In this document: one piece after another, positions 1 through 64,000 of the stretch | Numbering within the stretch: position 1 is the stretch's first letter | Layout of the letters: every line of letters starts with the position of its first letter | Assembly: GCA_947482345.1 (NCBI GenBank) | Contig: CANKJN010000001.1 | Coordinates: 1,558 to 65,557, forward strand | DNA length: 64,000 nt | DNA from: Spartobacteria bacterium | Lineage (GTDB): Bacteria > Verrucomicrobiota > Verrucomicrobiia > Chthoniobacterales > UBA6821 | Direction: 5' to 3' | The notes under the pieces: generated by a model | What the model was told of the DNA's origin: nothing | The model's input: the letters and a program-made list of their open reading frames with translations, nothing else | Databases searched by the model: none | Translations under genes and position numbers: made by a program

Positions 1-952
1 CGCTGAGTGCGACAATTGAGGTGTTGACGGCCGAGAGAAGGAGAACCCCGAAAACAATGCTCACGACCCATCCGACAATATCCCCGATAACGGGACCGAA
101 GACATTCCCGGCAAAAATCTGGGCCATGTAGCGGAGCATGTAGTCGCGCACCCCCTCGGCACCGGGTGCATTGACCTCCCCGTGCATGGCAACCAAGCCG
201 GGCAATGCCGCCATGGCCAGGCCGAGCAGCGCCGTGAAAAGACAGACTTCAATCATGACGACCACCAGGGCCTTGGTGGCGGTCTTGGAGACATTCGGCT
301 TCTGAGGGGAACTTCCCGGATTCAGCTTCATGATGCCGGTGGAGTTGGCGATCGCCTCGACTCCCGAGAGTGCTAGCACGATGGCCACAAAGGCATTCCA
401 GTTGTGAAAGAATCCGCCCTGCAGCGGTTGGGTGTGGGCAACCGCATCACCAAGGTGAGGAATGGCGAAAATACCGAGGAGCACGACGACGATCGCGGTG
501 GGAACCGAGACCAAGACGGCAAGGCCTCCGGTGTGCTTGGGCCCGAAGAAATTCAAGGCGCCGATCAGCAGGATGGATCCCGCCGCGAAATACTGCGGAT
601 AAGGCACGCCGAGATAGAGGAAGGCGGAGAGGGCGCTGACCGCGGCCGTCACCACATAGTCGGCCACCAGCAGGAAAGCGCCGACTATCGAAATGATCTC
701 GGAACGGTGACGGACGCTCGCGTAGACACCTCCCCCGTTGGGGTAATGCCGGCAAATGGTGATGTAGTTGTAACCGACAAGGGCCGTCAGCAGGCACATC
801 GCGCCGATCAGCCACGGGGAGCTGTAACCCGCCACCGCGAAGGCGAGACCGATGACGTAGGCCTTGCTAGTTCCCCAGTCGCCGTAAAGGATCGCCGCCG
901 CCCTCTTCCAGTCGACATCCCTGGGACGCGTCGTTGTGGTGCTGAACTCCAT
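1..952 (-). CDS. APC-superfamily amino acid/cation permease, N-terminal ~317 codons (3' end beyond left edge)
   Basis: Absent from the ORF track because there is no stop in the window. The reverse-complement frame starts at ATG (950-952) and stays open to position 1: MEFSTTTTRPRDVDWKRAAAILYGDWGTSKAYVIGLAFAVAGYSSPWLIGAMCLLTALVGYNYITICRHYPNGGGVYASVRH... It has repeated hydrophobic helices and a PNGGGVY-type motif typical of APC permeases. Confidence 0.7.
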   Translation of the reverse strand, partial: MEFSTTTTRPRDVDWKRAAAILYGDWGTSKAYVIGLAFAVAGYSSPWLIGAMCLLTALVGYNYITICRHYPNGGGVYASVRHRSEIISIVGAFLLVADYVVTAAVSALSAFLYLGVPYPQYFAAGSILLIGALNFFGPKHTGGLAVLVSVPTAIVVVLLGIFAIPHLGDAVAHTQPLQGGFFHNWNAFVAIVLALSGVEAIANSTGIMKLNPGSSPQKPNVSKTATKALVVVMIEVCLFTALLGLAMAALPGLVAMHGEVNAPGAEGVRDYMLRYMAQIFAGNVFGPVIGDIVGWVVSIVFGVLLLSAVNTSIVALS

Positions 953-1067
953 AAAAAATTAGCGGGTCGTCTTAAGCCGGGTCATGGCCACACAATTCAC
1001 AGGATGCACGGGGAAGATGTCGGCAGCACCCGTTTTTTCATTCTTCATTCTGCCTTTTTCCTTCTGC

Positions 1068-1538
1068 TCAGTGGCCGCCGCAGCACCCACCCTCGGGTCG
1101 GCTGGTTTCGGACGACGTGGCGGATGCGCCGCCGCAACAACCGCTCTGATCGTGAGCTTCGGGTTCCGGCCCGGAAGAACCACCCCCGCAGCAGCCTCCT
1201 TGGGAGGCTCCTCCTCCGCAGCATCCCTCGACCTGCTCCCCGATCAGGACGACCTCAAGGCCGATCTGCTGGAGTCCAAGCTGATCTCGGGCGCGCCCAA
1301 GGAAACCGAGAGCCCTCTCCGAGGGTTCGTGGGAGGCACGCAGTTCGATGCGGACGGGTTTCCCCGCAAGGTGGGGGAAGTTTTCCTTCATCTCGCCGTC
1401 GAGGATGAAGGAGACGTAGGCGTTGAGCTTTTCCTGGAGCTGCCATAACTGGCGCTCACCATGCTCCCAAGGGCGTGTCTCGAACATGGCGAGAACAAGG
1501 ATATCCTCGCGGGTGTCATGGGCGAAGGCATCGAGCAT
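1068..1538 (-). CDS. Hypothetical protein with C-terminal Cys-Cys-Gly-Gly repeat tail
   Basis: Distal part of track ORF 1068..2060. The upstream part of that ORF overlaps the DUF420 gene in another frame and is Arg/Pro/His-rich shadow sequence. Start placed at the first ATG after the DUF420 stop (MLDAFAHDTREDILVLAMFETRPWEHGERQLWQLQEKLNAYVSF...); an alternative ATG lies at 1610. The tail reads EGCCGGGASQGGCCGGGSSGPEPEAHDQSGCCGGASATSSETSRPEGGCCGGH. Confidence 0.55.
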   Translation of the reverse strand: MLDAFAHDTREDILVLAMFETRPWEHGERQLWQLQEKLNAYVSFILDGEMKENFPHLAGKPVRIELRASHEPSERALGFLGRARDQLGLQQIGLEVVLIGEQVEGCCGGGASQGGCCGGGSSGPEPEAHDQSGCCGGASATSSETSRPEGGCCGGH

Positions 1539-1585
1539 CCCCGTGCGCTCGATCCCCGATCCCGCAGGTGGGCGGTTCTGCCCGG

Positions 1586-2023
1586 TCAGATCTTCGCGGA
1601 TGGAAACCATACGTAGAGCATGAAGTAGACGAGAACCCCGGTCACCGAGACATAGAGCCAGACGGGAAGCGTCCAGCGGGCCATCCGCTTGTGGGCCTCG
1701 AAACGCCGACGGACCGCGGGGATCACGGTCAGGATGATCAGGGGGAGTGCAATGATCGCAAGGGGCGTGTGGGTGCCAAGGATGAAGAAGTAGAGGGCCT
1801 TCGGCCAACCCGGGTAGGTGAAGTGGGTGACATGTCCCGCCTTCAGGTAGTGGTAGACCAAGTAGCAGGCCAGGAAGGCGGCCGAGGTAAGGATCGCCCC
1901 GATCATGCAGGCGGCGTGGGCCACCTTCCGTTCGGTCCTGATCATGACCCAGCCGGTGAGGATCAGCAGGGTGCTGAGGCTGTTGAGCGTGGCGTTGACC
2001 GCCGGGAGATCGTTGACGTTCAT
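1586..2023 (-). CDS. DUF420-type integral membrane protein (oxidase-associated)
   Basis: 145 aa with four hydrophobic helices (LSTLLILTGWVMI, AACMIGAILTSAAFLACYLVY, ALYFFILGTHTPLAIIALPLIILTV, WTLPVWLYVSVTGVLVYFMLY). ATGA start/stop overlap with the upstream ORF at 2020-2023. This family commonly accompanies aa3 oxidase operons. Confidence 0.8.
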   Translation of the reverse strand: MNVNDLPAVNATLNSLSTLLILTGWVMIRTERKVAHAACMIGAILTSAAFLACYLVYHYLKAGHVTHFTYPGWPKALYFFILGTHTPLAIIALPLIILTVIPAVRRRFEAHKRMARWTLPVWLYVSVTGVLVYFMLYVWFPSAKI

Positions 2024-2292
2024 GCGTCGGCCCGCGCCTCCCGCCGGGCCTCATACTCACGGAAGCGGTCGTACTGACGGCAGTAGCTGATCAGGTAGGC
2101 GACCATGAGGCCGATCACCGTAAAAACGAGGCCGAGCAGGAGCAGCGTGCTGGAGGAGAAAGCCATCTTGGAGGTCATGGTCTGCGGCTCGATCAGGCCG
2201 CCGGAACTCTTGAGGGCGCAATCAGGGCAGGCAACCGCCACCGTGATGGCGGCGAACCAGAGAGCGAGAGTGAGAATCTTGGCGAGGTTCAT
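2020..2292 (-). CDS. Small two-helix membrane protein with CPDC motif
   Basis: 90 aa. N-terminal hydrophobic segment followed by ACPDCALK, a second TM (LLLLGLVFTVIGLMVAYLISY), and a charged tail. Packed between the SCO and DUF420 genes. Confidence 0.55.
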   Translation of the reverse strand: MNLAKILTLALWFAAITVAVACPDCALKSSGGLIEPQTMTSKMAFSSSTLLLLGLVFTVIGLMVAYLISYCRQYDRFREYEARREARADA

Positions 2293-2313
2293 GGCAAGCG
2301 TGCGTCTCCGGGG

Positions 2314-2958
2314 TTATTTCGGGGAGGCAGTTCCTGTCATAGGTTCCCTGAGCAGTCCCCCGATGTCCATGAAAAGCTTCTGGACGAGTTCGGGCTCATC
2401 CAGATTCCTGCTCTTGCGGATCCTCCCCTCCCGGTCGATCACGAGGAACCGGGTCGAGTGGGTCGGGACGTTGTTGGGATCCTTCGCCAGCACCTGAAGC
2501 ATCCCGCGCTGCGTGAAGTCCTCGATCTCCTTCTGCGGGCCGGTCAGGAAGATCCAGCGCCCGGGGTCGGCATTCAGGCGTGAGGCGTACTGCGCCAGCA
2601 CCTCCGGGGTGTCATGGGTCGGATCAATCGAGACGGAGACAAGGCGCACATCCTTGGTCTTGTTCAGAGCCCGGGAAACCTCCGCCATGCGGGAAGTCAT
2701 CACAGGGCAGGGGCCGGGGCAGCGGGTGAAGAAGAAGTCGACGACCCAGACCTTACCCAGCAGGTCGGCGCGGGTCAGCGGCTTCCCCTCCTGGGTGGTG
2801 AAGCGGAACTCGGGCACATTCCCTAGCGGGGCCGTCTCCTCGATGTCCCGGCGCTCGGAAGCCTTGAAAATCCTTGCGGCCGCCGTGATCAGCACGACCG
2901 CCACCAGAAAGGCAACGACCCATGCCGTGAGAGGCAGGCGCTGCGGTTGTTTGCTCAC
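2314..2958 (-). CDS. SCO1/SenC family copper chaperone (CuA assembly)
   Basis: 214 aa. N-terminal TM anchor, thioredoxin-like fold, and the CxxxC copper motif in FFFTRCPGPCPVMTSRM. Confidence 0.9.
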   Translation of the reverse strand: MSKQPQRLPLTAWVVAFLVAVVLITAAARIFKASERRDIEETAPLGNVPEFRFTTQEGKPLTRADLLGKVWVVDFFFTRCPGPCPVMTSRMAEVSRALNKTKDVRLVSVSIDPTHDTPEVLAQYASRLNADPGRWIFLTGPQKEIEDFTQRGMLQVLAKDPNNVPTHSTRFLVIDREGRIRKSRNLDEPELVQKLFMDIGGLLREPMTGTASPK

Positions 2959-2971
2959 GGGATGACCCTGA

Positions 2972-3625
2972 TCAGACGAGATAGAGGATCACGTAGAGGA
3001 AGACCCAGACCACATCGACGAAGTGCCAGTAGAGACCGACATTCTCGAGGGCGACGTGGCGCTGCGGCGTGAAGAAGCGCTTGGTGACCTGAAGATAGAA
3101 GCACCAGAGGATCAGCAGCACGCCGATGCAGACGTGGGCGCCGTGGAATCCGGTGAGGGCAAAGAAGGTCGATCCGTAGATGCCCCCCTTGTTGAACCAG
3201 AGGCCCTCGTGGTAGAGCTCGGTCCACTCGATGCACTGGATGCCGACAAAGGTCGCACCCATCAGCGCCGCGGTAAGAATCCAACCCGCGCCGGACTTGC
3301 CCTTCTTCACCGCCACTTCGGCGAAGTGGTAGGCGAAGGAACTGCTGACGAGGATCACCGTGTTGATGCCGGTGAGGAGCTTGGGCATCGGAGGAAGATG
3401 AATGCCGTCGCCGAAATCGGGGGGCCAGCATCCCGCGGCCTGCCTCAGGACGAGGTAGGCGGAGATGAGCCCTCCGAAGAGCATCGCCTCGGAGCAGAGG
3501 AAGATGATCGTGCCGAGCTTGCAGATCGACGGGGGTGTCGGCGGGTACGCGTGGGCATGATCGTCATGCGCCTCGGGCTGCGGTGCGTGGAAGAGGGAAG
3601 CGTCGTTGTAGGCGGCTTGGTTCAT
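2972..3625 (-). CDS. ctaE: Cytochrome c oxidase subunit III
   Basis: 217 aa, multi-TM. C-terminal signature LENVGLYWHFVDVVWVFLYVILY is typical of subunit III. Confidence 0.9.
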   Translation of the reverse strand: MNQAAYNDASLFHAPQPEAHDDHAHAYPPTPPSICKLGTIIFLCSEAMLFGGLISAYLVLRQAAGCWPPDFGDGIHLPPMPKLLTGINTVILVSSSFAYHFAEVAVKKGKSGAGWILTAALMGATFVGIQCIEWTELYHEGLWFNKGGIYGSTFFALTGFHGAHVCIGVLLILWCFYLQVTKRFFTPQRHVALENVGLYWHFVDVVWVFLYVILYLV

Positions 3626-3646
3626 CTTGGGAAAATCGGTCGGAAA

Positions 3647-3769
3647 TCAGTAAGCCACGGCTGGGCCACGGCGTAACATCATGACCACGACCAGGGCACA
3701 GAGGGCGAGCGCAAAAAGCAACAATCCGGCCAGGATCAGGTATTGGTGACGTCGTCTCGGTGCGGTCAT
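3647..3769 (-). CDS. Possible 40-aa single-pass membrane peptide (below ORF-track cutoff)
   Basis: My own translation: MTAPRRRHQYLILAGLLLFALALCALVVVMMLRRGPAVAY, followed by a stop. It fills the gap between ctaB and ctaE and could be a small oxidase subunit. Confidence 0.35.
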   Translation of the reverse strand: MTAPRRRHQYLILAGLLLFALALCALVVVMMLRRGPAVAY

Positions 3770-3789
3770 GAGATGAAATCAGTGCTATC

Positions 3790-4689
3790 TTAGAGTCGGA
3801 AGGCGACGAGGGCTCCGAGGAGAAGCGGGAGGTAGATGATTGAGGCGAAAAACAACCTCTTCGCCGATGAGGCCGTCCGTGTTCTCACGAAATCCCCCGC
3901 CATGAAGAGCATCGCCGCCCCTAGGGCCAGTGCCGCGAAAAAATACCACGGGGAGGCATACCCGAAGAGTCCCGGCAGGAGGGAGACCGCAAGCAGGGCG
4001 GCGGCATAGATGAGCGACTGCCAGGAAGTGGCCCAACCCTCGGGATCGCGCGTGCTGAGCATCCGGAATCCCGCGGCGGCATACTGGTCGCGATAGAGCC
4101 AGGCGATCGCAAGAAAATGGGGCATCTGCCAGAACCAGAGGATCAGGAAAAGCAGCCATCCGCCGAGTCCCGTGTGGCCCGTGGCGGCGGTCCATCCGAG
4201 GAGTGGAGGCAGGGCTCCCGGCACCGCACCGAGCAGGGTATTGAGCTCACTCACGCGCTTGAGCGGCGTGTAGAGGGCGGCGTAAATGAGAATGGTCAGG
4301 AAGGATAGGAACGCCGTGATCGGATTCACCATCAGGGCCAGCAGGGCCACCCCGCTTCCGGAGCAGAGCAGACCGAAGAGCAAGGCATCGGAGGGATGCA
4401 TCCTGCGCGCGGGAAGCGGCCGGTCGAGGGTGCGCGGCATCAGGGCATCGAGGTCGCGCTCGAGCCACTGATTGAGCGCGGAGGCACCGGCGGCGCTGAG
4501 GGCCGTCCCGATCAGGGTGGCGCCCAGGAGGATGTAATCCATCGGGCCGTGCCATCCGAGCATGAAGCCGACCAGTGTTGTCAGCAGGACCAGCAGGGAG
4601 AGGCGCGCCTTGGAGAGCTCCCCGAGATCGGAAAGGATCGTGGCCTGCTTGGCCTCGTTGGTGGCGGGGGTGGTGGAATCAGCACTCAT
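3790..4689 (-). CDS. ctaB: Protoheme IX farnesyltransferase (heme O synthase)
   Basis: Real start taken at MSADSTTPATNEAK (ATG 4687-4689), in an ATGA overlap with the ctaA stop. UbiA-type motif NQWLERDLDALMPRTLDRPLP. The upstream 63 codons of the track ORF are a shadow extension. Confidence 0.9.
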   Translation of the reverse strand: MSADSTTPATNEAKQATILSDLGELSKARLSLLVLLTTLVGFMLGWHGPMDYILLGATLIGTALSAAGASALNQWLERDLDALMPRTLDRPLPARRMHPSDALLFGLLCSGSGVALLALMVNPITAFLSFLTILIYAALYTPLKRVSELNTLLGAVPGALPPLLGWTAATGHTGLGGWLLFLILWFWQMPHFLAIAWLYRDQYAAAGFRMLSTRDPEGWATSWQSLIYAAALLAVSLLPGLFGYASPWYFFAALALGAAMLFMAGDFVRTRTASSAKRLFFASIIYLPLLLGALVAFRL

Positions 4690-5729
4690 GCCGTGACTGG
4701 GCGGGCGTGCCACTCCGCGGAGCAGAAAAGCCGGAAGGTGAGCAGGATGACAAATCCCGTAAGCAGTGCCCCGAGCGCCACATGGGTCGTGGCGACATCG
4801 GCCGCCTTGTTGAACCAGATGGTCATTCCGCCCAGCAGGATCTGAAGCAGGATCGCGCCGACCCAGAGGAGGCACCATCCGCGAAGCCAGTGACCGAGCG
4901 GCGTCACCTGCAGGGCCTTGTTCGTAAAAATCAGGATGACGATGAAGAGGAGGACAGCCCCGGCGCGGTGGAGAAGTTGGAGGTGGATCTGCCCTGCGCT
5001 GACGGGAGCGATCCGGTCGGCGGCGCGCTGTGCATTGATCTTCGCCAACGAGGCGGAATCGGTCGCAGGGATCAGCGTGCCGTAGGCGGCGGGAAAGTCA
5101 CGGATCGCGAGCGGTGCGTGCTGATGACGGATGGTCGCGGCGACACCGAGTTGGAAATAGGTGAGCAGTAGGGCCGCCACGCAGAGCCACCTTAGGGAAC
5201 CGGCCGCAGGATCTCGTGACCACTTTCCGCTCAGGAAGCCACGCCCCGTAACGGCCGTGATGATCAGCAGCAGACCGAAGAAGCTCTGGGCCAGCAGGGC
5301 GTGGAAGATCCCGATCTGGTCCTTGTAGAGGGTGACACGCAGCCCACCCAGGAGACCCTGCACGCAGACCAGGATCACGGCGGCGATCGTGAGCCACTTG
5401 ACCCAAGTGCGTCCTTCTTTCCAGAGAGCGACGGCGGCGAGGATCAGGGCGATCAACCCAACGCCCGAGGCGATGAGACGGTGAGAGTGTTCCCAGAAGA
5501 TACCCCCCACCCACTTCGAGTAGGGAAAGCGGAACATGTTGTAGCCGTAGGTGGTCGGCCAGTCCGGCACCGACATGCCGACTCCCTTCGAGGTGACAAG
5601 TCCCCCGACGACGATGAGCAGGAAGGTGCTCAGGGCGCCGATCACCGCGATGCGGTGAACCGCCCGGGATCCCGTCAGGTGCGGGTTCCCGGCGCCGGAG
5701 TTCGTGGCTTCCACGGTGCCCGGGCCCAT
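4686..5729 (-). CDS. ctaA: Heme A synthase (COX15/CtaA family)
   Basis: Distal 347 codons of track ORF 4686..7013, starting MGPGTVEATNSG 8 nt after the coxA stop. Multi-TM with conserved His segments (WEHSHRLIASG, IFHALLAQ, ATIRHQH, ATTHVALGA). The upstream part of the track ORF overlaps coxA out of frame. Confidence 0.85.
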   Translation of the reverse strand: MGPGTVEATNSGAGNPHLTGSRAVHRIAVIGALSTFLLIVVGGLVTSKGVGMSVPDWPTTYGYNMFRFPYSKWVGGIFWEHSHRLIASGVGLIALILAAVALWKEGRTWVKWLTIAAVILVCVQGLLGGLRVTLYKDQIGIFHALLAQSFFGLLLIITAVTGRGFLSGKWSRDPAAGSLRWLCVAALLLTYFQLGVAATIRHQHAPLAIRDFPAAYGTLIPATDSASLAKINAQRAADRIAPVSAGQIHLQLLHRAGAVLLFIVILIFTNKALQVTPLGHWLRGWCLLWVGAILLQILLGGMTIWFNKAADVATTHVALGALLTGFVILLTFRLFCSAEWHARPVTA

Positions 5730-5737
5730 GGCGGGAC

Positions 5738-7513
5738 TCAGTGGGCCTCCAGCGTGACGTGGGCGGGAGCCTTCTCGTTCTGCGGAAGGAAGTCCTTCTG
5801 AAGACCGGGCACGCTGTACTCGTAGGGGCCGTGGTAGACGGTCGGCGTGACGGGGAAGTTCCCGTGCTGGATCGGATGGGAGAGCGTCCACTCGAGGGTG
5901 GTCGAATTCCAGGGATTGGCTGGTGCGTCGGGGGCCTTGCGGAGGCTCATGACGAGATTCACCACGAAGGGGATGGTTGCCAGTCCGAGTCCGATCGCGC
6001 CGATCGTGCAGACCACGTTGAGCGGCTGAAGCTGGCGCAGGCAGTCGTAGACGGTCGGGTCGGCGATGCGGCGCATCATGCCGCCGAGGCCGAGGTTGTG
6101 CATCGGGAAGAAGGTGAGGTTGAAGAAGACAAAGGTCATCCAGAAGTGGATCCAACCGAGGGTGTTGTCGAACATCCGGCCCGTCATCTTGGGGAACCAG
6201 AAGTAGATCGCCGCGAAGATCGCGAACATGGACCCGCCGAAGAGAACGTAGTGGAAGTGGGCGACGATGAAGTAGGTGTGGTGGACGAAGAGGTCGACCG
6301 GCGTGGAGGCCATGAAGATGCCGGAGAGACCGCCGATCACGAACATCGAGACGAAGGAGACCGCGAAGGCCATCGGGACGGTGTAGTGGATCGATCCGCG
6401 CCAGATGGTGCCCATCCAGTTGAAGGTCTTGATAGCGCTCGGCACGGCGATGACCATCGTCGAGACGGAGAAGGCGGCGCTGAGGGTCAGGTTCATTCCG
6501 CTGACATACATGTGGTGTCCCCAGACGATGAAGCCGAGGAAGCCGATCGCGATCATCGCCCAGACCATCGCCTTGTAGCCGAAGACCGGCTTGCGGGAGT
6601 TCACCGAGAGGATCTCGGAGGTCAGACCCATCGCGGGGAGGATCAGGATGTAGACCTCGGGGTGGCCGAAGAACCAGAAGAGATGCTGCCAGAGCAGCGG
6701 CTGCCCTCCACCCTGGGGCTTGTAGAAGCTGGTTCCGAGATTCAGGTCGAAGATGATGAGTGCGGCCGCGGCCGAGAGGACGGGGATCGCGAGGATGAGC
6801 AGGATCGCCGTCAGGAAGATCGCCCAGACGGGAAGCGGCATCCGGAACATCGTCATGCCGGGGGCGCGCATCGTGATCACGGTGGTGATGTAGTTGACGG
6901 CTCCGGTCAGTGAGGAGAGTCCGTTGACGAAGAGAGCCACGCACCAGAGCGTCTGTCCCATCGGGGTCTGGTTGTAGGCGGCCACACTGCTGAGAGGGGC
7001 GTAGCCGGTCCAACCCGTGCCGGGAGCGCCGCCCGGCACCCAGAAGGAGGACATCATGATCACGCCGGAGAGCGCGAAGAGCCAGTAACTCAACTCGTTG
7101 AGGGCGGGAAACGCCATGTCACCGGCACCGATCTTGAGCGGGATGAGGAAGTTGCCGAAGACGCCGATGAGAAGAGGCATCGCGACAAAGAAGACGAGGA
7201 TCGTCCCGTGCATGGTCACGAGCACGTTGTAGCCGCTGGGCATGATCGCTCCCTCGTCATTGACGATGCCGGAGGGAAGGAGATGCCCGAGCACGGGGAT
7301 CGGATGACCCGGGAAACCCAACTGCCAGCGCATCGCCACGGCCATGGCCCCGCCGATGAGCAGGAAAAAGACAGCCGAGACGAGGAACTGCATCGCGATC
7401 ACCTTGTGGTCGGTGTTCCAGATCCAGTGCATGATGCCAGGTTTGCCGTGGCCATGGTCATCGCCATGGTGGGCGGGGGCTGCGTGACTGTCGGCGGTGA
7501 CGGAAGCGCTCAT
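5738..7513 (-). CDS. ctaD: Cytochrome c oxidase subunit I (A-type heme-copper oxidase)
   Basis: 591 aa with classic motifs: WFFGHPEVYILILPAMG, GFIVWGHHMY, YFIVAHFHYVLFGG. Confidence 0.97.
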   Translation of the reverse strand: MSASVTADSHAAPAHHGDDHGHGKPGIMHWIWNTDHKVIAMQFLVSAVFFLLIGGAMAVAMRWQLGFPGHPIPVLGHLLPSGIVNDEGAIMPSGYNVLVTMHGTILVFFVAMPLLIGVFGNFLIPLKIGAGDMAFPALNELSYWLFALSGVIMMSSFWVPGGAPGTGWTGYAPLSSVAAYNQTPMGQTLWCVALFVNGLSSLTGAVNYITTVITMRAPGMTMFRMPLPVWAIFLTAILLILAIPVLSAAAALIIFDLNLGTSFYKPQGGGQPLLWQHLFWFFGHPEVYILILPAMGLTSEILSVNSRKPVFGYKAMVWAMIAIGFLGFIVWGHHMYVSGMNLTLSAAFSVSTMVIAVPSAIKTFNWMGTIWRGSIHYTVPMAFAVSFVSMFVIGGLSGIFMASTPVDLFVHHTYFIVAHFHYVLFGGSMFAIFAAIYFWFPKMTGRMFDNTLGWIHFWMTFVFFNLTFFPMHNLGLGGMMRRIADPTVYDCLRQLQPLNVVCTIGAIGLGLATIPFVVNLVMSLRKAPDAPANPWNSTTLEWTLSHPIQHGNFPVTPTVYHGPYEYSVPGLQKDFLPQNEKAPAHVTLEAH

Positions 7514-7517
7514 GGGC

Positions 7518-8453
7518 TTAGAGGGTATTCTTTGCGGGAGATGCGGTCAAGGTGGCGGCCTTTGGAGCCGTGGAAGCGGCCTGGGGGGCCGAAGGCGCTG
7601 AAGGGGCGGGCTGTGCCGGGCCGGCGTTCTTCTGCTGTCGGGGGGTCAGCCATTTCTGGAACTCCTCTTCGGTGACCACACGGATCGGCGCCTTCATGTT
7701 GTAGTGGCCGGTTCCGCAGAGTTGGTTGCAGGCCAGCTGGAACTCGCCCGTGCGGGTGGCCTGGAACCAGACCCAAGCGATCGTGCGGCCCGGCACGCAG
7801 TCCTGGTAGAGGCGGAACTCGGGAACGTAGAAGGAGTGGATCACGTCGCGGGCGTGGAGCAGGAGATGGACAGGCCTGCCGACCGGAATGACCAGTTCGG
7901 GCGCCACCACATCCTGCGCGGTGAGCGGGTTTTCCGGATCCGTTCCGAAGCGGTTCTCGGGGCCGATCTTACGGACATCCATGGGGGCGAGTTTCCCGCT
8001 GATGCCGGGATAGCGCATATCCCAGCCGAACTGGTAGCTGGAGACGTCAATGACGAGCGAGTTCTCGGGCGCGGGACGGTGGATGTTCTCCCAGATGCGG
8101 TTACCGTAGATAGCGAGCGCCAGGAAGACGAGGGTCGGGGCCGTGGTCCAGATGATCTCGAGCGTGTTGTTCCCATGGCTGTAGTGGGCGGGAACGCCGG
8201 GACGGCGGCGGTACTTGATGAGGTAGTAGACGTATGTGACCTGGGTGAGCACGAAGATCACGGCGCAGAGCCAGAAGATGATCTTGATCAGGTCGTCGAT
8301 CTGCTCGCCTACCGTCGTGACGCAGGGAGGAAGTAGGTAGACATTGCCGGAGCGCTGCTCCGCCATGAGCGAGGAGGCCGCCAGCACCGGCAGCAGCAGG
8401 AACGCCCCGGAGAGGATCCGGGTGAACGGGCGGCGGAAGGAAAACTCTCTCAT
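7518..8453 (-). CDS. ctaC: Cytochrome c oxidase subunit II
   Basis: 311 aa. Two N-terminal TMs and the CuA centre (VIHSFYVPEF ... CNQLCGTGHYNM). Ala/Pro/Ser-rich C-terminal tail. Confidence 0.93.
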   Translation of the reverse strand: MREFSFRRPFTRILSGAFLLLPVLAASSLMAEQRSGNVYLLPPCVTTVGEQIDDLIKIIFWLCAVIFVLTQVTYVYYLIKYRRRPGVPAHYSHGNNTLEIIWTTAPTLVFLALAIYGNRIWENIHRPAPENSLVIDVSSYQFGWDMRYPGISGKLAPMDVRKIGPENRFGTDPENPLTAQDVVAPELVIPVGRPVHLLLHARDVIHSFYVPEFRLYQDCVPGRTIAWVWFQATRTGEFQLACNQLCGTGHYNMKAPIRVVTEEEFQKWLTPRQQKNAGPAQPAPSAPSAPQAASTAPKAATLTASPAKNTL

Positions 8454-8462
8454 CGTGTGAAC

Positions 8463-9104
8463 TTATTTGGCGGGGGCCTGGGTGCCTTTGGCGGGAGGGA
8501 TGGCCAGCAACTGGGCCTGGGTCCAGGCCTCGCTCTGGGACGCGTGCTCCTTCCGGAGGCTCGCGACGAAGGCGGGGTCGACTGCGGAGGCCTTGTTCCC
8601 CCACTCCGAGCGGATGTAGGTGAGGATCGAGGCGATCTGGTCGTCGCTGAGCTGCTTCCACTGGGGCATGGCGTTGTTGTAGTTGGCCCCCATGACCTGC
8701 ATCGGACCCTGATGGCCGTGGAGCATCAGCAGGACGAGATGGTTCTCACCCTGCTTGTCGCCGCCGTTGACCCACTCGCTTCCGGCAAGGGGAGGAAACT
8801 GACCGGCCACACCCTGTCCGTTGGCCTGATGGCAGACAACGCAGTTCTGGCTGTAGAGACGCTTGCCCACGACCTTGGGATCAACGGGTGCGGCGGCTTG
8901 CGTGCCGCCACCGGTCCAACTCACCGCGTTGGACTCGTAGACATCCTGGCGGAACCCGCCGCTGTTGAAGGCGAGGTAGAAGCCGCCCCAGAAGATCGCG
9001 ACGATGAAGGCGCCGACGAGCCATGGGGAAAGGGGCGCACCGGAATTCCCGGAGGATTCCCCTCCACCGCACTCCTGCTTGTGATTGTGTTGATCGTGAT
9101 TCAC
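8463..9104 (-). CDS. Membrane-anchored monoheme cytochrome c (CcoP/FixP-like N-terminus)
   Basis: 213 aa. His-rich N-terminus, one TM (WLVGAFIVAIFWGGFYLAF), and a single CxxCH (NCVVCHQANGQG) with a distal Met region (NNAMPQW). Confidence 0.8.
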   Translation of the reverse strand: MNHDQHNHKQECGGGESSGNSGAPLSPWLVGAFIVAIFWGGFYLAFNSGGFRQDVYESNAVSWTGGGTQAAAPVDPKVVGKRLYSQNCVVCHQANGQGVAGQFPPLAGSEWVNGGDKQGENHLVLLMLHGHQGPMQVMGANYNNAMPQWKQLSDDQIASILTYIRSEWGNKASAVDPAFVASLRKEHASQSEAWTQAQLLAIPPAKGTQAPAK

Positions 9105-9125
9105 GGCTGATCGTTCTGGATCGTT

Positions 9126-9770
9126 TTACTTGGCCGGCCCGGCACCCGCTTTCTTCACGGGAGCCTCGGGCAGGGGATAATCATGACGCAGGGAGAGGAG
9201 ATAGGCGACGAGGTTCTTCGCCTCCGCCGTCGGAACCACTTCGTAACCCTGCTTCGGGGCATCCGCACCGGTCAGGTTGAGCGCCTCGTCGGAGCGCGCT
9301 CCCTGGATCTTGCGGAGAAGGAAGAGATGGCTGTAGGAGGGCATGAGCGACCCCTCGCAGACGGAGGAGGGATGGTAGAGATGCTTGTAATGCCAGGCGG
9401 CGTCGGGAAGACGCACGCCGACATTCGAGAGATCCTGGCCCAGGCGGCGGGAACCGAGGAAGGCCGTGCTGTCGCGCAGATAGTCGCGGGCCACCGAGGG
9501 ACGGACGCCCCAACCGCGCTCGATGTCGGTCTGCGTGATGCTTGTCTGGCGGACCTGCTGACTGTGGCAGGAGACACACCCTTCGGTCGCATAGATTCGC
9601 TGGCCGGCCACCGCCTGACCGCCGTAGACGGGAGGGAGGGTGCCGCCGGTGTCGGCATCGGCCACCGGGGAGAGGCGGCCCAATCCAAGCACGGGATAGG
9701 CGACCAGCCCGAGCCAGGAGGTCAGGAAAACCAGGAAGATGCCGCTGAGCAGTGTCGGTAGGCGGTGCAT
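9126..9770 (-). CDS. ccoO: cbb3-type oxidase subunit II-like monoheme cytochrome c (CcoO/FixO family)
   Basis: Start taken at MHRLPTLLSG (ATG 9768-9770), 1 nt after the upstream stop. Motifs: YATEGCVSCHSQQVRQ, ERGWGVRPSVARDY, LGSRRLGQDLSNVG, WHYKHLYHPSSV..SLMPSY. Confidence 0.85.
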   Translation of the reverse strand: MHRLPTLLSGIFLVFLTSWLGLVAYPVLGLGRLSPVADADTGGTLPPVYGGQAVAGQRIYATEGCVSCHSQQVRQTSITQTDIERGWGVRPSVARDYLRDSTAFLGSRRLGQDLSNVGVRLPDAAWHYKHLYHPSSVCEGSLMPSYSHLFLLRKIQGARSDEALNLTGADAPKQGYEVVPTAEAKNLVAYLLSLRHDYPLPEAPVKKAGAGPAK

Positions 9771-9771
9771 G

Positions 9772-11214
9772 TTATTTCTTCTTCGGGAAGAGGTAATCCC
9801 ACGCAAGGGCGCGGGAGAGATTGAGTCCGAGGATCACCGCGGCGGCAAGAAGCATGAGCTGCGCCCCGCACTCCAGGACATGGAAGGGATAGGAGTAGGA
9901 GGTGATGTTGAGGAAGGAGACGGTGGGGTCGTTCAGCGCGAGTCCGGTGAAGAGGCCCCCGAAGAGCATCAGTCCGACCAGCAGCCAGAGCCCCGAGAAG
10001 GTGAGCCAGTAGTGGCGGGCGGAGAGGGAGGCGCACCAGCAGTCGCGACCCAGCAGGGCGGGGAACGACTCGTAGAGCACCGCAAAGAGCGGGAAAGAAA
10101 TCGCTCCGAGAATCCAGAGCTGGGTCTTGGCCTCGGTGACGGCGGTGAAGCGGAGAGCGCCGCTGATCTCCGGCAGCGCGCAGAGGGCTCCCAGGATTCC
10201 GATCGAAATCAACGCATAGATCCCGGTCCTCAGGAAGCGAATCACCACACCCTCCTCAACATCGCTGTTCTTATCAGCGCTCTTGTGGGCGCTCATGCCG
10301 AGGAGATTGATCGCGATGATCACCACCGGGATCAGGAAGAGGACTCCGGCCACGACGCCGGCCGAGGTCATCCAGGCGGGAACAGGGCCGCCGATGAGTC
10401 GCTCCATGCCGTTCCATCCACCGAGCAGGAGCAGCATCCAGAATCCGAGGGTCGCCAGATTGCGGCGGTTGAGATGGCTACCGACCAGGCGGGGCATCAA
10501 GGCGTAGAGGGCGGCGATGGCCACCGGCAGAAGCCAGAGGGCAAGCAAGCTTCCGCAATACCACGATTGGATCGGTCCCTGCGCGGAGGCCTGCACCGGC
10601 TTCCAAGTCAGCAGAAGGTTCGCGGTGCCGTAGACCCAGGGGAACCAGCAGAAGGCGGCGACAAGGAACCACTGGGCGACCTCGGCGCGCTCGTTGGCGC
10701 GGCGGTCGAACTGGAGCACCGCCCAGATGCCGATGAGCAGGAAGGAGAGGAGCAGCATCGCCGAGGCCCAGTTCGGGTACTCGAGCCATTCCACCCCGGT
10801 GCTGTAACCGGCGAAGATCGCGAGCGTGCCGAGCAGGATGGCGACGTTCCAGAGGACCGTGGCGCTGACCAGGAGCGTGGAGTGCAGAATCCCCCCGAGA
10901 GGCCGTCCGCTGAGGCGGGCCATCAGCCAGATACCGGCGGCAAGCGCGGCCTGGGAAGCCCATCCGTAGAGGAAGAGATCCCGCGCCATCGGCGCGAGAC
11001 GGCCGTAGGTGAGGAAACTGACGCCGCCGAGGAATCCGGGGGCGATCAACTTCACCGAGAGGATGAAGGAGATCAGCGAGGCGACGACCAGCCAGTGGAC
11101 GGCATTGCCGAAAAGAACCAGCACCGGGAGGCGCACCGAGGCATCAACGGCGCGCGTCTCGGCCGTTCCGCGATCCTCCTCGGCGTGATGATGGGGAAAG
11201 ATGTTCTCGCTCAT
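9772..11214 (-). CDS. CcoN-like 12-TM protein lacking the canonical heme/CuB ligands
   Basis: 480 aa. Colinear blocks with CcoN (YGRLAPMARD, GVEWLEYPNW, IQSWYCGSLLALW, FWMLLLLGGWNGMERL, VIRFL, RFTAVTEAKTQLWILG), but the positions of the six ligand His and the cross-linked Tyr carry other residues. See finding. Confidence 0.75.
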   Translation of the reverse strand: MSENIFPHHHAEEDRGTAETRAVDASVRLPVLVLFGNAVHWLVVASLISFILSVKLIAPGFLGGVSFLTYGRLAPMARDLFLYGWASQAALAAGIWLMARLSGRPLGGILHSTLLVSATVLWNVAILLGTLAIFAGYSTGVEWLEYPNWASAMLLLSFLLIGIWAVLQFDRRANERAEVAQWFLVAAFCWFPWVYGTANLLLTWKPVQASAQGPIQSWYCGSLLALWLLPVAIAALYALMPRLVGSHLNRRNLATLGFWMLLLLGGWNGMERLIGGPVPAWMTSAGVVAGVLFLIPVVIIAINLLGMSAHKSADKNSDVEEGVVIRFLRTGIYALISIGILGALCALPEISGALRFTAVTEAKTQLWILGAISFPLFAVLYESFPALLGRDCWCASLSARHYWLTFSGLWLLVGLMLFGGLFTGLALNDPTVSFLNITSYSYPFHVLECGAQLMLLAAAVILGLNLSRALAWDYLFPKKK

Positions 11215-11543
11215 TGCTGGGAAGGCTTAACGGCGGTTTTCAGCGTCGGGAGGACCAGTTCCATCGCGCGCGTGATCGGAATCCGGACAACACCCTTGGC
11301 CTTGTCGTTCCATCCGTAGGTGGTGAGGGCCGCCTTGTCGGCCGCCTGAAGTTCCGCGAGGTTCTTTGTCCGCTCGGCGGAGCGCGCCGCATCCTCGAGT
11401 TCGGTGGCGGAACCGGAGCGGTTGATCCAGAGGGCGCCGGCAGCCGCGATCAGGAGCAGGATCAGCACGGCCACGCCGAGCAGGATGCCGGGACCGCGCG
11501 ATCCGGTCGCGCTCTCATGGGATGTCTCGTGATGGTGTGTCAT
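11211..11543 (-). CDS. Small single-pass membrane protein of the ACIII/oxidase cluster
   Basis: 110 aa. His-rich N-terminus, one TM (ILLGVAVLILLLIAAAGALWI), and a C-terminal block YGWNDKAKGVVRIPITRAMELV. ATGA overlap with the downstream gene; 1-nt overlap with actF. Confidence 0.6.
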   Translation of the reverse strand: MTHHHETSHESATGSRGPGILLGVAVLILLLIAAAGALWINRSGSATELEDAARSAERTKNLAELQAADKAALTTYGWNDKAKGVVRIPITRAMELVLPTLKTAVKPSQQ

Positions 11544-12739
11544 CAGTCGTTGTAATTGGCAGCCTCGGCGAGGCGCGGGTCACGTGATGGCCAGAGCGGG
11601 GAATCGCCCAGTTTCTTGAGGAAGAGGGCACCCAGAGTGCTGCCGATGGCGATGACTGCCGCGATGTCCAGAACGGCGGGGTCGAATCCCTCCGGGTGCA
11701 GCACGGGAAGGATCATGGTGTAGAGGTCGAGCAGGTGCATCGCCAGGATCCACCCTGCAACCATCCCGAGGAAGCCGGCGCTCGCCTTCGGCGCACGGAA
11801 GATGAGAAGGGTGAAGGGGATGAGGAAGTGGCCGACCACAAGGACGATGCCGAGCACCTTCCAGGAGCCCGTCGAGCGGAGAACGTAGTAGGCGGTCTCC
11901 TCGGGGATGTTCGCATACCAGATGAGCATGTACTGGACGAAGGCGATCCAGGACCAGAAGAGCGTGAAGGCGAGCAGCAGCTTGCCGAAGGCGAAGTTGT
12001 GCTGCGCGGTCAGGACCCGCCCGAGGTAGCCGGCGGAGCGGAGTGCGTTGGCAAGCAGGATGATGAGGCAGAGCGCCGCGAGGGCGGAACCGGCGAAGAG
12101 GTAGATGCCGAAGATCGTGGAATACCAGCGGATGTTCAGGCCCATGATCCAGTCGAACGACCAGAAGGTGAGCGCGATGGCTCCCACGGGAATGATGAAG
12201 AAGGCCACACGGCGGTTGCGGATCGTGTGGATCGCGGCCCCGTCCTTGTCCTGCGCGATCGAGTTGCGGCGCAGCAGCGCGGCCACGATGCCGAAGAGCA
12301 GGAAGTAGAAGACTGTGCGCAGCCAGAAGAAGTTGACGTTGAGGTAGGCTGATTTCTCGGCCAGCTCATGGTCGTGGACTGGATCCGCTGCCATCCAGGT
12401 CCAGACGAGCGGCGCCACGAAAAAGAGCGGCACGAGCAGAAGCGCCAGCAGCGGCAGGAGGCAGGAGATGTTCTCGAGTTGACGGCGGATGCCGACGCTC
12501 CAGGCGCTGTCGACCGCGTGATGGACCACGACCCAGAAAAGTGAGCCGATCAGGAGGGTGAAGAAAAAGCTTCCGGCGAAGAGCCAGGAGAAGGCGAACT
12601 GCTTCGGGTCACCCAGGCCGAGCACCAGGGTGATGATGAGAGTGACGACCGCCGTCAGGCAGAGGCCTACGAAGCGGCCCCCGACATGCTTGTAGTCGAA
12701 GGTCTCCGGGGCCGGAAGTGATGTCTGCTCGTTGCTCAT
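11543..12739 (-). CDS. actF: Alternative complex III subunit ActF (NrfD-like membrane subunit)
   Basis: 398 aa polytopic membrane protein, located immediately after actE in canonical act gene order. Confidence 0.8.
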   Translation of the reverse strand: MSNEQTSLPAPETFDYKHVGGRFVGLCLTAVVTLIITLVLGLGDPKQFAFSWLFAGSFFFTLLIGSLFWVVVHHAVDSAWSVGIRRQLENISCLLPLLALLLVPLFFVAPLVWTWMAADPVHDHELAEKSAYLNVNFFWLRTVFYFLLFGIVAALLRRNSIAQDKDGAAIHTIRNRRVAFFIIPVGAIALTFWSFDWIMGLNIRWYSTIFGIYLFAGSALAALCLIILLANALRSAGYLGRVLTAQHNFAFGKLLLAFTLFWSWIAFVQYMLIWYANIPEETAYYVLRSTGSWKVLGIVLVVGHFLIPFTLLIFRAPKASAGFLGMVAGWILAMHLLDLYTMILPVLHPEGFDPAVLDIAAVIAIGSTLGALFLKKLGDSPLWPSRDPRLAEAANYND

Positions 12740-12742
12740 CGG

Positions 12743-13465
12743 TCAGGGCTGGGCAGGGGTGGAGGCGGCGTTGGTTCCCTGCAGGGCCGCGCGCTCTGCT
12801 GCGGGGACATCATTGATCGTCGCGTTCTGCGAGCGCTGCAAGGCGCGGACATAGGCGACGATCGCCCAGCGGTCGGGCACCTGGATCACCGATCCGTATC
12901 CGAGCATCGTGTTCTTGCCGTTGGCGATCGTGTTGTAGATCTCGCCATCGGTCATCTCGCGGAGGCGCTGCTGGTGGAGGTTGGCGACGCCGACAAGACC
13001 GTACTTCGTGGCGATGCCGTTGCCGGCGCCCGTATCCCCGTGGCAGACGGCGCACTGGATCTGGTAACGCTCGCGGCCGCGCTCGAGGGTCGCCATGGTG
13101 GCGTTGAAGGGAAGTCCGTTGCCCCAGTTGGTGCCGTTCTTTCCGGTGTCGGCGTAGCCTTCCTTGCCGGAGAAAATGACGACCTCGTAGGGGCCGCTCA
13201 TGACGGCGCCGTTTGATGATGCGGCGGACGGCTTCACCGGCTCGCTGTAGCCGACGGGGACCGTCCCGGCGACCGGTTCGCGGGAGCCGCGTCCGTCGGC
13301 GAAGAATCCGCTCGGAACCTGGGCCTTCACCTTGGGCTGGCGCACCATGTCGGGGAAGATCTCGATCGGCGGGCGCTTGGTCTTGCAGCCGCGCAGTCCC
13401 GCGATGGAGACCACCAGGATGACCAGCAGGGTCAGGAGAAGGATGAAGTAGCGGATGAGGCTCAT
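12743..13465 (-). CDS. actE: Alternative complex III subunit ActE (monoheme cytochrome c)
   Basis: Start taken at MSLIRYFILLL (ATG 13463-13465), 4 nt after the actD stop. N-terminal anchor and a single CxxCH (QCAVCHGDTGAGNG). Confidence 0.8.
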   Translation of the reverse strand: MSLIRYFILLLTLLVILVVSIAGLRGCKTKRPPIEIFPDMVRQPKVKAQVPSGFFADGRGSREPVAGTVPVGYSEPVKPSAASSNGAVMSGPYEVVIFSGKEGYADTGKNGTNWGNGLPFNATMATLERGRERYQIQCAVCHGDTGAGNGIATKYGLVGVANLHQQRLREMTDGEIYNTIANGKNTMLGYGSVIQVPDRWAIVAYVRALQRSQNATINDVPAAERAALQGTNAASTPAQP

Positions 13466-13469
13466 GGCG

Positions 13470-14054
13470 TTACTTGGATTCCTCCTCGAGATGGATGGCG
13501 GTGACATCGCCGGCTCCGAGTTGATCGAGAAGCTCGGTCACTCCGGCCGTGGTGAATTTTTTGTCATCGGCCTCGACCGCGAGGAAGAAGCCGCGCGAGG
13601 CATCCTTGGCGAAGAGGTCCCAGGCGAACATCGGATTGTTCAGGCGGGGCATGCCACCGAGGATGATCATTCCCTTCACCGCGGCGATGGCGCCGATCAT
13701 CAGCGTGAGTGCCACGACGATCGGCACATACTGGGGAAGGGCCGAGAGATTGAGTGGCTTGCCGTCCACGACGAGAGGGTAGATGAGGGTGCTCGGGACA
13801 AGCTCCATCGATAAGGCGATCAGGATGGCCGTGAGTCCGCCGCCCAACACGAGGAAGCTGAGGAGCGACTTGGGCAGGCGCATCACCTCGGCGAGTCCGT
13901 GCACCGGATAGGGGGTGTAGCACTCGTAGGCGGAGTAGCCCTCGGCACGCAGGCGGTTCACCGCGGCCAAAAGCTGGTCAGGGGTGTCGAACCGTGCACC
14001 GATCGCGTGGAGCGGCTCCTCCTTGGATCCGCAGATGGGAAGGTGATGGCTCAT
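13470..14054 (-). CDS. actD: Alternative complex III subunit ActD (DUF3341-type)
   Basis: Distal 194 codons of track ORF 13470..14339, starting MSHHLPICGSKEEPLHAIGARFDTPDQLLAAVNRLRAEGY. Two TMs. The upstream part of the track ORF overlaps actC out of frame. Confidence 0.8.
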   Translation of the reverse strand: MSHHLPICGSKEEPLHAIGARFDTPDQLLAAVNRLRAEGYSAYECYTPYPVHGLAEVMRLPKSLLSFLVLGGGLTAILIALSMELVPSTLIYPLVVDGKPLNLSALPQYVPIVVALTLMIGAIAAVKGMIILGGMPRLNNPMFAWDLFAKDASRGFFLAVEADDKKFTTAGVTELLDQLGAGDVTAIHLEEESK

Positions 14055-14056
14055 CT

Positions 14057-15466
14057 TTAGTGTCCCTCCCCGGTTGAGTGCTTGGGCTGTGATCCCGGAA
14101 GCGCGGCCTTGAGCTCGCTCATGTTGACGATCGGGACGAAGCGTATGAAGAGCAGGAAGAGCGTGAAGAAGATGCCGACCGTTCCGGTGGCGGTCAGGAT
14201 GTCGACGATCGTGGGGTGGAAATTCCCCCAGGAGGAGGGCAGGAAGTCGCGGGTGAGCGTGGTGGTCACGATCATGAAGCGCTCGAACCACATGCCGACG
14301 TTGCAGAGGATCGCCAGGACCACGACAAGCGGCAGGCATCGGCGAACCGCCTTGAACCAGAAGAGCTGGGGAATCGTCAGGTTGATCGAGAGACAGGTGA
14401 TCGCATACCAGCTGTAGCTGCCGGTGAAGCGCTCCCAGAATGCGCCACGCTCAAAAGGGTTCGCGCTGTACCAGGCGTTGAAGAGCTCGAAGACGTAGAC
14501 GTAGGCGACGCAGGATCCCATCATGAGAAGGAGCTTGCAGACCTTGTCGAGGTGGGACGGGGTGATCAGTTCCTTGAGCTGGGGATAGATTGTGCGGAGA
14601 GGGATGAGGAGGGTCAGGATGGTGGCGCTTCCGCTGTAGACCGCGCCGACCATGAAGTAGAAAGGGAAGATGGTGGCGTGCCAACCGGGGACGACCGACG
14701 TGGCGCAGTCGCTGGCCACGATCGTGGTGACGGTGACAACGAGGACCGAGGTGAGCCCCGCGAGCAGGACATACATCATCTCGAAGTGACGCCACTGGCG
14801 GGCGGTGCCGAGCCAACCGAGGGAGACAAGGCCGTAGGCGAACTTGCGGACCTTGGTCGTGGCGCGGTCGCGGAGGACGGCGAGATCGGGGATCATGCCG
14901 GCGAACCAGAAGAGCGAGGAGACGGTCAGGTAGCTGGTCACCGCGAAGACGTCCCAGAGCAGCGGGCTCGAGAAGTTCGGCCACATGCCGTAGCTGTTGG
15001 GCACGGGGAAGAGGAACCAGACGAACCAGACGCGCCCGATGTGGATCGCGGGATAGACGCCGGCGCAGACGATGGCAAAGACGGTCATCGCCTCGGCGGC
15101 GCGGGAGATCGAGATGCTCCACTTCTGGCGGGTCAGAAAGAGGAGCGCGGAGATGAGTGATCCGGCGTGGGCCATGGAGACCCAGAAGATGAAGTTCGTG
15201 ATGTCCCAAGCCCAGAAGCAGGGGCTGTTGGAGCCCCAGACGCCGACGCCCGTCACGATCATGTAGAGGATGCAGGCTCCGCCGATTGCGGCGAAGGCGC
15301 CGGAGACGGAGATGGCGGCATACCACCAGAGCGGGGTCTTCCCCTCGACGATCGAGCAGACCGCGTCAGTCACCCAGAGCGGGCCGCGGTTGTTGAGCAC
15401 CTGCGGCGGGCGGGCGATGGCGCTCAGATCGGGAGCGGCTGTCTCGTTGGAAGTGGTCGCGGACAT
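14057..15466 (-). CDS. actC: Alternative complex III subunit ActC (NrfD/PsrC-family quinol-interacting membrane subunit)
   Basis: 469 aa, about 10 TM helices, located directly after the Mo-pterin/FeS-like ActB. Confidence 0.9.
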   Translation of the reverse strand: MSATTSNETAAPDLSAIARPPQVLNNRGPLWVTDAVCSIVEGKTPLWWYAAISVSGAFAAIGGACILYMIVTGVGVWGSNSPCFWAWDITNFIFWVSMAHAGSLISALLFLTRQKWSISISRAAEAMTVFAIVCAGVYPAIHIGRVWFVWFLFPVPNSYGMWPNFSSPLLWDVFAVTSYLTVSSLFWFAGMIPDLAVLRDRATTKVRKFAYGLVSLGWLGTARQWRHFEMMYVLLAGLTSVLVVTVTTIVASDCATSVVPGWHATIFPFYFMVGAVYSGSATILTLLIPLRTIYPQLKELITPSHLDKVCKLLLMMGSCVAYVYVFELFNAWYSANPFERGAFWERFTGSYSWYAITCLSINLTIPQLFWFKAVRRCLPLVVVLAILCNVGMWFERFMIVTTTLTRDFLPSSWGNFHPTIVDILTATGTVGIFFTLFLLFIRFVPIVNMSELKAALPGSQPKHSTGEGH

Positions 15467-15471
15467 GCCTG

Positions 15472-18400
15472 TTAGTGGGAGTGGGTGGCGTGTTCGGGGC
15501 GACGGTTGGCGGCACCGACGAGATCGGCACCGGGCATCGCCGGGTTGGGATTGCGGACCCTCGCCATGTAGGTGACGCGCGGACGCGTGTTGAGGTAGGC
15601 GAGCGAGGAGTAGGTGCGGGCGTCAGCCTTGGCCTTGGAGACCGGGCTCTCCGGGTCGTTGATGTTGCCGAAGACGATCGACTCGGAGGGGCAGGCCTGC
15701 TGGCAGGCGGACTTGAAGGCGGGGAGCGGGGTCTTGGTGACATCGCTGGCTCCGGCCTTCACCGCGCGGCCGATCCTGGCCTCCTCGATGCGCTGGATGC
15801 AGAAAGTACACTTCTCCATCACGCCGCGCATGCGGACGGTGACGTTCGGGTTCTTGGCCATCTTGAGGCTGTCGGCCATTCCCTTCGGCGCAAGCGGGCC
15901 GTAGTAGAGCTGGTCGAGGGGGCGCTCGTTGTAGTCGAACCAGTTGAAGCGGCGCACCTTCCAGGGGCAGTTGTTGGCGCAGTAGCGGGTGCCGATGCAG
16001 CGGTTGTAGGCCATCAGGTTGAGACCCTCCTCGCTGTGGACGGTGGCGTTGGCCGGGCAGACCGCCTCGCACGGGGCGCTCTCACACTGCTGGCACATCA
16101 CCGCCATCGGGATCATCTCGAGGGATTCCTCCCTGTGATCGGCGCTCGCGAACCAGCGGTCGATGCGGATCCAGGCCATGTCGCGGCCGCGGCGGACCTG
16201 GTCCTTGCCGACGACGGGGACGTTGTTCTCGGCGCGACAGGCGACGAGGCAGGCGTTGCAACCGATGCAGGAATTCAGATCGACCGAGAGACCCCACTGG
16301 AGATCGCCGGTGAGCGGGGGATTCGGGTAGATGGATACGGGCTTGGGGAGTTCGCCATCCATCTCGGAGGCGAAGTTCGGCTCCTCCCTGAACTGCTCGA
16401 GCGTCCCCTCGCGGGCGATGTCGCGCCCTTCCATGTTCTCGTGCTCCTGGGTGCGGGCAAAGACGTAGGCATCCTTGGGCAGGGCCTTCACGGCGACACC
16501 GCTACGGTATCCGAGGGCCGAGGAGTCACGGAGCGGGTAGGCGTCGAATCCGACCTTCTCCATCACGTGGGAGACGCCGTTGCGGCCATAGCCGAGGGCG
16601 ATGCTGAGCGAGCGGTCGGCATGGCCGGGAGCGATCAGGGCGGCGGCATCGATGTATCGGTCGCCGGCGGTGATCCGGAGCCAGTCGCCATCCTTGATGC
16701 CGAGAGCCTTGGCATCGGCGGGGCTGACGAGGGCGGCGTTGTCCCAGACAAGCTTGGTGACGAAATCGGGTGTCTCCTGGAGCCAGGAATTGTTGGCGTA
16801 GCGGCCGTCGTCGACACTCGAACTGCGGAGGAAGACCACCTCGAACTCCCCGGAGGCAATCCCCTTGGCCGACTGGACGGCGGCGAGGGCAGAACCCTGG
16901 TTGAAAGCCGGTGCCGAGAGGGGCCACGCGGTTCCCGCGGCGAAGCCGTTCTTCAGGAAGGTCTGCCAGGCGGCGTCGGAGGCATCCTTGGAGCAGGAGG
17001 CGAAGGTGGCGCGGACCGCGGAGGGGCCGTCGATCTTCTCGCCGGCCAGCGATGCGAGGATCTCGATTGCGGAGATTCCGTTCCAGAGCGGAAGGATCAT
17101 CGGCTGGACGGAGCAGACCGTGCCGTCGAGGGAACGGGCATCGCCCCAGCTCTCCAGATAATGGGCCGCGGGCACCTGCCAGTGGGTCACCTTGCTCGTC
17201 TCGTCGGTGAAGATCGAGAGGTGGAGCGTCTCGGGGACGTGTGCCAGCAGGTTCGCGAAGTCGAGGCCCGCGGGGGCGGTGTGAGCCGGATTGCCGCCGA
17301 GGATCAGGAGGGTCTTGACCGAGCGGGCCTTGATCGCGGCGCAGAGATCGGAAAGCTTCGCGGCGGGCTTGGCGCCGGTCTGGCGGACGGAAATGGTCGT
17401 GCCGAGATTGCCAAGGGAGGCATTGATCCCGATGACGAGGGCGCGGACCGCGGCGGGCTGCTGCGCGCCGACAAGGACAAGACTCTTCCCCTTTGCGGAG
17501 AGAAGATCGTCGGCCACTCCCTTGATCCAGGCGGGATCGAAGGTGACACCGGTGCCCTTGTAAGCCGAGGAAAGGGACTTGAGACCGGCATCACCGGTCT
17601 TGGCGGCGACCGCGGAGGCGACCGCGGCGGCGAAGTCGCCGTATTCCGAGGCCCGGACGCGGAGGCGGTGGTCGGCCATGCCGCCGGTGATGGAGAAGTG
17701 GTTCTCCGCCACGTAGAGACGGTTCATCGACCCCTTGGGATCGCGGCGCTTTGCAAAGCCGTTGGCGAAACCGAAGCCGCTCTCGGCGGGGTTCAGGAAA
17801 TCGCTGCCGATCGTGAGGATGACATCGGCCTTGGCCACATCGCATGCGGGACGGGCTCCGGCGCCGAACAGGACGTCGAAGACCTCCTCCGCGCCGCGTG
17901 AGGAAATCGCCTCGTCCTGCACCCAGAGGATCTTCGGGAACTGCTGGGTCAGCGCGGCCCGGAGACGCTCGACGGTGGGGGAGTTCTCCCTGCCCACGAG
18001 GATCGCGAGGCCGTCGCCGGCGTTGGATCCCGCGGTGGCGCGGATCTTGGCCAGCAGGTTGTCGAGATCGCCGCGACCGACGGTCAGCGAGTCGTGCTTG
18101 ATCTCCTTGGAGCGGTTCGGGTCGTAGAGGTCGAGGACGGAAGCCTGGGCAAAGGCATCGGTCGAGCCGTTGCTGAGCGGGTGGAGGGGATTCCCCTCGA
18201 TCTTGGTCGGGCGGCCGTCGCTGGTGGTGACGATGAGCGGAACGGCGCCCGCCGGGGTCGGCATGGCGCTCGCGTAGAAGAGGAACTTCCCGGGAACCGT
18301 CCACTCGGCGCTCTTGGCGAAGGGAACAAGGTGCGCCTCGGGACGGCGGCATCCGGTCAGCCCCACGCCGGTCAGCGCGGTGGCGGCTCCCATGAGGCGG

Positions 18401-18567
18401 ACGAAATCACGGCGGGAGAGGCCCTCGCCGCCTTCACGGCCCGAGGCCGCATCGGTGAACTCGCGGGCAAGCGACTCGTTGAACTCCGCGGAATTCTCGA
18501 GCTCTCCGCTGGTCCTCCAGAGGGTCGGCTTCGCGTCACGCGCGGGATGTTGGAAAATCTTTTTCAT
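15472..18567 (-). CDS. actB: Alternative complex III subunit ActB (molybdopterin-oxidoreductase-like domain fused to 4Fe-4S ferredoxin domain)
   Basis: Start at MKKIFQHP, in an ATGA overlap with the actA stop (18564-18567). Twin-arginine signal SRRDFVRLMGAATAL. FeS motifs CIGCNACLVACRAENN, CQQCESAPCEAVCP, CIGTRYCANNCPWKVRRFN. Confidence 0.92.
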   Translation of the reverse strand: MKKIFQHPARDAKPTLWRTSGELENSAEFNESLAREFTDAASGREGGEGLSRRDFVRLMGAATALTGVGLTGCRRPEAHLVPFAKSAEWTVPGKFLFYASAMPTPAGAVPLIVTTSDGRPTKIEGNPLHPLSNGSTDAFAQASVLDLYDPNRSKEIKHDSLTVGRGDLDNLLAKIRATAGSNAGDGLAILVGRENSPTVERLRAALTQQFPKILWVQDEAISSRGAEEVFDVLFGAGARPACDVAKADVILTIGSDFLNPAESGFGFANGFAKRRDPKGSMNRLYVAENHFSITGGMADHRLRVRASEYGDFAAAVASAVAAKTGDAGLKSLSSAYKGTGVTFDPAWIKGVADDLLSAKGKSLVLVGAQQPAAVRALVIGINASLGNLGTTISVRQTGAKPAAKLSDLCAAIKARSVKTLLILGGNPAHTAPAGLDFANLLAHVPETLHLSIFTDETSKVTHWQVPAAHYLESWGDARSLDGTVCSVQPMILPLWNGISAIEILASLAGEKIDGPSAVRATFASCSKDASDAAWQTFLKNGFAAGTAWPLSAPAFNQGSALAAVQSAKGIASGEFEVVFLRSSSVDDGRYANNSWLQETPDFVTKLVWDNAALVSPADAKALGIKDGDWLRITAGDRYIDAAALIAPGHADRSLSIALGYGRNGVSHVMEKVGFDAYPLRDSSALGYRSGVAVKALPKDAYVFARTQEHENMEGRDIAREGTLEQFREEPNFASEMDGELPKPVSIYPNPPLTGDLQWGLSVDLNSCIGCNACLVACRAENNVPVVGKDQVRRGRDMAWIRIDRWFASADHREESLEMIPMAVMCQQCESAPCEAVCPANATVHSEEGLNLMAYNRCIGTRYCANNCPWKVRRFNWFDYNERPLDQLYYGPLAPKGMADSLKMAKNPNVTVRMRGVMEKCTFCIQRIEEARIGRAVKAGASDVTKTPLPAFKSACQQACPSESIVFGNINDPESPVSKAKADARTYSSLAYLNTRPRVTYMARVRNPNPAMPGADLVGAANRRPEHATHSH

Positions 18568-19223
18568 CGGTGGCAGCCTCCGCAATTGACGGGTGGGTTG
18601 ACCTTCCACTCCTCCTTGAACCTGGTGCCCAGCTCACGCTGCTCGGCGGCCGAGGAGGGGTGCCAGTCCATGTTGAAGATCTCCGAGGGAGGACGGAGGA
18701 AGTTCTCGGGGGAGCGATGGCAGTCGAGGCACCACTTCATGCTCAGGGACTCGGCCTCGTAGACCACGCTCATCTCGTTGACCGCGCCGTGGCAGCTGTA
18801 GCAGCTGACCCCGCGGTTCACGTGGACCGCGTGGTTGAAGTAAGCGTAATCGGGTAGGCGATGGATCTGCACCCAGGGGATCGGCTGGCCGGTCTTCCAG
18901 CTCTCGCGGACCGGTGCGAGGCGGGGGCTGTTGGAGAGGATCTTGCCCTCGCCGTGGCAGTTGATGCAGGTCTGGGTGGAGGGGAGATTCGAGTGGCCGG
19001 CCACCTCGACGAAGCTGTGGCAGTAGCGGCAATCCATTCCGAGCTGCTTCACGTGGAGGGCGTGGGAGAAGGGAACCGGCTGGTCGGGTTGGTAGCCGAC
19101 CCGGGTGTATTTCGGCGTGAAATAGTACCAGACCCCGAGGGTGATGGGAGCGCCGACAATCAGCCCGCAGACCAGCAGCTGGAGCGGGAGCCAATTGGCC
19201 CATCTGGGAAAGAAATTCGACAT
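18564..19223 (-). CDS. actA: Alternative complex III subunit ActA (pentaheme cytochrome c)
   Basis: 219 aa. N-terminal TM and five CxxCH motifs (CRYCH, CINCH, CYSCH, CLDCH, CGGCH). Confidence 0.9.
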   Translation of the reverse strand: MSNFFPRWANWLPLQLLVCGLIVGAPITLGVWYYFTPKYTRVGYQPDQPVPFSHALHVKQLGMDCRYCHSFVEVAGHSNLPSTQTCINCHGEGKILSNSPRLAPVRESWKTGQPIPWVQIHRLPDYAYFNHAVHVNRGVSCYSCHGAVNEMSVVYEAESLSMKWCLDCHRSPENFLRPPSEIFNMDWHPSSAAEQRELGTRFKEEWKVNPPVNCGGCHR

Positions 19224-19338
19224 TCGGGTGGTTCGGGACGCCCGGATGGAGGAATTCGCAGGCCGGAATAGAGTAGAAAGATGAGCGTCGAAGGCAAGAA
19301 ATTTGCCTCGAAAATAACAGAGAGATCAGGAAATCAAG

Positions 19339-19420
19339 AACTCAGGAAGAGGCGCGAAAGGAAGAAGGCAAAATGAAGAATGAAAAGTGAGGAGCCTTTC
19401 GTCCCATCTCTTCCTGAGTT
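19339..19420. repeat. Long imperfect hairpin: 13-nt perfect arms plus inner 7-bp stem, purine-rich loop
   Basis: AACTCAGGAAGAG (19339-19351) is the exact reverse complement of CTCTTCCTGAGTT (19408-19420). Inner pair CGAAAGG/CCTTTCG. It lies in the divergent region between actA and the DUF192 gene. The arm sequence resembles the 42.2-kb repeat. Confidence 0.6.
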
Positions 19421-19424
19421 TCTG

Positions 19425-19447
19425 CCGTAACGGAAGCGAAGCAACGG
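19425..19447. repeat. 23-nt dispersed motif CCGTAACGGAAGCGAAGCAACGG (copy 1)
   Basis: An inverted copy with one mismatch lies at 59141-59163. Confidence 0.6.
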
Positions 19448-19514
19448 ACGGGTTTGCAATTCCATATTTCCAGCCTCTGCCTATACGCTGGGGCCATACC
19501 CGCAGGTCGTTCCC

Positions 19515-19973
19515 ATGAGAAAATCCATCCTCACCCTTCTTTCCCTATTCCTTACGGCCTTTCTGCTTCAGGCGGGGCCGAAGCCGCAGTTTGACCTGCC
19601 CAAGGCCACGCTGACCCTTGGCACCAATTCCCTCTCCGCCCAGATCGCCGCCGACGACCCCTCCCGCGAACGCGGCCTCATGTCCCGCACGAACCTTGCC
19701 GAGAACGAAGCGATGGTCTTTGTCTTCCCTCGGCCTCAGCCCGTCGCCTTCTGGATGAAGAATACCCCCATCCCGCTCTCGATCGCCTATGTCGGCCCCT
19801 CGGGCAGGATCTTCGAGATCCACGACCTCAAGCCCTTCGACGAAACCCCCGTCCCCAGCGCATCGGGCGCCGTCACCTACGCAATCGAAACCCCTCAGGG
19901 CTGGTTTGCCAAACACGGTGTCATGGCAGGAAGCGCAGTGGGCGGACTCCCCTCACCCACGACTGCGAAGTAG
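19515..19973 (+). CDS. DUF192 domain protein (secreted)
   Basis: 152 aa. Signal peptide and the block RERGLMSRTNLAENEAMVFVFPRPQPVAFWMKNTPIPLSIAYV typical of DUF192/COG1430. Confidence 0.85.
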   Translation: MRKSILTLLSLFLTAFLLQAGPKPQFDLPKATLTLGTNSLSAQIAADDPSRERGLMSRTNLAENEAMVFVFPRPQPVAFWMKNTPIPLSIAYVGPSGRIFEIHDLKPFDETPVPSASGAVTYAIETPQGWFAKHGVMAGSAVGGLPSPTTAK

Positions 19974-20096
19974 GAGTGGGAAGGTGAAAGGTGGGAAAAT
20001 GGCTGGAAAGTCCCGCCAACCCTCATGGTTGTCACCTCCATCCTCTCAAACTGCGAAACTTGGGCTACGGCGAGCAAGCAACCACGCAGCTCTGCG

Positions 20097-20834
20097 CTAA
20101 AAGCGTAAGCATTCCACCATCTCTCGCGTCGCCTGCTCGATCCCGACGAAGAGTGCGCGCGAGACGATAGAGTGGCCGATGTTCAGCTCGACGAGCTTCG
20201 GCAGCACCAGGATCGGCTTCACGTTCACGTAGTTGAGCCCGTGGCCCGCGTTCACCTGGATGCCTGCTTCATCGGCAAGGCGGGCGGCCTCGATGAGGCG
20301 TGAAAGTTCCGCATCGCGGGCAGCTCCCGAGGCCTCGGCGTAGGCGCCGGTGTGGAGCTCGACGACCGGAGCGCGGAGTGAAGCGGCGGCGTGAATCTGG
20401 GCCGGGTCGGGATCAATGAAGAGGCTGACCCGGATCCCCGCGTCGGCCATTGCTTTCAGCGTCGGCTCAAGCGCCGCGCGGTGCGTGATGCAATCGAGCC
20501 CCCCTTCAGTCGTCACTTCCTCGCGGCTCTCGGGCACGAGGCAGACATCGGCAGGAAGGACCTGTAGCGCGATCGCCACGATCTCCGGGGAATTCCCCAT
20601 CTCGAGGTTGAGCTTGGTTGCGATCGCCTCCTTGAGCCGGAAGATGTCGCGATCGACGACATGCCGGCGGTCCTGGCGCAGGTGCGCGGTGATGCCGACG
20701 GCTCCGCCCCGTTCGGCAGCCAGGGCGGCCTCGACGGGATCGGGTTCGACATTGATCGAGGCGGCGTTGCGGGCATACCGGGCCTGCCGCACGGTGGCGA
20801 CGTGGTCGATATTGACGCCGAGCAACGCTGACAT
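20097..20834 (-). CDS. pdxJ: Pyridoxine 5'-phosphate synthase
   Basis: 245 aa. LGVNIDHVATVRQAR, GITAHLRQDRRH, VELHTGAYA, VNAGHGLNY. Confidence 0.95.
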   Translation of the reverse strand: MSALLGVNIDHVATVRQARYARNAASINVEPDPVEAALAAERGGAVGITAHLRQDRRHVVDRDIFRLKEAIATKLNLEMGNSPEIVAIALQVLPADVCLVPESREEVTTEGGLDCITHRAALEPTLKAMADAGIRVSLFIDPDPAQIHAAASLRAPVVELHTGAYAEASGAARDAELSRLIEAARLADEAGIQVNAGHGLNYVNVKPILVLPKLVELNIGHSIVSRALFVGIEQATREMVECLRF

Positions 20835-20846
20835 CGCCGTGAGTGC

Positions 20847-22379
20847 CTAGTGCCTGAAGTGCCTCTTGCCGGTGAAGACCATGGCGACCCCGCGCTCGTT
20901 GGCGGCGGCGATGACCTCGGGATCACGGACGGATCCGCCGGGCTGGATGGCGGCAGTGGCACCCGCCTCGGCGGCGGCGATCAGGCCGTCGGGGAAGGGG
21001 AAGAAGGCGTCGGAACAGACGACGCTTCCCTTGAGGGAGAGTCCGGCCTCGCCCGCCTTCCAGACGGCGATGCGGGAGGAGTCGACGCGCGACATCTGGC
21101 CGGCGCCGATGCCGAGGGTGCGGTCCTTGCCGGCGTAGACGATGGCGTTGCTCTTGACTTGCTTGACGACCTTCCAGCCGAATTCCATCGCCTCGATCTC
21201 GTCCTTGGTGGGCGGGCGGGCGGAGACGACATGGTGCTCGATGTTTCCAGCCGTCTCGTTCGAGGCTGCGTCGGCATCTTGGACAAGCATGCCTCCGATG
21301 ACGGAGCGGATGTCGCGGTCGTTGGAGGGGATCTCCTTCAGGAGGCGCATGAGGCGCAGGTTCTTCTTTTTCTGGAGCAGGGCGCGGGCATCGGCCGTGA
21401 ACTCGGGGGCGATGATCACCTCGCTGAAGATTTCCGAGATGGCGCGCGCCAGAGCCTCGTCGACCGGGCGGTTCGCGATGATGATCCCGCCGAACGGCGC
21501 GGAGCGATCGGTGGCGAAGGCCTTCTCCCACGCCTCGGTGAGGTTCTCGTCGCTGCCGACGCCGCACGGATTGGTGTGCTTGAGGATGGCGACGGTCGGC
21601 TTGGTAAACTCGCTGATCAGGCGGGTGGCCGCGGTGATATCGAGGATGTTGTTGAAGGAGAGTTCCTTGCCGTGAAGCTTCTCGAAATAGTCGAAGAAGC
21701 CGCCGTAGAGCTCGGCCTCCTGGTGGGGGTTCTCGCCGTAACGGAGGCGGCCGGCCAGCGGGAACTCGAGCGAGAGGGTCTCGCCGGGGGCGCTCTCGTT
21801 GTCGAGGTAGGAGCTGATGGCGCGGTCGTAGGCGCCGGTGGTGGCGAAGGCCTTCACCGCAAGGCGGGCGCGCAGCTCCGGAGTGGTCTCGCCGTTGCCC
21901 GATTTCATGGCGTCAAGGACGCGCGGGTAGTCGGCGGGATCGACGACGACCGTGACGGAGCGGTGGTTCTTGGAGCCGCTCCGGATCATCGAGGGCCCGC
22001 CGATATCGATCTGCTCGATGGCCTCCTCGAGCGTCACGCCCTTCTTCGCGACGGTCTCCTCGAAGGGATAGAGATTCACGCAGACGAGATCGATCGGAAG
22101 GATCCCGTGCTCGGCGGCCTGGGACTGGTGCTTGGGGTCGTCGCGGAGGAAGAGGAGTCCGCCGTGGACCTTGGGGATGAGTGTCTTCACGCGGCCGTCC
22201 ATCATCTCGGGGAATCCGGTGTAGTCGGAGATCTCCCTGACGGGAATCCCTGCGGCCGCGATCGCCTTGGCGGTGCCGCCCGTGGAGAGAAGCTCCACGC
22301 CCTGCTCGTGCAGGCCGCGGGCGAAGTCGATGAGTCCGGTCTTGTCGGAGACGGAGAGGAGTGCGCGTTGGATTTTCAT
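20847..22379 (-). CDS. purH: Bifunctional AICAR transformylase / IMP cyclohydrolase
   Basis: 510 aa. [46 protein letters not shown]-terminal FTGKRHFRH. Confidence 0.97.
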
Positions 22380-22421
22380 GAGAGAAAGGGTGTTGTCCTC
22401 ACAGTTAGGGAAGCTGATTCC

Positions 22422-24272
22422 CTAGTGGGAGAACTGGAGGCGGTAGAGATTGGTGTAAACCTCGGAGGAGTTCAACAGTTCGGCGTGGGTTCCCGTGGCC
22501 ACGATGCGTCCATGGTCCATGACGACGATCATGTCGCTGCCGAGGACGGTCGAGAGCCGGTGGGCGATGGCGATCACGGTGCGGCCCCGGGAGAGCTTCT
22601 CCAGAGCGTCCTGGATCATCTTCTCCGACTCGGAGTCGAGGGCCGAGGTCGCCTCGTCCAGCAGGAGGACGGGAGCGGCCTTGAGCAGGGCGCGGGCGAT
22701 GGCGAGACGCTGCTGCTGGCCGCCGGAGAGGAGGCATCCCTTGTCCCCGACCACGGTCTCGTAGCCGTGGGGTTGGGCCATGATGAAATCGTGGGCGTGG
22801 GCGAGGCGTGCCGCCTCCTCGATTTCGGCCTTCGTAGCGTCGAGACGGCCGAAGCGGATGTTCTCGTAGATCGAGTCGTGGAAGAGGAAGCTCTCCTGCG
22901 TGACGATGCCGATCTGCTCGCGCAGCGAGAGGAGGGTCAGGTCGCGCAGGTCTCGCCCGTCGATCAGGATCCGGCCCTGCTGCGGGTCGTAGAAGCGGAG
23001 CAGGAGCGCAAGGAGCGTGCTCTTTCCGGCACCGCTCGACCCGACGAGCGCGACCTTCATGCCCGGCTCGATGACGAGACTGATCCCGGTGACGGCGTTC
23101 CCGCCTTCCTCGCCATGGGGGCCGGTCGTGCCGTAGGAGAAATTCACACCCTCGAAGGCGAGATGCCCCCGCGTGGTCTCCAGCGGCATGGCTCCCGGAA
23201 GATCGTGGATGGAGGGTTTCGTGTCGAGCAGCTCGAGGGTGCTGGTCGCCGCGCCGAGGCAGTTCTGAAGCACGACATGGATGCGGCTGAGGTTCTTGAT
23301 CGGGTCGTAGAGCAGGAACATGCCCATGAGCAGCGCGATGAAGCTGCCGATGGAAAGATGCGAGTAGTGGACGTAGACGAGCGCCAGGGCGACGCCGCAG
23401 GCCGAGACGCTCTCCATCATCGGCTGGACGATGGCGGTGCTCTTCTTGACCTTCATGCCGGAGCGGAACTGCTCGTCGCTCGACTTGTCAAAGAGCCGGA
23501 GCTGGAAGGCCTCCCGAGCGAAGGACTTGATGACGCGGATGCCGGCGAAGGACTCCTGAAGGATCACCGCCATCACCCCGGCCTCGTTCTGCACGGCATG
23601 CGCGGCCTTGCGGACGCGGCGACCGTAGATGATGACCGGCAGCAGGAAGAGGGGGAACAGGACAAAGGCGAAGAGGCAGAACTTCCAGTCGATCCTAAGC
23701 AAGACGGCGATCACGCCGATAGCGGTGAGAGGCTGTTTCACAAGCTCCCCGACGATCGAGACCAGCGACTCCTGAGCCATCTGCGTGTCGTTGAGGACGC
23801 GGGAGAGGAGCCGGCCCGACTGGGAGCGGCCAAAGAAGTCGAGCGACTGGCGCATCAGGTGACCGAAGACCCGGCGGCGCATGTCGCGCAGGGCGCGCAG
23901 GCTGACCCAGGTGAGATTGTAGACATTCGCGTAGGCCAGCAGGCCGCGCAGGATCATGACGATCGGGATCGGCAGGATCATCCAAAGGAACTCGGTGACG
24001 CCCCCACCCTCTCCCATCCCGGCTCCCTTGAGCAGATCCGACTGGGAGAACTTCCCGTGGAAGGCCGTGTCGGTAATCGTGCGGACCAGCAGGATGATGC
24101 CGCTGTTGCAGGCGGCGTAGCCGATGCCGGCAAGCAGACCCAGCGCCAATCGGAAACGGTACGGCTTCAGGAAGGAGGCCAGCTTCGCGTAGGTCTCCCA
24201 ATCGCTTCCCAAAAAACGGAAGATCCCCGAGCGATGCTTCTCCCCGTGTTGCTGCTGCGCGTGTGCTGACAT
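22422..24272 (-). CDS. ABC exporter, fused permease/ATPase (MsbA-like lipid flippase family)
   Basis: 616 aa. Six-TM N-domain, Walker A GSSGAGKST, signature LSGGQQQRLAIARA, Walker B VLLLDEATSALD. Confidence 0.9.
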   Translation of the reverse strand: MSAHAQQQHGEKHRSGIFRFLGSDWETYAKLASFLKPYRFRLALGLLAGIGYAACNSGIILLVRTITDTAFHGKFSQSDLLKGAGMGEGGGVTEFLWMILPIPIVMILRGLLAYANVYNLTWVSLRALRDMRRRVFGHLMRQSLDFFGRSQSGRLLSRVLNDTQMAQESLVSIVGELVKQPLTAIGVIAVLLRIDWKFCLFAFVLFPLFLLPVIIYGRRVRKAAHAVQNEAGVMAVILQESFAGIRVIKSFAREAFQLRLFDKSSDEQFRSGMKVKKSTAIVQPMMESVSACGVALALVYVHYSHLSIGSFIALLMGMFLLYDPIKNLSRIHVVLQNCLGAATSTLELLDTKPSIHDLPGAMPLETTRGHLAFEGVNFSYGTTGPHGEEGGNAVTGISLVIEPGMKVALVGSSGAGKSTLLALLLRFYDPQQGRILIDGRDLRDLTLLSLREQIGIVTQESFLFHDSIYENIRFGRLDATKAEIEEAARLAHAHDFIMAQPHGYETVVGDKGCLLSGGQQQRLAIARALLKAAPVLLLDEATSALDSESEKMIQDALEKLSRGRTVIAIAHRLSTVLGSDMIVVMDHGRIVATGTHAELLNSSEVYTNLYRLQFSH

Positions 24273-24347
24273 GAAGTGGAAACCTTACAGGGAGTCGTGG
24301 CGGGGCAGGAGCAAAAAACCACCCCTTCCGGGAATTCTGGGAGTTCC

Positions 24348-24480
24348 AAGTTGAAGTTGAAGTTGAAGGGGGGTGGCACCTTCCCCCTATCTCCCATTCC
24401 CTATCACCGATTACCTATACCCCTTCAGCCTTCGGCCTATCCCACATTTCCCTATTACCTATCCGCATCCCCTATCCCCT
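24348..24480. repeat. Strand-skewed low-complexity intergenic tract: (AAGTTG)x3.5 followed by about eight CCTAT-containing units
   Basis: aagttgaagttgaagttgaag at 24348-24368, then ccctatctccc / ccctatcacc / acctatacc / cctatccca / ccctattacctatcc / cccctatcccctacc up to 24480. Lies between the pilD-like stop and the msbA-like start. Confidence 0.5.
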
Positions 24481-25603
24481 ACCTTCCCCTCACCCAGGCG
24501 AGGTAGAGATCGATCATCTCTGGTCCGGAAAAAATCCAGAGTACTGAACCCAAAGCCAGATAGGGACCGAACGGGATCCGCCCCCCCGAGCGGCCACGGG
24601 TGGCGACCATCAGAGCCACTCCGACAAGCGCCCCCACCATCGATCCGGCAAAGAGGGAGAAAAACGCCCCCTTCCAACCCAGGAATGCCCCGATGCAGGC
24701 CAGGAACTTCACATCGCCGAATCCCATCGCCTCGCGGGGGAGCATCACCTCCCTCACGTCAGCCCGGATCGGCATCGCCTCCGTGAGCGTGGCCAGCGGC
24801 CACTCGCGCCCCCCGTAACGGATACCCGCGTGGGTGATCGTCAGGGTGTCCGCTTCCAGAACAGAGCCGTCGATCTCAAGACGCGTGCAGAGGGCCTCGA
24901 TCCAGTCACTCTCCCGATAGAAGAATTCAGCCAGCGGAATGCTCTCCCCGCCCAGCGCGAGCACCGGATCCTCATCGCTGCCGGTGATTTCCAGCGGGAG
25001 TATCGAGCCCTCCCCCTCCGCGCGGATGCGACGGCGGCCGAAGGCGAGCTTGCCCAGTTCCACCACCATCCAGAGCAGGAGGTAGCCGCAGGCAGCCCCA
25101 AGCAGGGAAAGGAGCAACCCCCGCCACCAGAGCGACTCACCCACCAGGGAAGGGGCCAAGGTTGCGCACAGGACTCCGGCCGCCGTTCCGCCCAGCGTGA
25201 TCTCGTCGGGAATGATCAGGTGATCGAAGTCGATGAAGGTCGCCGCCACGAGCAGCGAGAGGAAGATCCAGAAGATCGGTGCCAGCGGCAGGCCGAAGCG
25301 CCCCCAGGCCAGCAGGTAGAGGCATGCCGTGAGCAGTTCCACCAGCGGATAGCGGAGGGCGATCGGCAGGGCGCATCCGGAGCACCGCCCGCGGAGCAGA
25401 ACCCAGCTGGCGACGGGGAGATTCTCGTGCCACGGGATGGTCTTTCCGCAGCCGGGGCAGAAGGAGCGGCGGGGATTGAGCAGCGAGATCCCGCGCGGGA
25501 GCCGGTGGATGACCGCGTTGAGGAAGGAGCCGGTGATCAGCCCGAGCAGGCCGACCGCGATCCATGCGATCCACACGGGCATCGTTGGCGCGGCGAAGTT
25601 CAA
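24479..25603 (-). CDS. Prepilin peptidase (A24 family) with a large internal insertion
   Basis: 374 aa. Zn-finger region CPGCGKTIPWHENLP...CSGC. First catalytic Asp block FIDFDHLIIPD and second block AMGFGDVKFLACIG. About 95 aa are inserted between GKLAFGRR and REAMGFGD. Confidence 0.85.
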   Translation of the reverse strand: MNFAAPTMPVWIAWIAVGLLGLITGSFLNAVIHRLPRGISLLNPRRSFCPGCGKTIPWHENLPVASWVLLRGRCSGCALPIALRYPLVELLTACLYLLAWGRFGLPLAPIFWIFLSLLVAATFIDFDHLIIPDEITLGGTAAGVLCATLAPSLVGESLWWRGLLLSLLGAACGYLLLWMVVELGKLAFGRRRIRAEGEGSILPLEITGSDEDPVLALGGESIPLAEFFYRESDWIEALCTRLEIDGSVLEADTLTITHAGIRYGGREWPLATLTEAMPIRADVREVMLPREAMGFGDVKFLACIGAFLGWKGAFFSLFAGSMVGALVGVALMVATRGRSGGRIPFGPYLALGSVLWIFSGPEMIDLYLAWVRGR

Positions 25604-25615
25604 GGAAATCCCTGC

Positions 25616-26194
25616 TTACGCCCGTGGGAGACGCTCCTCCACGATCTCGCAGAGGACATGAAGGAGGAACTGCTGCGCCTCTTGGATCCGCGCGGTCTCG
25701 GTGCCGGGGACGATCAGCTCGACATCGGCCGCACCCTTGGTGAAACCACCCCCCTTGCCGAGGAACGAGATTGTTTTCACGCCGCGTCGGCGCGCCTCCT
25801 CAAGGGCGGCCAGGATATTGCGGGACTTGCCGCTGGTCGTGATCGTGATGAGGACATCGCCCGGCTTTCCGAAGGCCGCGACCTGCCGCGCGAAGACCTC
25901 GGTGAAGTCGTAGTCGTTGCCGATGGCTGTTAGGAGCCCCGCATCGACGGTGAAGGCCATGGCCGGATAGGGGCGCCGATCCTCCTTGAAGCGGCAGGTG
26001 AATTCGGTCGCCAGGTGGGCGCTGTCGCTGGCGCTGCCGCCGTTGCCGCAGAACATCAGCTTGTTACCTGCGAGCAGGGCATCGCCGGCGATGGCCGCAG
26101 CCTTCTCCAGATCAGCCTGAAGGGGAGGCAGGGCCTGGAGGACCTCCTGAAGGGAGTGAAGGGAGCTTTGGAACTGGCTCATGGGAAGAGACAT
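25616..26194 (-). CDS. gmhA: Phosphoheptose isomerase (SIS domain)
   Basis: 192 aa. KLMFCGNGGSASDSAHLATEF, ITTSGKSRNILAALEEARRRG. Confidence 0.85.
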   Translation of the reverse strand: MSLPMSQFQSSLHSLQEVLQALPPLQADLEKAAAIAGDALLAGNKLMFCGNGGSASDSAHLATEFTCRFKEDRRPYPAMAFTVDAGLLTAIGNDYDFTEVFARQVAAFGKPGDVLITITTSGKSRNILAALEEARRRGVKTISFLGKGGGFTKGAADVELIVPGTETARIQEAQQFLLHVLCEIVEERLPRA

Positions 26195-26358
26195 TGGACG
26201 GAAGCACAGGGGTGCGTCAAGAGACCAAGCTATCGGAGCGGGAAGGTCTTTTCCTTTGAACGCAGCTTTTGCCTCTTTGCTATTCTGAGTGGGCTTCCGC
26301 GAGGATCTTCACCACCGTGCCCTGTAGCTTGAGAGGGAGGACAGAGAGGGGAGTGAGA

Positions 26359-26588
26359 TTTTGAATCAGAAACCAGGAAGACATGAAGTTAGGAGTCGGG
26401 TATTCGTCACAAAGCTTCCCTCTCTTGGTCGGGTTGCAGTGCGCGTGCTCCTGCAACCCGGCATGAAGATTGAAAGGGGGCAAGGGCCCTCCCGGCTATC
26501 AGTGGCCGGTGATGACCGTCCGGATGCCTGCCCGTCTTGGTTTTTCCTTCTTCTGCTTAGCTTCTGCTGGTTTCTCCGTGATTCAAAA
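26359..26588. repeat. 230-bp element bounded by about 18-nt inverted repeats
   Basis: TTTTGAATCAGAAACCAG (26359-26376) pairs with CTGGTTTCTccgTGATTCAAAA (26567-26588), with a 3-nt bulge. An internal 9-bp hairpin is GGGTTGCAG...CTGCAACCC (about 26431-26460). No convincing CDS inside. Confidence 0.5.
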
Positions 26589-26730
26589 ATCCACTAGATT
26601 TCATCCTTTTTTCCTGCCTTCCAGCTTTGGGTGACCCGGCCCCTACTCCGCACCGTTACGGCTGATTTTCCCCTTGTCTTGTCTTCACCCACTGAAACAG
26701 CAAGGAGCAAGAAACACCACGCAAATGGCA

Positions 26731-27441
26731 TCAAATCCCATCGCTGATAGTCTCGGCACATGAAATCAAGCCCTTTAAAAGTATTTTCGCACTCTTTGAA
26801 GATCCCTTCATTTTCAAACACGATATCGCCAAGGCCGCCACAATCTTTCCGTCACCATTCCGAACAGGAACACCCGTGTCCGTGATGCCCTCGACCTGAA
26901 AACTTCTGGCCGACTCGTACCCCAGCTTCCTGATCCGCGCCAGAACAGATTGTTCCACCTTCTTGCTTTCGGGATGACGAATCGCTCCGTACGCCAAAAG
27001 AATGCGCCCTGACACTGTTCGCACAGGATCCAAGCGCGCGCCTTCCTGCAGACTAAGACGCACCAAACTTCCACCGGGAACATCAAGCAAAAGAAGGGCC
27101 GCATCCCCATCCGGCACGCTCAGGTGAATCGACTCCCCGCATGTTCTGGCAAAAATCGCCATGGGCCCGTGCGCTGCCTGCCTCAGTTTGAAATGGACCG
27201 GAAGCGCCTGGGCCAGATCCACAATCTTGCCGGAGATGAAATAGGCGGCCGAGGAGGACCTGTTCAGGTAACCGCGCGCATGAAGGCATGCCACGGGGCG
27301 CTGCACTTCCGAAACACTCAAGGAAAGCCCCTGTGCGATTTGCGTCAAAGTCGCCGGCTCCGATTGTTTTGCAAACCACTCAATAAGATCAAGCCCGCGA
27401 TCAAGGGCAGGAATCTGAATGGAACGTTTGGATTTTTTCAT
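26731..27441 (-). CDS. IclR-family transcriptional regulator
   Basis: Start taken at MKKSKRSIQIPALDRGLDLIEWF. An N-terminal wHTH and a C-terminal effector domain. Divergent from the sugar-acid genes. Confidence 0.8.
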   Translation of the reverse strand: MKKSKRSIQIPALDRGLDLIEWFAKQSEPATLTQIAQGLSLSVSEVQRPVACLHARGYLNRSSSAAYFISGKIVDLAQALPVHFKLRQAAHGPMAIFARTCGESIHLSVPDGDAALLLLDVPGGSLVRLSLQEGARLDPVRTVSGRILLAYGAIRHPESKKVEQSVLARIRKLGYESARSFQVEGITDTGVPVRNGDGKIVAALAISCLKMKGSSKSAKILLKGLISCAETISDGI

Positions 27442-27489
27442 GATAAATTTTATTGCATACGATAATTTGATGAAGAAACATCCTTTCAA

Positions 27490-28170
27490 ATGGTCCACAA
27501 CACCCCCTCCGAAATCAACTACAATGAATCATTTGGAGAGCGCTTGGAACAATGCTATTCGGGCGCCGTCTATGACACGCTGCGCTCCATGGGATATCCG
27601 GATCAGATTCTTCCACGCTCGATTCGCCCGCTGGATCCTCAGAGAGCCATGGCGGGACGGATTTTCACGATCAGCGGTCACGCCGATCACACCGTGGACG
27701 GGCACACCACGCTTCTGGAATGGACGCGCATGTTGTCGCGCGCCCCGAAAAACAGCGTTGTGGTCTGTCAACCAAACGACGACACGCTGGCACACATGGG
27801 AGAATTGTCGGCGGAGACTTTTGTTTACAAGGGAATCCGGGGTTATCTCTGCGACGGGGGATGCCGCGACACGGTCCGCATTCTGGAAACCGGACTGAAA
27901 ACCTGGTTCAGATACCACACCCCGCGCGATGTCGTGGGCCGCTGGGTACCGGATCGCTTCGGAGAACCCATCGTGATCGGCAATGTAAGCATCAGAACCG
28001 GCGACTATATCATGGCCGATCGCGACGGAGCGCTCGTCATACCGCAGGAAATCATTACCGAGGTCACCGAAAAGGTGGAGGAGGTTCTTCGCACTGAAAA
28101 CAAGGTCCGGACAGCCATTCTCCAAGGCGTGGATCCCGTTGAAGCCTACCTTCAACACAGGAAGTTCTGA
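27490..28170 (+). CDS. RraA-like protein (putative 2-keto-4-hydroxy-acid aldolase/decarboxylase family)
   Basis: 226 aa. GAVYDTLRSMG, HMGELSAETFVYKGIRGYLCDGGCRD, GDYIMADRDGALVIP. Confidence 0.8.
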   Translation: MVHNTPSEINYNESFGERLEQCYSGAVYDTLRSMGYPDQILPRSIRPLDPQRAMAGRIFTISGHADHTVDGHTTLLEWTRMLSRAPKNSVVVCQPNDDTLAHMGELSAETFVYKGIRGYLCDGGCRDTVRILETGLKTWFRYHTPRDVVGRWVPDRFGEPIVIGNVSIRTGDYIMADRDGALVIPQEIITEVTEKVEEVLRTENKVRTAILQGVDPVEAYLQHRKF

Positions 28171-28173
28171 ACC

Positions 28174-28479
28174 ATGCAGCCGGCCATCCGCCTTTTCCCC
28201 TCCGATAATATTCTCGTGCTTGTACGCAGTCTCGATGCGGGTGACGAAGTGCTCATCGAGGGAGCGGTCCATATACTCAAGGCATCCCTCGGATTGGGCC
28301 ACAAGATTGCTGCAAAAAAAATCGCCATCGGTGACAGAATTCTCAAATACGGCGCCCCGATTGGCTCTGCAACGGCGGAAATCCAACCAGGCGAGCATGT
28401 TCATTTGCATAACATGAAGAGCGACTACCTGCCTACGTTCACATTGGACAAGGGCTGCGAATTCCATAAAAACCCATGA
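28174..28479 (+). CDS. UxaA-family sugar-acid dehydratase, small (SAF-domain) subunit
   Basis: 101 aa. NILVLVRSLDAGDEV, LGHKIAAKKIAIGDRILKYGAPIG, GEHVHLHN. 4-nt overlap with the next gene. Confidence 0.8.
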   Translation: MQPAIRLFPSDNILVLVRSLDAGDEVLIEGAVHILKASLGLGHKIAAKKIAIGDRILKYGAPIGSATAEIQPGEHVHLHNMKSDYLPTFTLDKGCEFHKNP

Positions 28480-29690
28480 CCCCCCCCATTCTCACGAGCA
28501 ATGCGTTTCTCCGCTCGGACGGACGAAAGGGGATCCGCAACATCGTCACCGTAGTCTATCTGGTCGAGTGCGCGCACCATGTCTCGCGCGAGATTCAAAC
28601 TCCTTTTCGCGACCAGGGCGTTCACCTTCTGGGGTTCAGTGGCTGTTATCCCAATGAATACTCCTTCCGCATGCTGCGCAGCCTTTGCACCCATCCCAAT
28701 GTTGGAGCGGTGCTGCTCGTTTCGTTAGGTTGCGAAGGCTTCAACCGCAAAGGTCTTTTGGAGGCCGTCCGTGCAACGGGACGCCCCGCCGGGTTGCTTG
28801 TTATCCAACAAGCCGGCGGAACCCGATCGACGATCCGGAGCGGACGCGATTGGGTTAGCAAAACACTTCGGGAATTGGAATCGACTCCACGCACCACGAT
28901 GGCGCTCAACGAACTCGTGGTTGGAACCGTATGCGGAGGGAGCGACGGCACAAGCGGCATCACCGCAAACCCGGCAATCGGGCGCGCTTTCGACCGATTG
29001 GTCTCGGAAGAGGCCTGCTGCATTTTTGAGGAAACCGGTGAACTGATCGGGTGCGAACAAATCATGGTCTCGCGGGCAGTCACGCCTGAACTCGGAAGGA
29101 TTCTTGATGAGTCCGTGGTAAAGGCCGCCCGTTATTATGCAACCCTTGGTCACGGCAGCTTCGCGCCCGGCAATGCCGATGGAGGATTGACCACCCAGGA
29201 GGAAAAAAGCATGGGGGCCTACTCCAAGAGCGGATCCTCCCCGATTTCCGGACTGATCAAACCGGGGGATGTTCCCCGCAAGGGCGGTCTTTACCTCCTC
29301 GATGTCGTCCCGGACGGTGAGGTGCGGTTCGGATTTCCAAACATCAATGACAATGCCGAGATTGCGGAACTCATCGCCTGCGGCTCACATGTGATCCTTT
29401 TCGCCACCGGGCGGGGATCAGTCGTCGGTTCGGCAATCTCTCCGGTGATCAAAGTCTGCGCGAATCCGGAAACTTTTCTGAATCTTCCGGAGGACATGGA
29501 TGTGAATGCGGGGCGGATTCTTGAGGGCGAGTCGAATCTTGATCAAGTGGGGGACGAAATCCATGGCTTGATAAAACGCATCGCCGATGGTCAGCCAACG
29601 GCCTCGGAATCCCTCAACCACCAGGAGTTCGTTCTCGGCTACAAGAGCTTCGAACCGGTCGGCCCAACATGTCACCCAACCTACCAATGA
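28476..29690 (+). CDS. UxaA-family sugar-acid dehydratase, large subunit
   Basis: 404 aa. GIRNIVTVVYLVECAHHV, LLVSLGCEG, GTVCGGSDGTSGITANPA, ILFATGRGSVVG. Confidence 0.85.
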   Translation: MTPPILTSNAFLRSDGRKGIRNIVTVVYLVECAHHVSREIQTPFRDQGVHLLGFSGCYPNEYSFRMLRSLCTHPNVGAVLLVSLGCEGFNRKGLLEAVRATGRPAGLLVIQQAGGTRSTIRSGRDWVSKTLRELESTPRTTMALNELVVGTVCGGSDGTSGITANPAIGRAFDRLVSEEACCIFEETGELIGCEQIMVSRAVTPELGRILDESVVKAARYYATLGHGSFAPGNADGGLTTQEEKSMGAYSKSGSSPISGLIKPGDVPRKGGLYLLDVVPDGEVRFGFPNINDNAEIAELIACGSHVILFATGRGSVVGSAISPVIKVCANPETFLNLPEDMDVNAGRILEGESNLDQVGDEIHGLIKRIADGQPTASESLNHQEFVLGYKSFEPVGPTCHPTYQ

Positions 29691-30493
29691 ACCTCCAACT
29701 CTCGGACAAGGTTATCCTCATAACCGGCGGCGCCAAAGGAATCGGCGAGGGAATCACAAATGCCTTCGCTGAAGAAGGAGCCATCGCCTGCATTCTGGGA
29801 CGCAATCCAAAGGAAGCGGCTGCAATTATGGAAAAACAGACGGCCAGGGGAAATCGTGTCGAGTCGTATGCCATCGAAATGACGGATGACTCGACGATTC
29901 GGGAAGCTGTATCCCGGATCGCCCTCAAACACGGACACATCGACGCTGTCATCAACAATGCGGGCGGAAACGATGCAATCGGACTTCGCCATGGCCCGGA
30001 GGATTTCCGCCGTTCATTGGAGAAGAATATCGTCTCCTGTTTTTCCCTGATTCATCACGCTCTGGACCACCTCATCGCCTCGCGTGGCGTCATCATCAAC
30101 ATCGGCTCCAAATGCTCCGTGACCGGACAGGGCGGCACGAGCGGCTATGCGGCAAGCAAAGGCGCGATGAACGCACTGACGCGGGAGTGGGCCCTGGACC
30201 TTGCACCCCACGGCATCAGAGTTAATTGCGTTCTTCCCGCCGAGGTCATCACCCCGCTCTATGAACGCTGGTTGGCACAGGCTCCCGATCCCGCCGTTGC
30301 CCGGGAGCAACTCAACCGCACGATTCCACTGGAACGCCGCACGACAACCGTGGAGGAAATCGCGGACACCGTCGTTTTCCTCACCTCCCCGAAATCATCC
30401 CACACCACCGGCCAACTGATCTTTGTCGACGGCGGCTACGTTCACCTCGACCGTGCCTGCACCCAGCCTACATCACACTTGAAAGCCTCGTGA
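29687..30493 (+). CDS. SDR-family oxidoreductase (putative sugar 1-dehydrogenase)
   Basis: Start MNLQLSDKVILITGGAKGIGEG, in an ATGA overlap with the upstream stop. Catalytic YAASKGA. Confidence 0.85.
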   Translation: MNLQLSDKVILITGGAKGIGEGITNAFAEEGAIACILGRNPKEAAAIMEKQTARGNRVESYAIEMTDDSTIREAVSRIALKHGHIDAVINNAGGNDAIGLRHGPEDFRRSLEKNIVSCFSLIHHALDHLIASRGVIINIGSKCSVTGQGGTSGYAASKGAMNALTREWALDLAPHGIRVNCVLPAEVITPLYERWLAQAPDPAVAREQLNRTIPLERRTTTVEEIADTVVFLTSPKSSHTTGQLIFVDGGYVHLDRACTQPTSHLKAS

Positions 30494-30503
30494 AATAATA
30501 CCG

Positions 30504-30827
30504 ATGAAACGCATTGGTTCACTCATCCGCCTCCTCCCCGAGAAATACCAGGAATACAAAGCCCTCCACGCCGCAGTCTGGCCTGAGATTCTGGCAAAGA
30601 TCACCTGCCACGGGATTCGGAACTACTCAATCTACCACAAGGATGGTTTTTTATTTTCCTACTTTGAATACGTTGGCAGCAACTTTGACGCCGACATGGC
30701 AAAGATGGCCGCTGATCCTAAAATTCAGGAATGGTGGCAACTTTGCAAACCCTGCCAGAACCCACTCGACTCCCGCTGGGCAGGCGAATGGTGGGCTGAC
30801 ATGGAGGAGCTTTTTCACTGCGACTGA
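30504..30827 (+). CDS. L-rhamnose-mutarotase-family protein (6-deoxyhexose mutarotase)
   Basis: 107 aa. MKRIGSLIRLLPEKYQEYKALHAAVWPEIL, IRNYSIYHKDGFLFSYFEY, EWWADMEELFH. Confidence 0.85.
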   Translation: MKRIGSLIRLLPEKYQEYKALHAAVWPEILAKITCHGIRNYSIYHKDGFLFSYFEYVGSNFDADMAKMAADPKIQEWWQLCKPCQNPLDSRWAGEWWADMEELFHCD

Positions 30828-30854
30828 AGGGGGTCCCGTCTGGGATAAATCGAC

Positions 30855-31709
30855 ATGATCGACACTCATCAACATCTGATCCATCCCGACAGATTCACCT
30901 ACTCATGGGCGGATGACATACCTGTATTGCATGGTCCGTTCCGCCTTCAGGAATACAAAAAAGCCGCCCACCCGACCGCGTTCGAAGGGAGCCTCTTCAT
31001 GGAGGTCGATGTCGATGAGGCCCAATCAGCGGATGAAGCGCGATTTTTCTGCCAACTTGCCGAAATTCCCTCCAACCGGATTCTCGGTGTGATTGCTGCA
31101 GCAAGGCCTGAAAAGGATGACTTTGCACATTATCTCGATTCCATAGCGCATGAGCGCGTTGTCGGCATCCGCCGCGTGCTCCACACCCAGCACGACGATC
31201 TTTCGGTAAGCCCGCTTTTCCGGAAAAACATCCGCCATCTGGCTGCCAGGAACCTCACATTCGACCTCTGCGTTCTCCAGCGCCAACTCCCATTGGCACT
31301 TGAACTCGTCAGGTCAGCACCGGATGTTTTCTTCGTGCTCGACCACTGCGGCGCACCTGACATCGCTGGCAACAATGCCGCCGACGGGACGGGATGGAAC
31401 CATTGGAAATCCGGGGTCAAAAGCCTGGCCTCATGTCCGAATGTCTTCGGCAAAATCTCCGGCCTCACCGTTTATGCCCCGGAAAATCTCCGAACCACCG
31501 ACGGTCTCGCCCCCTACTTCCTCACCATGCTTGAAGCCTTCGGTCCCGACCGCCTGGTTTGGGGCGGGGACTGGCCCGTCGTGAACCTCGGTTCCGGTCT
31601 TCCCGGATGGATTGACATCACCACCGAACTCCTCTCCCCCCTTACCATCACAGAAAGGGAAAACATCCTTTCACGGAACGCGCGCTCCATTTATCGCATC
31701 CCATCATGA
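30855..31709 (+). CDS. Amidohydrolase-2 family lactonase (fuconolactonase-like)
   Basis: 284 aa. MIDTHQHLIHPDRFTYSW, FVLDHCGAPD, LVWGGDWPV. Confidence 0.8.
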   Translation: MIDTHQHLIHPDRFTYSWADDIPVLHGPFRLQEYKKAAHPTAFEGSLFMEVDVDEAQSADEARFFCQLAEIPSNRILGVIAAARPEKDDFAHYLDSIAHERVVGIRRVLHTQHDDLSVSPLFRKNIRHLAARNLTFDLCVLQRQLPLALELVRSAPDVFFVLDHCGAPDIAGNNAADGTGWNHWKSGVKSLASCPNVFGKISGLTVYAPENLRTTDGLAPYFLTMLEAFGPDRLVWGGDWPVVNLGSGLPGWIDITTELLSPLTITERENILSRNARSIYRIPS

Positions 31710-32473
31710 GTCAGAAATGTTTCCAAAATCAAATCGCGGTCGTCACCGGCGGAGGTTCCGGAATTGGCCGTGCCGTGACGCTCCGCCTTGCCTCGGAAGG
31801 CGCCGAGGTTCACATCCTCGAGTTATCCCGTGATGGCGCCGAGGAAACCCTGGATCTCGTTCAGAAAGCAGGCGGCACCGCCCGTGCCATCGAAGCCGAT
31901 GTTTCCGATACAAAATCCGTTCGCGCTGCATTCGCCCGACTGTCACGCCTCGACATTCTGGTGAACAATGCCGGCGTCGCCCATGTCGGCAATGTGCTCC
32001 AGACGGAGCCAGGGGATCTCGATCGCCTATACAACATCAATGTGCGCGGCGTTTATCACTGCCTCCATTTTGGAATCCCGCTCATGCTGAAAAACTCCTC
32101 AGGCAGCATCGTGAACCTTGCCTCCATCGCCTCAAAAGTCGGTATTCCTGAACGGTTCGCCTACAGCATGACCAAGGGATCTGTGCTCTCCATGACACTC
32201 TCGGTTGCCCGCGATTTCGTGGGGCAGGGCATTCGATGCAATTGCGTTTGTCCGGCCCGCGTCCACACTCCCTTCGTGGATGGATTCCTTGCCAAAAACT
32301 ACCCAGGTCAGGAAACCGAGATGTTCGCCAAACTCTCTGCTGGCCAACCCATCGGACGTATGGGCACGCCGGATGAGATCGCCGCGCTCATCTCCTTCCT
32401 CTCCTCAAAAGACGCGGCCTTCATCACGGGTTCCGCCTACGATATAGACGGAGGTTTTACTCTTTTACGCTAA
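31706..32473 (+). CDS. SDR-family oxidoreductase (putative 2-keto-3-deoxy-sugar-acid 4-dehydrogenase)
   Basis: 255 aa. VTGGGSGIGRAV, NNAGV, YSMTKGS. 4-nt overlap with the upstream gene. Confidence 0.85.
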   Translation: MSQKCFQNQIAVVTGGGSGIGRAVTLRLASEGAEVHILELSRDGAEETLDLVQKAGGTARAIEADVSDTKSVRAAFARLSRLDILVNNAGVAHVGNVLQTEPGDLDRLYNINVRGVYHCLHFGIPLMLKNSSGSIVNLASIASKVGIPERFAYSMTKGSVLSMTLSVARDFVGQGIRCNCVCPARVHTPFVDGFLAKNYPGQETEMFAKLSAGQPIGRMGTPDEIAALISFLSSKDAAFITGSAYDIDGGFTLLR

Positions 32474-32485
32474 CAAACTACACTT

Positions 32486-33346
32486 ATGAAACTCATCAAA
32501 TTCGGTTCACCAGGCTCGGAAAAAACCGGAGTTATCCTTGAAAACGGAAAAACCATCGATGTCTCCACCTTTACCCCGGACTACAACGAGGCCTTTTTCG
32601 AATCCAATGGCCTCTCACGCCTTTCACAATGGCTCAAAAACAACGCTGCTTCGGCTCCCGAGGTTCCCCCCGGAATCCGACTCGGTTCACCCATCGGCCG
32701 TCCAAGCAAGATCATTTGCATCGGCCTGAATTACAGCGACCATGCAAAGGAAAGCGGCATGGCCGTGCCGGCCGAGCCGATTATCTTTTTCAAATCCACA
32801 ACGGCGATCACCGGACCCAACGACGAACTCCTCATCCCGCAAGGATCCAAAAAAACCGATTGGGAAGTAGAACTCGCCGTGGTGATCGGAAAAACAGCGC
32901 GTTCCATCAAGGAGGAACATGCCCTCGAACATGTTGGCGGCTACATGCTCCACAATGACTACAGCGAACGGGAGTGGCAACTGGAGCGCGGCGGTCAATG
33001 GGTCAAAGGAAAAAGCGCCGATACCTTCGCCCCCTTCGGTCCTTGGCTGACAACTCCCGACGAGCTTCCCGACCCCCACAATCTCCGCCTATGGCTTTCT
33101 GTCAACGGGGTGATGAAGCAGGACGGCAACAGCCGCAACCTGATTTTCAGAATTCCTCATCTGGTGAGCTACCTCAGCCACTTCATGACCCTGCTTCCGG
33201 GCGATGTCATCTCGACTGGCACACCCGCGGGTGTCGGCCTTGGGTTCACCCCCCCTCAGTATCTAGTTGCCGGAGATGTTGTCGAACTCGGCATAGACGG
33301 CCTGGGAACTCAAAGGCAAACCGCGTCAGCTCTTACACTCGCCTAG
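32486..33346 (+). CDS. Fumarylacetoacetate-hydrolase-family protein (putative diketo-acid hydrolase)
   Basis: 286 aa. KIICIGLNYSDHAKE, WEVELAVVIGK, GDVISTGTPAGVG. Confidence 0.88.
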   Translation: MKLIKFGSPGSEKTGVILENGKTIDVSTFTPDYNEAFFESNGLSRLSQWLKNNAASAPEVPPGIRLGSPIGRPSKIICIGLNYSDHAKESGMAVPAEPIIFFKSTTAITGPNDELLIPQGSKKTDWEVELAVVIGKTARSIKEEHALEHVGGYMLHNDYSEREWQLERGGQWVKGKSADTFAPFGPWLTTPDELPDPHNLRLWLSVNGVMKQDGNSRNLIFRIPHLVSYLSHFMTLLPGDVISTGTPAGVGLGFTPPQYLVAGDVVELGIDGLGTQRQTASALTLA

Positions 33347-33558
33347 GGAACCGCTGATTTAAAGATGGCTGGATCACTTGAGTTGACTTTTCTTCTCCAT
33401 TTTTTCCTGATTTCCAGGTTAATACTTCGGACCTCTTTCCATGCAGATGTTCCCACCCTTCGGTTCCAGGGGTCCAACATACATTGCAGAGTATGGGTTG
33501 AACCCTCTCCCCTCCCTGCATTGACACCTTTCCGGCCAACGGCTTTCATCCTCACCGC

Positions 33559-34125
33559 ATGGGATCACCAATCGACTCCTTTTTCAGGACGTTTCTGACG
33601 GCCGCCATGATCCTCACAGCGGGATCCTTCCTCCTTCTTCTGGGAGGATGTGCCGCCCCCGAACCTCCCCAGGTCAACCTCGAGAAGGCGAATGTCCTGC
33701 CGCTGGCGATCAACCCCGATTTCGTCTTCCGCAAGAAGACCCAGTTCCTGAACGATCCCAAGACCTTTCCTAAGGCGGCGGCCCAGCAGAGCGAGGCGAT
33801 CGACTTTGAGCGGCGTTACCGGATGTGGCCCGCTACGACCGCCCTCGACATGCAGGCCCTCACCGGAAACTACCTCACCTTCTACTGGTGGAACCGGGGC
33901 CAACCCGCCGATGTCACCGTGCGGCTGGAGTACCGCCAGGCCAATCTCGGCAACTTCGTCATGGCACGTGAGAAGAGCTACTCCAACGTGAAAGGTTCGA
34001 CCAAAACCGAGTTCACCATCATCGGTGACGACTACCTCGAGAACGGACCGGTCACCAACTGGCGCTGCCTCCTCATCGTGGATGGCAGGATCGTCGGCCT
34101 GACCCAGTCCTATCTCTGGAAATAA
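33559..34125 (+). CDS. Hypothetical lipoprotein
   Basis: 188 aa. Signal peptide with lipobox LLLGGC. Composition normal for this genome. Confidence 0.6.
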   Translation: MGSPIDSFFRTFLTAAMILTAGSFLLLLGGCAAPEPPQVNLEKANVLPLAINPDFVFRKKTQFLNDPKTFPKAAAQQSEAIDFERRYRMWPATTALDMQALTGNYLTFYWWNRGQPADVTVRLEYRQANLGNFVMAREKSYSNVKGSTKTEFTIIGDDYLENGPVTNWRCLLIVDGRIVGLTQSYLWK

Positions 34126-34135
34126 CCCCCCCGAC

Positions 34136-34840
34136 ATGCTCCCCGACATCGAAAAACTCCTCACCCTCCAGGACCGCGACCAGAAGCTGCGCGCCGTCCT
34201 GACCGAGATTGCAGCCCTCCCCGCCGAGAAGGCGACCCGCGACCGAGAGCTCAAGGCCGCGGACGACCGACTCGAAGCGGCCCGGACGCGCCAGAAGGAG
34301 ATCGAGGTCGAGCGCAAGAGGCTCCAGGGCGAGGTCAAGGCGAAGCAGGACCAGATCGCCCGTTATAAGAACCAGCAGCTCGAGACCCGCAAGAACGAGG
34401 AGTTCTCCGCCCTGCGCCACGAGATCGAAGTCGCCGAGAAGGCCGTCACCGAACTCGAGGACAAGGAACTCGTCCTCATGGAGGAGGCCGAGAGCCTCAA
34501 GCCCGCGCTGGAAGCCGCGCAGGAGGCCCACGCCGCGGAGAAGAAGAAAGTCGAGAGCCACATGGCCTCGCTCACCGCGCGCAAGGAGAACCTCGATGCC
34601 CGTCAGAAGGAGCTCGAAACCGAGCGCCCCCGCTTCACCGAAGGAATCGAGGAAGATCTCCTCGACCGCTACAACAGACTCTTCAAGAGCAAGAACGGCG
34701 TCGCACTCGTCACCGTGGAGCACGAAGTCTGCACAGGCTGCCACATGAAGGTCACCCATCAGGCCATCCTCGAAGTGAAGGCCGAGAAGGAGATCATCGG
34801 CTGCCCGCAGTGTGGACGTATTCTCTACGAACCCAAATAG
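34136..34840 (+). CDS. Coiled-coil protein with C-terminal zinc ribbon (COG1579/DUF164-like)
   Basis: 234 aa. Long heptad-like E/K/L-rich region, then CTGCHMKV...CPQCGRILY. Confidence 0.8.
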   Translation: MLPDIEKLLTLQDRDQKLRAVLTEIAALPAEKATRDRELKAADDRLEAARTRQKEIEVERKRLQGEVKAKQDQIARYKNQQLETRKNEEFSALRHEIEVAEKAVTELEDKELVLMEEAESLKPALEAAQEAHAAEKKKVESHMASLTARKENLDARQKELETERPRFTEGIEEDLLDRYNRLFKSKNGVALVTVEHEVCTGCHMKVTHQAILEVKAEKEIIGCPQCGRILYEPK

Positions 34841-35199
34841 TTTGGGGCTTGTGAGAGTTGGCGGATAGCGGCGTTGCCGCTCGCTTGCAGTAGTTCACTA
34901 CAGCGGCACTCGCGCGCCTTGCTCTCCATCCAATCTCTCTGCGCCTAAAGCCTAGCAAAATTTAAACCCGAACTCTGAAGATTAGAGAGATGCGTTGGTG
35001 TTAAGATGGTGGTCGATAGAAGTTGCGGGGATCCGTTCCCACCTTCAGTTTTTAGCATCCCTGCACCCAACGGGCTCGCTACGTTGGAGCGCGAGTTCAT
35101 TGGTGCGCTGGAGGTGGCAATCGGATTCTCACCGATTCGGGAGCTTTCACTCCCGACCCAATTGGATGCCACCCCGCAGCCGCCCACCATCAGGCGGGA

Positions 35200-35352
35200 C
35201 TACATCTCGCTCTGGACAGCTCTGGCGCCCTTGCTGACACCTCGGCCTGTGGCACTGACGTCCTGACCGACGCCCCTAATGGTGTTACAACCCGTAAGGG
35301 TGGCAGCAGCGAGGATGACCAGGGCTAGCATGGTTAGTGTGGTTGTTTTCAT
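35200..35352 (-). CDS. Entericidin EcnA/B-like small lipoprotein (50 aa; not in ORF track)
   Basis: My own translation: MKTTTLTMLALVILAAATLTGCNTIRGVGQDVSATGRGVSKGARAVQSEM, followed by a stop. Lipobox LTGC followed by a Gly-rich amphipathic tail. An in-frame alternative ATG lies at 35379. Confidence 0.6.
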   Translation of the reverse strand: MKTTTLTMLALVILAAATLTGCNTIRGVGQDVSATGRGVSKGARAVQSEM

Positions 35353-35428
35353 GGCATTGGATGTGGTGGATTGTTTCATACGCAGCAGTTATCCCACACC
35401 CCTCGACCGCTTTCCATTGGTAGAAGCA

Positions 35429-35711
35429 CTTAGAGACTGTCTGAAACCTTGGGAGAGCCGCGTTGGCGGGGATTTTTCCGTTGGTCAAGAAGGGGGGCGG
35501 GCGGCAATACCCGTGCGGTCTTGTCCCGTCCGATCCGACACTGGCCAAAGGGAAAAGCCACCCAACCCTCCGGGCGAGAGCAAGGGAAGCTGTCTGGCTG
35601 CGTTACCCGCTCGGTCAAAGCCCGCTGCGGGGATTCTCCCTCGCAGGTGCCTGACCATCCAACCCCCCTTGCTCTCGCGCGGCATTCCCCAGTCTTCAGA
35701 CAGTCTCTTAG
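35429..35711. repeat. Nested long-range inverted repeats (candidate structured RNA or MITE-like element)
   Basis: Outer arms CTTAGAGACTGTCTGAA (35429-35445) and TTCAGACAGTCTCTTAG (35695-35711) pair at 16 of 17 positions. Inner arms GCGAGAGCAAGGG (35574-35586) and CCCTTGCTCTCGC (35666-35678) pair at 13 of 13. A further small hairpin lies around 35625-35646. Confidence 0.5.
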
Positions 35712-35812
35712 GTCCACTGTTCGACCGAAAAACTGTACAAGCCAATTGCTTAGCCATGTCTAATCGTTTCCGCCCATAGCGTGGAGACTCTTGCGGAAGT
35801 AACTTTTTTTTC

Positions 35813-35998
35813 ATGAAAGCAATACTTACGACCTGCATCTGTAGCCTGATCCTCACCATATCGCTGACCTCGTGCTTCTCACTTAGCACCACGAGGACAA
35901 CGAATCCCACACCCTACACCACGACGACGGTATCCCAGCAGAACAGGGGCGTCTTCCAGAAGCCGTACACGACCACCACGCGCAGCGTCACCTATTGA
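35813..35998 (+). CDS. Possible Thr-rich small lipoprotein
   Basis: 61 aa. Signal with lipobox LTSC, then Thr-rich repeats (PYTTTT twice). AT-rich context. Weak support. Confidence 0.35.
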   Translation: MKAILTTCICSLILTISLTSCFSLSTTRTTNPTPYTTTTVSQQNRGVFQKPYTTTTRSVTY

Positions 35999-36047
35999 GC
36001 GGATAACGCGTCCCCAGCCAATACTAAATCCTCCAACCTCTAGAACC

Positions 36048-36197
36048 ATGCTCTACACGATCGCCCTGGTTTTAATCATCCTTTGGTTGCTCGGCCTCGT
36101 CAGCAGTTACACGATGGGTGGATTCATTCATATCCTGCTGGTCGTCGCCTTGGTGGTGCTGCTTGTCCGGATCATCCAGGGGAATCGGATACCCTGA
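36048..36197 (+). CDS. lmo0937-family small membrane protein (49 aa; not in ORF track)
   Basis: My own translation: MLYTIALVLIILWLLGLVSSYTMGGFIHILLVVALVVLLVRIIQGNRIP, followed by a stop. It matches the widespread two-helix lmo0937-type pattern as I remember it. Confidence 0.65.
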   Translation: MLYTIALVLIILWLLGLVSSYTMGGFIHILLVVALVVLLVRIIQGNRIP

Positions 36198-36322
36198 GTT
36201 CTGTCACGGAGTGAACAAGTGAAACGTAGAAAGTGAAGGGGTAAAAGGGAAACCAACAAGGAGAATACCCCGACAAGGCGTTATAGATTAGGAATTCAGG
36301 ATTATAGAAATGGAGCGGCTAT

Positions 36323-37219
36323 CTACGGCGTGTTCATCTTGCGTTGTATGAGCGTGCCAAAAATCCCAATAAATTCTTTATACTTAGGTGAGTTTCTCAC
36401 GTGTGCGTGCATTGACTGATTACTGTGACATTCAATGCAGAGGGCAATCAGGTTGTGATGGGAATTGTCGCTTCGGTTTCCATTTTTGTGATGAGCTTCC
36501 AAAAATCTCTTGTTGGATCCCGAGAGATCCAAGCCGCAATCTTGATTCATACATCTCCACTTAGCCTGTTCTCGTAGCGCGAAACTGATTTTTTCCCAGT
36601 TTGATGGGTAATTATTTACTGGAGATGTCATCTCCGTACTCGCTGGGAGATTTGTGAAGCTATGTACCTTGGGCTTGAGTTCAAAAAAATGAACTGGCTT
36701 GAATTTTGAAATGTATTCCTTGCGCTCAATAGCCCTCAACAATCTAAAATCATCGTGATTCAATTCATAAAGGCAGTAGGCGCATGCATTGAGGGGAACT
36801 TTAGTCGTTGTTTTTTGACCATCACGGAAAAGGTTTATTTGGAAGGATCCCGTCATTTCAGCGGCAACTTTATATCTATGAAAGCGCTGACTCTTCTGCA
36901 TTTGGACAAGTGTCTTGCAGTTGAAGAAGTGGTATTTAGGATAGTTGTCCTCGATGGATTTATTGTTATATATATGCTTGTCTCTTATGTATAAGAGAAC
37001 ACGCCTTTCCTTAAAGGCGATTGTGCCGTCAGGAAGTTGCGTGAGATCACTGAGCTCAATCTCGACACCTTCTCCCGATTCCAGTTTCTTTAATTCATCC
37101 AGTGTTAGGCCGGAAGTGATCTGAGTCGGCTTGTAGTCACCATACTCATCGGTGGACAGCCCCATCAGGGACTTCAATCCGTTAAGTCCGCTATCGAGTT
37201 TGAAGTCGGGAAGCATCAT
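36323..37219 (-). CDS. HNH nuclease-domain protein (ZorE-like position)
   Basis: C-terminal HNH: RCMNQDCGLDLSGSNKRFLEAHHKNGNRSDNSHHNLIALCIECHSNQ. Unknown N-terminal domain of about 230 aa. The start is uncertain (ATG at 37264, 37219, 37216 or 37165) and overlaps the upstream gene end (37191). AT-rich. Confidence 0.75.
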   Translation of the reverse strand: MMLPDFKLDSGLNGLKSLMGLSTDEYGDYKPTQITSGLTLDELKKLESGEGVEIELSDLTQLPDGTIAFKERRVLLYIRDKHIYNNKSIEDNYPKYHFFNCKTLVQMQKSQRFHRYKVAAEMTGSFQINLFRDGQKTTTKVPLNACAYCLYELNHDDFRLLRAIERKEYISKFKPVHFFELKPKVHSFTNLPASTEMTSPVNNYPSNWEKISFALREQAKWRCMNQDCGLDLSGSNKRFLEAHHKNGNRSDNSHHNLIALCIECHSNQSMHAHVRNSPKYKEFIGIFGTLIQRKMNTP

Positions 37220-38084
37220 TATTCTTGGCCTTTTCAAGAATGTCCGAAAACTTTTCGTCCGCATTGGTCCTTACTCGAAATTCCACACGCTGAGAGCGAA
37301 CCGGATCTTCTTTTCCAGAGCTATCTTTTTTTATTTTGGAAGACGATAGTCCATTCGCAGTTAAGTGAGTGATTACCCAACTTCGAATTTCGGGAGCCTT
37401 CAAAGACTTTAGTGAAAGCAAATAGCCCAATGTTTGCCTAGTTCGCGATTGCGATAACTCCATATTCTTGATGTAAGCATCATCAGGGTTAGCATTTTCC
37501 CATGTCGAGGAGGTATGCCCTTCGATCCTGACCTCTTCGATGCTATCTGTGTATTGCTGGCTTCTTAGGATTTCTATGTATCGAGGAAAAAACTCGTCCA
37601 GGATTGCCTGGAATTTTGGTTTGAGAGAATCTTGGCCGACATCAAATAAAACATCAGGCTCTTTGAAGCTTATACTTAAGTCTTGTGGATTAATCTCCGC
37701 ACCCCAGCTCATTATTTTATCCCCAAATGCTTTCGTAAGATCATCATATAAAAGTTTTTTGGTGTTGTCATAAGTTGCCGCAATATCAGATATACTCCCC
37801 TCTTTATTCTTTAACTTTTCAAGCAATGCCTTATTTAGTTTTTGAAGAGCTTCAAGTTCTATTTGAGCAGCATTTTTTTGAGCTTCTGCTGTCCTTTGTG
37901 CCTCATAGCTTTTTTTAATTACATCTATCTCGTGTGTTTTATTTCTTTGAACCTGAACCATGTAAAGCACAGCTATCAGCAAGAAAACCAACATCAGTCC
38001 AGTCATTAGATCGCTTAGAGGAATCCAGTGATCGTCTTTGGAACCACCGCCACCCTTGCCTGATAAGATGTCTTTCAGAGACAT
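37191..38084 (-). CDS. MotB/OmpA-like protein (ZorB-like)
   Basis: 297 aa. N-terminal TM with a conserved Asp (DDHWIPLSDLMTGLMLVFLLIAVLY) and a coiled-coil linker. C-terminal OmpA-like fold (LFDVGQDSLKPKF..., EEVRIEGHTSS, NMELSQSRTRQ, SQRVEFRV). Confidence 0.8.
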   Translation of the reverse strand: MSLKDILSGKGGGGSKDDHWIPLSDLMTGLMLVFLLIAVLYMVQVQRNKTHEIDVIKKSYEAQRTAEAQKNAAQIELEALQKLNKALLEKLKNKEGSISDIAATYDNTKKLLYDDLTKAFGDKIMSWGAEINPQDLSISFKEPDVLFDVGQDSLKPKFQAILDEFFPRYIEILRSQQYTDSIEEVRIEGHTSSTWENANPDDAYIKNMELSQSRTRQTLGYLLSLKSLKAPEIRSWVITHLTANGLSSSKIKKDSSGKEDPVRSQRVEFRVRTNADEKFSDILEKAKNNDASRLQTR

Positions 38085-38090
38085 ATCTGC

Positions 38091-39326
38091 TTAGCGAGGT
38101 GTCATGTTTACCAATTGACGCAGCTTTTCTGTCAACGGCGTGTAGTCCTGAACAAATCTCTGAGATAGAGCTGTGAGTTGTGAGCCCAAGGAACTCAACG
38201 ATTTGTTGAGCTCTTCAGACAAGGCTTTATCCAACAAGACGACATTCTCTCGGGCTTTGTCTGCAAGTTCAGTGAACTGCTTCCCGCACTGATCATTCGC
38301 CTCCAGAAGACCCCGGTTGAGGTCTGCAAGCATATCCTTGATTTTGGAGGCGCTACTCTCAATAGCTGAATTCAGCGCTGTTTGATTACCCGTCATCGCG
38401 GAGGATAGCTGATCCGTGATCGCCATGATTTTCTTCTCGATTTCGGGCATGCTTCCGGAAGCGTTCTTAAGAAGATTCCCCAGTTCCTCCGAGACTCTGG
38501 CGAGGTTCTTTTTCTCAGAATCAAGATGAACAATCATCTTCCCGAGATCCGTAGCTATTTCCGTAAATTTTCCAGACTCATGAATGACCTGTGCATAGTC
38601 TGCCGATGCCTTGGTGAGTAAATCCGTTGTTTTAGTGAGCTCTGCCTGAGTTTGCTCCAACGTGGCCCTGTAGTTATCCTGCCATTGAAGAAGCTTCCCA
38701 ACGGCGAGATTGAGTTCCTTGAAATTATCCCCGAATTGCTCGGTGATCTTCTGATTGAAATCCTTGATCACCTCGCTGAGCGCCTCCACCAGAGCTTTGG
38801 AACTCATTTGTGAGAGCTGATCCAATGCGGCCACCTGTGCTGCCTTCAACTGATCGAGTCTCTCATTGGTATCCGCTCTTGTGAGCTTTACTTGGGAGAT
38901 CAGAGTCCCATCTTCACTTCCTACTAGTCCTTCCCTAATTGCATGAAGGGACTTGAGAAGATCTGCGGCAGAAACCTCGTCCGCATGCGTGATTCCTCCC
39001 TCGATGATCTCGTGGCCATACAAATAGTCCCTACACTTAATGCTCAATGCGCCAGCCACTCCGAAGACGGATCCCCAAAAGGCCGTCTGTAGACTTTGTA
39101 AAAGTTGAGGAATGCTAGATGAAATGAGATCCACGTTCGAGAGTTTCAGGTCCGAAAGCCCCCATGCAACTCCTACAAAAGTAGCCAGAATACCCAGCGT
39201 GGTCAGAATCGCTGGAGCCTGAGCAACCGTTCTGGCATTGAACCTTTTATGAAAACCGATCGTAGCGGCGATGATCGTTCCTACGAAAAGCGTGGTGAGA
39301 AACTCCGGCTGCATAGTGTGGGTCAT
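38091..39326 (-). CDS. MotA/ExbB-like channel protein with a long coiled-coil tail of about 300 aa (ZorA-like, compact)
   Basis: 411 aa. Three TMs in the first 110 aa or so, including an ExbB/MotA-style hairpin (APAILTTLGILATFVGVAWGL ... LQTAFWGSVFGVAGALSI). The rest is Q/E/K/L/A-rich helical sequence. 6-nt gap to the MotB-like gene. Confidence 0.7.
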   Translation of the reverse strand: MTHTMQPEFLTTLFVGTIIAATIGFHKRFNARTVAQAPAILTTLGILATFVGVAWGLSDLKLSNVDLISSSIPQLLQSLQTAFWGSVFGVAGALSIKCRDYLYGHEIIEGGITHADEVSAADLLKSLHAIREGLVGSEDGTLISQVKLTRADTNERLDQLKAAQVAALDQLSQMSSKALVEALSEVIKDFNQKITEQFGDNFKELNLAVGKLLQWQDNYRATLEQTQAELTKTTDLLTKASADYAQVIHESGKFTEIATDLGKMIVHLDSEKKNLARVSEELGNLLKNASGSMPEIEKKIMAITDQLSSAMTGNQTALNSAIESSASKIKDMLADLNRGLLEANDQCGKQFTELADKARENVVLLDKALSEELNKSLSSLGSQLTALSQRFVQDYTPLTEKLRQLVNMTPR

Positions 39327-39371
39327 TATTTAACACCCTGTTGTCAGAAAACGAGCATGATCTATGATGAA

Positions 39372-39386
39372 GATCACATTGTGATC
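39372..39386. promoter_or_regulatory. Perfect palindrome GATCACA-T-TGTGATC upstream of the MotA-like gene (candidate operator)
   Basis: 7-bp arms around a central T, 46-60 nt upstream of the ATG at 39326. Function is inferred only. Confidence 0.3.
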
Positions 39387-39449
39387 GCCACTTGATGCCC
39401 GGCCATGACGTCCTCCTTAAAAAGGGCGTCAAGCTTGGATGGAGAGTTG

Positions 39450-39478
39450 GGCGCCCAAGCTCAGCTGTATGAGACATA
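39450..39478. repeat. 29-bp direct repeat, copy A (GGCGCCCAAGCTCAGCTGTATGAGACATA)
   Basis: 27 of 29 positions identical to 40052-40080, in the same orientation. The next 18 nt or so are partly similar too. Confidence 0.75.
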
Positions 39479-39551
39479 ATGTGAGCGAAAGCGACCTTAG
39501 CTACAACGTCTACCCCTTGATTTCAGCCACTATCGGTCATAACCTCTTCCC

Positions 39552-39749
39552 ATGAGCATTCAGGAAATCGAGAACGCCGTGTCGAAGCTCTCTGCGCAGG
39601 AGCTTTCCGTTTTCTCCCAATGGTTCGAGGAATATGTGGCGGACCAATGGGATCGCCAGATCGAGCGTGATGCCACCGCTGGACGCCTGAACGAGTCTCT
39701 CAATCGGGCAGGGGAACATCGTGAGGCGGGACGCGTCACCCCCCTTTGA
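39552..39749 (+). CDS. Type II antitoxin (addiction-module component)
   Basis: 65 aa. MSIQEIENAVSKLSAQELSVFSQWFEEY pattern. Its stop overlaps the toxin TTG start (TTGA). Confidence 0.7.
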   Translation: MSIQEIENAVSKLSAQELSVFSQWFEEYVADQWDRQIERDATAGRLNESLNRAGEHREAGRVTPL

Positions 39750-40006
39750 ACCACTACGCTGATCCTGATTTCTGGGCAGCCTATAAGAGGCTCCCCGATG
39801 CAATCCGTGATCTGGCGGACAAAAACTTTGCGCTCCTGAAGGCGGATCCCAGTCACCCTTCTCTCCGCTTCAAAAAGATCGGGCGAGTTCACTCTGTGCG
39901 TGTGGGTCTGCATTACCGAGCTCTGGCCATGGATCACCCGGACGGACTCCAATGGTTCTGGATCGGACACCATTCCGACTACGACCGCCTGCTCTCTGGA
40001 AAATAG
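39746..40006 (+). CDS. ParE/RelE-family type II toxin
   Basis: 86 aa. SLRFKKIGRVHSVRVGLHYRALAMDHPDGLQWFWIGHHSDYDRLL is characteristic of ParE-like toxins. Confidence 0.75.
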   Translation: MNHYADPDFWAAYKRLPDAIRDLADKNFALLKADPSHPSLRFKKIGRVHSVRVGLHYRALAMDHPDGLQWFWIGHHSDYDRLLSGK

Positions 40007-40051
40007 GAATGTTTTGGAATCCCCTGCGCAGGGATTTTTGATGCGGGGCTA

Positions 40052-40080
40052 GGCGCCCAAGCGCGGCTGTATGAGACATA
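40052..40080. repeat. 29-bp direct repeat, copy B (GGCGCCCAAGCGCGGCTGTATGAGACATA)
   Basis: Pairs with 39450-39478. Together the two copies bracket the toxin-antitoxin cassette. Confidence 0.75.
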
Positions 40081-40134
40081 CTGCAAGCGCAGGGCAACAA
40101 CGCCCCGGGCAAAAAGCGCAAGCATGTTGAACTC

Positions 40135-42147
40135 TTATGAGTTCAACATAGCCCGCATTTGTGCGAATCCGTCTAGAATGTCCGCCTCCTCCATCGGGGC
40201 GGAAAGAATCTCCTCAATGCTTCCCGACTCGACCCCCTCGCCGGCAAGTTCCAGCAGGAATGAGCTGGGGGTGCAGGACATGACGCTGCCGAATTTCCTG
40301 CGGGTGGCGCAGTGGGTGATGGTAAGGCGGTGGCGGGCGCGGGTGATGCCGACATAGAGGAGGCGGCGCTCTTCGTCGATGGTCCCCTCGCTCTTGGAGC
40401 GTTCGTGGGGGAGCAGTCCTTCCTCGGCGCCGACAAGCCAGACTTCGGGATACTCAAGTCCCTTGGCTGCGTGGAGGGTGATGAGGGTGACGCCGTCGCG
40501 TTCCTCGGCCTTCTCCTCTTCCTTCTCCTGCTCGAGCATGAGGCCGTCGAGGAAGCCGCGCGCGCCCTCCTTGGGATGGCGCTGGCAGTAGCCGCTCAGG
40601 GCATTGAGCAGCTCGCGGACATTCTCCTGGCGGTTGTCGGATTCCTCGTCGGTCTTGCAGCTCTTCTTGAGGTCCTCGAAGTAGCCGCACTCATCGAGAA
40701 TGCTTCTGAGGATGGCGGCGGCATCGGCCCCCGGCGTCTGAAGCTGGATGCGGTAGGCGCCCCAGTCCTCGGTGAAACGCTGGATGGCTCCCCTGGTTCT
40801 GGATGAGCTGACATCGAGATGTTCGGGGTCGTTCAGGATGGCGAGGAGCCCCTTGCCGTTCTTCGCGCCGGCCTCGGTCGCAAGCTGGAGCGTGGCGGCC
40901 CCGATGCCTCGCGGGGGATTGGCCAGCACGCGCAGGAGGGCGTTGTCATCGTCGGGATTGAGGAGGGCCCCCAGGTAGGCGACGACATCCTTCACTTCGC
41001 GACGGTCGAAGAAGCTCTTCCCCCCCACCACGCGGTAGGGGATGCGGCGCTCGCGCAGGACCTCCTCGAACTGCCGCGACTGGGCGTTCATCCGGTAGAG
41101 GATGGCGAAGTCGGTCCAGGGGCGGGCCTTGGAACTCTGCGGCCCCGAGGACTGGATCTCGTCGGCGATGAACTCGGCCTCGGTCTTGTCATCGGCCGCC
41201 GAGAGGATGCGGACGGGGTCGCCGTCGGTGCGGTCGCTCCAGAGGTTCTTACCGCGGCGGCGGGCGTTGTTCTTGATGAGCCGGTTGGCGACCTTGAGGA
41301 TGACGTCGGTGCTGCGGTAGTTCTGCTCGAGCTTGATGACCTCGGGATCGGGGAAATGCCGCTCGAACTCGAGGAGGTTGGAGGCCTCGGCGCCCCGCCA
41401 TCCGTAGATGCTCTGGTCATCGTCGCCGACGACGCAGATGTTCGGCCGCTCGTCGCCTGCCAGCAGGCTCACCAGCTCGAGCTGCAGCTTGTTGGTGTCC
41501 TGAAACTCATCCACCATGATGTGCTGGTAACGGGATCTCAGGTCCTCGCGGGCCTCGGGATGATCGCGAAGGAGCTCGCGGGCCTTGAGCAGGAGGTCGT
41601 CGAAGTCCATGGCGTTGAGCGTGCGCAGTTCGCTCTGGTACTTGGAGAAGAGGCTGCCGAGCGCCGTGCCGGTCTCCTCGGGTTCGCCGATGCCGAAGTT
41701 CTTCGCCTTGCTGATCACGTTGCGGGCGAGATTCGGATCCAGTGGGTTCTCCTTGTCGTGGATGCGCGCCGCCAGCTTCTTCATGAGCCCCATCTGGTCG
41801 GACTCGTCGAAGATGCTGAAGTTCTCCTTGTAGCCGAGGAGGTGGGCATGCTTCCGCAGCATGCGGACGCAGAGCGCATGGAAGGTGGAGAGGGTGATGA
41901 GCTTCGCCTGCTCGGAGTTCACGGAGCCCGCGACGCGTTCGCGCATCTCCTTGGCCGCTTTATTGGTGAAGGTGACGGCGAGGATCGAGGCGGGATCGAC
42001 TCCCTGGGCCACGAGCCACGCGATGCGCGCCGTGAGGACGCGTGTCTTCCCCGTGCCGGCGCCGGCGAGTATCAGCATCGGCCCGTCACCGTGGGTCGCG
42101 GCACGGTACTGCTCGGGGTTGAGATCGAAGAGGCGGAAGGAGGACAA
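40135..42147 (-). CDS. uvrD: UvrD/PcrA/Rep-family ATP-dependent DNA helicase
   Basis: 670 aa. Walker A ILAGAGTGKTRVLTARIAWL, TFHALC, MVDEFQDTN, QNYRST, TLHAAKGLEY, VGITRAR. Confidence 0.95.
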   Translation of the reverse strand: MSSFRLFDLNPEQYRAATHGDGPMLILAGAGTGKTRVLTARIAWLVAQGVDPASILAVTFTNKAAKEMRERVAGSVNSEQAKLITLSTFHALCVRMLRKHAHLLGYKENFSIFDESDQMGLMKKLAARIHDKENPLDPNLARNVISKAKNFGIGEPEETGTALGSLFSKYQSELRTLNAMDFDDLLLKARELLRDHPEAREDLRSRYQHIMVDEFQDTNKLQLELVSLLAGDERPNICVVGDDDQSIYGWRGAEASNLLEFERHFPDPEVIKLEQNYRSTDVILKVANRLIKNNARRRGKNLWSDRTDGDPVRILSAADDKTEAEFIADEIQSSGPQSSKARPWTDFAILYRMNAQSRQFEEVLRERRIPYRVVGGKSFFDRREVKDVVAYLGALLNPDDDNALLRVLANPPRGIGAATLQLATEAGAKNGKGLLAILNDPEHLDVSSSRTRGAIQRFTEDWGAYRIQLQTPGADAAAILRSILDECGYFEDLKKSCKTDEESDNRQENVRELLNALSGYCQRHPKEGARGFLDGLMLEQEKEEEKAEERDGVTLITLHAAKGLEYPEVWLVGAEEGLLPHERSKSEGTIDEERRLLYVGITRARHRLTITHCATRRKFGSVMSCTPSSFLLELAGEGVESGSIEEILSAPMEEADILDGFAQMRAMLNS

Positions 42148-42202
42148 AACGGAAAAGATGAGGGATGAAGGATGAAAGCTGAAACCGGGAGGACAGAGAG
42201 TA

Positions 42203-42345
42203 ATCAGGAAATCAGGATATCAGGAAGACGTGATGGGAGGGAAATCTGCCCTCCAACGGTGAAAAGGCTTGGCAGTGAAGTGGCAATTACTCTCCACCGA
42301 TCCCAAATGCCCCATGGCCCCTCCGCCTTTTCCTGATTTCCTGAT
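42203..42345. repeat. Inverted repeat with 15-nt perfect arms built from ATCAGGAA units
   Basis: ATCAGGAAATCAGGA (42203-42217) is the exact reverse complement of TCCTGATTTCCTGAT (42331-42345). Lies between the purN stop and the uvrD start. The left arm region resembles 19325-19352. Confidence 0.6.
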
Positions 42346-42352
42346 AAAAATT

Positions 42353-43015
42353 TCAGGATTCTTTCCCGATCGTTTGCCCAAATTCGCGAATGATCCGCGG
42401 GTAGAGTTCGTGCTCGGCGATCTGGATGCGGGCGTGGAGTGACTCCGCCGTGTCGCCCGGGAGGACTGGAACGCGGCTCTGCCCGAGGATCGCGCCGGTA
42501 TCGACCCCGGCATCGACGAGGTGAACGGTGCAGCCTGCCTCGGGGACTCCCGCCTCAAGAGCCTGACGCCATGCTTCCAGTCCCCGGAAAGATGGCAGCA
42601 GAGAGGGATGGATGTTCAGGATCCGTCCCGGAAAGGCGCGAAGCAGCGGTTCCTTGATGACGCGCATGAATCCCGCAAGGACGACGAAATCGACCCCCGC
42701 ATCACGGAGCAACCGGACAATTTCCTCCTCGGCTTCCGGGGCCATCTTCGTACGGAAGGGACCCGGTGACACAAATTGACCGGGGATCCCGAACTCCTCG
42801 GCAAGAGGAAGGATGCCTGCGGTCTCGATATCCGAGAGAACGATCACCGGTTCGCTCCCGAGGGTGCCGCCGCGCCATGCCTCGGCCAAGGCACGGAAGT
42901 TGGATCCCTTCCCGGAACCAAGAACGCCGAATCGGGGCCCCCTATTGCCGGGTGAAATGGAAAACCCCGGCCTGGAAGGACCGGGGTTATTCATCCCTTG
43001 CGGGGAAAGACTCAA
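42353..43015 (-). CDS. purN: Phosphoribosylglycinamide formyltransferase
   Basis: 220 aa. GSGKGSNF, ILNIHPSLLPSFRGLEAWRQALEAG, GCTVHLVDAGVDTGAIL. The exact start is uncertain. Confidence 0.9.
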   Translation of the reverse strand: MSLSPQGMNNPGPSRPGFSISPGNRGPRFGVLGSGKGSNFRALAEAWRGGTLGSEPVIVLSDIETAGILPLAEEFGIPGQFVSPGPFRTKMAPEAEEEIVRLLRDAGVDFVVLAGFMRVIKEPLLRAFPGRILNIHPSLLPSFRGLEAWRQALEAGVPEAGCTVHLVDAGVDTGAILGQSRVPVLPGDTAESLHARIQIAEHELYPRIIREFGQTIGKES

Positions 43016-43027
43016 TGTGAGGCTCGG

Positions 43028-43282
<255 letters not shown>

Positions 43283-43318
43283 GGCAGTAGGTGGGTTGGG
43301 TTGAAAGTGGGGTTGAGA

Positions 43319-43633
43319 CTAGGCGGAGATCTTGGTGATCTTCAGCTTGGTGAGTTGGCGGCGATGGCCGACTGTGCGGTGGTAGCCCTTGCGGCGCCTG
43401 AACTTGAAAGCGATCACCTTGTCGTCCTTGTACTGTTCGACGACCTCGGCCTTGACGCTGGCTCCCGAGATGAGAGGGGCGCCGAGGTTGACCTTGTCGC
43501 CGTTCACGACGAGCAGGACGTCGCTGAAGGTGGTTTCTTTGCCGGCTTCGGCATGGAGCTTCTCGACACTCAGGACGTCTCCCTCGGAGACGCGGTACTG
43601 CTTGCCGCCGGTTTGGATGATTGCGTAGGACAT
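43319..43633 (-). CDS. rplU: 50S ribosomal protein L21
   Basis: Start at MSYAIIQTGGKQYRVSEGDVL. The track ORF carries 19 extra upstream codons. Confidence 0.95.
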   Translation of the reverse strand: MSYAIIQTGGKQYRVSEGDVLSVEKLHAEAGKETTFSDVLLVVNGDKVNLGAPLISGASVKAEVVEQYKDDKVIAFKFRRRKGYHRTVGHRRQLTKLKITKISA

Positions 43634-43755
43634 GGGAAATTCTTTGGAAAAAGGAGTGAGAGGATGCCACGTCCCGACAAGGACGTCCACAAAAATATTG
43701 GGTTTTTCTCTCTTGCTACCGCGCCGTCGTGACGTATGATGCCCGACCCATCAAT

Positions 43756-43839
43756 GCTCGGGTGGTGAAATGGCAGACACGTACGTTTGAGGGGCGTATG
43801 CCGAAAGGCATGGGGGTTCAAGTCCCCCCCCGAGCACCA
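43756..43839 (+). tRNA. tRNA-Leu (anticodon GAG), CCA encoded
   Basis: Hand-folded. Acceptor GCTCGGG/CCCGAGC. Anticodon stem TACGT/GCGTA with loop TTGAGGG (GAG at 43789-43791). Long variable arm TGCC-GAAA-GGCA. T-arm GGGGG-TTCAAGT-CCCCC. Discriminator A plus CCA. Confidence 0.88.
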
Positions 43840-44228
43840 CTTCTCCCGAAAGAAATCACCTTGGATCCTGCATGGATCAGGGATTGCCTCCGATCGCAAG
43901 TTTTTCGCTTGCCGCCCTCCAATACCCCGATTTGATCCGCCCCTTTTTGGATCTTCCTGCAAATTCACGTGACTTCACGAAGTCTTCCTTTCCTCCAGCT
44001 TCAAAATCTTTGAACCCCAGTTCCTAAGATGAAAGAGATGCAACCTACGAAAGGGATGAGTTGGTTAGAGTGCCGAAGGCAGACCGAGTGCGGCGATTTA
44101 CGAGTCTCATGGCAGTGAGTTAGACAATCCTTCCTTCCAGTCAGGAGATTGAGTCAACTCGCTCTGCTCAACTTCGGAGTTCGGGTTGAAGCGCCTTCCT
44201 TTTGTAGCCAGACCTTTACTGAAATTTA

Positions 44229-45335
44229 CTACGCCGCACTGGCAATCGTATCCTTTTCAACGAGGGGCCGCAATCCCAGCAGGGAACGTTGCCACGGCAG
44301 GAGGACGGGCGCGTCGGGATCGTTGGCGGCCGCTTCGAGGGCGGCCTTCGGGGCAAGGATGGAGGGATCGAGGTCGATCTCGCGGGCCACCTTGTCCCGG
44401 TGTTCCCGCAGTTGGTTGAAGCGGTCGACCTGCTCCTTGGTGGAGCGGATGCGCACTCCGCGGATGACCTTGGGCCATTCCTCCTCGGGTAAGGCCAGGG
44501 AGGTCTCGAGCGTTGCCTCGAGCCTTTCCATGCGGGGCTGGGGAAGTCGGGGGCGGGTGAACTTCCCTCCCTTGGAGGCCTCGTCGGCCAGGCGGAGGAG
44601 GTTCTCGTTGGAAAGGACATGGAAGGCAGGACGGTCCCAGGCGCGGGCCTCGGAGTCACGCCAGAGCCAGAGCGCCCGGAGCAGTGCCCAGCCGCGGCGG
44701 GAGAGGGCGGCATAGCCGGTCAGGCGCCAGAGGTTCTCCTCGTCACGTTGACGGGTCTCCCGGGTTCCCTTCACCATACGGTCGCGGGACTGGCAGTACC
44801 AGTCGAAGCGTCCGAGTTCCTCAAGCCTTGCACGGAGGATGCCGGCGAGTTGGGGCAGGAAGCGGACATCGTTGAGCGCGTATTCGACCATCTGGTCGGA
44901 GAGGGGGCGCTGGGCCCAGTTCGCCTTGCGCGAGGCCTTGGAAAGGGTGATGCCGAAGTATTTCTCCACCAGGCCGGCCAGACCGAGCTGGGGCTCGCCG
45001 CAGAGTCGTGCCGCGATCATCGTGTCGAAGATGTCCTCGTCGGGGAATTCCCCCGAGCGGCGGAGCAGGCGCAGGTCGTAGTCCGCGTCGTGGAAGAGGA
45101 TCGTCTTCCCCTTGAGCGAGGCGAAGAATTCCTCAAGCGGCAGCCCCGCCAGGGGATCGATCAGGCGCAGATCGGAGGCAAGTCCGGTCTGGGGTTCCTC
45201 GCCCCATCCGCTCTGGATGAGGCAGAGCTTCTCAAAGTAGCAGTGCAGGCTGTCGGCCTCGGTGTCGAGCGCGACCTGTGTCTGCGACGAGAGACCGTCG
45301 AGATAGTCCCGGAAAGCGGAGTCCCCGGCGATCAA
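44229..45335 (-). CDS. rnd: Ribonuclease D (DEDD 3'-5' exonuclease plus HRDC)
   Basis: Likely TTG start overlapping the nuoC TGA (TTGA at 45332-45335). Motifs ALDTEADSLHCYFEKLCLIQ, ILFHDADYDLRLL, YALNDVRFL. The upstream part of the track ORF overlaps nuoC out of frame. Confidence 0.85.
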   Translation of the reverse strand: MIAGDSAFRDYLDGLSSQTQVALDTEADSLHCYFEKLCLIQSGWGEEPQTGLASDLRLIDPLAGLPLEEFFASLKGKTILFHDADYDLRLLRRSGEFPDEDIFDTMIAARLCGEPQLGLAGLVEKYFGITLSKASRKANWAQRPLSDQMVEYALNDVRFLPQLAGILRARLEELGRFDWYCQSRDRMVKGTRETRQRDEENLWRLTGYAALSRRGWALLRALWLWRDSEARAWDRPAFHVLSNENLLRLADEASKGGKFTRPRLPQPRMERLEATLETSLALPEEEWPKVIRGVRIRSTKEQVDRFNQLREHRDKVAREIDLDPSILAPKAALEAAANDPDAPVLLPWQRSLLGLRPLVEKDTIASAA

Positions 45336-45940
45336 GGCTCCGCGATGAAGGTGGCCGTCGTCGGAAGATCTCCGGCGTGGCGGGCACGGGGCTCGCGCAC
45401 CTCGGTATTGCCCTCGGTGGGGATGGTGACGAAGGGGCCGCCGGCAAGCGGGGCCACCTCGGTGAAGGCCACCTCGGGAACATCGGTCGGGATGCCCTCG
45501 AGGGGGAACTCCTTGCGGAGCGGATGGTAGGGATAACCCTCCCACATCAGGATGCGGCGGAGGTCGGGATGGTTGCGGAACTTGATTCCCATGAGATCCC
45601 ACACCTCGCGCTCATGCCAGTTGGCCGTGGCCCAGATGTCGGTGACGGAGTCGACTTCGGCCTCCTCCTCGGAGGTTGTGCACTTGAGTCGCAGGTGGGC
45701 CTTCTTGGCGATCGAGTAGAGTTCGTAGACCACCTCGAAGCGGGGATGGCTGCCGTAATGGTCGACGCTGCAGATATCGAGCAACATGTCGTAGCCAAGG
45801 AAGTCACGGCAGAAGAGGGCGATCTCGTGCAGGCGCGTGGAATGGAGCGAGATGGTGGTCTCGCCGCGGAACTCCTTGCGGTCGAAGACATCGGGGGCAA
45901 AGTCCCCCTCCAGCTTGAGGGCGTCGGCGGCGGCGCTCAT
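45332..45940 (-). CDS. nuoC: NADH-quinone oxidoreductase subunit C
   Basis: 202 aa. [37 protein letters not shown]. 4-nt overlap with nuoB. Confidence 0.93.
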
Positions 45941-46500
45941 CGGAGGGACTCCAGCAGGGCGCGCTTCTGGTCGAGCACGGAATGTTCGGTCATGAGTTTG
46001 TTCTGAAGCTTCATCAGGCCGTCAAGCAGGGCCTCGGGGCGGGGAGGGCATCCGGAGATGTAGACATCGACGGGGATGATCTGGTCGACCCCCTGGAGCG
46101 TCGCGTAGCTGCGATACATCCCGCCGGAGGAGGCGCAGGCACCCATCGCGATCACCCACTTGGGCTCGGGCATCTGCTCGTAGATGCGCTTCACGGAAAG
46201 GGCCATCTTGTAGGTCACCGTGCCGGCGACGATCATCACGTCGGACTGGCGTGGAGAGAAGCGCATCACCTCGGCGCCGAATCGGGAGATGTCGAAGCGG
46301 GAGGAGGAGGCGGCCATGAGCTCGATGGCGCAGCAGGCGAGGCCCATCGGCATCGGCCAGAGCGAGTTCTTTCGCATCCAGTTGATGGCGGCGTCGAGCT
46401 TGGTGATGATGATGTTTCCCTCGATCTTGGAATCGAACGCCATCGGGGTCGAAACGGGCGTCGCATGGGGATGCATGGTGGGCACAGTAGCCGTGGACAT
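45937..46500 (-). CDS. nuoB: NADH-quinone oxidoreductase subunit B
   Basis: 187 aa. [40 protein letters not shown]. Confidence 0.95.
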
Positions 46501-46623
46501 AGTGAGAGAAGACTATAAGAGAGACTTTCTGGAACAAGACGAAAACCGCCCAAGATGCGGTTTGGTAGTTGGTAGATGGAAGTTAGTAGTTTGGGGTCAA
46601 TGTTAAATCGTTGGTTTAAGGAA

Positions 46624-46677
46624 GCGCTGATTAAATCCCCTAAAGGCTTCTCTGCGATTAAATCAGCGATTCCCTAG
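46624..46677. repeat. Hairpin CGCTGATTAAATC / GATTAAATCAGCG carrying the dispersed CTAGGGAA-NN-GCTGATTWAA motif
   Basis: The arms pair at 12 of 13 positions. The right arm plus flank (46656-46677) is the reverse complement of the motif also seen at 33343-33362 and 63806-63829. It is nested inside a looser inverted repeat (46566-46590 / 46674-46699). Confidence 0.55.
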
Positions 46678-46707
46678 CTTCCAGCTTCCAGCTACAAGCT
46701 CCTTACT

Positions 46708-47574
46708 ATGTACACGCACCTCTGGTCCCGTATCTCCTCCGTGAAATGGGAGGACTCTTGGATCGAGCGGCTCCGGTTTGCAGGAGAGCAGAATCTGGTC
46801 ATCAAGAAATTCCCCGCTTCCCGATCGATACGACTCGATCTCTACACCAACGCGACCACCGCCAAAAAACTGAAGTCGGCATTCGGCGGCACCGTGCGTC
46901 CCTTCGACGCGGCGGGATGGCAGCCCCCTGCTCCGAAAATCACCGATCCGCTCCGCGTCGCGGGCCAACTCCGCATCTACCGCGACCGGGAGCTTTTCAA
47001 GAAAGAGAGGGCGACTGGCAAAGGACTTCCGCTACTGATCCCAAGCGGCATGGCCTTCGGCACCGGTGACCACGCCACCACGGCCCGATGCCTCCAGTTG
47101 CTCGTGGAGGCAGCAGCCCCGCTCCGTGCCGCCGGCGGGAAGTGGTCAATGATCGACCTCGGATGCGGTTCGGGGATCCTGGCACTCGCCGCCGAAAAAC
47201 TCGGTGCCGGGAAGATCCTTGGCTGCGACTTCGACGAAGCCTGCGTCCGCATCTCCAAGGAGAATGCCCTGCTCAACAAGCTCCCCCTCGCACAATTCCT
47301 CAAGGCCGATGTGCTGCGCTGGAAGCCTCCGGGGAAGAAAGAAGCCCACGACATCGTTGCGGCAAATCTCTACTCGACCATCCTCACCGCCGCTTCCGTG
47401 ATGATCGTGGAAGCGATCAAGCCCGGCGGCGTCCTGATTCTCTCCGGCATTCTCGCGGTGGAGGAGAAGACAATCGTCGACACCTTCTCCTCCCTCCGCC
47501 ATGTGAAGACCCTGAAGCGGGGCAAATGGGCGGCCATCATGCTCCGCAAGGGTGGCGGGCGGACGCCGCGCTAA
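46708..47574 (+). CDS. prmA: Ribosomal protein L11 methyltransferase
   Basis: 288 aa. GMAFGTGDHATTARCLQLL, DLGCGSGILALAAEKLGA, ANLYS. Confidence 0.9.
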   Translation: MYTHLWSRISSVKWEDSWIERLRFAGEQNLVIKKFPASRSIRLDLYTNATTAKKLKSAFGGTVRPFDAAGWQPPAPKITDPLRVAGQLRIYRDRELFKKERATGKGLPLLIPSGMAFGTGDHATTARCLQLLVEAAAPLRAAGGKWSMIDLGCGSGILALAAEKLGAGKILGCDFDEACVRISKENALLNKLPLAQFLKADVLRWKPPGKKEAHDIVAANLYSTILTAASVMIVEAIKPGGVLILSGILAVEEKTIVDTFSSLRHVKTLKRGKWAAIMLRKGGGRTPR

Positions 47575-47586
47575 ATCAGCAGAGGT

Positions 47587-48069
47587 CTAGTGATGGTGGC
47601 CGCCGGGGCCGTGTACATGCCCGTGGGCGATTTCTTCGGCGGTCGCGGCGCGGACTTCACGGACCGTGATGTCGAAGTGGAGAGTCATCCCGGCCAGCGG
47701 ATGGTTTCCGTCGAGCGTCACCTTGTCCCCCTCGATCTTGGAGACGACGACGATCTGCTCTCCCTCGTCGTTGGAGGCTTCCAACTGCATTCCCTCCTCC
47801 AGATCTTCGCCACCCTCGATCTGATCCGCAGAAACTACGGCGATCTTTGCGGGGTCGGGGAGCCCATAGCCTTCCCCGGGTGAGACGCTGACTTGAAAGG
47901 AATCACCAGCCTTCTTCCCTTCCATCACTTTTTCCAATCCCTTCACGATCTGTCCCTCGCCATGTAGGTAGGCGAGAGGGCCTCCATCCTTGGAGGAGTC
48001 GATGATTTCTTTGTCGTCGTCGGTGAGGGTGTAGTCGAAGAGGACGACGGAGCCTTTGGTGATGTTCAT
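47587..48069 (-). CDS. slyD: FKBP-type peptidyl-prolyl isomerase SlyD-like with His-rich tail
   Basis: Start at MNITKGSVVLFDYTLTDDD. IF-domain insertion. C-terminus AHGHVHGPGGHHH. Confidence 0.88.
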   Translation of the reverse strand: MNITKGSVVLFDYTLTDDDKEIIDSSKDGGPLAYLHGEGQIVKGLEKVMEGKKAGDSFQVSVSPGEGYGLPDPAKIAVVSADQIEGGEDLEEGMQLEASNDEGEQIVVVSKIEGDKVTLDGNHPLAGMTLHFDITVREVRAATAEEIAHGHVHGPGGHHH

Positions 48070-48191
48070 AGGAAAAGGAAAGGGGTGAATAGTTAGAAGT
48101 GAACGCGCGTTAGCCGGCATACGTATCCCGCAAGAAGGGGTGATTGAACGCGAAGGAAGCGATTAGGGCAAGGGTAGCGATGGAAGGGGCT

Positions 48192-48539
48192 TCAATGCCT
48201 CTTCCTGCTCAGCATGATTTCATTCCCTTCGGGATCGGTGCACATGGCCAGATGAGGTGGTTCCCCGTTCTCCGGTTGAGGTTCGCGGAGAAGTTGGCCG
48301 CCTGCAGCGACGATCTCCGCAGCTCCTGTCAGGACATCGGGCACCTGGAAACTCAAGCCTGTCCAGGTGCGCTTTCCTTCCCCTCCACCATGGATGCCGA
48401 TGATGCCGTCGCAGATGGAGACTTCGCTAATCACCTCATTCTGTTTGATCACGGCACCCCCGAAGACGTCGGTGTAGAATTTCACGGCGCGGTTCATGTC
48501 TGCTGCCCAGATGATGTACTTGAGTCGCTCGACTTTCAT
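48192..48539 (-). CDS. VOC/glyoxalase-family protein
   Basis: 115 aa. YIIWAADMNRAVKFYTDVFGG ... CTDPEGNEIML. Confidence 0.8.
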   Translation of the reverse strand: MKVERLKYIIWAADMNRAVKFYTDVFGGAVIKQNEVISEVSICDGIIGIHGGGEGKRTWTGLSFQVPDVLTGAAEIVAAGGQLLREPQPENGEPPHLAMCTDPEGNEIMLSRKRH

Positions 48540-48570
48540 GCGGTCGTGATGGGATTTGATCAGGGATTCC

Positions 48571-48720
48571 TCAGGCCTTCGTGTAAACCTCCGCGCCCTG
48601 CTTCACGAACTCGGCGGACTTCTCCTCCATCCCCTTCTTGAGGGCTTCTTCCTCGGAGAGGTTTTGGGCGGCGGCGTATTTGCGGACGTCCTCGCTGATA
48701 TTGACGCCGTCGATGCCCAT
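48571..48720 (-). pseudogene. Relic or duplicate of a thiC 3' end (last 42 codons or so)
   Basis: [42 protein letters not shown] is colinear with the C-terminus of the adjacent ThiC ([42 protein letters not shown]). Upstream of it there is no ThiC-like sequence in this frame. Confidence 0.45.
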
Positions 48721-48800
48721 CGACGGCGCCCTTCGGGCCCACCTTCGGTGGCTCTGACTCGGCCGTTCCCAACGGCCTCGGCTCATCGGATCAATGCGCA

Positions 48801-50966
<2,166 letters not shown>

Positions 50967-51031
50967 TGTCACCGAGCATACGGGGGCTCCTCGGCGGGTC
51001 AATAGGGGAGTGTGACCGCAGAGTGAGGTTT

Positions 51032-52708
51032 TTAACCGACGGGGGGTATCTTGAGCTTGTAGTCCCTGTCGAGATCCTCCGCAGGGAGAGGCTGGCTTTC
51101 CGACTCAGGGATGAGGACTTGGACATAGGCCGCCCCGTCGTGCTTCTCGATTTTGGCGAGGACTTCCTCGAGTTCGGCAACGGTGCCGACCTTGGCCGAA
51201 AGCCATCCCTTACATCCGAAAGCCTCCGGGAGAAGGTGGTAGTTCAGCTTGGCCAGATCGTCGTAGAGGTGGCCGCGCTCGCTGACCATGTCCTCGACGC
51301 CGTAGATGTCGTTATTCAGGACGAAGATCACGGGCTTGATTCCGTAGCGGCCCATCACCCCGAGTTCATTGAGCGTGAGCTGGTGGGAGCCGTCGCCGGT
51401 GACCATCCAGGTGCGACCGCTCTTCTTACCCATGCAAACGCCTAGGGTTGCAGGAGTTCCCCAGCCGATCGAGCCCCAGAGCCCTTGCCCCTCGGCCTCG
51501 ACCCCCTCGGTAAGCAGCATGCCGTTGAGATGGAACATGCAGGTGCCGGTCTCGATGACTAGCGTGTCCCCGGATTTGAGAAGACGCTGGAGGCGGGGAT
51601 AAAAGGTAGAGGATGAGAGTGTGTCTGACCCGGTGCCCTTGACAGGAAGCAAGGCCTTTTCCGAAACAACTGACTCGGTTCGGGGCGTCACCCTGGAGAG
51701 GAGTGCGTCGATCACATCTTCGATCGCCGTGTTCGCGAAGACCTTGTCCCCGAGTTGAACGTGATTGTCCCGGATCGAGACGACCCTCGAAGGGTCGAGA
51801 TCGTCGGAAAAGAGGCCGGTGTTGAGTTCGGCGGGGATCATTCCCCCGATGTCGAGCACGAGGTCGGCCCCCTCGATGACCTGCTTGACGGAGGAGGGGG
51901 TGGACATCTTCCCGTTGTAGAGCCCGATGTGCTGCGGCATCGATTCGTCGAGAACCCCCTTGTCGCAAGGAGTGACCGCAGCGGGGAGATTGATCTTTTT
52001 GACGAGTTCGCGGGCTTTGTCACGGATTCCGTAGCGGGCAGTAAGGGCTGTGACGAGCGCGACGGGATTCTTTGCCTTTTCAAGCCTCGCCATGATGGAG
52101 GTTACAGAGGCCTCGAGTTCGGCGGGGGCGCTCTGTTGGCGCTTGATTTGCCCGATGGGTTTGCCGGTGACTGGAGTGCCGACCAGAGGAGTGTACCCGG
52201 AGAGCTCCGAGATCACGATGTAGGCGGGCTTGCTCTGGCGCAGCGCCTCGCGGATCGCACGTTCGAGTTCGTCGATGCAGTTGTCCGGCGTCAGGATGGC
52301 GGTCACACAGGCGGCGGCACCCGAAATCGCGATGAATCGGTCGTAGTTAGTGTCGCCGAGGTTGTGATGGGTGATGAGTGCCTGCCTCTGGATGCGTTCG
52401 CTCGGCATTCCAACCAGGTGAAAGACGGGCAGTCGGTGGGCCAGGCTCCCCATGACACCGTTGATCGCGGAGAGTTCGCCCACGCCGTAGGTCGTGGTGA
52501 GGATCGCCGCCCCACGGACGCGGGCATAGCCGTCGGCGGCATACGCGGCGTTCAGTTCATTCGCACAGACGACCCATTCAAGTCCGGGGACATTCTCGGC
52601 GGCATCGTCGATAGAGAACGCGTAATCTCCGGGAACTCCGAAAATTTTGTCGATGTCGAGCTGGGAAAGACGGGTGAGGACGTATTCTGCAACGGTTGGT
52701 GTTGTCAT
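51032..52708 (-). CDS. TPP-dependent 2-keto-acid decarboxylase (indolepyruvate/pyruvate decarboxylase family)
   Basis: Start at MTTPTVAEYVLTRLSQLDIDKIFGVPGDYAF. GYARVRG. TPP motif GDGSHQLTLNELGVMGRYGIKPVIFVLNNDIYGVE. The first 28 codons of the track ORF are riboswitch sequence. Confidence 0.88.
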   Translation of the reverse strand: MTTPTVAEYVLTRLSQLDIDKIFGVPGDYAFSIDDAAENVPGLEWVVCANELNAAYAADGYARVRGAAILTTTYGVGELSAINGVMGSLAHRLPVFHLVGMPSERIQRQALITHHNLGDTNYDRFIAISGAAACVTAILTPDNCIDELERAIREALRQSKPAYIVISELSGYTPLVGTPVTGKPIGQIKRQQSAPAELEASVTSIMARLEKAKNPVALVTALTARYGIRDKARELVKKINLPAAVTPCDKGVLDESMPQHIGLYNGKMSTPSSVKQVIEGADLVLDIGGMIPAELNTGLFSDDLDPSRVVSIRDNHVQLGDKVFANTAIEDVIDALLSRVTPRTESVVSEKALLPVKGTGSDTLSSSTFYPRLQRLLKSGDTLVIETGTCMFHLNGMLLTEGVEAEGQGLWGSIGWGTPATLGVCMGKKSGRTWMVTGDGSHQLTLNELGVMGRYGIKPVIFVLNNDIYGVEDMVSERGHLYDDLAKLNYHLLPEAFGCKGWLSAKVGTVAELEEVLAKIEKHDGAAYVQVLIPESESQPLPAEDLDRDYKLKIPPVG

Positions 52709-52747
52709 GGGTGGTGTGGATTTAAACACTTGAGAGAAGATGCCAAA

Positions 52748-52845
52748 GCCTGAGTCTTCTCCCTTCGACGGCATTACCCGTGTCAGGTTCAAAGGGTCGT
52801 CCGGTTGATGTTACGGACCTCTCAGCCGGCTGGCTCCCCCGCATG
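52748..52845 (-). promoter_or_regulatory. TPP (THI-box) riboswitch aptamer, copy 2 (leader of the decarboxylase gene)
   Basis: 98 of 98 nt identical to 50869-50966 (compared base by base). It is followed by a different 39-nt linker with no terminator hairpin/T-tract before the ATG at 52708. Confidence 0.9.
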
Positions 52846-53112
52846 CATCATCAGAATAGGCGCCTTCGGCTTTGGGTCAACGCTCCATGCTGATTCCCGG
52901 CACGGGTCTTTTTGGTCAACTGGTCGCATCCGGCCGGGGAGAGTGGTGTCTTGGGGCGACAAGGATCGCTATCGAAGGAAGGGTTTTTTGAAGGAAGGAG
53001 CAGGAGTCGCGGCTGAGTTCCGTGTTTTTTACTCTCTATGTGCCTGCGATCCCCTCACCACCTGGGTGAACATGGCTTCTCTGCAAGCCGGATTTCACTG
53101 CAAAACCTGGCT

Positions 53113-53778
53113 TCAACCCAGGGTCAGGGTCGCCAGCATCCTTCCGGTCATTCCTTTCTCGCGGCGGTACGAATAGTAGCGCTCCGGATGACATGCCGTG
53201 CAGATTTCCTCGTCATGGATTTCCAAAACCCCTTCCCCTTCGGCCTGTCTGCGGATCTCCGCGGCGAAATCGATCTCGTAGCAGGGGGGGCGGATGCAGG
53301 GGCCGATGGTCACGCTCAGTCCAGAGGGAGGCAATCCGGTTCGCGCGCAGAGTTCGCGGATCCCTCTCGGAACGATGCCCGATTCGGTCCCCTTTTTTCC
53401 CGAATGCAGGAGGGCTCCTGCGGAGCCGTCCCGGGCGACGATCCAGACGGGGGCGCAGTCGGCGACCGAAATCCCGAGCGTGATGCCGCGGGTCATGGTC
53501 AGCAGGCCATCGACGCCTGGAATCGGCTTTACCGAGGGTTCCTCGACGATGGCAATCTCCGCCCCGTGGATCTGCTCGGCGGTGACCAAGGGGTGACTGG
53601 CGAGTCCCTGCTCCGCGAGTAACCTGCGTTGATGCGGCGCCAGTGCCGCCATCGCAGCATCGCGCTCAAGGTTGACCCCAATGCCGGGTATCCGCCCGAT
53701 GAATCGCGCGTCGACCCGTGAAGCCGATTCGTGAACCGAGATCGGGACGACCGCCACGGTGGGATGGTTTTCGCTCAA
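53113..53778 (-). CDS. pgeF: YfiH/PgeF (DUF152, laccase-domain) family protein
   Basis: 221 aa. VADCAPVWIV, LLHSGKKGT, IGPCIRPPCYEI. 4-nt overlap with the tolC-like gene. Confidence 0.85.
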   Translation of the reverse strand: MSENHPTVAVVPISVHESASRVDARFIGRIPGIGVNLERDAAMAALAPHQRRLLAEQGLASHPLVTAEQIHGAEIAIVEEPSVKPIPGVDGLLTMTRGITLGISVADCAPVWIVARDGSAGALLHSGKKGTESGIVPRGIRELCARTGLPPSGLSVTIGPCIRPPCYEIDFAAEIRRQAEGEGVLEIHDEEICTACHPERYYSYRREKGMTGRMLATLTLG

Positions 53779-55814
53779 TCGACGGGTTTCTTGTCGTTCC
53801 CGTTGGTCTTCTTGGAGGACTTGCCTTTGGCCTTCGGGTCCAAGGGCTGCTCCTGCTTTCGCACGGTGGAGCTCTTGATCAGATCGTCGAACTTCACTCC
53901 CGGCGGCAGGGGATCATCCTTCCGCATCGATCTCGGAAGCTGGGGACGGGCGCGGTTCTCCGCATTGAGTGACTGATAGCGAGCTTTCTCCCATTTGTTG
54001 AGGGGATCGTCGAAGAGTTCCTCGTACTGCGTGTGAAGCGAGAGGGCGCGGTCGTATTCAGCGGTCGCGGAGATGTATTGGAAGAGAGCGGAAAGAACAG
54101 AGGTCTGGGCCTGGAGGAGCTGGACCTGTGCATTGATCACGTCAAGCTGGACGCCGGCGCCTGCATCGAGCCGCTCGCGGGAGAGTCTCAGGGCCTCGGC
54201 CGCCTGTTCCACAGTGGCTCTCTGGCTCTCGATGGTTTCCTTGGCCTGCTGGAGGTTGGAGATCGCTGTCTGGACCTCGGTGACCACGCCGCGGACGGAG
54301 TTGTCATAGGAGATCTTGGCACTCTGCATGGTTGCCTTGGCCTGCTTGACCGCGCCGTAAGTGGCCAGGCCGTCAAAGATCGCCCAGCTGCCAGTGGCCC
54401 CGAAGAACCATCCCTCGATGGTCTCCGAGAGGCTCTGGTCATACTTGTAGCTCTGGATCTGATAGCCGCCATTGGCATTGATCGTCGGGAGCCAGCCCGA
54501 GATGGCCGCGGTCACCTGCTTCGCCGTGACCAGAATGTTGGAGCGTTGGGCCTTGAGCGAGGGGTTGCGCTGAAGAGCCGTGTGGATCGAGGCGTTCTCG
54601 TCGATCTTGCGGGGGTAGTATCCGAGCTCCCCGTTGACATCGAAGGGGATCTTCACGTTCTGGATGTTCGGATAGTCCATGCCGATCAGCTGGACGAGTC
54701 GGAACAGGGAAACGCGGAGGTTGTTTTCGGCGGCGATGAACGGAGGCATGGCGTTGGCCATCTGGACCTGCGCCTGAAGGACATTGAAGCGGGGAACGGT
54801 GCCTGCATCGTAACGACTCTGCTGGTCGGTGACTTGGGTGCTGTAGAGCGCCACCTGCTGCTCGTTCGCGATGACAAGGGCGCGGTTCAGGACGACCTGG
54901 TAGAACTGCCGCACCACGTCCGCCACCACGCGGTCGATGGTTTGGCGGAGTTGGAAATAGGCGATCTGTTCGGAGAGCTTGGCCGCTTCCGTAAGGGAGG
55001 GGGTCTTCCATCCGTCGTAGAGAAGCTGGGTACCCTGGAAGTTGATGTTCCATGCCTGGTTGACCTGAACGCTGGGGATTCCACCGCTACTGCCGTATCC
55101 GGGAGGCGTCTGACCGTTCTGGATCTGGGGATCGAGCCATGTGTATCCCGGTTGGACATTGAGCTTCGGAAGGAGGCCGGCGCGGACGTTGATGTAGTTG
55201 CCTGAGGCTCGCTGGATGTTCTGGACGGCGGTCAGGATATCGGGATTGTGTGCCAGGGCATACTGGACCACTTCATCGACATTCATCCTCTTGGCATCCT
55301 TCGCGATGACGCCGGGGACGATCTTGTTGCCTGCTTTGGCAAGGGCCTCCGCCGTCAGGGGCACGTCCTTGACGAGCTTCATGATCTTGTCGATCAGCCC
55401 GAAATAATTGGTCGTAGGGGTGGGCAGAGGGATGGGCCCTGTCGTCGTTTCAGGGAGGGGTGCCGGGAGTGATTCCGGAGTGATCGGGTTGGTGATCAGC
55501 GGGGCGGTCGGGAGATCGGGGGCCGGGAGAGACGGGAGGTTGGTGAAGCTGTTCGTGCCTGCATTCAGTCCCTCGGGGGGGGCCGGGGGATTGGTGGCAA
55601 GTTCGGGGAGCACCGACGCTCCGGTCGGGGATAGGTCGGAAGAGGAGGGAAGGTTGGTCGCCCCGATCGGGAGATTCGTTCCCGCCTCGACGGGGGGCTG
55701 AGATCCCACCGAGATCCCTTGGATACTGGCGTCGTTAGCGGCCGGTTGCTGAGCGACAAGGGCCATGGAAAGCCCTGCCCAGAGAGCAGCAAGAAGGAAA
55801 GCGGGATGTTTCAT
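53775..55814 (-). CDS. TolC-family outer-membrane channel with Pro/Thr-rich N-terminal extension
   Basis: Start at MKHPAFLLAALWAG, in an ATGA overlap with the marR stop. About 150 aa of TNLP/Pro-rich low complexity, then two OEP-type repeats with coiled coils. Confidence 0.85.
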   Translation of the reverse strand: MKHPAFLLAALWAGLSMALVAQQPAANDASIQGISVGSQPPVEAGTNLPIGATNLPSSSDLSPTGASVLPELATNPPAPPEGLNAGTNSFTNLPSLPAPDLPTAPLITNPITPESLPAPLPETTTGPIPLPTPTTNYFGLIDKIMKLVKDVPLTAEALAKAGNKIVPGVIAKDAKRMNVDEVVQYALAHNPDILTAVQNIQRASGNYINVRAGLLPKLNVQPGYTWLDPQIQNGQTPPGYGSSGGIPSVQVNQAWNINFQGTQLLYDGWKTPSLTEAAKLSEQIAYFQLRQTIDRVVADVVRQFYQVVLNRALVIANEQQVALYSTQVTDQQSRYDAGTVPRFNVLQAQVQMANAMPPFIAAENNLRVSLFRLVQLIGMDYPNIQNVKIPFDVNGELGYYPRKIDENASIHTALQRNPSLKAQRSNILVTAKQVTAAISGWLPTINANGGYQIQSYKYDQSLSETIEGWFFGATGSWAIFDGLATYGAVKQAKATMQSAKISYDNSVRGVVTEVQTAISNLQQAKETIESQRATVEQAAEALRLSRERLDAGAGVQLDVINAQVQLLQAQTSVLSALFQYISATAEYDRALSLHTQYEELFDDPLNKWEKARYQSLNAENRARPQLPRSMRKDDPLPPGVKFDDLIKSSTVRKQEQPLDPKAKGKSSKKTNGNDKKPVD

Positions 55815-56272
55815 CGGTGGCAAGAGGTGCAGTATTCGTGGATTTTCCGGTAAATGTCCAACCAAGCGTTTTGTTCCCCGGGATCCAGCCGGCCCATCAC
55901 CTTCTCCAGGTTGCCTATCATTTCCTGCCGGATGCCCTCGACCAGGCGCTTGCCCTTCGGGGTGGCCGCCACGGTCACCTTGCGCCGATCATCCGCTTCA
56001 TGGCTGCGCCGGACATAGCCGAGCTTTTCCAGGCGCTGGACGAGGCCTGTTGCCGCGGGGGTGCTGTGGTTCATCAGTTCCGCGATGCGACTCATGCCGG
56101 TTCCCCCCTGCGCACAGAGGTGACCCAGCAGGAAGAACTGCGGAAAGGAGACCTTTCCCCGTGCCAACTCGCCCATGAGACTCGCCATCAACCGGCGCTG
56201 CATGACCATGACGATGTCGGCGAGAGAGCCGATATCGTCATGACTGAGCGGTTGTTCCTTGGAAGGGTTCAT
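55811..56272 (-). CDS. MarR-family transcriptional regulator
   Basis: Start at MNPSKEQPLSHDD. wHTH region MSRIAELMNHSTPAATGLVQRLEKLGYVRRSHEADDRRKV. Confidence 0.85.
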   Translation of the reverse strand: MNPSKEQPLSHDDIGSLADIVMVMQRRLMASLMGELARGKVSFPQFFLLGHLCAQGGTGMSRIAELMNHSTPAATGLVQRLEKLGYVRRSHEADDRRKVTVAATPKGKRLVEGIRQEMIGNLEKVMGRLDPGEQNAWLDIYRKIHEYCTSCHR

Positions 56273-56419
56273 AGGTGGCAAGTCATTAAGGAAACTTAAG
56301 GAAAGGGCGGCCGGGAGCAGGGTTCCTGGATCCTTAATCATTAAGGTGATTAACAAAAAATGATGCTGGCGCGAAAAGGCGCTGGAGTCAATCCGGCCTA
56401 CCCACGAGCCATCTCTAGA

Positions 56420-56839
56420 TTACTGCTGGATGCGATCCCCCTGTTCCGGGTGGCCGCTGAGGATGTCGGCCACGAAGTAGGGTGGCTGGATTTCGGCCAC
56501 TTTCAGTCGGGCAGGGTCCCCGCCCGTGGCCGTGACCAGCAACTCCATGCCCGTCGCGACCATGATGCCCGCTTCCAGTTCCGCGATGACGTAGCTCCCG
56601 TCGTTGGAGAGGGTCCGTACCGTCCCGACATGGCGGAGAGGTAACGCCTTCGGAGGTGGCGTCGGTTTGGGGCGCCCCATTCCAAAGGGATGAGCGAGGG
56701 CGGAAAGAAAGCCCGTCGGCGATTTCGAAGTGCTTTGGGAGGGTTGAGCGGGCTTTGTGCGGAGGGAGCATCCGCCTGCCAGAAGCGCCAGAAGTGCCGG
56801 AAGGAGGAGAGGGAGAAGCAAATGGGGTGTCGACCTCAC
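56420..56839 (-). CDS. Hypothetical lipoprotein
   Basis: 139 aa. Signal with lipobox LLAGGC. Confidence 0.6.
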   Translation of the reverse strand: MRSTPHLLLPLLLPALLALLAGGCSLRTKPAQPSQSTSKSPTGFLSALAHPFGMGRPKPTPPPKALPLRHVGTVRTLSNDGSYVIAELEAGIMVATGMELLVTATGGDPARLKVAEIQPPYFVADILSGHPEQGDRIQQ

Positions 56840-56955
56840 CCCTCTTTATTGCTCCCGACGGGTGAGGAAATCAACACGGACCCACTGCTCCCCCGATGAT
56901 CGGGTTCCGGATGCACTTGCCCCGCGTCCTTCCAGACAGCATAAATCATCCGGTC

Positions 56956-57822
56956 ATGCCATCAGCAGCCGTCGCCTACCTTGGCCCCGAGGGGACCTTC
57001 TCGCATCTCGTGGCGTTGCGCCGTTATCCCAAGGGAAAGGGCCTTCCCTGCGCAACCATCAGCGAAGTCTTCCACGCCGTGCGATCGGGTGCCGCGGCAT
57101 CCGGCATCGTGCCTATTGAGAACTCCTCCGGGGGAACCATCACCGAGACGGTCGATCTTCTCATCGAGGAGGCGGGCCATCTCTTTGTCACGGAGGAACT
57201 GGCCCTTGATGTGCGGCTCGCGCTGCTTGGGAAAAAAGGGGCAAAGTTTGCCGCCCTGAGAACCCTTTATTCCCATGTCATGCCGCTCCGCCATCATCGG
57301 GAATGGATCCTACGGAATCTGCCGGGCGTCACGATGATCGAGTCTTCCAGCACGGCCGAGGCTGCTAGGAAAGCCGCACGCTCCGCCACCTCGGCCGCCC
57401 TGGCGGCCCCCGGAGCCGCCGCGCTCTACGGTCTCTCCATCCTGAAGTTCCCCGTCCGTCCCGAGGCGGTGAACGTGACCCACTTCTTCGTGATCGCCGC
57501 AGCGCCTTCGACTTCCAAGGTCGCCGCAAAAGCGCCCGCTTCCGGAAAAACCCGCTGCAAGACCGCCATCGTCGCGGCGCTTCCGCAGACATCGGGAAGC
57601 CTTCACCGTTTTCTCGGCCCGTTCGCCCGAGCCGGGGTGAACCTCTGCCGCATCGTCTCGCGTCCCGTACCCGGGCAGCCTGAGACCTATGTTTTCTACC
57701 TCGAGGTCGAGGGGGCGGAGGCCGAACCGAAGGTCCGCAAGGCGCTGGCCGGTGCGCGCAGGCTGTCGGTCCGCCTGGAGATTCTGGGCTCCTGCGCGAC
57801 CCGCACCCGTTACCGATCATGA
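56956..57822 (+). CDS. pheA: Prephenate dehydratase (PDT plus ACT domains)
   Basis: Start at MPSAAVAYLGPEGTFSH. GIVPIENSSGGTI. C-terminal ACT-like segment. Confidence 0.9.
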   Translation: MPSAAVAYLGPEGTFSHLVALRRYPKGKGLPCATISEVFHAVRSGAAASGIVPIENSSGGTITETVDLLIEEAGHLFVTEELALDVRLALLGKKGAKFAALRTLYSHVMPLRHHREWILRNLPGVTMIESSSTAEAARKAARSATSAALAAPGAAALYGLSILKFPVRPEAVNVTHFFVIAAAPSTSKVAAKAPASGKTRCKTAIVAALPQTSGSLHRFLGPFARAGVNLCRIVSRPVPGQPETYVFYLEVEGAEAEPKVRKALAGARRLSVRLEILGSCATRTRYRS

Positions 57823-57893
57823 TTGCCCGGAATGCTCACCACAGCGTTCTTGCCAAACACCCTTTCTTTGCCAAAACAACAACCACGCATCCC

Positions 57894-59060
57894 ATGATCA
57901 CGGCACGTCTCCACATCACCCTCCTCCTGCTTCTCCTCGCACTTGTTGCCGGCGCGCCGATGGCCACGGCCGCCGAGGCGCCGACCATCACCGTCCGCAA
58001 GAGCGATGCCCTGAACGTAGCATTCTCCGGCATCGGCGGCAGCGACGGGGCGGCCGTTTCGAAGGTCGTCCAGAACGACCTTGGCCTCGCCGGATGGTTC
58101 GCCCTCGTGCAGCCCGGCATGGCCAGCTTCACCGTCAGCGGCACCGCGGCCGGCGGCGTGCTGCAGGGGAAGGTCACCAAGGGAAACGAGGTCGTTCTCT
58201 CCAAGAGCTACAGCGGTTCACCCCGGGTCGCCGCGCACAAGTTCGTGGATGACATCGTCGAGACCCTCACCGGACACAAGGGCATCGCCTCGAGCACCAT
58301 CGCCTTCATCAGCAACCGTAGCGGACGCAAGGAAGTCTACCTCGCCGACTACGACGGTGCCAACGGCCGCCAACTCACCCATGACAACGGCCTGAGCGTC
58401 TCACCGGCCCTCAGTCCCGACGGCCGCAAGCTCGCCTACACGGGGTATCAGGCCGGCTACGCCGACATCTACGTCATCGATCTGGCCACCGGCTCCCGCG
58501 TCCGTCTCGTGAAGTTCCCGGGCACCAATTCCGGAGCACGATTCTCGCCCAACGGCGGCCAGCTTGCCTGCTCCGTCAGCAAGGACGGGAATCCCGAACT
58601 CTACATCATCGGCCTCGGCGGCGGTGCGCGCCGGCTCACCCGCACCCGCGGTTGTGAATCCTCCCCGGCATGGTCCCCCGACGGCGGCGAGATCATCTAT
58701 TCCGGCGACGAGAGCGAATCGCCCCAGCTCTACCGCATCGGTGCGGGTGGGGGTGGCGGACGGATGATTCCGACCGGGTTCGGATACTGCACCGAGCCGA
58801 GTTGGTCTCCTGACGGCCAGCGCCTCGCCTTCAACGTCCGCTCCGGCGGAGGGTTTGCCATCGCCGTCATGGATCTTGGCAGTGGCGGCGGTGGGGCCCG
58901 CATCGTCGCCCAGGGCGAGAACCCCGTCTGGGGCGCCGATTCCCGCCACCTCGTCTACAGCACCGGCGGCACCATCTCCCTGCTCGATGTCCCGACCGGA
59001 AAGTCCACGCCCGTCGTGAGCGGCCTCGGCAAGGTTACCGAGCCCACCTGGTCAAGGTAG
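57894..59060 (+). CDS. TolB-like periplasmic beta-propeller protein
   Basis: Start at MITARLHITLLLLLLALVAG (signal). Repeated propeller blades: SPALSPDGRKLAY, ARFSPNGGQLAC, SPAWSPDGGEIIY, EPSWSPDGQRLAF. Confidence 0.8.
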   Translation: MITARLHITLLLLLLALVAGAPMATAAEAPTITVRKSDALNVAFSGIGGSDGAAVSKVVQNDLGLAGWFALVQPGMASFTVSGTAAGGVLQGKVTKGNEVVLSKSYSGSPRVAAHKFVDDIVETLTGHKGIASSTIAFISNRSGRKEVYLADYDGANGRQLTHDNGLSVSPALSPDGRKLAYTGYQAGYADIYVIDLATGSRVRLVKFPGTNSGARFSPNGGQLACSVSKDGNPELYIIGLGGGARRLTRTRGCESSPAWSPDGGEIIYSGDESESPQLYRIGAGGGGGRMIPTGFGYCTEPSWSPDGQRLAFNVRSGGGFAIAVMDLGSGGGGARIVAQGENPVWGADSRHLVYSTGGTISLLDVPTGKSTPVVSGLGKVTEPTWSR

Positions 59061-59140
59061 CGCGGTCTGATTCTCTTTGGATCGTTCACTCACTCCCTTC
59101 AGTCTTTAGCCCATTCCTTTCATCCTCTTGGCTAGCCCGA

Positions 59141-59163
59141 CCGTTGCTTCGCATCCGTTACGG
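59141..59163. repeat. 23-nt dispersed motif (copy 2, inverted)
   Basis: CCGTTGCTTCGCATCCGTTACGG is the reverse complement of 19425-19447 with one mismatch. Confidence 0.6.
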
Positions 59164-59268
59164 ATCCCTGTGAATCTTTCCTCCTGCGGTCACTCCGCCT
59201 TCAGCCTAAACCCCTTTTACCTTTTTATAGTTGCCAAGTAGCCCTCACTCTGAAATCTTCCAGCCCCC

Positions 59269-59484
59269 ATGCCAAAAGCCATCGCCCGCAGCAAAACCAA
59301 GAAGTCCGTGGCCAAACGGTTCAAAATAACCGCCACGGGCAAGGTCGTCCGTTCGAAGGCCGGTCGGCGTCACCTTCTCGAGTCCAAGAGCTCCAAGCGC
59401 AAGCGCAAGCTCGGCAAACAGGTCGTCGTTGACGACACCGATGTTGCCCGTGTGAAGGCGTGCCTGCCTTTCGGTCTCAGGTAA
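59269..59484 (+). CDS. rpmI: 50S ribosomal protein L35
   Basis: MPKAIARSKTKKSVAKRFKITATGKVVRSKAGRRHLL... Confidence 0.95.
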   Translation: MPKAIARSKTKKSVAKRFKITATGKVVRSKAGRRHLLESKSSKRKRKLGKQVVVDDTDVARVKACLPFGLR

Positions 59485-59620
59485 AACGACCAGAAACCAT
59501 ACGATCCGAGGATCTGGCCGGAAGTTTTCCGGTCTGCCCGGGCGGGTGAGATCCCGGATCGAACAATAACAAACAGCCTGCCCGACGAGGCCCTTCGTGT
59601 CACAGCGAAGGGAATGACAG

Positions 59621-60007
59621 ATGCCTAGAGCCACCAATTCCCCCGCAAGTCGCGCACGCCGCAAGCGGGTCATCGAAGAGGCCAGCGGATACCGCGGCCG
59701 CCGTTCCAAACTCTTCCGCTACGCGAAGGATGCCCGCATGAAGGGCAAGTACTGGGCGTATCGCGATCGCAAGACCCGCAAGCGTAACGTCCGCTCCCTC
59801 TGGATCGTACGTCTCAACGCCGCCGTCCGTGCCCAGGGTATCAGCTACAACCGCTTTATCGAGGGTCTCAAGGCCGCCAACATCCTGCTCGACCGTAAAG
59901 TCCTTTCGGACATCGCGATCCAGGATGAGGGTGCCTTCGCCCAGATCGTCGCCAAGGCCAAGTCCGCTTTCGAGGCCAAGCCGAAGACTGCGGCCAAAGC
60001 AGCCTAA
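59621..60007 (+). CDS. rplT: 50S ribosomal protein L20
   Basis: MPRATNSPASRARRKRVIEEASGYRGRRSKLFRYAKDA...WIVRLNAAVR. Confidence 0.97.
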   Translation: MPRATNSPASRARRKRVIEEASGYRGRRSKLFRYAKDARMKGKYWAYRDRKTRKRNVRSLWIVRLNAAVRAQGISYNRFIEGLKAANILLDRKVLSDIAIQDEGAFAQIVAKAKSAFEAKPKTAAKAA

Positions 60008-60049
60008 GCACCTTAAGGCAGACCCCGGGCTTTCCCCCGGAAACATTCC

Positions 60050-61063
60050 GTGGAAACCCAGATTGAACAGCTCAGGCTCGAGGCGCTCTCCGCAGTCGCG
60101 GGAGCGTCCGACGCCTCGGCGCTGAAGGAGGCACGCGTACGCTTCCTCGGCAAGACCGGTTCCGTCTCGCTGCTCAGCGAGGGAATGCGCAGCCTCTCCA
60201 AGGAGGAGCGCCCCGTCATGGGGAAGCTTCTCAACGACCTGCGCACCGCCGTCACGGCAGCCCTTGAGGAGAAGGAAAACGCCCTCACCGCACAGGCCGA
60301 CGCAGCCGCGTTCGCTTCCATCGACGCATCCCTTCCGGGCACGGCTCCCGAGGCGGGGTCGCTCCACCCGCTCACTCTGCTGGTCGACCGCGCCGTCCAG
60401 ATCTTCCGCCGGCTCGGCTTCGCCATCGCCGACGGCCCCGACATCGAGACCGAGTGGCACTGCTTCGACGCGCTGAACACCCCTGCCGACCATCCCGCGC
60501 GCAACGAGCAGGACACCTTCTATCTTCCCGACGGGCGGCTTCTCCGCACCCACACCTCCTCGATCCAGATCAGGACCATGGTGGCCAATCCGCCCCCGAT
60601 CCGCATCATTGCTCCCGGCGCCGCCTACCGCCGCGACGAGGTCGACGCCACGCATCTGGCCCAGTTCACCCAGATGGAGGGACTCTATGTCGCTCCCGGC
60701 GTGAGCCTTGCCGACCTCAAGGGGACGATCGAATTTTTCTTCCGCGAGCTTTTCGGATCCGGCACAGAGATCCGGTTCCGCCCCCACTTCTTCCCCTTCA
60801 CCGAACCGAGCTACGAGATTGATCTGCGCACCGAGGCGCTCGGCGGCAAGTGGATGGAGTTGGCCGGCTGCGGCATGGTCGATCCCGCCGTCTTCGAGGA
60901 GGTCAATAAGCAGCGCGGTGACAGCGCCTACGATCCGGAGAAGGTGAGCGGCTTTGCGTTCGGCTTCGGCCTCGACCGCCTCGCCATGAATCTCACCGGC
61001 GTCTCCGACATCCGGATGCTCACCGAGAACGACCTTCGTTTCCTTTCGCGATTCACGGCATGA
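60050..61063 (+). CDS. pheS: Phenylalanine--tRNA ligase alpha subunit
   Basis: 337 aa, GTG start. HPARNEQDTFY, LRTHTSSIQIR, FRPHFFPFTEPS, GCGMVDP. Confidence 0.96.
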   Translation: METQIEQLRLEALSAVAGASDASALKEARVRFLGKTGSVSLLSEGMRSLSKEERPVMGKLLNDLRTAVTAALEEKENALTAQADAAAFASIDASLPGTAPEAGSLHPLTLLVDRAVQIFRRLGFAIADGPDIETEWHCFDALNTPADHPARNEQDTFYLPDGRLLRTHTSSIQIRTMVANPPPIRIIAPGAAYRRDEVDATHLAQFTQMEGLYVAPGVSLADLKGTIEFFFRELFGSGTEIRFRPHFFPFTEPSYEIDLRTEALGGKWMELAGCGMVDPAVFEEVNKQRGDSAYDPEKVSGFAFGFGLDRLAMNLTGVSDIRMLTENDLRFLSRFTA

Positions 61064-63426
61064 AAATTTCCCTCTCCTGGCTGCGGGACCATCTCCGCAC
61101 CGACAAACCGGCCTCCGAGATCGCGCGGATCCTGACCGATGCGGGTCTCGAGGTGGGGGCCGTCGAGTCCAACGGCGTCTCAACCGCCAAGGTGGTCGCC
61201 GCCCGGATCCTCGAGTCGGTCCAGCACCCGAATGCCGACCGCCTCAGCGTCTGCAAGGTCGATGACGGGAGCGGAACGCCGCGCCAGATCGTCTGTGGCG
61301 CCAAGAACTACAAGGTCGGGGACAAGGTGCCGCTCGCGCAACCCGGCGCCGTCATGCCTGGTGACTTCAAGATCAAGGTCGGCAAGCTTCGCGGCGTGGA
61401 GAGCGAGGGAATGATGTGCAGTTCCAAGGAACTGGGTCTCGGCGAAGGCGCCGATGGGTTGCTTATTCTTGATCCCGCGACCACGATCGGCACACCGCTG
61501 ACCGAGCTGTTTCCCGCCGAGGAGGTCTTTGAGATCGAGATCACGCCGAACCGTCCCGACTGGCTCGGTCACCTCGGCGTCGCCCGCGAGGCCGCCGCGT
61601 TCGGCTGCGGGGAACTGATCAGTCCCGCCCCCTCCCTTCCCTCCACGAAGGAGGATGCTTCCATCGCCGCCATTGCCGCTCACGACGCCTCCTCCTTCTA
61701 CAGCATCCGCCGCATCGAGGGTGTGAAGGTCGCCCCCAGTCCCGAGTGGCTCCGCAAGCGGCTCGAGTCCGTCGGATTGCGTCCGATCAACAACATCGTC
61801 GACATCACCAATTTCGTGATGTTCGAGACGGGACAGCCGCTTCATGCCTTTGACGCCGGAACGGTAGCGGGAGCATTGGGCGTCCGCATGGCCGCCGAGG
61901 GGGAGAAGTTCACCGCTCTCGATGGCTCGGAGCATCAGCTGACGCCCTGCGATCCCGTCATTGCCGACTCCAAGGGAGCTCAGGGGGTTCTTGCTTTGGC
62001 TGGAATCACCGGCGGCAAGGCGAGCGGGGTGTCCGACGGCACGACCTCCATCCTGCTGGAGAGCGCCGTCTTTACGCCCGGTATCATTCGTCGCGCCGCC
62101 CGGGCTCACGGACTCTCGACCGATTCCAGCTACCGCTTCGAGCGCGGCGTGGATGCCGCCGGTGCTCTTGCCGCTTCGGCGCGCGCCACCGCACTCATCC
62201 TGGAGGTCACCGGTGGAAACGCCTCCTCCGAACTGGCCGTCGCAGGATCGCTTCCCGCACCGCGCGTGGTGACGCTGCGGGGTGACCGTGTCCGATCGCT
62301 CCTCGGCATCGATCTTGATGATGCCGGCATCGCCGCTCTTCTTGCCAAGCTGGGTCTCAGGCAGGTCACGGATGGCTTTGAGATCCCCGCCTGGCGCAAC
62401 GATCTGACCCGGGAGGTGGACCTCATCGAGGAGGTAGCCCGCCTCCACGGAATCGGCAACATCACCTCCCGTCTCCATGCGGGGGCCGCCCTCTCCAGCG
62501 AGGCAGACCGTTCCTATGACTTCGCGCTCAGCCTGCGCCGCCGACTTGCCGGAGCGGGATTCCACGAGGCCCGTAGCGGCACCCTGACCGGGAGCCGCGA
62601 CCAGGAAGCCTTCTCCACCGGAGGCGTGATCGCCGTCCGCAATCCGATGGGCGAGGAACACTCGACGCTCCGTGGCAGCCTGATCCCCGGCCTGCTTGAT
62701 TCCGTGGCCCGCAATCTCCGTCACGGTGCCGAATCGGTCCGACTCTTCGAGATCGGCCGCGTCTACCAGACCCCGGAAAAGAACAAGGCCGAAGAGCGCC
62801 TCCGTCTCGGCCTCGTGATGACGGGGCGTGTTCATGGTGAAAACTGGCGCGGAGAGCCCGCCCGCCCGCTCGACCTCTTTGACCTGAAGGGCGTGCTTTC
62901 CCGGTTTGGTGCCGTCACTTTCCGCGCCGCAAGCCATGCACGGCTTCCTTTGGCTCTCGAGATCCTGATCAGCGGCAAGCCCGCCGGTCTCCTCGGCATC
63001 CTCTCACCCGCCGATGCCCGCGAGGTGATGGTCGGCGGTCATCAGGGTCAGATCCTTGTCGCGGAACTGGATCTCGCACCTCTGGAGAAATCCTCAACCG
63101 CCGTCGTCTCCAAGGGGACCGCCGCCCTTCCTAAGTTCCCCTCCGTCCGCCGCGATCTCGCGCTACTGCTCGATGCCGCCGTGCCTTACGCCGTTGTCGA
63201 GGAGTCAGCCCTCGCCGCCAAGGAGGAGCTGCTGACCGGCATCATTCCGTTCGACATCTTCAGCGATCCGAAGGGTGAAAAGGTTCCTCTTGGCAAAAAG
63301 TCCCTGGCCGTTGCCTTGACTTTCCAGCACGCCGACCGAACCTTGACCACGGAAGAGGTGAACGATGCGCTCGCGCGGATCGTCACCCGGCTTCGGGAAT
63401 CGGCAGGTGCCGAGATCCGCGGCTGA
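61060..63426 (+). CDS. pheT: Phenylalanine--tRNA ligase beta subunit
   Basis: 788 aa. MKISLSWLRDHL, tRNA-binding domain (HPNADRLSVCKVD), B3/4 and B5 domains, C-terminal FDX-ACB. ATGA overlap with pheS. Confidence 0.96.
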   Translation: MKISLSWLRDHLRTDKPASEIARILTDAGLEVGAVESNGVSTAKVVAARILESVQHPNADRLSVCKVDDGSGTPRQIVCGAKNYKVGDKVPLAQPGAVMPGDFKIKVGKLRGVESEGMMCSSKELGLGEGADGLLILDPATTIGTPLTELFPAEEVFEIEITPNRPDWLGHLGVAREAAAFGCGELISPAPSLPSTKEDASIAAIAAHDASSFYSIRRIEGVKVAPSPEWLRKRLESVGLRPINNIVDITNFVMFETGQPLHAFDAGTVAGALGVRMAAEGEKFTALDGSEHQLTPCDPVIADSKGAQGVLALAGITGGKASGVSDGTTSILLESAVFTPGIIRRAARAHGLSTDSSYRFERGVDAAGALAASARATALILEVTGGNASSELAVAGSLPAPRVVTLRGDRVRSLLGIDLDDAGIAALLAKLGLRQVTDGFEIPAWRNDLTREVDLIEEVARLHGIGNITSRLHAGAALSSEADRSYDFALSLRRRLAGAGFHEARSGTLTGSRDQEAFSTGGVIAVRNPMGEEHSTLRGSLIPGLLDSVARNLRHGAESVRLFEIGRVYQTPEKNKAEERLRLGLVMTGRVHGENWRGEPARPLDLFDLKGVLSRFGAVTFRAASHARLPLALEILISGKPAGLLGILSPADAREVMVGGHQGQILVAELDLAPLEKSSTAVVSKGTAALPKFPSVRRDLALLLDAAVPYAVVEESALAAKEELLTGIIPFDIFSDPKGEKVPLGKKSLAVALTFQHADRTLTTEEVNDALARIVTRLRESAGAEIRG

Positions 63427-63433
63427 ACCTTCG

Positions 63434-63470
63434 AACCATGAACATGGTTGTCGTTCTCTAAATTTTTGAA
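63434..63470 (+). terminator. Possible weak intrinsic terminator after pheT
   Basis: AACCA-tgaaca-TGGTT hairpin followed by gtcgttctctaaattttt. The stem is short and the T-tract is interrupted. Confidence 0.3.
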
Positions 63471-63670
63471 TTTGCCCTGCGGTGTTCGGGATTCGGTCTG
63501 TATGCTCCCGATCCGATGTGATCAAACCGGAGGCTGAACCGCGCGGAACAATGACAGGCCTTCACTGGAGGTCAGCGGTCCGCTCGGAGGTCTCCACCCT
63601 AACCTATATTGGGAACGGGATCGCGACCTAACGGCACCGCGGGGCATCTCTTTGGCGCTGGCTGGGACTT

Positions 63671-63706
63671 TTGGCGAATAGCGGCGCATTGTTGCCGCTC
63701 TCGCTT
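63671..63706. repeat. REP-like motif TTGGCGAATAGCGGCG..TTGCCGCTC..GCTT
   Basis: Resembles 34858-34886 (TTGGCGGATAGCGGCGTTGCCGCTCGCTT) with small indels. Both contain the AGCGGC/GCCGCT hairpin. Confidence 0.5.
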
Positions 63707-63805
63707 CCCGCGGGTAGCGCCCTGAAGGGTCTACGCAAGCATAGAATATTCCAGCCGTTTCCACGGCCCAGTATTCACTCGCCTTAGGTTTACTACGGCT
63801 TCGCT

Positions 63806-63829
63806 CTAGGGAACTGCTGATTAAATCCC
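63806..63829. repeat. Dispersed motif CTAGGGAACTGCTGATTAAATCCC
   Basis: GCTGATTAAATCCC is identical to 46626-46639. The CTAGGGAA-NN-GCTGATT core is shared with 33343-33362 and 46656-46677 (reverse complement). A spacer-less version lies at 22405-22425. Confidence 0.55.
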
Positions 63830-64000
63830 ATTCAGGCCGCTGTTGAGCATTTGCCAGTTTTCCAAGGCACGAAGCGTAGCGGCAATGCCCACAGTGGTCT
63901 CGTCCCAGCAAGCAACCCAGGAAAACGGGCAAAGGTACACAGCCCAAAGGGTTGCGGAGATCCAAGCCAAAGGCCAGAAAGCCGTTGGCTTCGTGGCGTG

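What the first reader, a model, noticed from the sequence alone, without database searches (positions are those of the whole stretch)
8463..11214. cbb3-like trio whose catalytic CcoN homologue has lost all canonical heme and CuB ligands, wedged between ACIII and an aa3 oxidase
**Homology.** The 480-aa ORF (9772-11214) is colinear with cbb3 subunit CcoN. Recognisable blocks, ORF versus reference:
- YGRLAPMARD vs FGRLRPLHTN
- IQSWYCGSLLALW vs VQWWYGHNAVGFF
- FWMLLLLGGWNGMERL vs FWALITVYIWAGPHHL
- RFTAVTEAKTQLWILG vs HYTDWTIGHVHAGALG

The reference strings are recalled from memory of Pseudomonas stutzeri CcoN and are not checked.

**Ligand loss.** In this by-eye alignment, each position that should hold a metal ligand carries another residue.

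| Canonical ligand | Residue in this ORF |
|---|---|
| First heme b His | Ala |
| CuB His | Gly |
| Cross-linked Tyr | Gly |
| CuB His-His pair | Glu-Arg |
| Heme b3 His | Lys |
| Second heme b His | Gln |

**Partners and position.** The partner CcoO keeps its CxxCH (CVSCH) and SLMPSY region. The next ORF is an anchored monoheme cytochrome c (CVVCH). The three genes are translationally coupled into the operon (ATGA overlap at 11211-11214, 1-nt gap at 9771). They sit exactly between actABCDEF and coxBA.

**Hypothesis.** A redox-dead heme-copper-oxidase scaffold that still carries c-type cytochromes could act as a structural or electron-wire adaptor between ACIII and the aa3 oxidase, rather than as an oxidase.
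Basis: partly seen in the sequence, partly recalled or inferred. Interest (0 to 1): 0.75.

Follow-up and report, generated by a model that had tools for sequence, protein, structure and literature searches.

The report
Cofactor-less cbb3 oxidase relic in ACIII operon
A soil/freshwater Verrucomicrobium keeps, under clear purifying selection, a full-length copy of the catalytic subunit of a cbb3 oxygen reductase that has lost every heme and copper ligand; it is still paired with its heme-c partners and is always wired into the alternative complex III operon, so it most likely serves as a membrane scaffold for an electron relay, not as an oxidase.

Summary
ORF 9772-11214 (-) is a genuine CcoN / heme-copper-oxidase subunit I homologue: Pfam COX1 E = 1.5e-29, and an AF2 model with TM 0.88-0.90 to P. 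stutzeri CcoN. All six His ligands, the cross-linked Tyr and His337 are replaced.

It is not a decaying pseudogene. dN/dS is 0.06-0.17, like its neighbours. In about 80 relatives down to 61% identity, 115 of 480 positions are at least 97% conserved.

The state is widespread in Verrucomicrobiota. 147 of the 150 nearest 50%-identity cluster representatives lack a complete ligand set.

Every degenerate copy examined sits directly after actABCDEF plus a small TM gene. Each is followed by a CcoO-like protein (CxxCH and axial Met kept) and an anchored c552-like cytochrome c.

Sister lineages hold an intact CcoN in the same slot. Ligand loss tracks loss of the assembly gene ccoS (45/46 versus 0/41).

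Constraint has shifted to the periplasmic loops, where CcoO docks in solved cbb3 structures.

Best reading: a redox-dead relic of an ancestral ACIII-cbb3 supercomplex, kept as a scaffold for a heme-c relay from ACIII to the downstream aa3 oxidase. The adaptor role itself is inferred, not shown.

I found no description of this in the searchable literature. Databases name these genes "cbb3-type cytochrome c oxidase subunit I".

The parts
9772..11214 (-). psi-CcoN: 480-aa, 12-helix heme-copper-oxidase subunit I homologue with no heme b, heme b3 or CuB ligands and no cross-link Tyr
   Evidence: Pfam COX1 E = 1.5e-29. TIGR00780 scores 75.7 bits against a cut-off of 583. Alignment to PDB CcoN chains. 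Ligand columns read A,G,G,E,R,R,K,Q. AF2 pLDDT 91.5 and Foldseek TM 0.88-0.90 to 3mk7. dN/dS 0.06-0.17.
9126..9770 (-). CcoO-like monoheme cytochrome c: N-terminal TM anchor, CVSCH heme site, SLMPSY axial Met region
   Evidence: Pfam FixO E = 6e-22. TIGR00781 scores 75.7 bits, below the cut-off of 200.65. phmmer to PDB CcoO chains E = 4e-15. CxxCH and xMPx[YF] are kept in every degenerate locus whose gene was complete on its contig.
8463..9104 (-). Membrane-anchored monoheme cytochrome c (CVVCH) with a Thermus c552-like domain; it takes the position of CcoP
   Evidence: Pfam Cytochrom_C E = 1e-15. Best PDB sequence hits are Thermus cytochrome c552, E = 2.6e-21; CcoP scores only 1e-6 to 1e-9. 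Conserved downstream of CcoO in related loci.
11211..11543 (-). 110-aa single-TM protein in the ActG position, translationally coupled (ATGA) to psi-CcoN
   Evidence: No Pfam family. A homologue is found by tblastn between actF and the CcoN-like gene in nearly all related loci. Overlap read directly.
11543..12739 (-). ActF (NrfD-like membrane subunit of alternative complex III)
   Evidence: By position and tblastn conservation in all loci. No Pfam hit.
12743..13507 (-). ActE (monoheme cytochrome c of ACIII)
   Evidence: Pfam Cytochrome_CBB3 / Cytochrom_C.
13470..14054 (-). ActD
   Evidence: Pfam ActD E = 6e-42. Start refined to the ATG at 14054.
14057..15466 (-). ActC (NrfD family quinol-site subunit)
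   Evidence: Pfam NrfD.
15472..18609 (-). ActB (Fe-S / molybdopterin-like subunit)
   Evidence: Pfam Fer4_7, Fer4_11, Molydop_binding.
18564..19223 (-). ActA (multiheme cytochrome c)
   Evidence: Pfam Cytochrome_C7 / c3.
7518..8453 (-). CoxB (aa3 oxidase subunit II) with an intact CuA motif CNQLCGTGHYNM and no fused cytochrome c domain
   Evidence: TIGR02866 155 bits, above cut-off. Sequence. CuA motif conserved in relatives.
5738..7513 (-). CoxA (A-family heme-copper oxidase subunit I, intact)
   Evidence: Pfam COX1 E = 1.2e-151. TIGR02891 640 bits.
1586..5729 (-). Oxidase maturation and remaining subunits: CtaA 4686-5729, CtaB 3790-4689, CoxC 2972-3625, SCO1 2314-2958, DUF420 1586-2023
   Evidence: Translations. 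The same gene order with Pfam COX15-CtaA, UbiA, COX3, SCO1-SenC and DUF420 in L001/L003/L006. Coordinates refined.

Best explanation
The 480-aa protein is a pseudoenzyme. It is a CcoN (cbb3 oxidase subunit I) that has lost hemes b and b3, CuB and the catalytic Tyr, but is kept as a folded 12-helix membrane subunit.

It descends from a functional cbb3 oxidase that was encoded inside the ACIII operon of ancestral Verrucomicrobiota, probably as an ACIII-cbb3 supercomplex.

In the window's lineage the oxygen chemistry was handed to the aa3 oxidase encoded immediately downstream. The dead CcoN was retained because its periplasmic face still docks the heme-c subunit CcoO. Together with the anchored c552-like cytochrome, this holds a short chain of c-type hemes next to ACIII.

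Proposed electron path: menaquinol -> ActC/ActB -> ActA/ActE hemes -> CcoO heme c and/or c552-like heme c -> CuA of CoxB -> CoxA.

Shown:
- homology and fold
- complete ligand loss
- purifying selection
- invariable ACIII linkage
- retention of the c-heme sites
- co-loss of ccoS

Inferred:
- that the proteins assemble with ACIII
- that the c hemes relay electrons
- that aa3 is the acceptor
For: 1. **Fold and homology.**
2. **Ligand loss.** All eight cofactor positions are replaced in the window and in all 80 relatives at 61-98% identity.
3. **Selection.** NG86 dN/dS is 0.06-0.17, the same range as ActB, ActF, CcoO and CoxB in the same genome pairs. 115 of 480 positions are at least 97% conserved. 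All copies are intact ORFs of 468-500 aa.
4. **Relaxed but maintained.** psi-CcoN is less conserved than ActF and CcoO (61-65% against 77-82%). In loci with full ligands, CcoN is more conserved than they are (76% against 62-64%).
5. **Synteny.** 28 of 28 degenerate loci with enough upstream sequence have actF directly upstream. CcoO-like and cytochrome c follow in all.
6. **Ancestry.** Intact CcoN (HHYHHHHH) occupies the same slot in Terrimicrobiaceae and Chthoniobacterales loci.
7. **ccoS tracks the ligands.** ccoS is present in 45 of 46 loci with full ligands. It is absent in 41 of 41 multiply degenerate loci. The two loci with a single substitution still carry it.
8. **c-heme sites kept.** CxxCH and Met are retained in CcoO-like proteins, CxxCH in the cytochrome c, and CuA in CoxB.
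9. **Constraint on the periplasmic face.** Column entropy is 0.64 bits in periplasmic loops, 0.92 in TM helices and 1.88 in cytoplasmic loops. Loop 135-147 (which includes the Glu aligned with the Ca-site Glu122 of CcoN) scores 0.10 bits. In intact CcoN the TM helices are the most conserved part.
10. **No shared new motif.** No residue is gained in common by all degenerate clades. This argues for loss plus scaffold retention rather than a new active site.
11. **An intact oxidase follows.** 19 of 20 evaluable degenerate loci are followed by an A-family oxidase, against 13 of 26 intact ones.
12. **c552-like partner.** The third protein is Thermus c552-like.
Against: - There is no direct evidence of expression, assembly or electron transfer.
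- In L007, L090 and L091 the operon ends after the cytochrome c with no oxidase nearby. aa3 therefore cannot be the obligatory partner everywhere; the acceptor may be encoded elsewhere or be different.
- In cbb3, CcoO's heme hands electrons down into CcoN. Whether its geometry allows lateral transfer to another cytochrome or to CuA is unknown.
- In F. johnsoniae, ACIII reduces aa3 without any such module, and even ActE is dispensable (PMC8552683). A relay is therefore not mechanistically required.
- The loci compared are phylogenetically non-independent, so the 19/20 versus 13/26 contrast is only suggestive.
- The contact of the conserved loops with CcoO is inferred from memory of the 3MK7 structure. 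It was not measured here.
Confidence: 0.6

Rival explanations
1. Structural relic only. The dead CcoN-CcoO pair is retained because ACIII, or the ACIII supercomplex, needs it for assembly or stability. This would resemble the protease-derived core proteins of mitochondrial bc1. The CcoO heme would play no necessary part in the main electron path, or would serve as a side exit to soluble acceptors.
For: - The module follows ACIII even without an adjacent oxidase.
- ACIII can reduce aa3 without such a module in F. johnsoniae (PMC8552683).
- psi-CcoN is always translationally coupled to the act genes.
Against: - The CxxCH and axial Met of CcoO, and the CxxCH of the third protein, are conserved throughout. 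A purely structural role would not demand that.
- Some relatives add further cytochrome c domains to the module: L091 has a FixO + Cytochrom_C fusion, and L008 has extra di- and monoheme cytochromes.
Confidence: 0.2
2. Still a redox enzyme. The protein binds heme and/or metal through non-canonical ligands and catalyses O2, NO or other chemistry.
For: - Three His are conserved in the window clade: H40 99%, H401 96%, H445 89%.
- Lys and Gln occupy the His345 and His347 positions.
- HCO families with altered active sites exist, such as gNOR, eNOR and NOD (PMC11214002).
- A separate 'HN' group keeps both axial His of the low-spin heme.
Against: - All eight positions are replaced, and the replacements are variable at four of them. 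Position 257 is E/D/S/T/A/G/Q; position 345 is K/G/Q/R/V/L/C.
- H40 and H445 are not shared by other degenerate clades, and H401 is a non-ligand His of all CcoN.
- No polar residue is gained in common.
- ccoS is absent.
- The small residues Ala/Gly/Gly at His60, His207 and Tyr251 are what is conserved.
- The cytoplasmic half, where a proton channel would start, is the least constrained region.
Confidence: 0.05
3. Repurposed non-redox membrane module. The 12-helix bundle now conducts protons or ions, or is conformationally coupled to ActC/ActF. It would be analogous to antiporter-like subunits in complex I.
For: - The TM core is still well conserved (0.92 bits).
- Charged residues replace ligands inside the membrane domain: R78, D79, E271, R272, R355, K364.
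- ACIII proton translocation is unresolved (PMC5928083).
Against: - Those charged residues are clade-specific. Position 78 is E/T/S/M/L and position 79 is N elsewhere.
- The residues aligned with the C-family channel Ser and His are Ala and Gly (their channel role is from memory).
- N-side helix halves and cytoplasmic loops are the least conserved parts.
Confidence: 0.08
4. Decaying pseudogene or annotation artefact: a dead copy on its way out, with no function.
For: - Loss of all catalytic residues.
- Faster evolution than its neighbours.
Against: - dN/dS is 0.06-0.17.
- ORFs are intact at constant length in more than 80 clusters (90% identity) and in 147 of the 150 nearest representatives (50% identity).
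- 115 positions are near-invariant.
- Translational coupling is conserved.
- The AF2 model is of high confidence.
Confidence: 0.02

Closest known systems
cbb3-type cytochrome c oxidase, CcoNOP (C-family heme-copper oxidase; P. stutzeri 3MK7/5DJQ, R. capsulatus 6XKW)
   Same: - Subunit I fold: TM 0.88-0.90, colinear over about 430 residues.
- An adjacent CcoO homologue with TM anchor, CxxCH and axial Met.
- A third membrane-anchored cytochrome c in the CcoP position.
- Conserved periplasmic loop motifs (YGRL, WxY, PxW, and the Glu aligned with the Ca-site Glu122).

   Different: - No His ligands for heme b, heme b3 or CuB, no cross-link Tyr, and no His337.
- The residues aligned with the channel Ser and His are replaced.
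- No ccoS.
- The third subunit is a monoheme c552-like protein rather than diheme CcoP.
- Scores are far below the TIGR00780 and TIGR00781 equivalog cut-offs.

Verrucomicrobial ACIII-cbb3 gene clusters (reported for Methylacidiphilum, PMC6688271; here Terrimicrobiaceae/Chthoniobacterales loci L009, L010, L025-L036 and others)
   Same: - Identical gene order: actABCDEF, small TM gene, CcoN, CcoO, anchored cytochrome c, (CoxB ...).
- 36-41% identity between the window protein and these CcoN.

   Different: - Those loci have the full HHYHHHHH ligand set and a 60-aa CcoS/FixS gene directly upstream of ccoN.
- Their CcoN is the best-conserved protein of the module.

ACIII-aa3/caa3 supercomplexes of Flavobacterium johnsoniae and Rhodothermus marinus (Sun 2018, as cited in PMC8552683; Sousa 2018, PMC5928083)
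   Same: - The act operon is followed by an A-family oxidase operon.
- Direct ACIII-to-oxidase electron transfer through c hemes without a soluble carrier.
   Different: - Those complexes contain no CcoN-like or CcoO-like subunit.
- R. marinus uses a cytochrome c domain fused to oxidase subunit II (PMC5928083).
- Here CoxB has no c domain, and three extra genes lie between the two operons.
Non-O2-reducing heme-copper-oxidase families (cNOR, qNOR, NOD, eNOR, sNOR, gNOR, nNOR; Murali et al. 2024, PMC11214002)
   Same: HCO subunit I homologues that have lost the active-site Tyr and do not reduce O2.
   Different: - All of those keep both hemes and a metal site.
- The paper states that gNOR is the first HCO family to replace even one active-site His.
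- Here every His is gone.
Pseudoenzyme subunits of respiratory complexes, such as the Core1/Core2 proteins of mitochondrial bc1, which derive from the matrix processing peptidase (my knowledge, not tested here)
   Same: An enzyme fold retained as a structural subunit after catalytic residues were lost.
   Different: Unrelated fold and complex; this is an analogy only.

Membership tests
Heme-copper oxidase superfamily, subunit I (Pfam PF00115 COX1) | Sequence match above Pfam's gathering threshold over the 12-helix core | tested here: met
   103.6 bits against a cut-off of 34.8, E = 1.5e-29, residues 32-447 on profile positions 4-429 of 436.
Heme-copper oxidase superfamily, subunit I | 12-TM fold of subunit I | tested here: met
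   AF2 model with 12 long helices, pLDDT 91.5. Foldseek gives TM 0.88-0.90 to 3mk7 CcoN, 0.77-0.81 to cNOR and 0.70-0.75 to A/B-family subunit I.
Heme-copper oxidase superfamily, subunit I | Six invariant His: two axial ligands of the low-spin heme, one of the high-spin heme, three of CuB/FeB | tested here: not met
   The columns read A, G, E, R, K, Q in the window. None is His in the 80 closest relatives, apart from scattered single His at position 258 or 347.
C-family O2 reductase CcoN (NCBIfam TIGR00780 equivalog) | Score at or above the equivalog cut-off | tested here: not met
   75.7 bits against 583.15.
C-family O2 reductase CcoN | Cross-linked active-site Tyr on helix 7 (Tyr251 in P. 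stutzeri) | tested here: not met
   Gly in the window; G, A or S in all relatives of the clade.
C-family O2 reductase CcoN | CcoS/FixS cofactor-insertion factor encoded with the oxidase | tested here: not met
   No ORF lies between the 110-aa gene and the CcoN-like start (ATGA overlap). tblastn with CcoS from L010 finds it in 45 of 46 full-ligand loci and 0 of 41 multiply degenerate loci. A copy elsewhere in the genome cannot be excluded.
C-family O2 reductase CcoN | Partner CcoO with a covalently bound heme c | tested here: met
   The adjacent FixO-family protein has CVSCH and SLMPSY.
CcoO (NCBIfam TIGR00781 equivalog) | Score at or above the equivalog cut-off | tested here: not met
   75.7 bits against 200.65. 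Pfam FixO is above its own cut-off, 78.6 against 29.6.
Alternative complex III (actABCDEF) | Co-linear genes for a pentaheme ActA, Fe-S ActB, NrfD-type ActC and ActF, ActD and monoheme ActE | tested here: met
   Pfam Cytochrome_C7, Fer4/Molydop_binding, NrfD, ActD (E = 6e-42) and Cytochrome_CBB3 in order at 11543-19223. ActF is assigned by position and conservation only.
Subunit of an ACIII supercomplex (physical membership) | Co-purification or co-structure with ActA-F | not testable with these tools
   Only operon linkage is available: 28 of 28 degenerate loci have actF directly upstream.
A-family (aa3) cytochrome c oxidase, downstream genes | Intact CoxA and a CuA-bearing CoxB | tested here: met
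   CoxA: Pfam E = 1.2e-151, TIGR02891 640 bits. CoxB: TIGR02866 above cut-off, with CNQLCGTGHYNM.

The most novel reading that the evidence does not exclude
The cofactor-free CcoN may not be an inert scaffold. It may be a heme-copper-oxidase fold permanently converted into a non-redox working subunit of a verrucomicrobial ACIII holo-complex, for example a proton or ion conduit, or a conformational coupling element next to ActC/ActF. That would make ACIII-psiCcoNO-c552(-aa3) a structurally new kind of respiratory machine, and a third evolutionary fate of the oxidase fold besides O2 and NO reduction.
Probability: 0.1. Interest if true: 0.9.

Novelty: new variant of a known kind. Interest (0 to 1): 0.72.

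Why it matters
1. **An exception to a supposed invariant.** The heme and copper ligands of heme-copper oxidases are treated as essentially invariant. A 2024 survey calls gNOR the first family to change even one active-site His (PMC11214002). A large, selected clade with none of them shows the fold can outlive its chemistry. It also gives a natural apo-scaffold for studying oxidase assembly and supercomplex architecture.

2. **A caught evolutionary handover.** It records the transition from ACIII-cbb3, through ACIII-cbb3-aa3, to ACIII-relic-aa3. The co-loss of ccoS acts as an internal control.

3. **Consequences for annotation.** These genes are named "cbb3-type cytochrome c oxidase subunit I" or K00404 in NCBI, IMG and TARA records. 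Marker-gene surveys that read ccoN as "high-affinity, microaerobic respiration" will therefore over-call that trait in abundant soil and freshwater Verrucomicrobiota.

4. **A predicted complex.** It predicts a 10-or-more-subunit ACIII complex that can be tested directly by cryo-EM.

Tried and rejected
- **Literature.** Nine full-text searches and four papers read gave no description of a ligand-less CcoN.
  - One search was wasted, because "pseudo" matched Pseudomonas.
  - Key subscription papers (Refojo 2010 and 2012; Ducluzeau 2008) are not in the library, so prior mention cannot be excluded.
- **Number of independent losses.**
  - A BLOSUM62 NJ tree suggested two origins, with the "HN" group nested among intact CcoN.
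  - With the ligand columns removed and 100 bootstraps, this is not resolved: dead clade monophyly 36%, dead+HN 37%, intact+HN 10%. I make no claim on it.
- **Alternative heme ligands.** I looked for His, Met, Cys or other residues conserved across all degenerate clades and found none. Only Y70 and L228 differ consistently from intact CcoN.
- **First dN/dS script.** It timed out and was rerun with a faster aligner.
  - dS is near or beyond saturation for pairs below about 80% identity.
  - The ratios from WIN-L011, WIN-L012 and L014-L022 are the reliable ones.
- **Cavity and heme-pocket inspection, and distance measurements.** Neither was possible, because the model coordinates and PDB coordinates are not exposed.
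- **A cultured carrier.** No isolate was identified. All named members are MAGs.
- **The rest of the window (19-64 kb).** It holds housekeeping genes and no other oxidase.

Full report
**What is in the window**

All the genes concerned lie on the minus strand and form one long operon.

| Gene | Coordinates |
|---|---|
| actA | 18564-19223 |
| actB | 15472-18609 |
| actC | 14057-15466 |
| actD | 13470-14054 |
| actE | 12743-13507 |
| actF | 11543-12739 |
| 110-aa single-TM ORF (ActG position) | 11211-11543 |
| CcoN-like ORF | 9772-11214 |
| CcoO-like ORF | 9126-9770 |
| anchored monoheme cytochrome c | 8463-9104 |
| coxB | 7518-8453 |
| coxA | 5738-7513 |
| ctaA, ctaB, coxC, sco1, DUF420 gene | 1586-5729 |

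There is an ATGA overlap at 11211-11214, a 1-nt gap at 9771, and short gaps before the cytochrome c and coxB.

The nearest public record is a Chthoniobacterales MAG (Verrucomicrobiota) at 98% identity. The rest of the window is housekeeping genes with no other oxidase.

**Checking the observation**

Homology to heme-copper oxidase subunit I is secure.
- Pfam COX1 gives E = 1.5e-29 over residues 32-447.
- phmmer aligns the protein colinearly with the solved CcoN chains 6xkw_n, 9g6b_A and 3mk7_A.
- An AlphaFold2 model built on 53 homologues has pLDDT 91.5 and pTM 0.92. It superposes on P. stutzeri CcoN with TM 0.88-0.90 and rmsd 2.4 A at only 18% identity.

The protein nevertheless scores 75.7 bits on the ccoN equivalog model, whose cut-off is 583.

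In both the HMMER pairwise alignments and a 123-sequence MAFFT alignment, the cofactor positions read as follows.

| Canonical position | Residue here |
|---|---|
| His60 | Ala |
| His207 | Gly |
| Tyr251 | Gly |
| His257 | Glu |
| His258 | Arg |
| His337 | Arg |
| His345 | Lys |
| His347 | Gln |

The residues aligned with Ser and His of "SIVHFW" are Ala and Gly. From memory, those two belong to the C-family proton channel.

**It is not a pseudogene**

- The protein database holds about 80 clusters at 61-98% identity. All are full length (468-500 aa) and all lack the ligands.
- Within that set, 115 of 480 positions are at least 97% conserved.
- Nei-Gojobori dN/dS against close relatives is 0.06-0.17. 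That is the same range as ActB, ActF, CcoO-like and CoxB in the same genome pairs.
- Constraint is nevertheless relaxed relative to its neighbours. At the divergence where ActF and CcoO-like are 77-82% identical, psi-CcoN is 61-65% identical. In loci with intact ligands, CcoN (76%) is more conserved than ActF and CcoO (62-64%).

**It is a large family, always tied to ACIII**

The best 79 loci are almost all Verrucomicrobiota.
- With the ten loci fetched earlier, there are 89 loci in all (L001-L089). They split as follows:
  - 46 with the complete HHYHHHHH set
  - 41 with multiple ligand substitutions
  - 2 with a single substitution
- A full HMMER pass over 1.84 billion 50%-identity representatives returned 258 proteins at E <= 1e-30. 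Of the best 150, only three have the full ligand set. The others show very varied replacements.
- Source labels include Chthoniobacterales, "Spartobacteria", Opitutales/Opitutae and a TARA ocean sample.
- Every degenerate copy with enough flanking sequence lies directly after actF plus the small TM gene (28 of 28). Each is followed by a FixO-family protein and a cytochrome c. This holds even at 28-35% identity to the window protein.

**Where it came from**

In Terrimicrobiaceae and other Chthoniobacterales, the same slot holds an intact CcoN preceded by a 60-aa CcoS/FixS gene.

Across the 89 loci, ccoS is present in 45 of 46 full-ligand loci and in none of the 41 multiply degenerate ones. The two single-substitution loci still carry it.

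Many full-ligand loci also carry coxBA-ctaAB-coxC downstream. An ACIII-cbb3(-aa3) super-operon is therefore the likely ancestral state.

ACIII-cbb3 co-location in Verrucomicrobia is already in the literature for Methylacidiphilum (PMC6688271).

How many times the ligands were lost is not resolved. A first NJ tree suggested at least two losses, but bootstrap support without the ligand columns is weak for every alternative.

**What still looks functional**

- The CcoO-like proteins of degenerate loci keep CxxCH and the xMPx[Y/F] axial-Met motif.
- The third protein keeps CxxCH, and CoxB keeps its CuA motif. The apparent exceptions in that table are truncated contigs or regex misses, not lost sites.
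- The third protein is not CcoP-like in sequence. It is a TM anchor plus a Thermus cytochrome c552-like domain (E = 2.6e-21, against 1e-6 to 1e-9 for CcoP).
- CoxB here has no fused cytochrome c domain.
- Within psi-CcoN, the most conserved parts are the periplasmic loops:
  - Mean column entropy is 0.64 bits in periplasmic loops, 0.92 in TM helices and 1.88 in cytoplasmic loops.
  - Loop 135-147, AGYSTGVEWLEYP, scores 0.10 bits. It contains the Glu aligned with the Ca-site Glu122 of CcoN.
  - The periplasmic halves of the helices are more conserved than the cytoplasmic halves (0.79 against 1.05).
  - In intact CcoN the order is reversed: TM helices 0.83, periplasmic loops 1.02.
- No residue has been gained in common by the different degenerate clades.

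**Most likely mechanism (confidence about 0.6)**

An ancestral ACIII-cbb3 supercomplex lost its oxygen chemistry once an A-family oxidase was available in the same operon.

The 12-helix subunit was kept as a cofactor-less scaffold, because its periplasmic face holds CcoO. Together with the anchored c552-like cytochrome, it keeps c-type hemes positioned between the ActA/ActE hemes and the CuA of CoxB.

Shown:
- fold
- ligand loss
- selection
- ACIII linkage
- ccoS co-loss
- retention of the c-heme sites
- the shift of constraint to the periplasmic face

Inferred:
- physical assembly
- the electron route
- aa3 as acceptor

Two points support aa3 as acceptor. 19 of 20 evaluable degenerate loci are followed by an A-family oxidase, against 13 of 26 intact ones (the loci are not phylogenetically independent). 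CoxB also lacks its own c domain.

Three points argue against aa3 being the universal partner, or against a relay being required at all.
- L007, L090 and L091 end the operon after the cytochrome c.
- F. johnsoniae ACIII feeds aa3 without any such module (PMC8552683).
- The geometry for lateral transfer from CcoO's heme is unknown.

**Rivals**

| Rival | Confidence | Main point |
|---|---|---|
| Scaffold needed only for assembly, with the CcoO heme a side exit or idle | 0.2 | Fits the ACIII-only loci, but does not explain the universal conservation of the heme sites |
| Non-redox ion or proton module | 0.08 | Charged replacements are clade-specific and the cytoplasmic half is the least constrained |
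| Enzyme with non-canonical ligands | 0.05 | Replacements are variable, no shared new residues, no ccoS |
| Decaying pseudogene | 0.02 | Contradicted by selection and conservation |

**Comparison with what is known**

[quoted passage not shown] It fails every feature that defines a C-family oxygen reductase apart from having a CcoO partner, so it should not be filed as "cbb3 oxidase subunit I". NCBI and IMG nevertheless name it that way.

The known non-O2-reducing HCO families all retain hemes and a metal site. Murali et al. 2024 describe gNOR as the first family to replace even one active-site His (PMC11214002). The solved ACIII-aa3/caa3 supercomplexes contain no such subunit (PMC5928083, PMC8552683).

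I found no description of a ligand-less CcoN in the searchable library. The older subscription papers on ACIII gene clusters could not be read.

**Verdict**

A real, widespread and selected pseudoenzyme derivative of a known oxidase, embedded in a known complex's operon: a new variant of a known kind.

Noticed in passing
L073-L077, L084, L086, L087, L058 (for example L075 9929-11431): A second kind of degenerate ACIII-linked CcoN has the pattern H-N-[S/A]-Q-R-x-Y-[H/Q]. It keeps both axial His of the low-spin heme b (FGRVRAAH...; ...AYSH) but has no CuB ligands, no cross-link Tyr, and Tyr in place of the heme b3 His. It might be a heme-b-only intermediate. Its CcoO carries a long low-complexity insertion.
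   Followed up: partly
L009, L010, L025, L026, L051, L054 (about 12.9-13.8 kb in each locus): In several loci with an intact ACIII-cbb3 module, the anchored cytochrome c is followed by an orphan coxB. It has a complete CuA motif (CSQLCGTGH[YF]NM), but no coxA lies within 8-10 kb. This is a CuA subunit encoded with a cbb3 oxidase and without its own subunit I.
   Followed up: partly
L013 versus L014, act genes versus psi-CcoN onward: Synonymous divergence between these two MAGs jumps from 0.35-0.7 (actB to the ActG-like gene) to 1.7-2.2 (psi-CcoN through coxC). This suggests a recombination breakpoint, or a chimeric assembly, exactly at the act / psi-ccoN junction.
   Followed up: no
window 11214-11170 (psi-CcoN N-terminus), 11543-11510, 9104-9070, 7513-7440: Four membrane proteins of the operon begin with His-rich cytoplasmic N-termini: psi-CcoN MSENIFPHHHAEE (H9 is 85% conserved), the ActG-like protein MTHHHETSHE, the cytochrome c MNHDQHNHKQE, and CoxA ...HAAPAHHGDDHGHG. 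The purpose is unknown; it could be metal binding or merely compositional.
   Followed up: no
window 9772-11214: residues H40 (TM1), H401 (TM11), C189, R78-D79: These residues are specific to the window clade and are near-invariant: H40 99%, C189 99%, R78/D79 at least 97%. They are absent from other degenerate clades. H40 and the universally conserved H401 both lie in the cytoplasmic half of neighbouring helices, judged from helix positions in the AF2 secondary structure. No distances could be measured.
   Followed up: partly
window 19515-19973 (+); also L001, L003, L005, L009, L010 just upstream of actA: A DUF192 (COG1430) gene is conserved in divergent orientation immediately upstream of actA, in both the intact and the degenerate loci.
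   Followed up: no
CcoO-like heme motif, window about 9540; related loci: The residue before the second Cys of the CcoO heme motif is Tyr in essentially all intact-cbb3 loci (C[VIL]YCH). It is Ser or Ala in the window clade (C[VI][SA]CH). This is a partner-subunit change that tracks the loss of heme b in CcoN.
   Followed up: no
L091 11410-12534; L008 12190-14054: Some degenerate modules have gained c hemes. L091 has a CcoO-like protein fused to an extra cytochrome c domain (374 aa). L008 has an additional diheme (443 aa) and a monoheme (165 aa) cytochrome c after the module.
   Followed up: no

Follow-up and report, generated by a model that had tools for sequence, protein, structure and literature searches.

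Within the window, a stretch of 64,000 nucleotides from a freshwater Verrucomicrobiota chromosome, three co-directional genes lie on the minus strand at 36323-39326 and encode proteins of 411, 297 and about 297-313 amino acids. The first, zorA (38091..39326), encodes a type II ZorA of 411 aa in which a three-transmembrane (TM) MotA/ExbB-like core (residues 1 to about 100; 39027-39326) is followed by a helical cytoplasmic tail (residues about 100 to 411). After a gap of 6 nt, zorB (37191..38084) encodes a type II ZorB of 297 aa that comprises a TM helix, a long helical stalk (residues 43-101, 59 aa, encoded at 37782..37958) and an OmpA-like peptidoglycan-binding domain (PGBD); the codon for Asp25, within the TM helix, lies at 38010-38012. 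The third gene, zorE (36323..37264), encodes the putative nickase effector, in which DUF8245 forms the N-terminal domain and the HNH motif (about 36407-36493) lies in the C-terminal one. The longest zorE ORF, of 313 aa, overlaps zorB by 74 nt. Because the ZorE family profile begins at residue 17 and a metagenome gene caller picked Met17, the protein is probably shorter, 297-298 aa, starting at Met16 or Met17 (37216-37219) and overlapping zorB by 26-29 nt.

All three minus-strand ORFs of the original prediction are where it had placed them, and every peptide motif that it quoted is present. It read the trio as type II Zorya (zorA and zorB with an HNH-bearing zorE) and proposed ZorA, ZorB and ZorE profiles as a check. 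PADLOC type II profiles match all three proteins almost end to end: ZorA2 (PDLC00637) with E=5.8e-110 over residues 13-408 and profile positions 19-415 of 420, ZorB2 (PDLC00641) with E=1.5e-88, and ZorE2 (PDLC00643) with E=2.6e-73 over residues 17-302 and profile positions 4-280 of 282. The ZorA1 and ZorB1/B3 profiles score far below the type II profiles on ZorA and ZorB. ZorA also matched the ZorA chain of PDB 8vvi (E=9.5e-56, over 27-311 and 349-408), and ZorB matched the 8vvi ZorB in two stretches that skip residues 49-103 (E=1.7e-51), with D25 aligned to D21 of the solved protein.

Searches with general stator-family profiles were less uniform. ZorB scored above the cut-off for Pfam OmpA (E=1e-8, 35.8 bits against 27.2), which, with D25 kept, bears out the MotB-type TM aspartate and OmpA-like C-terminus ascribed to the 297-aa protein. 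Its match to Pfam MotB_plug was weak and under the cut-off (E=0.065), and ZorA gave no Pfam MotA_ExbB match at E<=1. In ZorE, PF26739 (DUF8245) is the precomputed Pfam match for the product. Pfam HNH_3 alone matched weakly (E=0.0076), but the predicted C-terminal HNH motif is supported by the strong ZorE2 match and by the retention of the HNH and zinc-ligand residues (H258, H259, N271, H280, H286, C238, C243, C276 and C279). ZorE also keeps H112, C116, C161 and C164, which occupy near-invariant columns. Across the family alignments, near-invariant columns are kept at 37 of 39 positions in ZorA, 51 of 52 in ZorB (D25 included) and all 28 in ZorE.

The A-B-E gene order is kept in about 65 of 80 related GTDB loci, across phyla. 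Neither ZorC and ZorD (type I) nor ZorF and ZorG (type III) were found downstream of zorAB, where zorE is the sole gene. The three NCBIfam models NF041792 (ZorA2; 135.2 bits against a curated cut-off of 700), NF041787 (ZorB2; 200.3 against 400) and NF041791 (ZorE; 128.2 against 600) were not reached; these are narrow equivalogs of E. coli type, which test naming by those models and not family membership. The low scores therefore place the proteins at a distance from the E. coli-type references, and because the cut-offs were not reached, public records carry the name "OmpA/MotB family protein". An identical ZorA occurs on 10 contigs, one of them an NCBI MAG, and the five places identified by sample represent separate samples. 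Judged from their sequences, the three genes very probably constitute a complete, intact and canonical type II Zorya system, ZorA-ZorB-ZorE, functional-looking and recently acquired by this chromosome. The reading first given to the trio is thus upheld by the PADLOC profiles, the 8vvi matches and the conserved A-B-E order.

The composition of the cassette differs strongly from that of its surroundings. By blastn, alignment to a close relative (L091) and GC content, we delimited a strain-variable segment at 36243..39489 that contains the Zorya genes; its GC content is 44.8%, whereas the remainder of the window has 61.8%, and no other 3247-bp interval of the 64 kb is as low. Third-position GC (GC3) is 38-55% in the segment and reaches 86-87% in uvrD and the CT398-like gene beside it. 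In L091, whose flanks are 97-99% identical, the slot is occupied by a gene for an 839-aa Ig/LamG protein, and dozens of contigs with a 92-94% identical UvrD have an empty site. The nearest relative of the cassette (L106) is found in another genome of high GC, with recA and topA on either side, and is equally low in GC; the part shared with it corresponds to 36351-39355 and is 82.5% identical. On one side the insertion is flanked by uvrD, purN, rpmA and rplU, and on the other by the CT398-like gene. In UvrD, the host shows 88% identity to a protein from a "Verrucomicrobia bacterium" MAG and 66-68% to proteins from Chthoniobacterales MAGs. These results strongly support recent acquisition of the cassette as a bare unit of about 3.0-3.25 kb, in a variable slot between uvrD and the CT398-like gene. 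A horizontal origin had been proposed from composition; it is strongly supported here by the GC contrast, the empty sites, the alternative cargo in L091 and the recA/topA position in L106. The presence of the cassette in some strains and its absence from others points the same way.

Outside the Zorya segment, a toxin-antitoxin-like pair (39552..40006, plus strand) consists of a 65-aa ORF (39552-39749) and an overlapping ParE-like toxin (39746-40006) that matches Pfam ParE_like PF24732 above its cut-off (E=3.4e-7). The toxin is absent from L091, which partly retains the antitoxin-like ORF. Two minus-strand copies of a REP-like repeat, which together form a 53-nt direct repeat of 79% identity, mark the border between Zorya and the pair (DR1, 39435..39487) and that between the pair and uvrD (DR2, 40037..40089). 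Further members of this repeat family are present at 34877-34936 of the window, in the region upstream of zorA in L106, and within the empty site of another relative (L098), and DR2 lies inside sequence that is conserved with empty-site relatives. Tiny membrane peptides are encoded by a DUF5670 gene (36048-36197) and an entericidin-like gene (35200-35379). The neighbours described in the original prediction are therefore real, but these peptide genes belong to a separate module, outside the variable segment and present also in a relative without Zorya. Its comparison to a defence island is not borne out: no other defence genes were found adjoining the cassette, which stands alone as an insert of three genes among housekeeping genes, next to a single ParE-like toxin-antitoxin pair. 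The locus is a clear natural case of a defence cassette that moves from one chromosomal site to another as three bare genes, with neither integrase nor tRNA, the sites being marked by REP-like repeats.

We weighed three other accounts of the locus. That a housekeeping Tol/Exb/Mot-type stator pair merely adjoins an unrelated HNH nuclease is scarcely credible, even though the OmpA domain and weak MotB_plug match of ZorB and the ExbB-like three-TM core of ZorA would suit it. ZorA has no Pfam MotA_ExbB match, no Tol, TonB or flagellar genes lie nearby, with no linkage to flagellar, TonB or Tol-Pal genes at the cassette flanks, and zorA, zorB and zorE travel together across phyla. The cassette is also foreign in composition to its host and missing from close relatives; its absence at strain level and the Zorya profile matches refute a housekeeping stator. 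It is improbable, though less far-fetched, that the cassette was acquired but is now silent or decaying, with its defence lost in this host. The strong codon and GC mismatch is in keeping with such a fate, since expression could be limited where GC3 is 38-55% and that of the host about 87%, as is the lack of a detectable sigma-70-like promoter upstream of zorA on the coding strand. However, the scan used the sigma-70 consensus only, which may not apply to Verrucomicrobiota, and the 29 nt directly upstream of zorA fall within the block that is 82.5% identical in L106, with the conserved stretch running slightly farther upstream than this zorA-proximal part. Furthermore, all three ORFs are intact with nearly all near-invariant residues kept, and the identical protein recurs in several samples.

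The third account, a miniaturised or otherwise undescribed Zorya subtype, was raised in the original prediction on the grounds that ZorA, at 411 aa, has no more than an ExbB-like core of three TM helices. The protein is indeed much shorter than type I ZorA, which spans 583-729 positions in models and PDB chains, and the missed NCBIfam equivalog cut-offs might also be taken as a sign of novelty. The prediction considered a miniature form because it compared ZorA with type I ZorA of about 700 aa, whereas type II ZorA is naturally short. Lengths in 78 relatives run from 375 to 510 aa between the 10th and 90th percentiles around a median of 444 aa, so that 411 aa ranks close to the 25th percentile. 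Of the PADLOC ZorA2 models, the best comprises 420 positions and is covered over 19-415, and the cryo-EM-solved type II ZorA of S. kujiense has 378 aa, of which residues 1 to about 100 form the membrane core (PMC11890865). With a ZorA length inside the type II range and a standard ZorE as effector, we regard a new subtype as highly unlikely and effectively refuted.

As a canonical type II Zorya system, the cassette would be expected to work as its solved and tested counterparts do. Five ZorA subunits would surround two ZorB TM helices in the inner membrane, giving a 5:2 motor driven by ions. In ZorB, Asp25 would serve as the ion-coupling residue, and the OmpA-like domain, as a dimer, would bind peptidoglycan. 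Perturbation of the envelope by phage would activate the motor, the bundled ZorA tail (about 310 residues) would relay the signal into the cytoplasm, and ZorE, with its DUF8245 and HNH domains, would be recruited to the membrane, nick DNA and halt phage propagation. We infer the stoichiometry, ion type, trigger and phage protection from solved or tested systems. In these, the 5:2 stoichiometry, the requirement for the Asp, peptidoglycan binding and the tail, and the membrane recruitment of the ZorE nickase have been reported (PMC11890865), as have the domain architecture and essential residues of ZorE (PMC13192584) and an envelope-sensing model for Zorya (PMC11946911). Only in the E. coli system has protection been shown to require ZorE, the ZorA tail, the ZorB Asp and peptidoglycan binding (PMC11890865).

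The long ZorB stalk is the sole unusual feature in the predicted proteins of the cassette and is common to this copy and its four closest relatives. Its 59 residues (43-101) lie between an invariant Met42 at the end of the TM helix and an invariant Ala102 in the first helix of the PGBD. The stalk has 9-10 residues in the solved S. kujiense ZorB, 9 in a Sulfuricurvum relative (L030) and 9-13 in most relatives; among 195 proteins, a sample biased towards relatives of the query ZorB, the mode is 13 and a length of 59 falls in the top few per cent. The predicted ZorB helix is thus about 49-50 residues longer than in solved type II ZorB, which corresponds to seven heptads or about 7 nm if helical. 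Family lengths form a ladder of seven (6, 13, 20, 27, 34, 41, 55 and 62, plus 10, 52 and 59), with the same outcome from two independent anchor pairs, so that type II ZorB stalk length is not "well conserved" but ranges from 6 to 62 residues in seven-residue steps. Four relatives (74-97% identity) have stalks of 52-59 residues, the length being kept despite sequence turnover inside the stalk, and the stalk coding region contains no DNA tandem repeat. AF2 predicts one continuous helix over residues 23-126 of the ZorB monomer, in which pLDDT exceeds 90 over residues 31-80 but drops to 64 at 91-100.

In the solved ZorAB structures (8qyd and 8vvi), the PGBD has been described as sitting directly on the TM helix without a linker, and 59 residues separate the two here; this geometry is a descriptive feature of the solved complexes, not a defining one for Zorya. 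The published sensing model holds that the resting PGBD, having no linker, is too close to the membrane to reach peptidoglycan (PMC11946911). Because the long stalk departs from the geometry on which that model relies, activation in long-stalk ZorB may differ in detail. It is possible, if rather doubtful, that the stalk alters infection sensing in this type II system, a reading that refines and does not replace that of a canonical Zorya cassette. The stalk could serve as a coiled-coil ruler for a wider gap between membrane and peptidoglycan, or may keep the PGBD permanently engaged and so shift the activation threshold. The excess over the family mode and the solved ZorB, the length kept in four relatives, the ladder of seven, the single predicted helix and the dependence of the published model on a short PGBD-membrane distance all speak for such a role. 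On the other hand, the low GC of the cassette suggests that the stalk evolved in another host and may not match the present envelope. The AF2 model is of a monomer, and its low confidence at residues 91-100 leaves room for a hinge. Some relatives have Pro/Thr-rich, evidently flexible spacers, so that length is perhaps loosely constrained, and the protein sample is skewed to the query's relatives. We tentatively suggest, as a conjecture that may well fail, that the type II ZorB stalk is a rigid coiled coil that works as a ruler and changes in length by whole heptads between 6 and 62 residues, that in the 59-residue clade the PGBD stands about 7 nm farther from the membrane than it does in the solved complex, and that stalk length sets whether and when ZorB reaches the cell wall. 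If so, stalk length would be a tunable sensitivity or envelope-matching parameter and the published no-linker model would become testable; since that model rests on a short PGBD-membrane distance, natural long-stalk variants are ready-made test cases.

Comparison with characterised systems places the cassette within a wider family of motors. It shares with MotAB and ExbBD/TolQR the 5:2 ion-driven design predicted for it and the conserved B-subunit TM Asp, and with MotB the OmpA-like peptidoglycan-binding domain. Unlike the cassette, these systems lack a long cytoplasmic A-subunit tail and a nuclease effector; the cassette for its part has no Pfam MotA_ExbB match, only a sub-threshold MotB_plug match and no partner genes nearby. 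Type I Zorya (EcZorI, PDB 8qyd; Hu et al. 2024, PMC11946911) resembles it in the expected ZorA5B2 motor logic and in the concept of tail-mediated signalling, with ZorA similarity confined to the TM core (residues 33-96, E about 1e-5 to 1e-6). Type I ZorA is, however, about 700 aa long, its effectors ZorC and ZorD are both absent here, and the type I ZorB PGBD is described as fused to the TM helix with no linker, whereas the stalk here has 59 residues.

The type II systems are closer. Those of E. coli (ATCC 8739 and EDL933-type, the basis of NF041792, NF041787 and NF041791) have the same three-gene architecture and order and a ZorE composed of DUF8245 and HNH domains; they have been tested experimentally by D24N, tail-deletion and peptidoglycan-binding mutants and for ZorE nickase activity (PMC11890865). 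Their ZorA is about 550 aa long and about 25% identical to that described here, and our proteins score far under the equivalog cut-offs. In E. coli, the ZorE associated with Druantia has an additional nuclease-like extension at its C terminus (PMC13192584), which is absent here, a 375-position ZorE2 model being matched only over 38-262. The nearest solved complex is the type II ZorAB of Sulfuricurvum kujiense DSM 16994 (PDB 8vvi; Mariano et al. 2025, PMC11890865). Its ZorA is similarly short (378 aa against 411), the membrane core taking up about the first 100 residues ahead of a helical tail, and its ZorB combines a TM Asp (D21 there, D25 here) with a dimerising OmpA-like domain. The two are only moderately identical in protein sequence and differ in host phylum, in a ZorA tail that is about 35 residues longer here (312-348 unmatched) and in the about 49-50 extra ZorB residues between TM helix and PGBD. 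NCBI equivalog models miss the cassette, an annotation gap that leaves its ZorB named "OmpA family protein" in public records. As a type II Zorya system it adds little beyond one more divergent member, from the under-sampled phylum Verrucomicrobiota.

The three minus-strand open reading frames of the original prediction were all recovered at exactly the place it indicated: zorA (38091-39326, 411 aa), zorB (37191-38084, 297 aa) and zorE (36323-37264, 313 aa in its longest ORF). A gap of 6 nt separates zorA from zorB, and zorB overlaps the longest zorE ORF by 74 nt. With residue 17 as the first one matched by the family profile and Met17 chosen as start by the metagenome gene caller, ZorE is probably 297-298 aa long, with a zorB overlap of 26-29 nt. 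PADLOC profile searches gave strong matches that cover all three proteins almost end to end: ZorA to ZorA2 (PDLC00637, E=5.8e-110, residues 13-408 on profile positions 19-415 of 420), ZorB to ZorB2 (PDLC00641, E=1.5e-88, residues 86-286, the best of two stretches, on positions 37-237 of 238) and ZorE to ZorE2 (PDLC00643, E=2.6e-73, residues 17-302 on positions 4-280 of 282). Furthermore, ZorA and ZorB matched their counterparts in the cryo-EM structure of the Sulfuricurvum kujiense type II complex (PDB 8vvi; 378-aa ZorA, E=9.5e-56; 277-aa ZorB, E=1.7e-51). The PADLOC and 8vvi matches bear out the type II label, and the cassette is a new, divergent member of the known Zorya type II system.

General domain libraries gave a weaker picture. 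In a Pfam search ZorA had no MotA_ExbB match, and the HNH_3 match of ZorE and the MotB_plug match of ZorB were sub-threshold; Pfam used alone would under-call the system, offering no information on ZorA and little on the HNH domain. NCBIfam equivalogs were matched with scores far under their curated cut-offs, which we treat as narrowness of the models and not as counter-evidence to membership; the E. coli-type proteins on which these models are based share only ~25% identity with the window's ZorA. In line with this, ZorB relatives carry the public name 'OmpA/MotB family protein'.

The shortness of ZorA had been taken as a possible sign of a miniaturised or new subtype, an idea that proved wrong, as 411 aa is ordinary for type II. 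Among loci from the 80 analysed of 243 relatives in a GTDB scan, ZorA ORFs had a median length of 444 aa (10-90% range, 375-510), placing the window's protein at about the 25th percentile, and the solved S. kujiense ZorA, at 378 aa, is shorter still. The ~700-aa yardstick behind the idea belongs to type I. In the solved type II ZorA, Mariano et al. assign the membrane core to about the first 100 residues and the tail to residues 100 to 378 (PMC11890865).

Alignments of 53-75 relatives served to assess the integrity of the window's proteins at columns at least 90% conserved. ZorA keeps 37 of 39 such columns, ZorB 51 of 52 and ZorE all 28. Those kept in ZorB include Asp25, whose counterpart in S. 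kujiense ZorB, by alignment, is the ion-coupling D21. ZorE retains its HNH motif residues (H258, H259, N271, H280 and H286), Cys238, 243, 276 and 279, and an N-terminal His/Cys cluster (H112, C116, C161 and C164). The alignment of 75 relatives also shows a near-invariant block in the ZorA tail, residues 182-219 (window 38670-38783: A182, L183, V186, D189, F190, N191 ... E196-QFGDNFK-203 ... L205, N206, A208, V209 ... W215, Q216, Y219), and a C-terminal motif lies at residues 391-395 (F391..D394-Y395; window 38142-38156). Each is a candidate site for effector docking or bundle organisation in type II ZorA. Elsewhere in the family, zorA-zorB pairs occur in five loci of marine Betaproteobacteria and Burkholderiaceae (L016, L019, L022, L024 and L063), and no ZorE homologue was found downstream of zorAB there at E<=1e-5; these loci may carry a different effector.

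The proposal that the cassette was acquired horizontally is upheld by its composition and by the comparison of related sites. The segment 36243-39489 has a GC content of 44.8% versus 61.8% in the remainder of the window, the minimum among all 3247-bp windows of the 64 kb, and cassette GC3 is 38-55% versus 86-87% for uvrD and the CT398-like gene on either side. This AT-rich island is thus compositionally foreign, and low GC is common in the family: of 62 related loci, 81% have a cassette with GC at least 3 points below its flanks (median difference, -7.4 points). In relatives with 92-94% identical UvrD, represented by dozens of contigs, the site is empty, with ~650 bp between uvrD and the CT398-like gene. 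L091, a relative with 97-99% identical flanks, has the small-peptide module and carries an 839-aa Ig/LamG gene exactly at the place of Zorya; this alternative cargo sets the bounds of the variable segment at 36243-39489. The nearest relative of the cassette, in L106 (ZorB 82% identical; DNA 82.5% identical across window 36351-39355), sits between recA and topA in another genome of 62-65% GC, with equally low cassette GC. This second site shows that the cassette can move as an independent unit.

Identical ZorA was found on 10 contigs, including one NCBI MAG; the five identified ones come from separate metagenome samples, and the context is the same on every contig that reaches far enough. The neighbouring UvrD shares 88% identity with a protein of a 'Verrucomicrobia bacterium' MAG and 66-68% with proteins of Chthoniobacterales MAGs, values that place the host in a Verrucomicrobiota lineage. 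A tRNA/integrase-type island border was rejected, since the sole tRNA (Leu, 43756-43839) lies 4 kb away, past uvrD; no recombinase or integrase is present at the locus. A tblastn search of 50,697 phage records gave 0 matches, and all matches to plasmids, considered as vectors, were below 34% identity. Counts in a promoter and terminator scan did not exceed shuffled expectation, and no coding-strand promoter was detected upstream of zorA. The zorA start codon is preceded, at a distance of 46-60 nt, by a perfect 15-nt palindrome, GATCACATTGTGATC (39372-39386). The palindrome lacks a conserved counterpart ahead of zorA in L106; we therefore make no case for it as an operator, and it is probably not a family-wide one.

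Within the uvrD|CT398 slot, the variable modules are bordered by copies of a REP-like repeat. This element is intergenic and dispersed, measures ~60-70 nt and has an internal 7-bp hairpin with compensatory changes between copies. The window holds copies at 34877-34936 (+), 39435-39487 (-) and 40037-40089 (-). Others lie upstream of zorA in L106 (~3365-3430) and in L098, an empty-site relative (2613-2691, 9048-9116 and 15529-15620), where a single copy is the only element at the empty site. An exact-pattern search of L091 allowing up to 3 mismatches found nothing; a diverged copy is visible there by alignment (~15575-15640). Short blast matches at window positions 44.1 kb and 63.9 kb were discarded as copies after unconvincing alignment. 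The repeat may serve as a recombination substrate for cassette exchange.

Other traces of variation were seen. At the border of its LamG module (12182-12243), L091 repeats 62 nt of the CT398-like gene's 3' end (window 34779-34840) at 90% identity, suggesting that rearrangement or duplication has taken place here in the past, at what is a hotspot. A cluster of ~7.3 kb and ~55% GC (26243-33518), bounded by an IclR regulator and an FAA hydrolase, with genes of sugar-acid or deoxy-sugar catabolism type, is missing from L091 and forms a second strain-variable region of the window. Two TPP riboswitches above the Rfam gathering score (50864-50971, -, 59.6 bits; 52743-52850, -, 61.5 bits) lie less than 2 kb apart near the ThiC region.

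The framing of the locus as a defence island was overstated, as the sole such neighbour is a toxin-antitoxin-like pair (39552-40006, +), flanked on both sides by REP-like copies (39435-39487 and 40037-40089). It comprises a ParE-like toxin (86 aa, TTG start, missed by the metagenome gene caller) and an overlapping 65-aa ORF upstream; in L091 the toxin is absent and an altered antitoxin-like ORF alone is retained. Among the other cassette neighbours PADLOC matched only the UvrD/PcrA helicase (40135-42147, -), with very strong GajB and RTasHel matches (E down to 1e-120). We rejected this defence call because the gene is a core gene conserved beside purN-rpmA-rplU in all relatives and GajA is missing. 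Single-gene defence matches at this locus, as UvrD exemplifies, are not meaningful.

ZorB, at 297 aa, exceeds both the median (236) and the maximum (266) of 78 GTDB-locus ORFs, and the extra residues all fall in the stretch that joins the TM helix to the opening helix of the peptidoglycan-binding domain. Its four nearest relatives in the databases (290-302 aa, 74-97% identity) also have the long stalk, with a divergent sequence. We measured stalk length as the residues between the invariant anchors Met42 and Ala102 in 195 ZorB2 proteins, a set enriched for relatives of the query. Lengths fell at 6 (n=6), 8-10 (n=19), 13 (n=105), 20 (n=15), 27 (n=13), 34 (n=16), 41 (n=6), 49 (n=3), 52 (n=2), 55 (n=1), 59 (n=6, including the window's ZorB) and 62 residues (n=1), with single proteins at 39 and 43; none of the 195 had 14-19, 21-26, 28-33 or 35-38 residues. 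This is a ladder of seven (6, 13, 20, 27, 34, 41, 55, 62) with a minor series (10, 52, 59), and it recurs with two other anchor pairs. Pro/Thr-rich spacers occur in three proteins (P0005, P0007 and P0008), whose stalks have 39, 41 and 43 residues. Across the 74 GTDB species representatives, stalks of 13 residues or more always have a length of 13+7n, and no stalk is longer than 41.

An AF2 model of the ZorB monomer (51-sequence alignment, mean pLDDT 86) predicts a single continuous helix over residues 23-126, with pLDDT above 90 at residues 31-80 and dipping to 64 at 91-100. By eye, an a/d pattern of hydrophobic residues can be made out over positions 73-105. TRF found nothing that would support a tandem-repeat origin of the stalk, and a literature search on ZorB heptads returned nothing relevant. 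The ladder is the pattern expected of a coiled coil that lengthens by whole heptads. The window's ZorB stands seven heptads above the 9-10-residue class that holds the solved structure, or, by simple arithmetic, ~7 nm at 1.5 Å per residue. The foreign GC of the cassette speaks against an origin of the stalk in this host.

In characterized Zorya, defence needs the ZorB Asp, peptidoglycan binding by ZorB and the ZorA tail, and ZorE is a nickase that relocates to the membrane upon infection in a ZorAB-dependent manner (PMC11890865). By homology, ZorA5B2 would be an ion-driven motor in the window's system, the same three features would each be required for defence, and the ZorE nickase would move to the membrane during infection, dependent on ZorAB. 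The His/Cys cluster of the window's ZorE fits the N-terminal zinc site of E. coli ZorE; the C-terminal nuclease-like extension of the Druantia-associated E. coli ZorE is lacking (PMC13192584). The long stalk bears on the distance-based sensing model of Zorya, and its heptad quantisation is a modest but testable lead. Component sizes within families have been stated to be 'well-conserved' (PMC11890865), a statement with which the range of ZorB2 stalks contrasts.

Follow-up and report, generated by a model that had tools for sequence, protein, structure and literature searches.

A duplicated TPP aptamer upstream of a ThDP-dependent decarboxylase gene in a freshwater Verrucomicrobia genome

TPP riboswitches (RF00059) as a rule precede genes that serve to synthesise, salvage or transport thiamin, and a regulon survey of 564 TPP sites contains thiamin synthesis and transport genes only (PMC3766115). 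In the window studied here, a 64,000-nt stretch of a freshwater Verrucomicrobia genome (a 2.36-Mb assembly, 125-contig MAG), a TPP aptamer instead lies before a gene encoding a TPP-consuming decarboxylase. At issue is whether the aptamer regulates this gene. The original prediction had called the placement unusual, and we agree: no such gene is present in the survey, one other species described below provides the only further example among the orthologues examined, and our literature searches turned up no bacterium in which a TPP riboswitch goes with a decarboxylase or with any other enzyme that depends on TPP.

Two identical aptamers flank the decarboxylase gene

The features of the locus are listed in Table 1. 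Both aptamers score above the RF00059 gathering score of 54.3 bits (cmscan) and they are the only TPP aptamers in the whole assembly. The two repeat units are identical over 98 of 98 nt and their flanks differ. The original prediction of a THI-box aptamer 39 nt upstream of a 558-aa decarboxylase agrees with the cmscan match and the ORF coordinates (repeat end at 52748, ATG at 52708, stop at 51032); its facts stand, as does the unusualness that it noted, but it did not notice the identity of the two aptamers and its interpretation is supported only in part.

Table 1. Annotated features of the decarboxylase-thiC locus, in window coordinates
Feature	Position	Strand	Remarks
Sigma-70-like promoter 1, TTGACC-16-TATTCT	52853..52880	(-)	directly 5' of decarboxylase-proximal aptamer
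TPP aptamer copy 1	52743..52850	(-)	RF00059, 61.5 bits, E 1.2e-9; exact repeat unit 52748-52845
Leader hairpin GGGAGAAGA / UCUUCUCUC, 7-9 bp	52732..52763	(-)	sequence and folding
558-aa ThDP-dependent 2-oxoacid decarboxylase, PDC/IPDC/KdcA family	51032..52708	(-)	Pfam N, M, C domains
Sigma-70-like promoter 2, TTGACC-16-TATGCT	50975..51002	(-)	between decarboxylase stop and aptamer copy 2
TPP aptamer copy 2, the thiC riboswitch proper	50864..50971	(-)	RF00059, 59.6 bits; repeat unit 50869-50966
Intrinsic terminator GGCCACGC...GCGUGGCC, then U-run	50832..50871	(-)	thiC riboswitch expression platform; absent from copy 1
thiC (phosphomethylpyrimidine synthase)	48801..50792	(-)	NF006763, 1021 bits

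Alignment to the model identified the conserved core, helices P2, P3, P4 and P5 and the pyrophosphate-sensor bulge; copy 1 is complete, including the pyrophosphate-sensor P4/P5 arm. This architecture is that of RF00059 riboswitches on thiC, with the core CUGAGA, ACCCUUUGAACCUGA and a P4/P5 arm containing the CG bulge. Across the genus, P3 shows compensatory changes (GUCCG/CGGAC, GUUCG/CGAAC, GUCUG/CAGAC, GCCUGG/CCAGGC). P1 pairs poorly, three of the five model P1 pairs being non-canonical, and it is essentially unpaired throughout the genus; the transcript start predicted from promoter 1 lies a few nucleotides 5' of aptamer copy 1 and just a few nucleotides before P2.

In the copy next to thiC, the platform is the classic terminator of known thiC transcription-termination TPP riboswitches. 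This terminator is conserved across the genus, with covariation of its arms (GGCCAUGC/GCAUGGCC) in G021 and G002. The likely thiC start is the ATG at 50792, which gives a protein of 663 aa; the start ATGATCGCCCC is kept in relatives and the thiC call in L115, an independent JGI assembly, is likewise of 663 aa. When both leaders were scored, a terminator-like site was found in the thiC leader alone, confirming that the decarboxylase linker lacks the terminator of the thiC copy as originally predicted, and no terminator was found between the decarboxylase gene and the thiC leader. No Shine-Dalgarno sequence is used at the decarboxylase gene or thiC in these bacteria, and translational control would therefore look unfamiliar here.

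The assembly is a MAG in 125 contigs, co-occurring relatives share a highly conserved aptamer and one of these (G014) has two different thiC leaders, so the layout could have been produced by a chimeric join at aptamer sequence common to co-occurring strains. We consider this extremely improbable. In three DNA runs, which come from two studies, the 98-nt repeat is a unitig of its own, twice as deep as the three equally deep flanks (864 vs 428, 586 vs 289 and 26.6 vs 14), although two of these runs may be the source of the assembly itself. Furthermore, this layout is resolved in L115, whose two aptamer copies differ slightly and are hence distinguishable and whose decarboxylase is 97% identical, and the aptamer-to-decarboxylase junction is also present in the independent assembly of another species (G005). 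The two-aptamer layout is thus confirmed as real.

A PDC-family decarboxylase with a rare leader

The decarboxylase matches PF02776, PF00205 and PF02775 (TPP_enzyme_N, M and C), all above their cut-offs. In the PDB, yeast PDC1 (1QPB), E. cloacae IPDC (1OVM) and L. lactis KdcA (2VBF) match it best, with phmmer E-values of ~1e-92 to 1e-86, and it has in common with these enzymes the three-domain ThDP fold, the GDGS...NND motif and the catalytic residues. In the alignment to 1qpb, the segments GVPGDY, ANELNAAYAADGYA, THHNLG, NNDIYGVED and GDGSHQ...NND are conserved, which bears out the intact TPP-binding GDG...NN motif of the original prediction. All the catalytic residues of PDC (Asp, Glu, His-His and Glu) are kept along with the GDGS...NND motif; we take the yeast PDC1 counterparts to be Asp28, Glu51, His114/His115, Glu477 and the GDG...NN ThDP/Mg motif. 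The match to the indolepyruvate decarboxylase equivalog TIGR03393 (387 bits) falls under its cut-off of 946, and no substrate specificity was assigned.

Within the genus the decarboxylase is an accessory gene. An orthologue of at least 76% identity occurs in 7 of the 22 other genomes and only a paralogue of ~47% identity in two more, and the remaining 13 gave no match at E <= 1e-30; these 15 genomes all keep thiC. In contrast to these PDC, IPDC and KdcA enzymes, the window protein is a member of a freshwater clade of patchy distribution, with 55–71% identity across phyla. Orthologues in this range, found in Mycobacteriaceae, picocyanobacteria, Planctomycetota and Methylococcaceae, have no common neighbours and no thiamine genes or aptamers nearby, and clustering 14 distant orthologue loci by their neighbours revealed no conserved neighbourhood.

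These observations bear on the proposal that the enzyme acts in the metabolism of thiamine or its pyrimidine moiety, which would account for both the adjacency to thiC and the riboswitch. Adjacency of the two genes does recur, in many members of the genus as well as in environmental contigs. We nevertheless regard such a role as very unlikely, given the 13 genomes that keep thiC without the decarboxylase, the lack of any thiamine context in other phyla, the location of the genome's own dxs, thiG and thiE elsewhere and the full set of PDC catalytic residues, which indicates an ordinary 2-oxoacid decarboxylase. As a separate matter, the decarboxylase was considered as a replacement for Dxs; this was rejected, dxs being present (749 bits).

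The usual gene order in relatives is ftsY-decarboxylase-(riboswitch)-thiC, and thiC is preceded by one such leader in nearly every genome of the genus. A leader before the decarboxylase gene is present in 2 of 36 family genomes; taking these together with about 85 other orthologue loci, aptamer-headed decarboxylase genes are restricted to this lineage and G005. No aptamer was found 5' of the gene in any of 71 orthologues from other taxa, nor in contigs with the ftsY context, and a TPP-core regular expression applied within 3 kb of those 71 orthologues returned only the thiC riboswitches of four same-genus genomes. When metagenomes were scanned for exact matches to 21 nt of the decarboxylase leader, the single match was unrelated, AT-rich and due to chance. 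Linkage of a TPP riboswitch to this gene is thus rare, not common, in related genomes. A third contig (L120) has a broken remnant before its decarboxylase gene, made up of the promoter and the first ~30 nt of the aptamer.

Probable recombination at the thiC leader

The locus is of mosaic origin. Aptamer copy 1 together with ~90 nt upstream has ~95% identity with the thiC leader of a sister species without the decarboxylase (G012), whereas promoter 2 is nearly identical to a promoter of G018 that likewise lies 3' of a decarboxylase gene, in a genome where this gene adjoins thiC. G005 is similar in this respect: its upstream copy matches, without any difference, the thiC leader that G014 has on a short contig (G014a). 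In the window, the junction is localised exactly at the foot of the thiC terminator, so that the upstream copy kept promoter and aptamer and lost the expression platform; from the boundary between ...CUCAGGC and UUUGGCA onward, the leader hairpin replaces the terminator. The decarboxylase-proximal aptamer is a recent, terminator-less copy of the thiC riboswitch, and the decarboxylase gene with its promoter is a cassette bracketed by direct aptamer repeats.

The aptamer copies show concerted evolution as well as exchange between lineages. The two copies in L115 differ from each other at two loop positions, and the P3 loop reads ACC in both of them vs ATC in both window copies. In the tree, the aptamer-headed genes form two separated clades (support 100/99). 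The leader has 95% identity between these clades, against a difference of 60% at 4-fold sites. This discrepancy points to passage of the leader between the clades by recombination.

The arrangement is specific to the lineage and a product of recombination, which would have taken place at the aptamer sequence and set a cassette of leader, decarboxylase gene and second promoter inside the thiC leader. As the copy is recent and has lost the terminator, a by-product of recombination is more likely than a new regulatory circuit. The locus resembles known tandem or duplicated TPP riboswitches in that a gene sits between local duplicates of the thiC leader, with recombination at the leader as the likely cause. 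The window copies are, however, split by a whole gene with its own promoter and do not form a cooperative tandem on one ORF (cf. PMC9481103). Even if the upstream copy regulates nothing, the locus suggests that recombination can use a conserved aptamer as its substrate to insert, delete and move a gene cassette between related species.

Does the upstream aptamer have a TPP read-out?

In the 39-nt linker, evolution proceeds at about the neutral rate: the window and L115 are separated there by five substitutions in 50 nt and a 6-nt deletion that removes CUCAG, against a 4-fold-site divergence of 13.3%; the aptamer has three changes in 98 nt, all in loops. The stem of the leader hairpin is kept in L115, despite this deletion in its loop, and in G005. 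In folding, the hairpin forms with and without the aptamer enforced, and it was not scored as a terminator. Start-region accessibility, 0.66 when the leader folds freely, is 0.67 once the aptamer is enforced, and the whole-leader equilibrium folding z-score is +1.0 against shuffles. Constrained equilibrium folding, which is blind to kinetic, Rho-dependent and protein-mediated read-outs, thus predicted no ligand-dependent change in the decarboxylase leader. In contrast to the thiC copy and to known TPP riboswitches, the decarboxylase-proximal copy has neither a terminator nor predicted start-site sequestration to serve as an expression platform. On this folding, the suggestion that this copy follows a different logic is neither supported nor excluded.

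Based on these results, we consider the chances about even that copy 1 is a passenger aptamer without a read-out, duplicated by recombination. The decarboxylase gene would be transcribed from a thiC-type promoter through an aptamer that has no dedicated TPP read-out, so that TPP binding would leave its expression largely TPP-independent, and we infer an absence of TPP regulation of this gene. Transcription would then continue into the second, complete riboswitch, which would still gate thiC. Such read-through into thiC had been proposed as the main function of the leader; it is plausible, there being no terminator in between, but thiC, with a promoter and a complete riboswitch of its own, does not require it. 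Decay of the aptamer in L120 indicates that the copy is dispensable. Gene conversion or exchange with the selected thiC copy may keep the upstream copy intact, in which case conversion rather than selection can preserve a passenger aptamer. Because passenger aptamers are possible, annotating a gene by the riboswitch upstream of it can mislead regulon inference.

The opposing view, that the duplicated aptamer places the decarboxylase under TPP control, either co-induced with thiC or as an ON switch, through a non-terminator read-out such as Rho or Shine-Dalgarno-independent initiation, appears possible but somewhat doubtful. If true, this would be the first bacterial TPP riboswitch to govern a TPP-consuming enzyme, so that the TPP regulon would come to include, besides synthesis and import of the cofactor, an enzyme that uses it up, and growth of a riboswitch regulon by leader duplication around a gene cassette would have been caught in the act.

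A working OFF switch, in which TPP lowers decarboxylase expression by means of the leader hairpin or of Rho-dependent termination on the linker and early coding region, which are rich in C and poor in G, is rather unlikely in our estimate. It would fit the complete, above-threshold aptamer with substitutions confined to loops, the pyrimidine- and C-rich stretch from hairpin to early coding region, which is predicted to be unstructured, and the occurrence of the module in two divergent lineages. By analogy with yeast, apoenzyme co-induced with thiC at low TPP might represent compensatory over-production: thiamine starvation induces the yeast pyruvate decarboxylase genes, including PDC5, and Pdc2 with Thi3 and Thi2 raises PDC and THI genes together (PMC11304959, PMC10246790). 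In both systems a ThDP decarboxylase of the same family would have a thiamine-responsive input in common with thiamine biosynthesis genes. The yeast control is exerted by protein transcription factors and is experimentally shown, whereas the window input would be an RNA aptamer and is candidate regulation only; if copy 1 does regulate, it would be a bacterial RNA counterpart of the PDC5/THI link. The lack of a predicted terminator or start-site sequestration, the near-neutral linker with loss of the conserved CUCAG segment in L115 and the decayed aptamer in L120 argue against an OFF switch, and gene conversion from the thiC copy accounts for the intact aptamer without selection.

Links between riboswitches and cofactor-dependent enzymes exist for Moco and AdoCbl, and in Neurospora a gene activated by TPP has reportedly been found. 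An ON switch, whereby TPP frees the UCUUCUCUC tract or otherwise favours expression and apoenzyme is made only when cofactor is available, would suit a cofactor-consuming enzyme. The extended 9-bp form of the GGGAGAAGA/UCUUCUCUC hairpin overlaps two P4 base pairs and could compete with the ligand-bound fold. However, the 7-bp form is compatible with the bound aptamer and present in both folding states, start-region accessibility is unchanged and linker evolution shows no supporting constraint. Lacking an adjacent U-tract, the hairpin is also not the kind of terminator that, once disrupted, would turn expression on. We judge an ON switch distinctly unlikely.

A single metatranscriptome run yielded two short contigs of 90–99% identity, derived from a relative and located inside the coding region, short of the leader and the transcript ends.

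Three further observations run counter to a passenger role. The aptamer is intact in three assemblies, its few changes avoiding paired and core positions as would also be expected if ligand binding were selected. Despite the indel in its loop, the 7-bp GGAGAAG/CUUCUCU stem persists. Finally, one leader module occurs in two divergent lineages and could be advantageous.

The duplicated TPP leader and its genes

The window contains two Rfam matches above the gathering score (54.3 bits for RF00059; cmscan), and both are TPP aptamers; no third was identified in the whole assembly (2.36 Mb, 125 contigs). The upstream copy (copy 1) ends 39 nt before the start codon of a decarboxylase gene, and the downstream copy (copy 2) is followed by thiC (NF006763, 1021 bits). 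The original prediction of a THI-box 39 nt 5' of a 558-aa decarboxylase with an intact TPP motif was right in every checkable detail. Score, core and helices place the aptamer in RF00059, with the P1 helix unformed in the alignment to the model.

Features of the window and examples of the short TPP-like aptamer in related loci
Feature	Location	Strand	Remarks
TPP aptamer copy 1	52743-52850	-	RF00059, 61.5 bits (cmscan)
TPP aptamer copy 2	50864-50971	-	RF00059, 59.6 bits (cmscan)
Decarboxylase, 558 aa	ATG 52708, stop 51032	-	three ThDP-enzyme Pfam domains
Short aptamer	L102:1501-1595	+	
Short aptamer	L103:1501-1596	+	
Short aptamer	L109:1501-1596	+	
Short aptamer	L110:1501-1596	-	
Short aptamer	L112:1501-1596	+	G005, ahead of decarboxylase
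Short aptamer	L015:774-868	+	

The two copies share 98 nt of complete identity (52748-52845 and 50869-50966), and the sequences bordering this repeat differ on both sides. Identity ends at ...GACUCAGGC, past which the thiC copy enters the terminator GGCCACGC...GCGUGGCC with its U-run, and the decarboxylase copy runs on as UUUGGCAUCUUCUCUCAAGUGUUUAAAUCCACACCACCC-AUG. A consensus scan of both leaders identified a promoter-like TTGACC-16-TAT(T/G)CT immediately 5' of each aptamer and a terminator-like site in the thiC leader only, as had been claimed for the decarboxylase linker. Because identity stops at the terminator, copy 1 corresponds to a thiC leader stripped of its expression platform, with promoter and aptamer retained. 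Two defining features of a riboswitch are missing from it: an expression platform coupled to the aptamer and a target linked to thiamin.

The decarboxylase aligns end-to-end with yeast PDC1, IPDC and KdcA. Its top NCBIfam match is indolepyruvate decarboxylase at 387 bits, far under the 946-bit equivalog cut-off. Since the catalytic Asp, Glu, His-His and Glu residues and the GDGS...NND motif are all kept, it should be an active 2-oxoacid decarboxylase, to which no substrate is assigned. The longest thiC ORF (682 aa) opens with a GTG at 50849, which would fall within the terminator; judging from conservation, the true start is likely ATGATCGCCCC at 50792, giving 663 aa, as called in the independent JGI metagenome contig L115.

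This layout is very unlikely to be an assembly artefact. Logan contigs of three DNA runs from two studies break at the 98-nt repeat, and the depth of its unitig is twice that of its three flanks (864 versus ~428, 586 versus ~289 and 26.6 versus ~14), although the assembly may derive from two of these runs. In L115, where the decarboxylase shares 97% identity with that of the window, the order promoter-aptamer-leader-decarboxylase-promoter-aptamer-terminator-thiC is the same, and the two aptamer copies can be told apart at two positions in loops, which made them resolvable in assembly.

Distribution and origin of the arrangement

In a survey of 564 TPP sites in 249 genomes, every regulated gene functions in thiamin synthesis or transport (PMC3766115), and our literature search found no bacterial TPP aptamer ahead of a TPP-dependent enzyme. 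The placement was thus correctly singled out as unusual. Given an RF00059 member without platform or thiamin target, and no precedent in the survey or the literature, the gene association and architecture are new and the mechanism probably is not.

Among 22 other genomes in the genus, 18 have a TPP-like leader, with thiC as the next gene every time; thiC fails to follow the aptamer only at the upstream copies of the window genome and its relative G005. One leader per genome is the rule. The exceptions, the MAGs G014 (L105, L113) and G010 (L094, L015), each carry two different thiC leaders, both with thiC after them, on contigs that are separate and in some cases short. Such pairs suggest mixed strains or close relatives binned together, and warn that the locus is prone to recombination and assembly breaks.

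The decarboxylase gene is accessory in the genus: orthologues of at least 76% identity occur in seven of the 22 genomes and a ~47% paralogue in two more. In five of the seven (G018, G005, G001, G009 and G010) it lies directly 5' of the thiC leader. The usual order on larger contigs is ribBA-ribH-nusB-ftsY-decarboxylase-[promoter-aptamer-terminator]-thiC, and no aptamer precedes the decarboxylase in these (L116, L123, L124, L121 and G001). The proposed search of relatives showed that aptamer-decarboxylase linkage is not common, as the window's decarboxylase leader recurs in one other of 36 family genomes, that of G005; an exact metagenome scan for it returned a chance match only. Among 71 orthologues, mostly of 55–71% identity (freshwater Mycobacteriaceae, Cyanobium/Synechococcus, Planctomycetota, Methylococcaceae and others), those outside the genus had no TPP core within 3 kb and no shared neighbour genes. 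The linkage is a local peculiarity rather than a conserved regulon.

At 55–71% protein identity the decarboxylase clade spans Mycobacteriaceae MAGs from freshwater, Cyanobium/Synechococcus, Planctomycetota, Methylococcaceae and Chthoniobacterales/Terrimicrobiaceae. Gene context differs at every locus compared (window 51032-52708 and L033-L093), which suggests horizontal spread among lake bacteria. A thiamine-related role of the enzyme, raised in the original prediction, found no support, because the gene is accessory, its orthologues elsewhere have no thiamine context, and dxs (749 bits), thiG and thiE sit at other loci of the genome, without riboswitches.

Compared with its relatives, the locus is a mosaic. 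Copy 1 and ~90 nt of its promoter match the thiC leader of G012 at ~95% identity; G012 has no decarboxylase and is unrelated to the window genome farther upstream. The thiC-proximal promoter has a near-identical counterpart in G018, again 3' of the decarboxylase. The upstream copy of G005 has the same sequence as the thiC leader of G014a, a short G014 contig, and its downstream copy is of the decarboxylase-linked type. The protein tree nests the window and L115 within ftsY-context genes that lack an aptamer, and G005 falls in a separate clade (support 100/99) with G001 and L120, a Logan contig. Nevertheless, from the aptamer-decarboxylase junction through the 56-nt leader to ~35 nt into the coding region, the window and G005 share ~95% identity, versus 73.6% over the gene body, where 60% of 4-fold degenerate sites differ. 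Because of these separate clades and unequal identities, recombination must have carried the junction-leader module from one lineage to another.

Both window copies have the P3 loop AACAUCAAC, and both L115 copies have ACC instead of AUC (AAUACCAAC, AACACCAAC); aptamer copies inside one genome evolve in concert. The decarboxylase and downstream promoter behave as a cassette between direct aptamer repeats, which homologous recombination at the aptamer can add, remove or exchange. L120 (2820-3000, plus strand; decarboxylase 78% identical) retains a promoter of thiC type, TTGACC..TATTCT, and ~30 nt from the 5' end of an aptamer, up to CUGAGAGG (fragment CAUGCAGGGGAGCCGGCUGGCUGAGAGG), followed by unrelated sequence ~100 nt ahead of the decarboxylase start. 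This is what is left of a broken leader duplication, and its junction is unlike that of the window.

Possible read-out of the upstream aptamer

We consider the chances evenly balanced that copy 1 is a passenger aptamer without a read-out. No terminator was detected in the decarboxylase leader, where the sole structure is the hairpin GGGAGAAGA/UCUUCUCUC, whose 7-bp form is compatible with the ligand-bound aptamer. Folding with and without aptamer constraint, proposed earlier as a guide to ON or OFF logic, predicted no ligand-dependent change: the hairpin is in the minimum-energy fold with and without the aptamer helices enforced, and mean unpaired probability near the start codon is 0.67 and 0.66, respectively. 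Between the window and L115, the aptamer has three changes in 98 nt, all in loops, and the linker five substitutions in 50 nt plus a 6-nt deletion that removes a CUCAG segment invariant in all thiC leaders of the genus. Set against the neutral yardstick of 13.3% at decarboxylase 4-fold sites, the linker evolves about neutrally, and gene conversion, with the selected thiC copy as donor, can account for the conservation of the aptamer. L120 shows that the aptamer can decay while the promoter persists.

These observations weigh against regulation, and we regard TPP-repressed (OFF) control of the decarboxylase as unlikely and an ON switch as highly improbable. In favour of regulation, the aptamer is wholly intact in three assemblies, the hairpin stem outlasts the loop indel, and the module is present in two lineages. 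Rho-dependent or kinetic control would be invisible to equilibrium folding, and the stretch from the linker into the early coding region is rich in C, poor in G and unstructured. Translational control would look non-canonical, because both thiC and the decarboxylase lack a Shine-Dalgarno sequence, their leaders being pyrimidine-rich. If copy 1 were an OFF switch, yeast would offer a precedent, since thiamine starvation there induces PDC and THI genes jointly, through Pdc2 with Thi3 and Thi2 (PMC11304959, PMC10246790).

Control of thiC is unaffected whether or not copy 1 regulates. No terminator was found between the decarboxylase stop and the second promoter in the window genome, and transcription begun at the upstream promoter probably carries on into copy 2, the complete riboswitch. 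A perfect 10-bp inverted repeat, GGCCGCACUC...GAGUGCGGCC, lies between the decarboxylase stop and the thiC aptamer in L007 (G001), L010/L015 (G009/G010) and L120. The -35 box of the thiC promoter lies inside this repeat, which has a U-rich stretch after it and may be a decarboxylase terminator overlapping that promoter. The window's version (about 50975-51020) is degenerate, which suggests that transcription of the decarboxylase continues into the thiC leader there.

A shorter TPP-like aptamer in relatives

About half of the species in the genus (about 11 of 22 other genomes) have as their only thiamine-type leader a shorter TPP-like aptamer 5' of thiC, also present in several environmental contigs, including L120, L121 and L123. 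At 95–96 nt and 31–38 bits it scores under the RF00059 gathering score and is missed by standard Rfam annotation. Promoter, P2, P3, terminator and thiC are the same as with the full-length aptamer. A plain hairpin CCUGAC-NNNN-GUCAGG, with loop variants ACAG, GCAG, UUGG, ACGG, AGAG and CCAA, stands in place of the P4/P5 pyrophosphate-sensor arm (ACGGGUAAUGCCGUCGAAGG). The CG bulge of the TPP aptamer contacts pyrophosphate; since the short form is without it, another ligand may be sensed. Candidates are thiamin, TMP or an HMP compound, and the short aptamer may belong with those RNAs classed as TPP riboswitches that prefer thiamin or thiamine monophosphate (review, PMC9481103).
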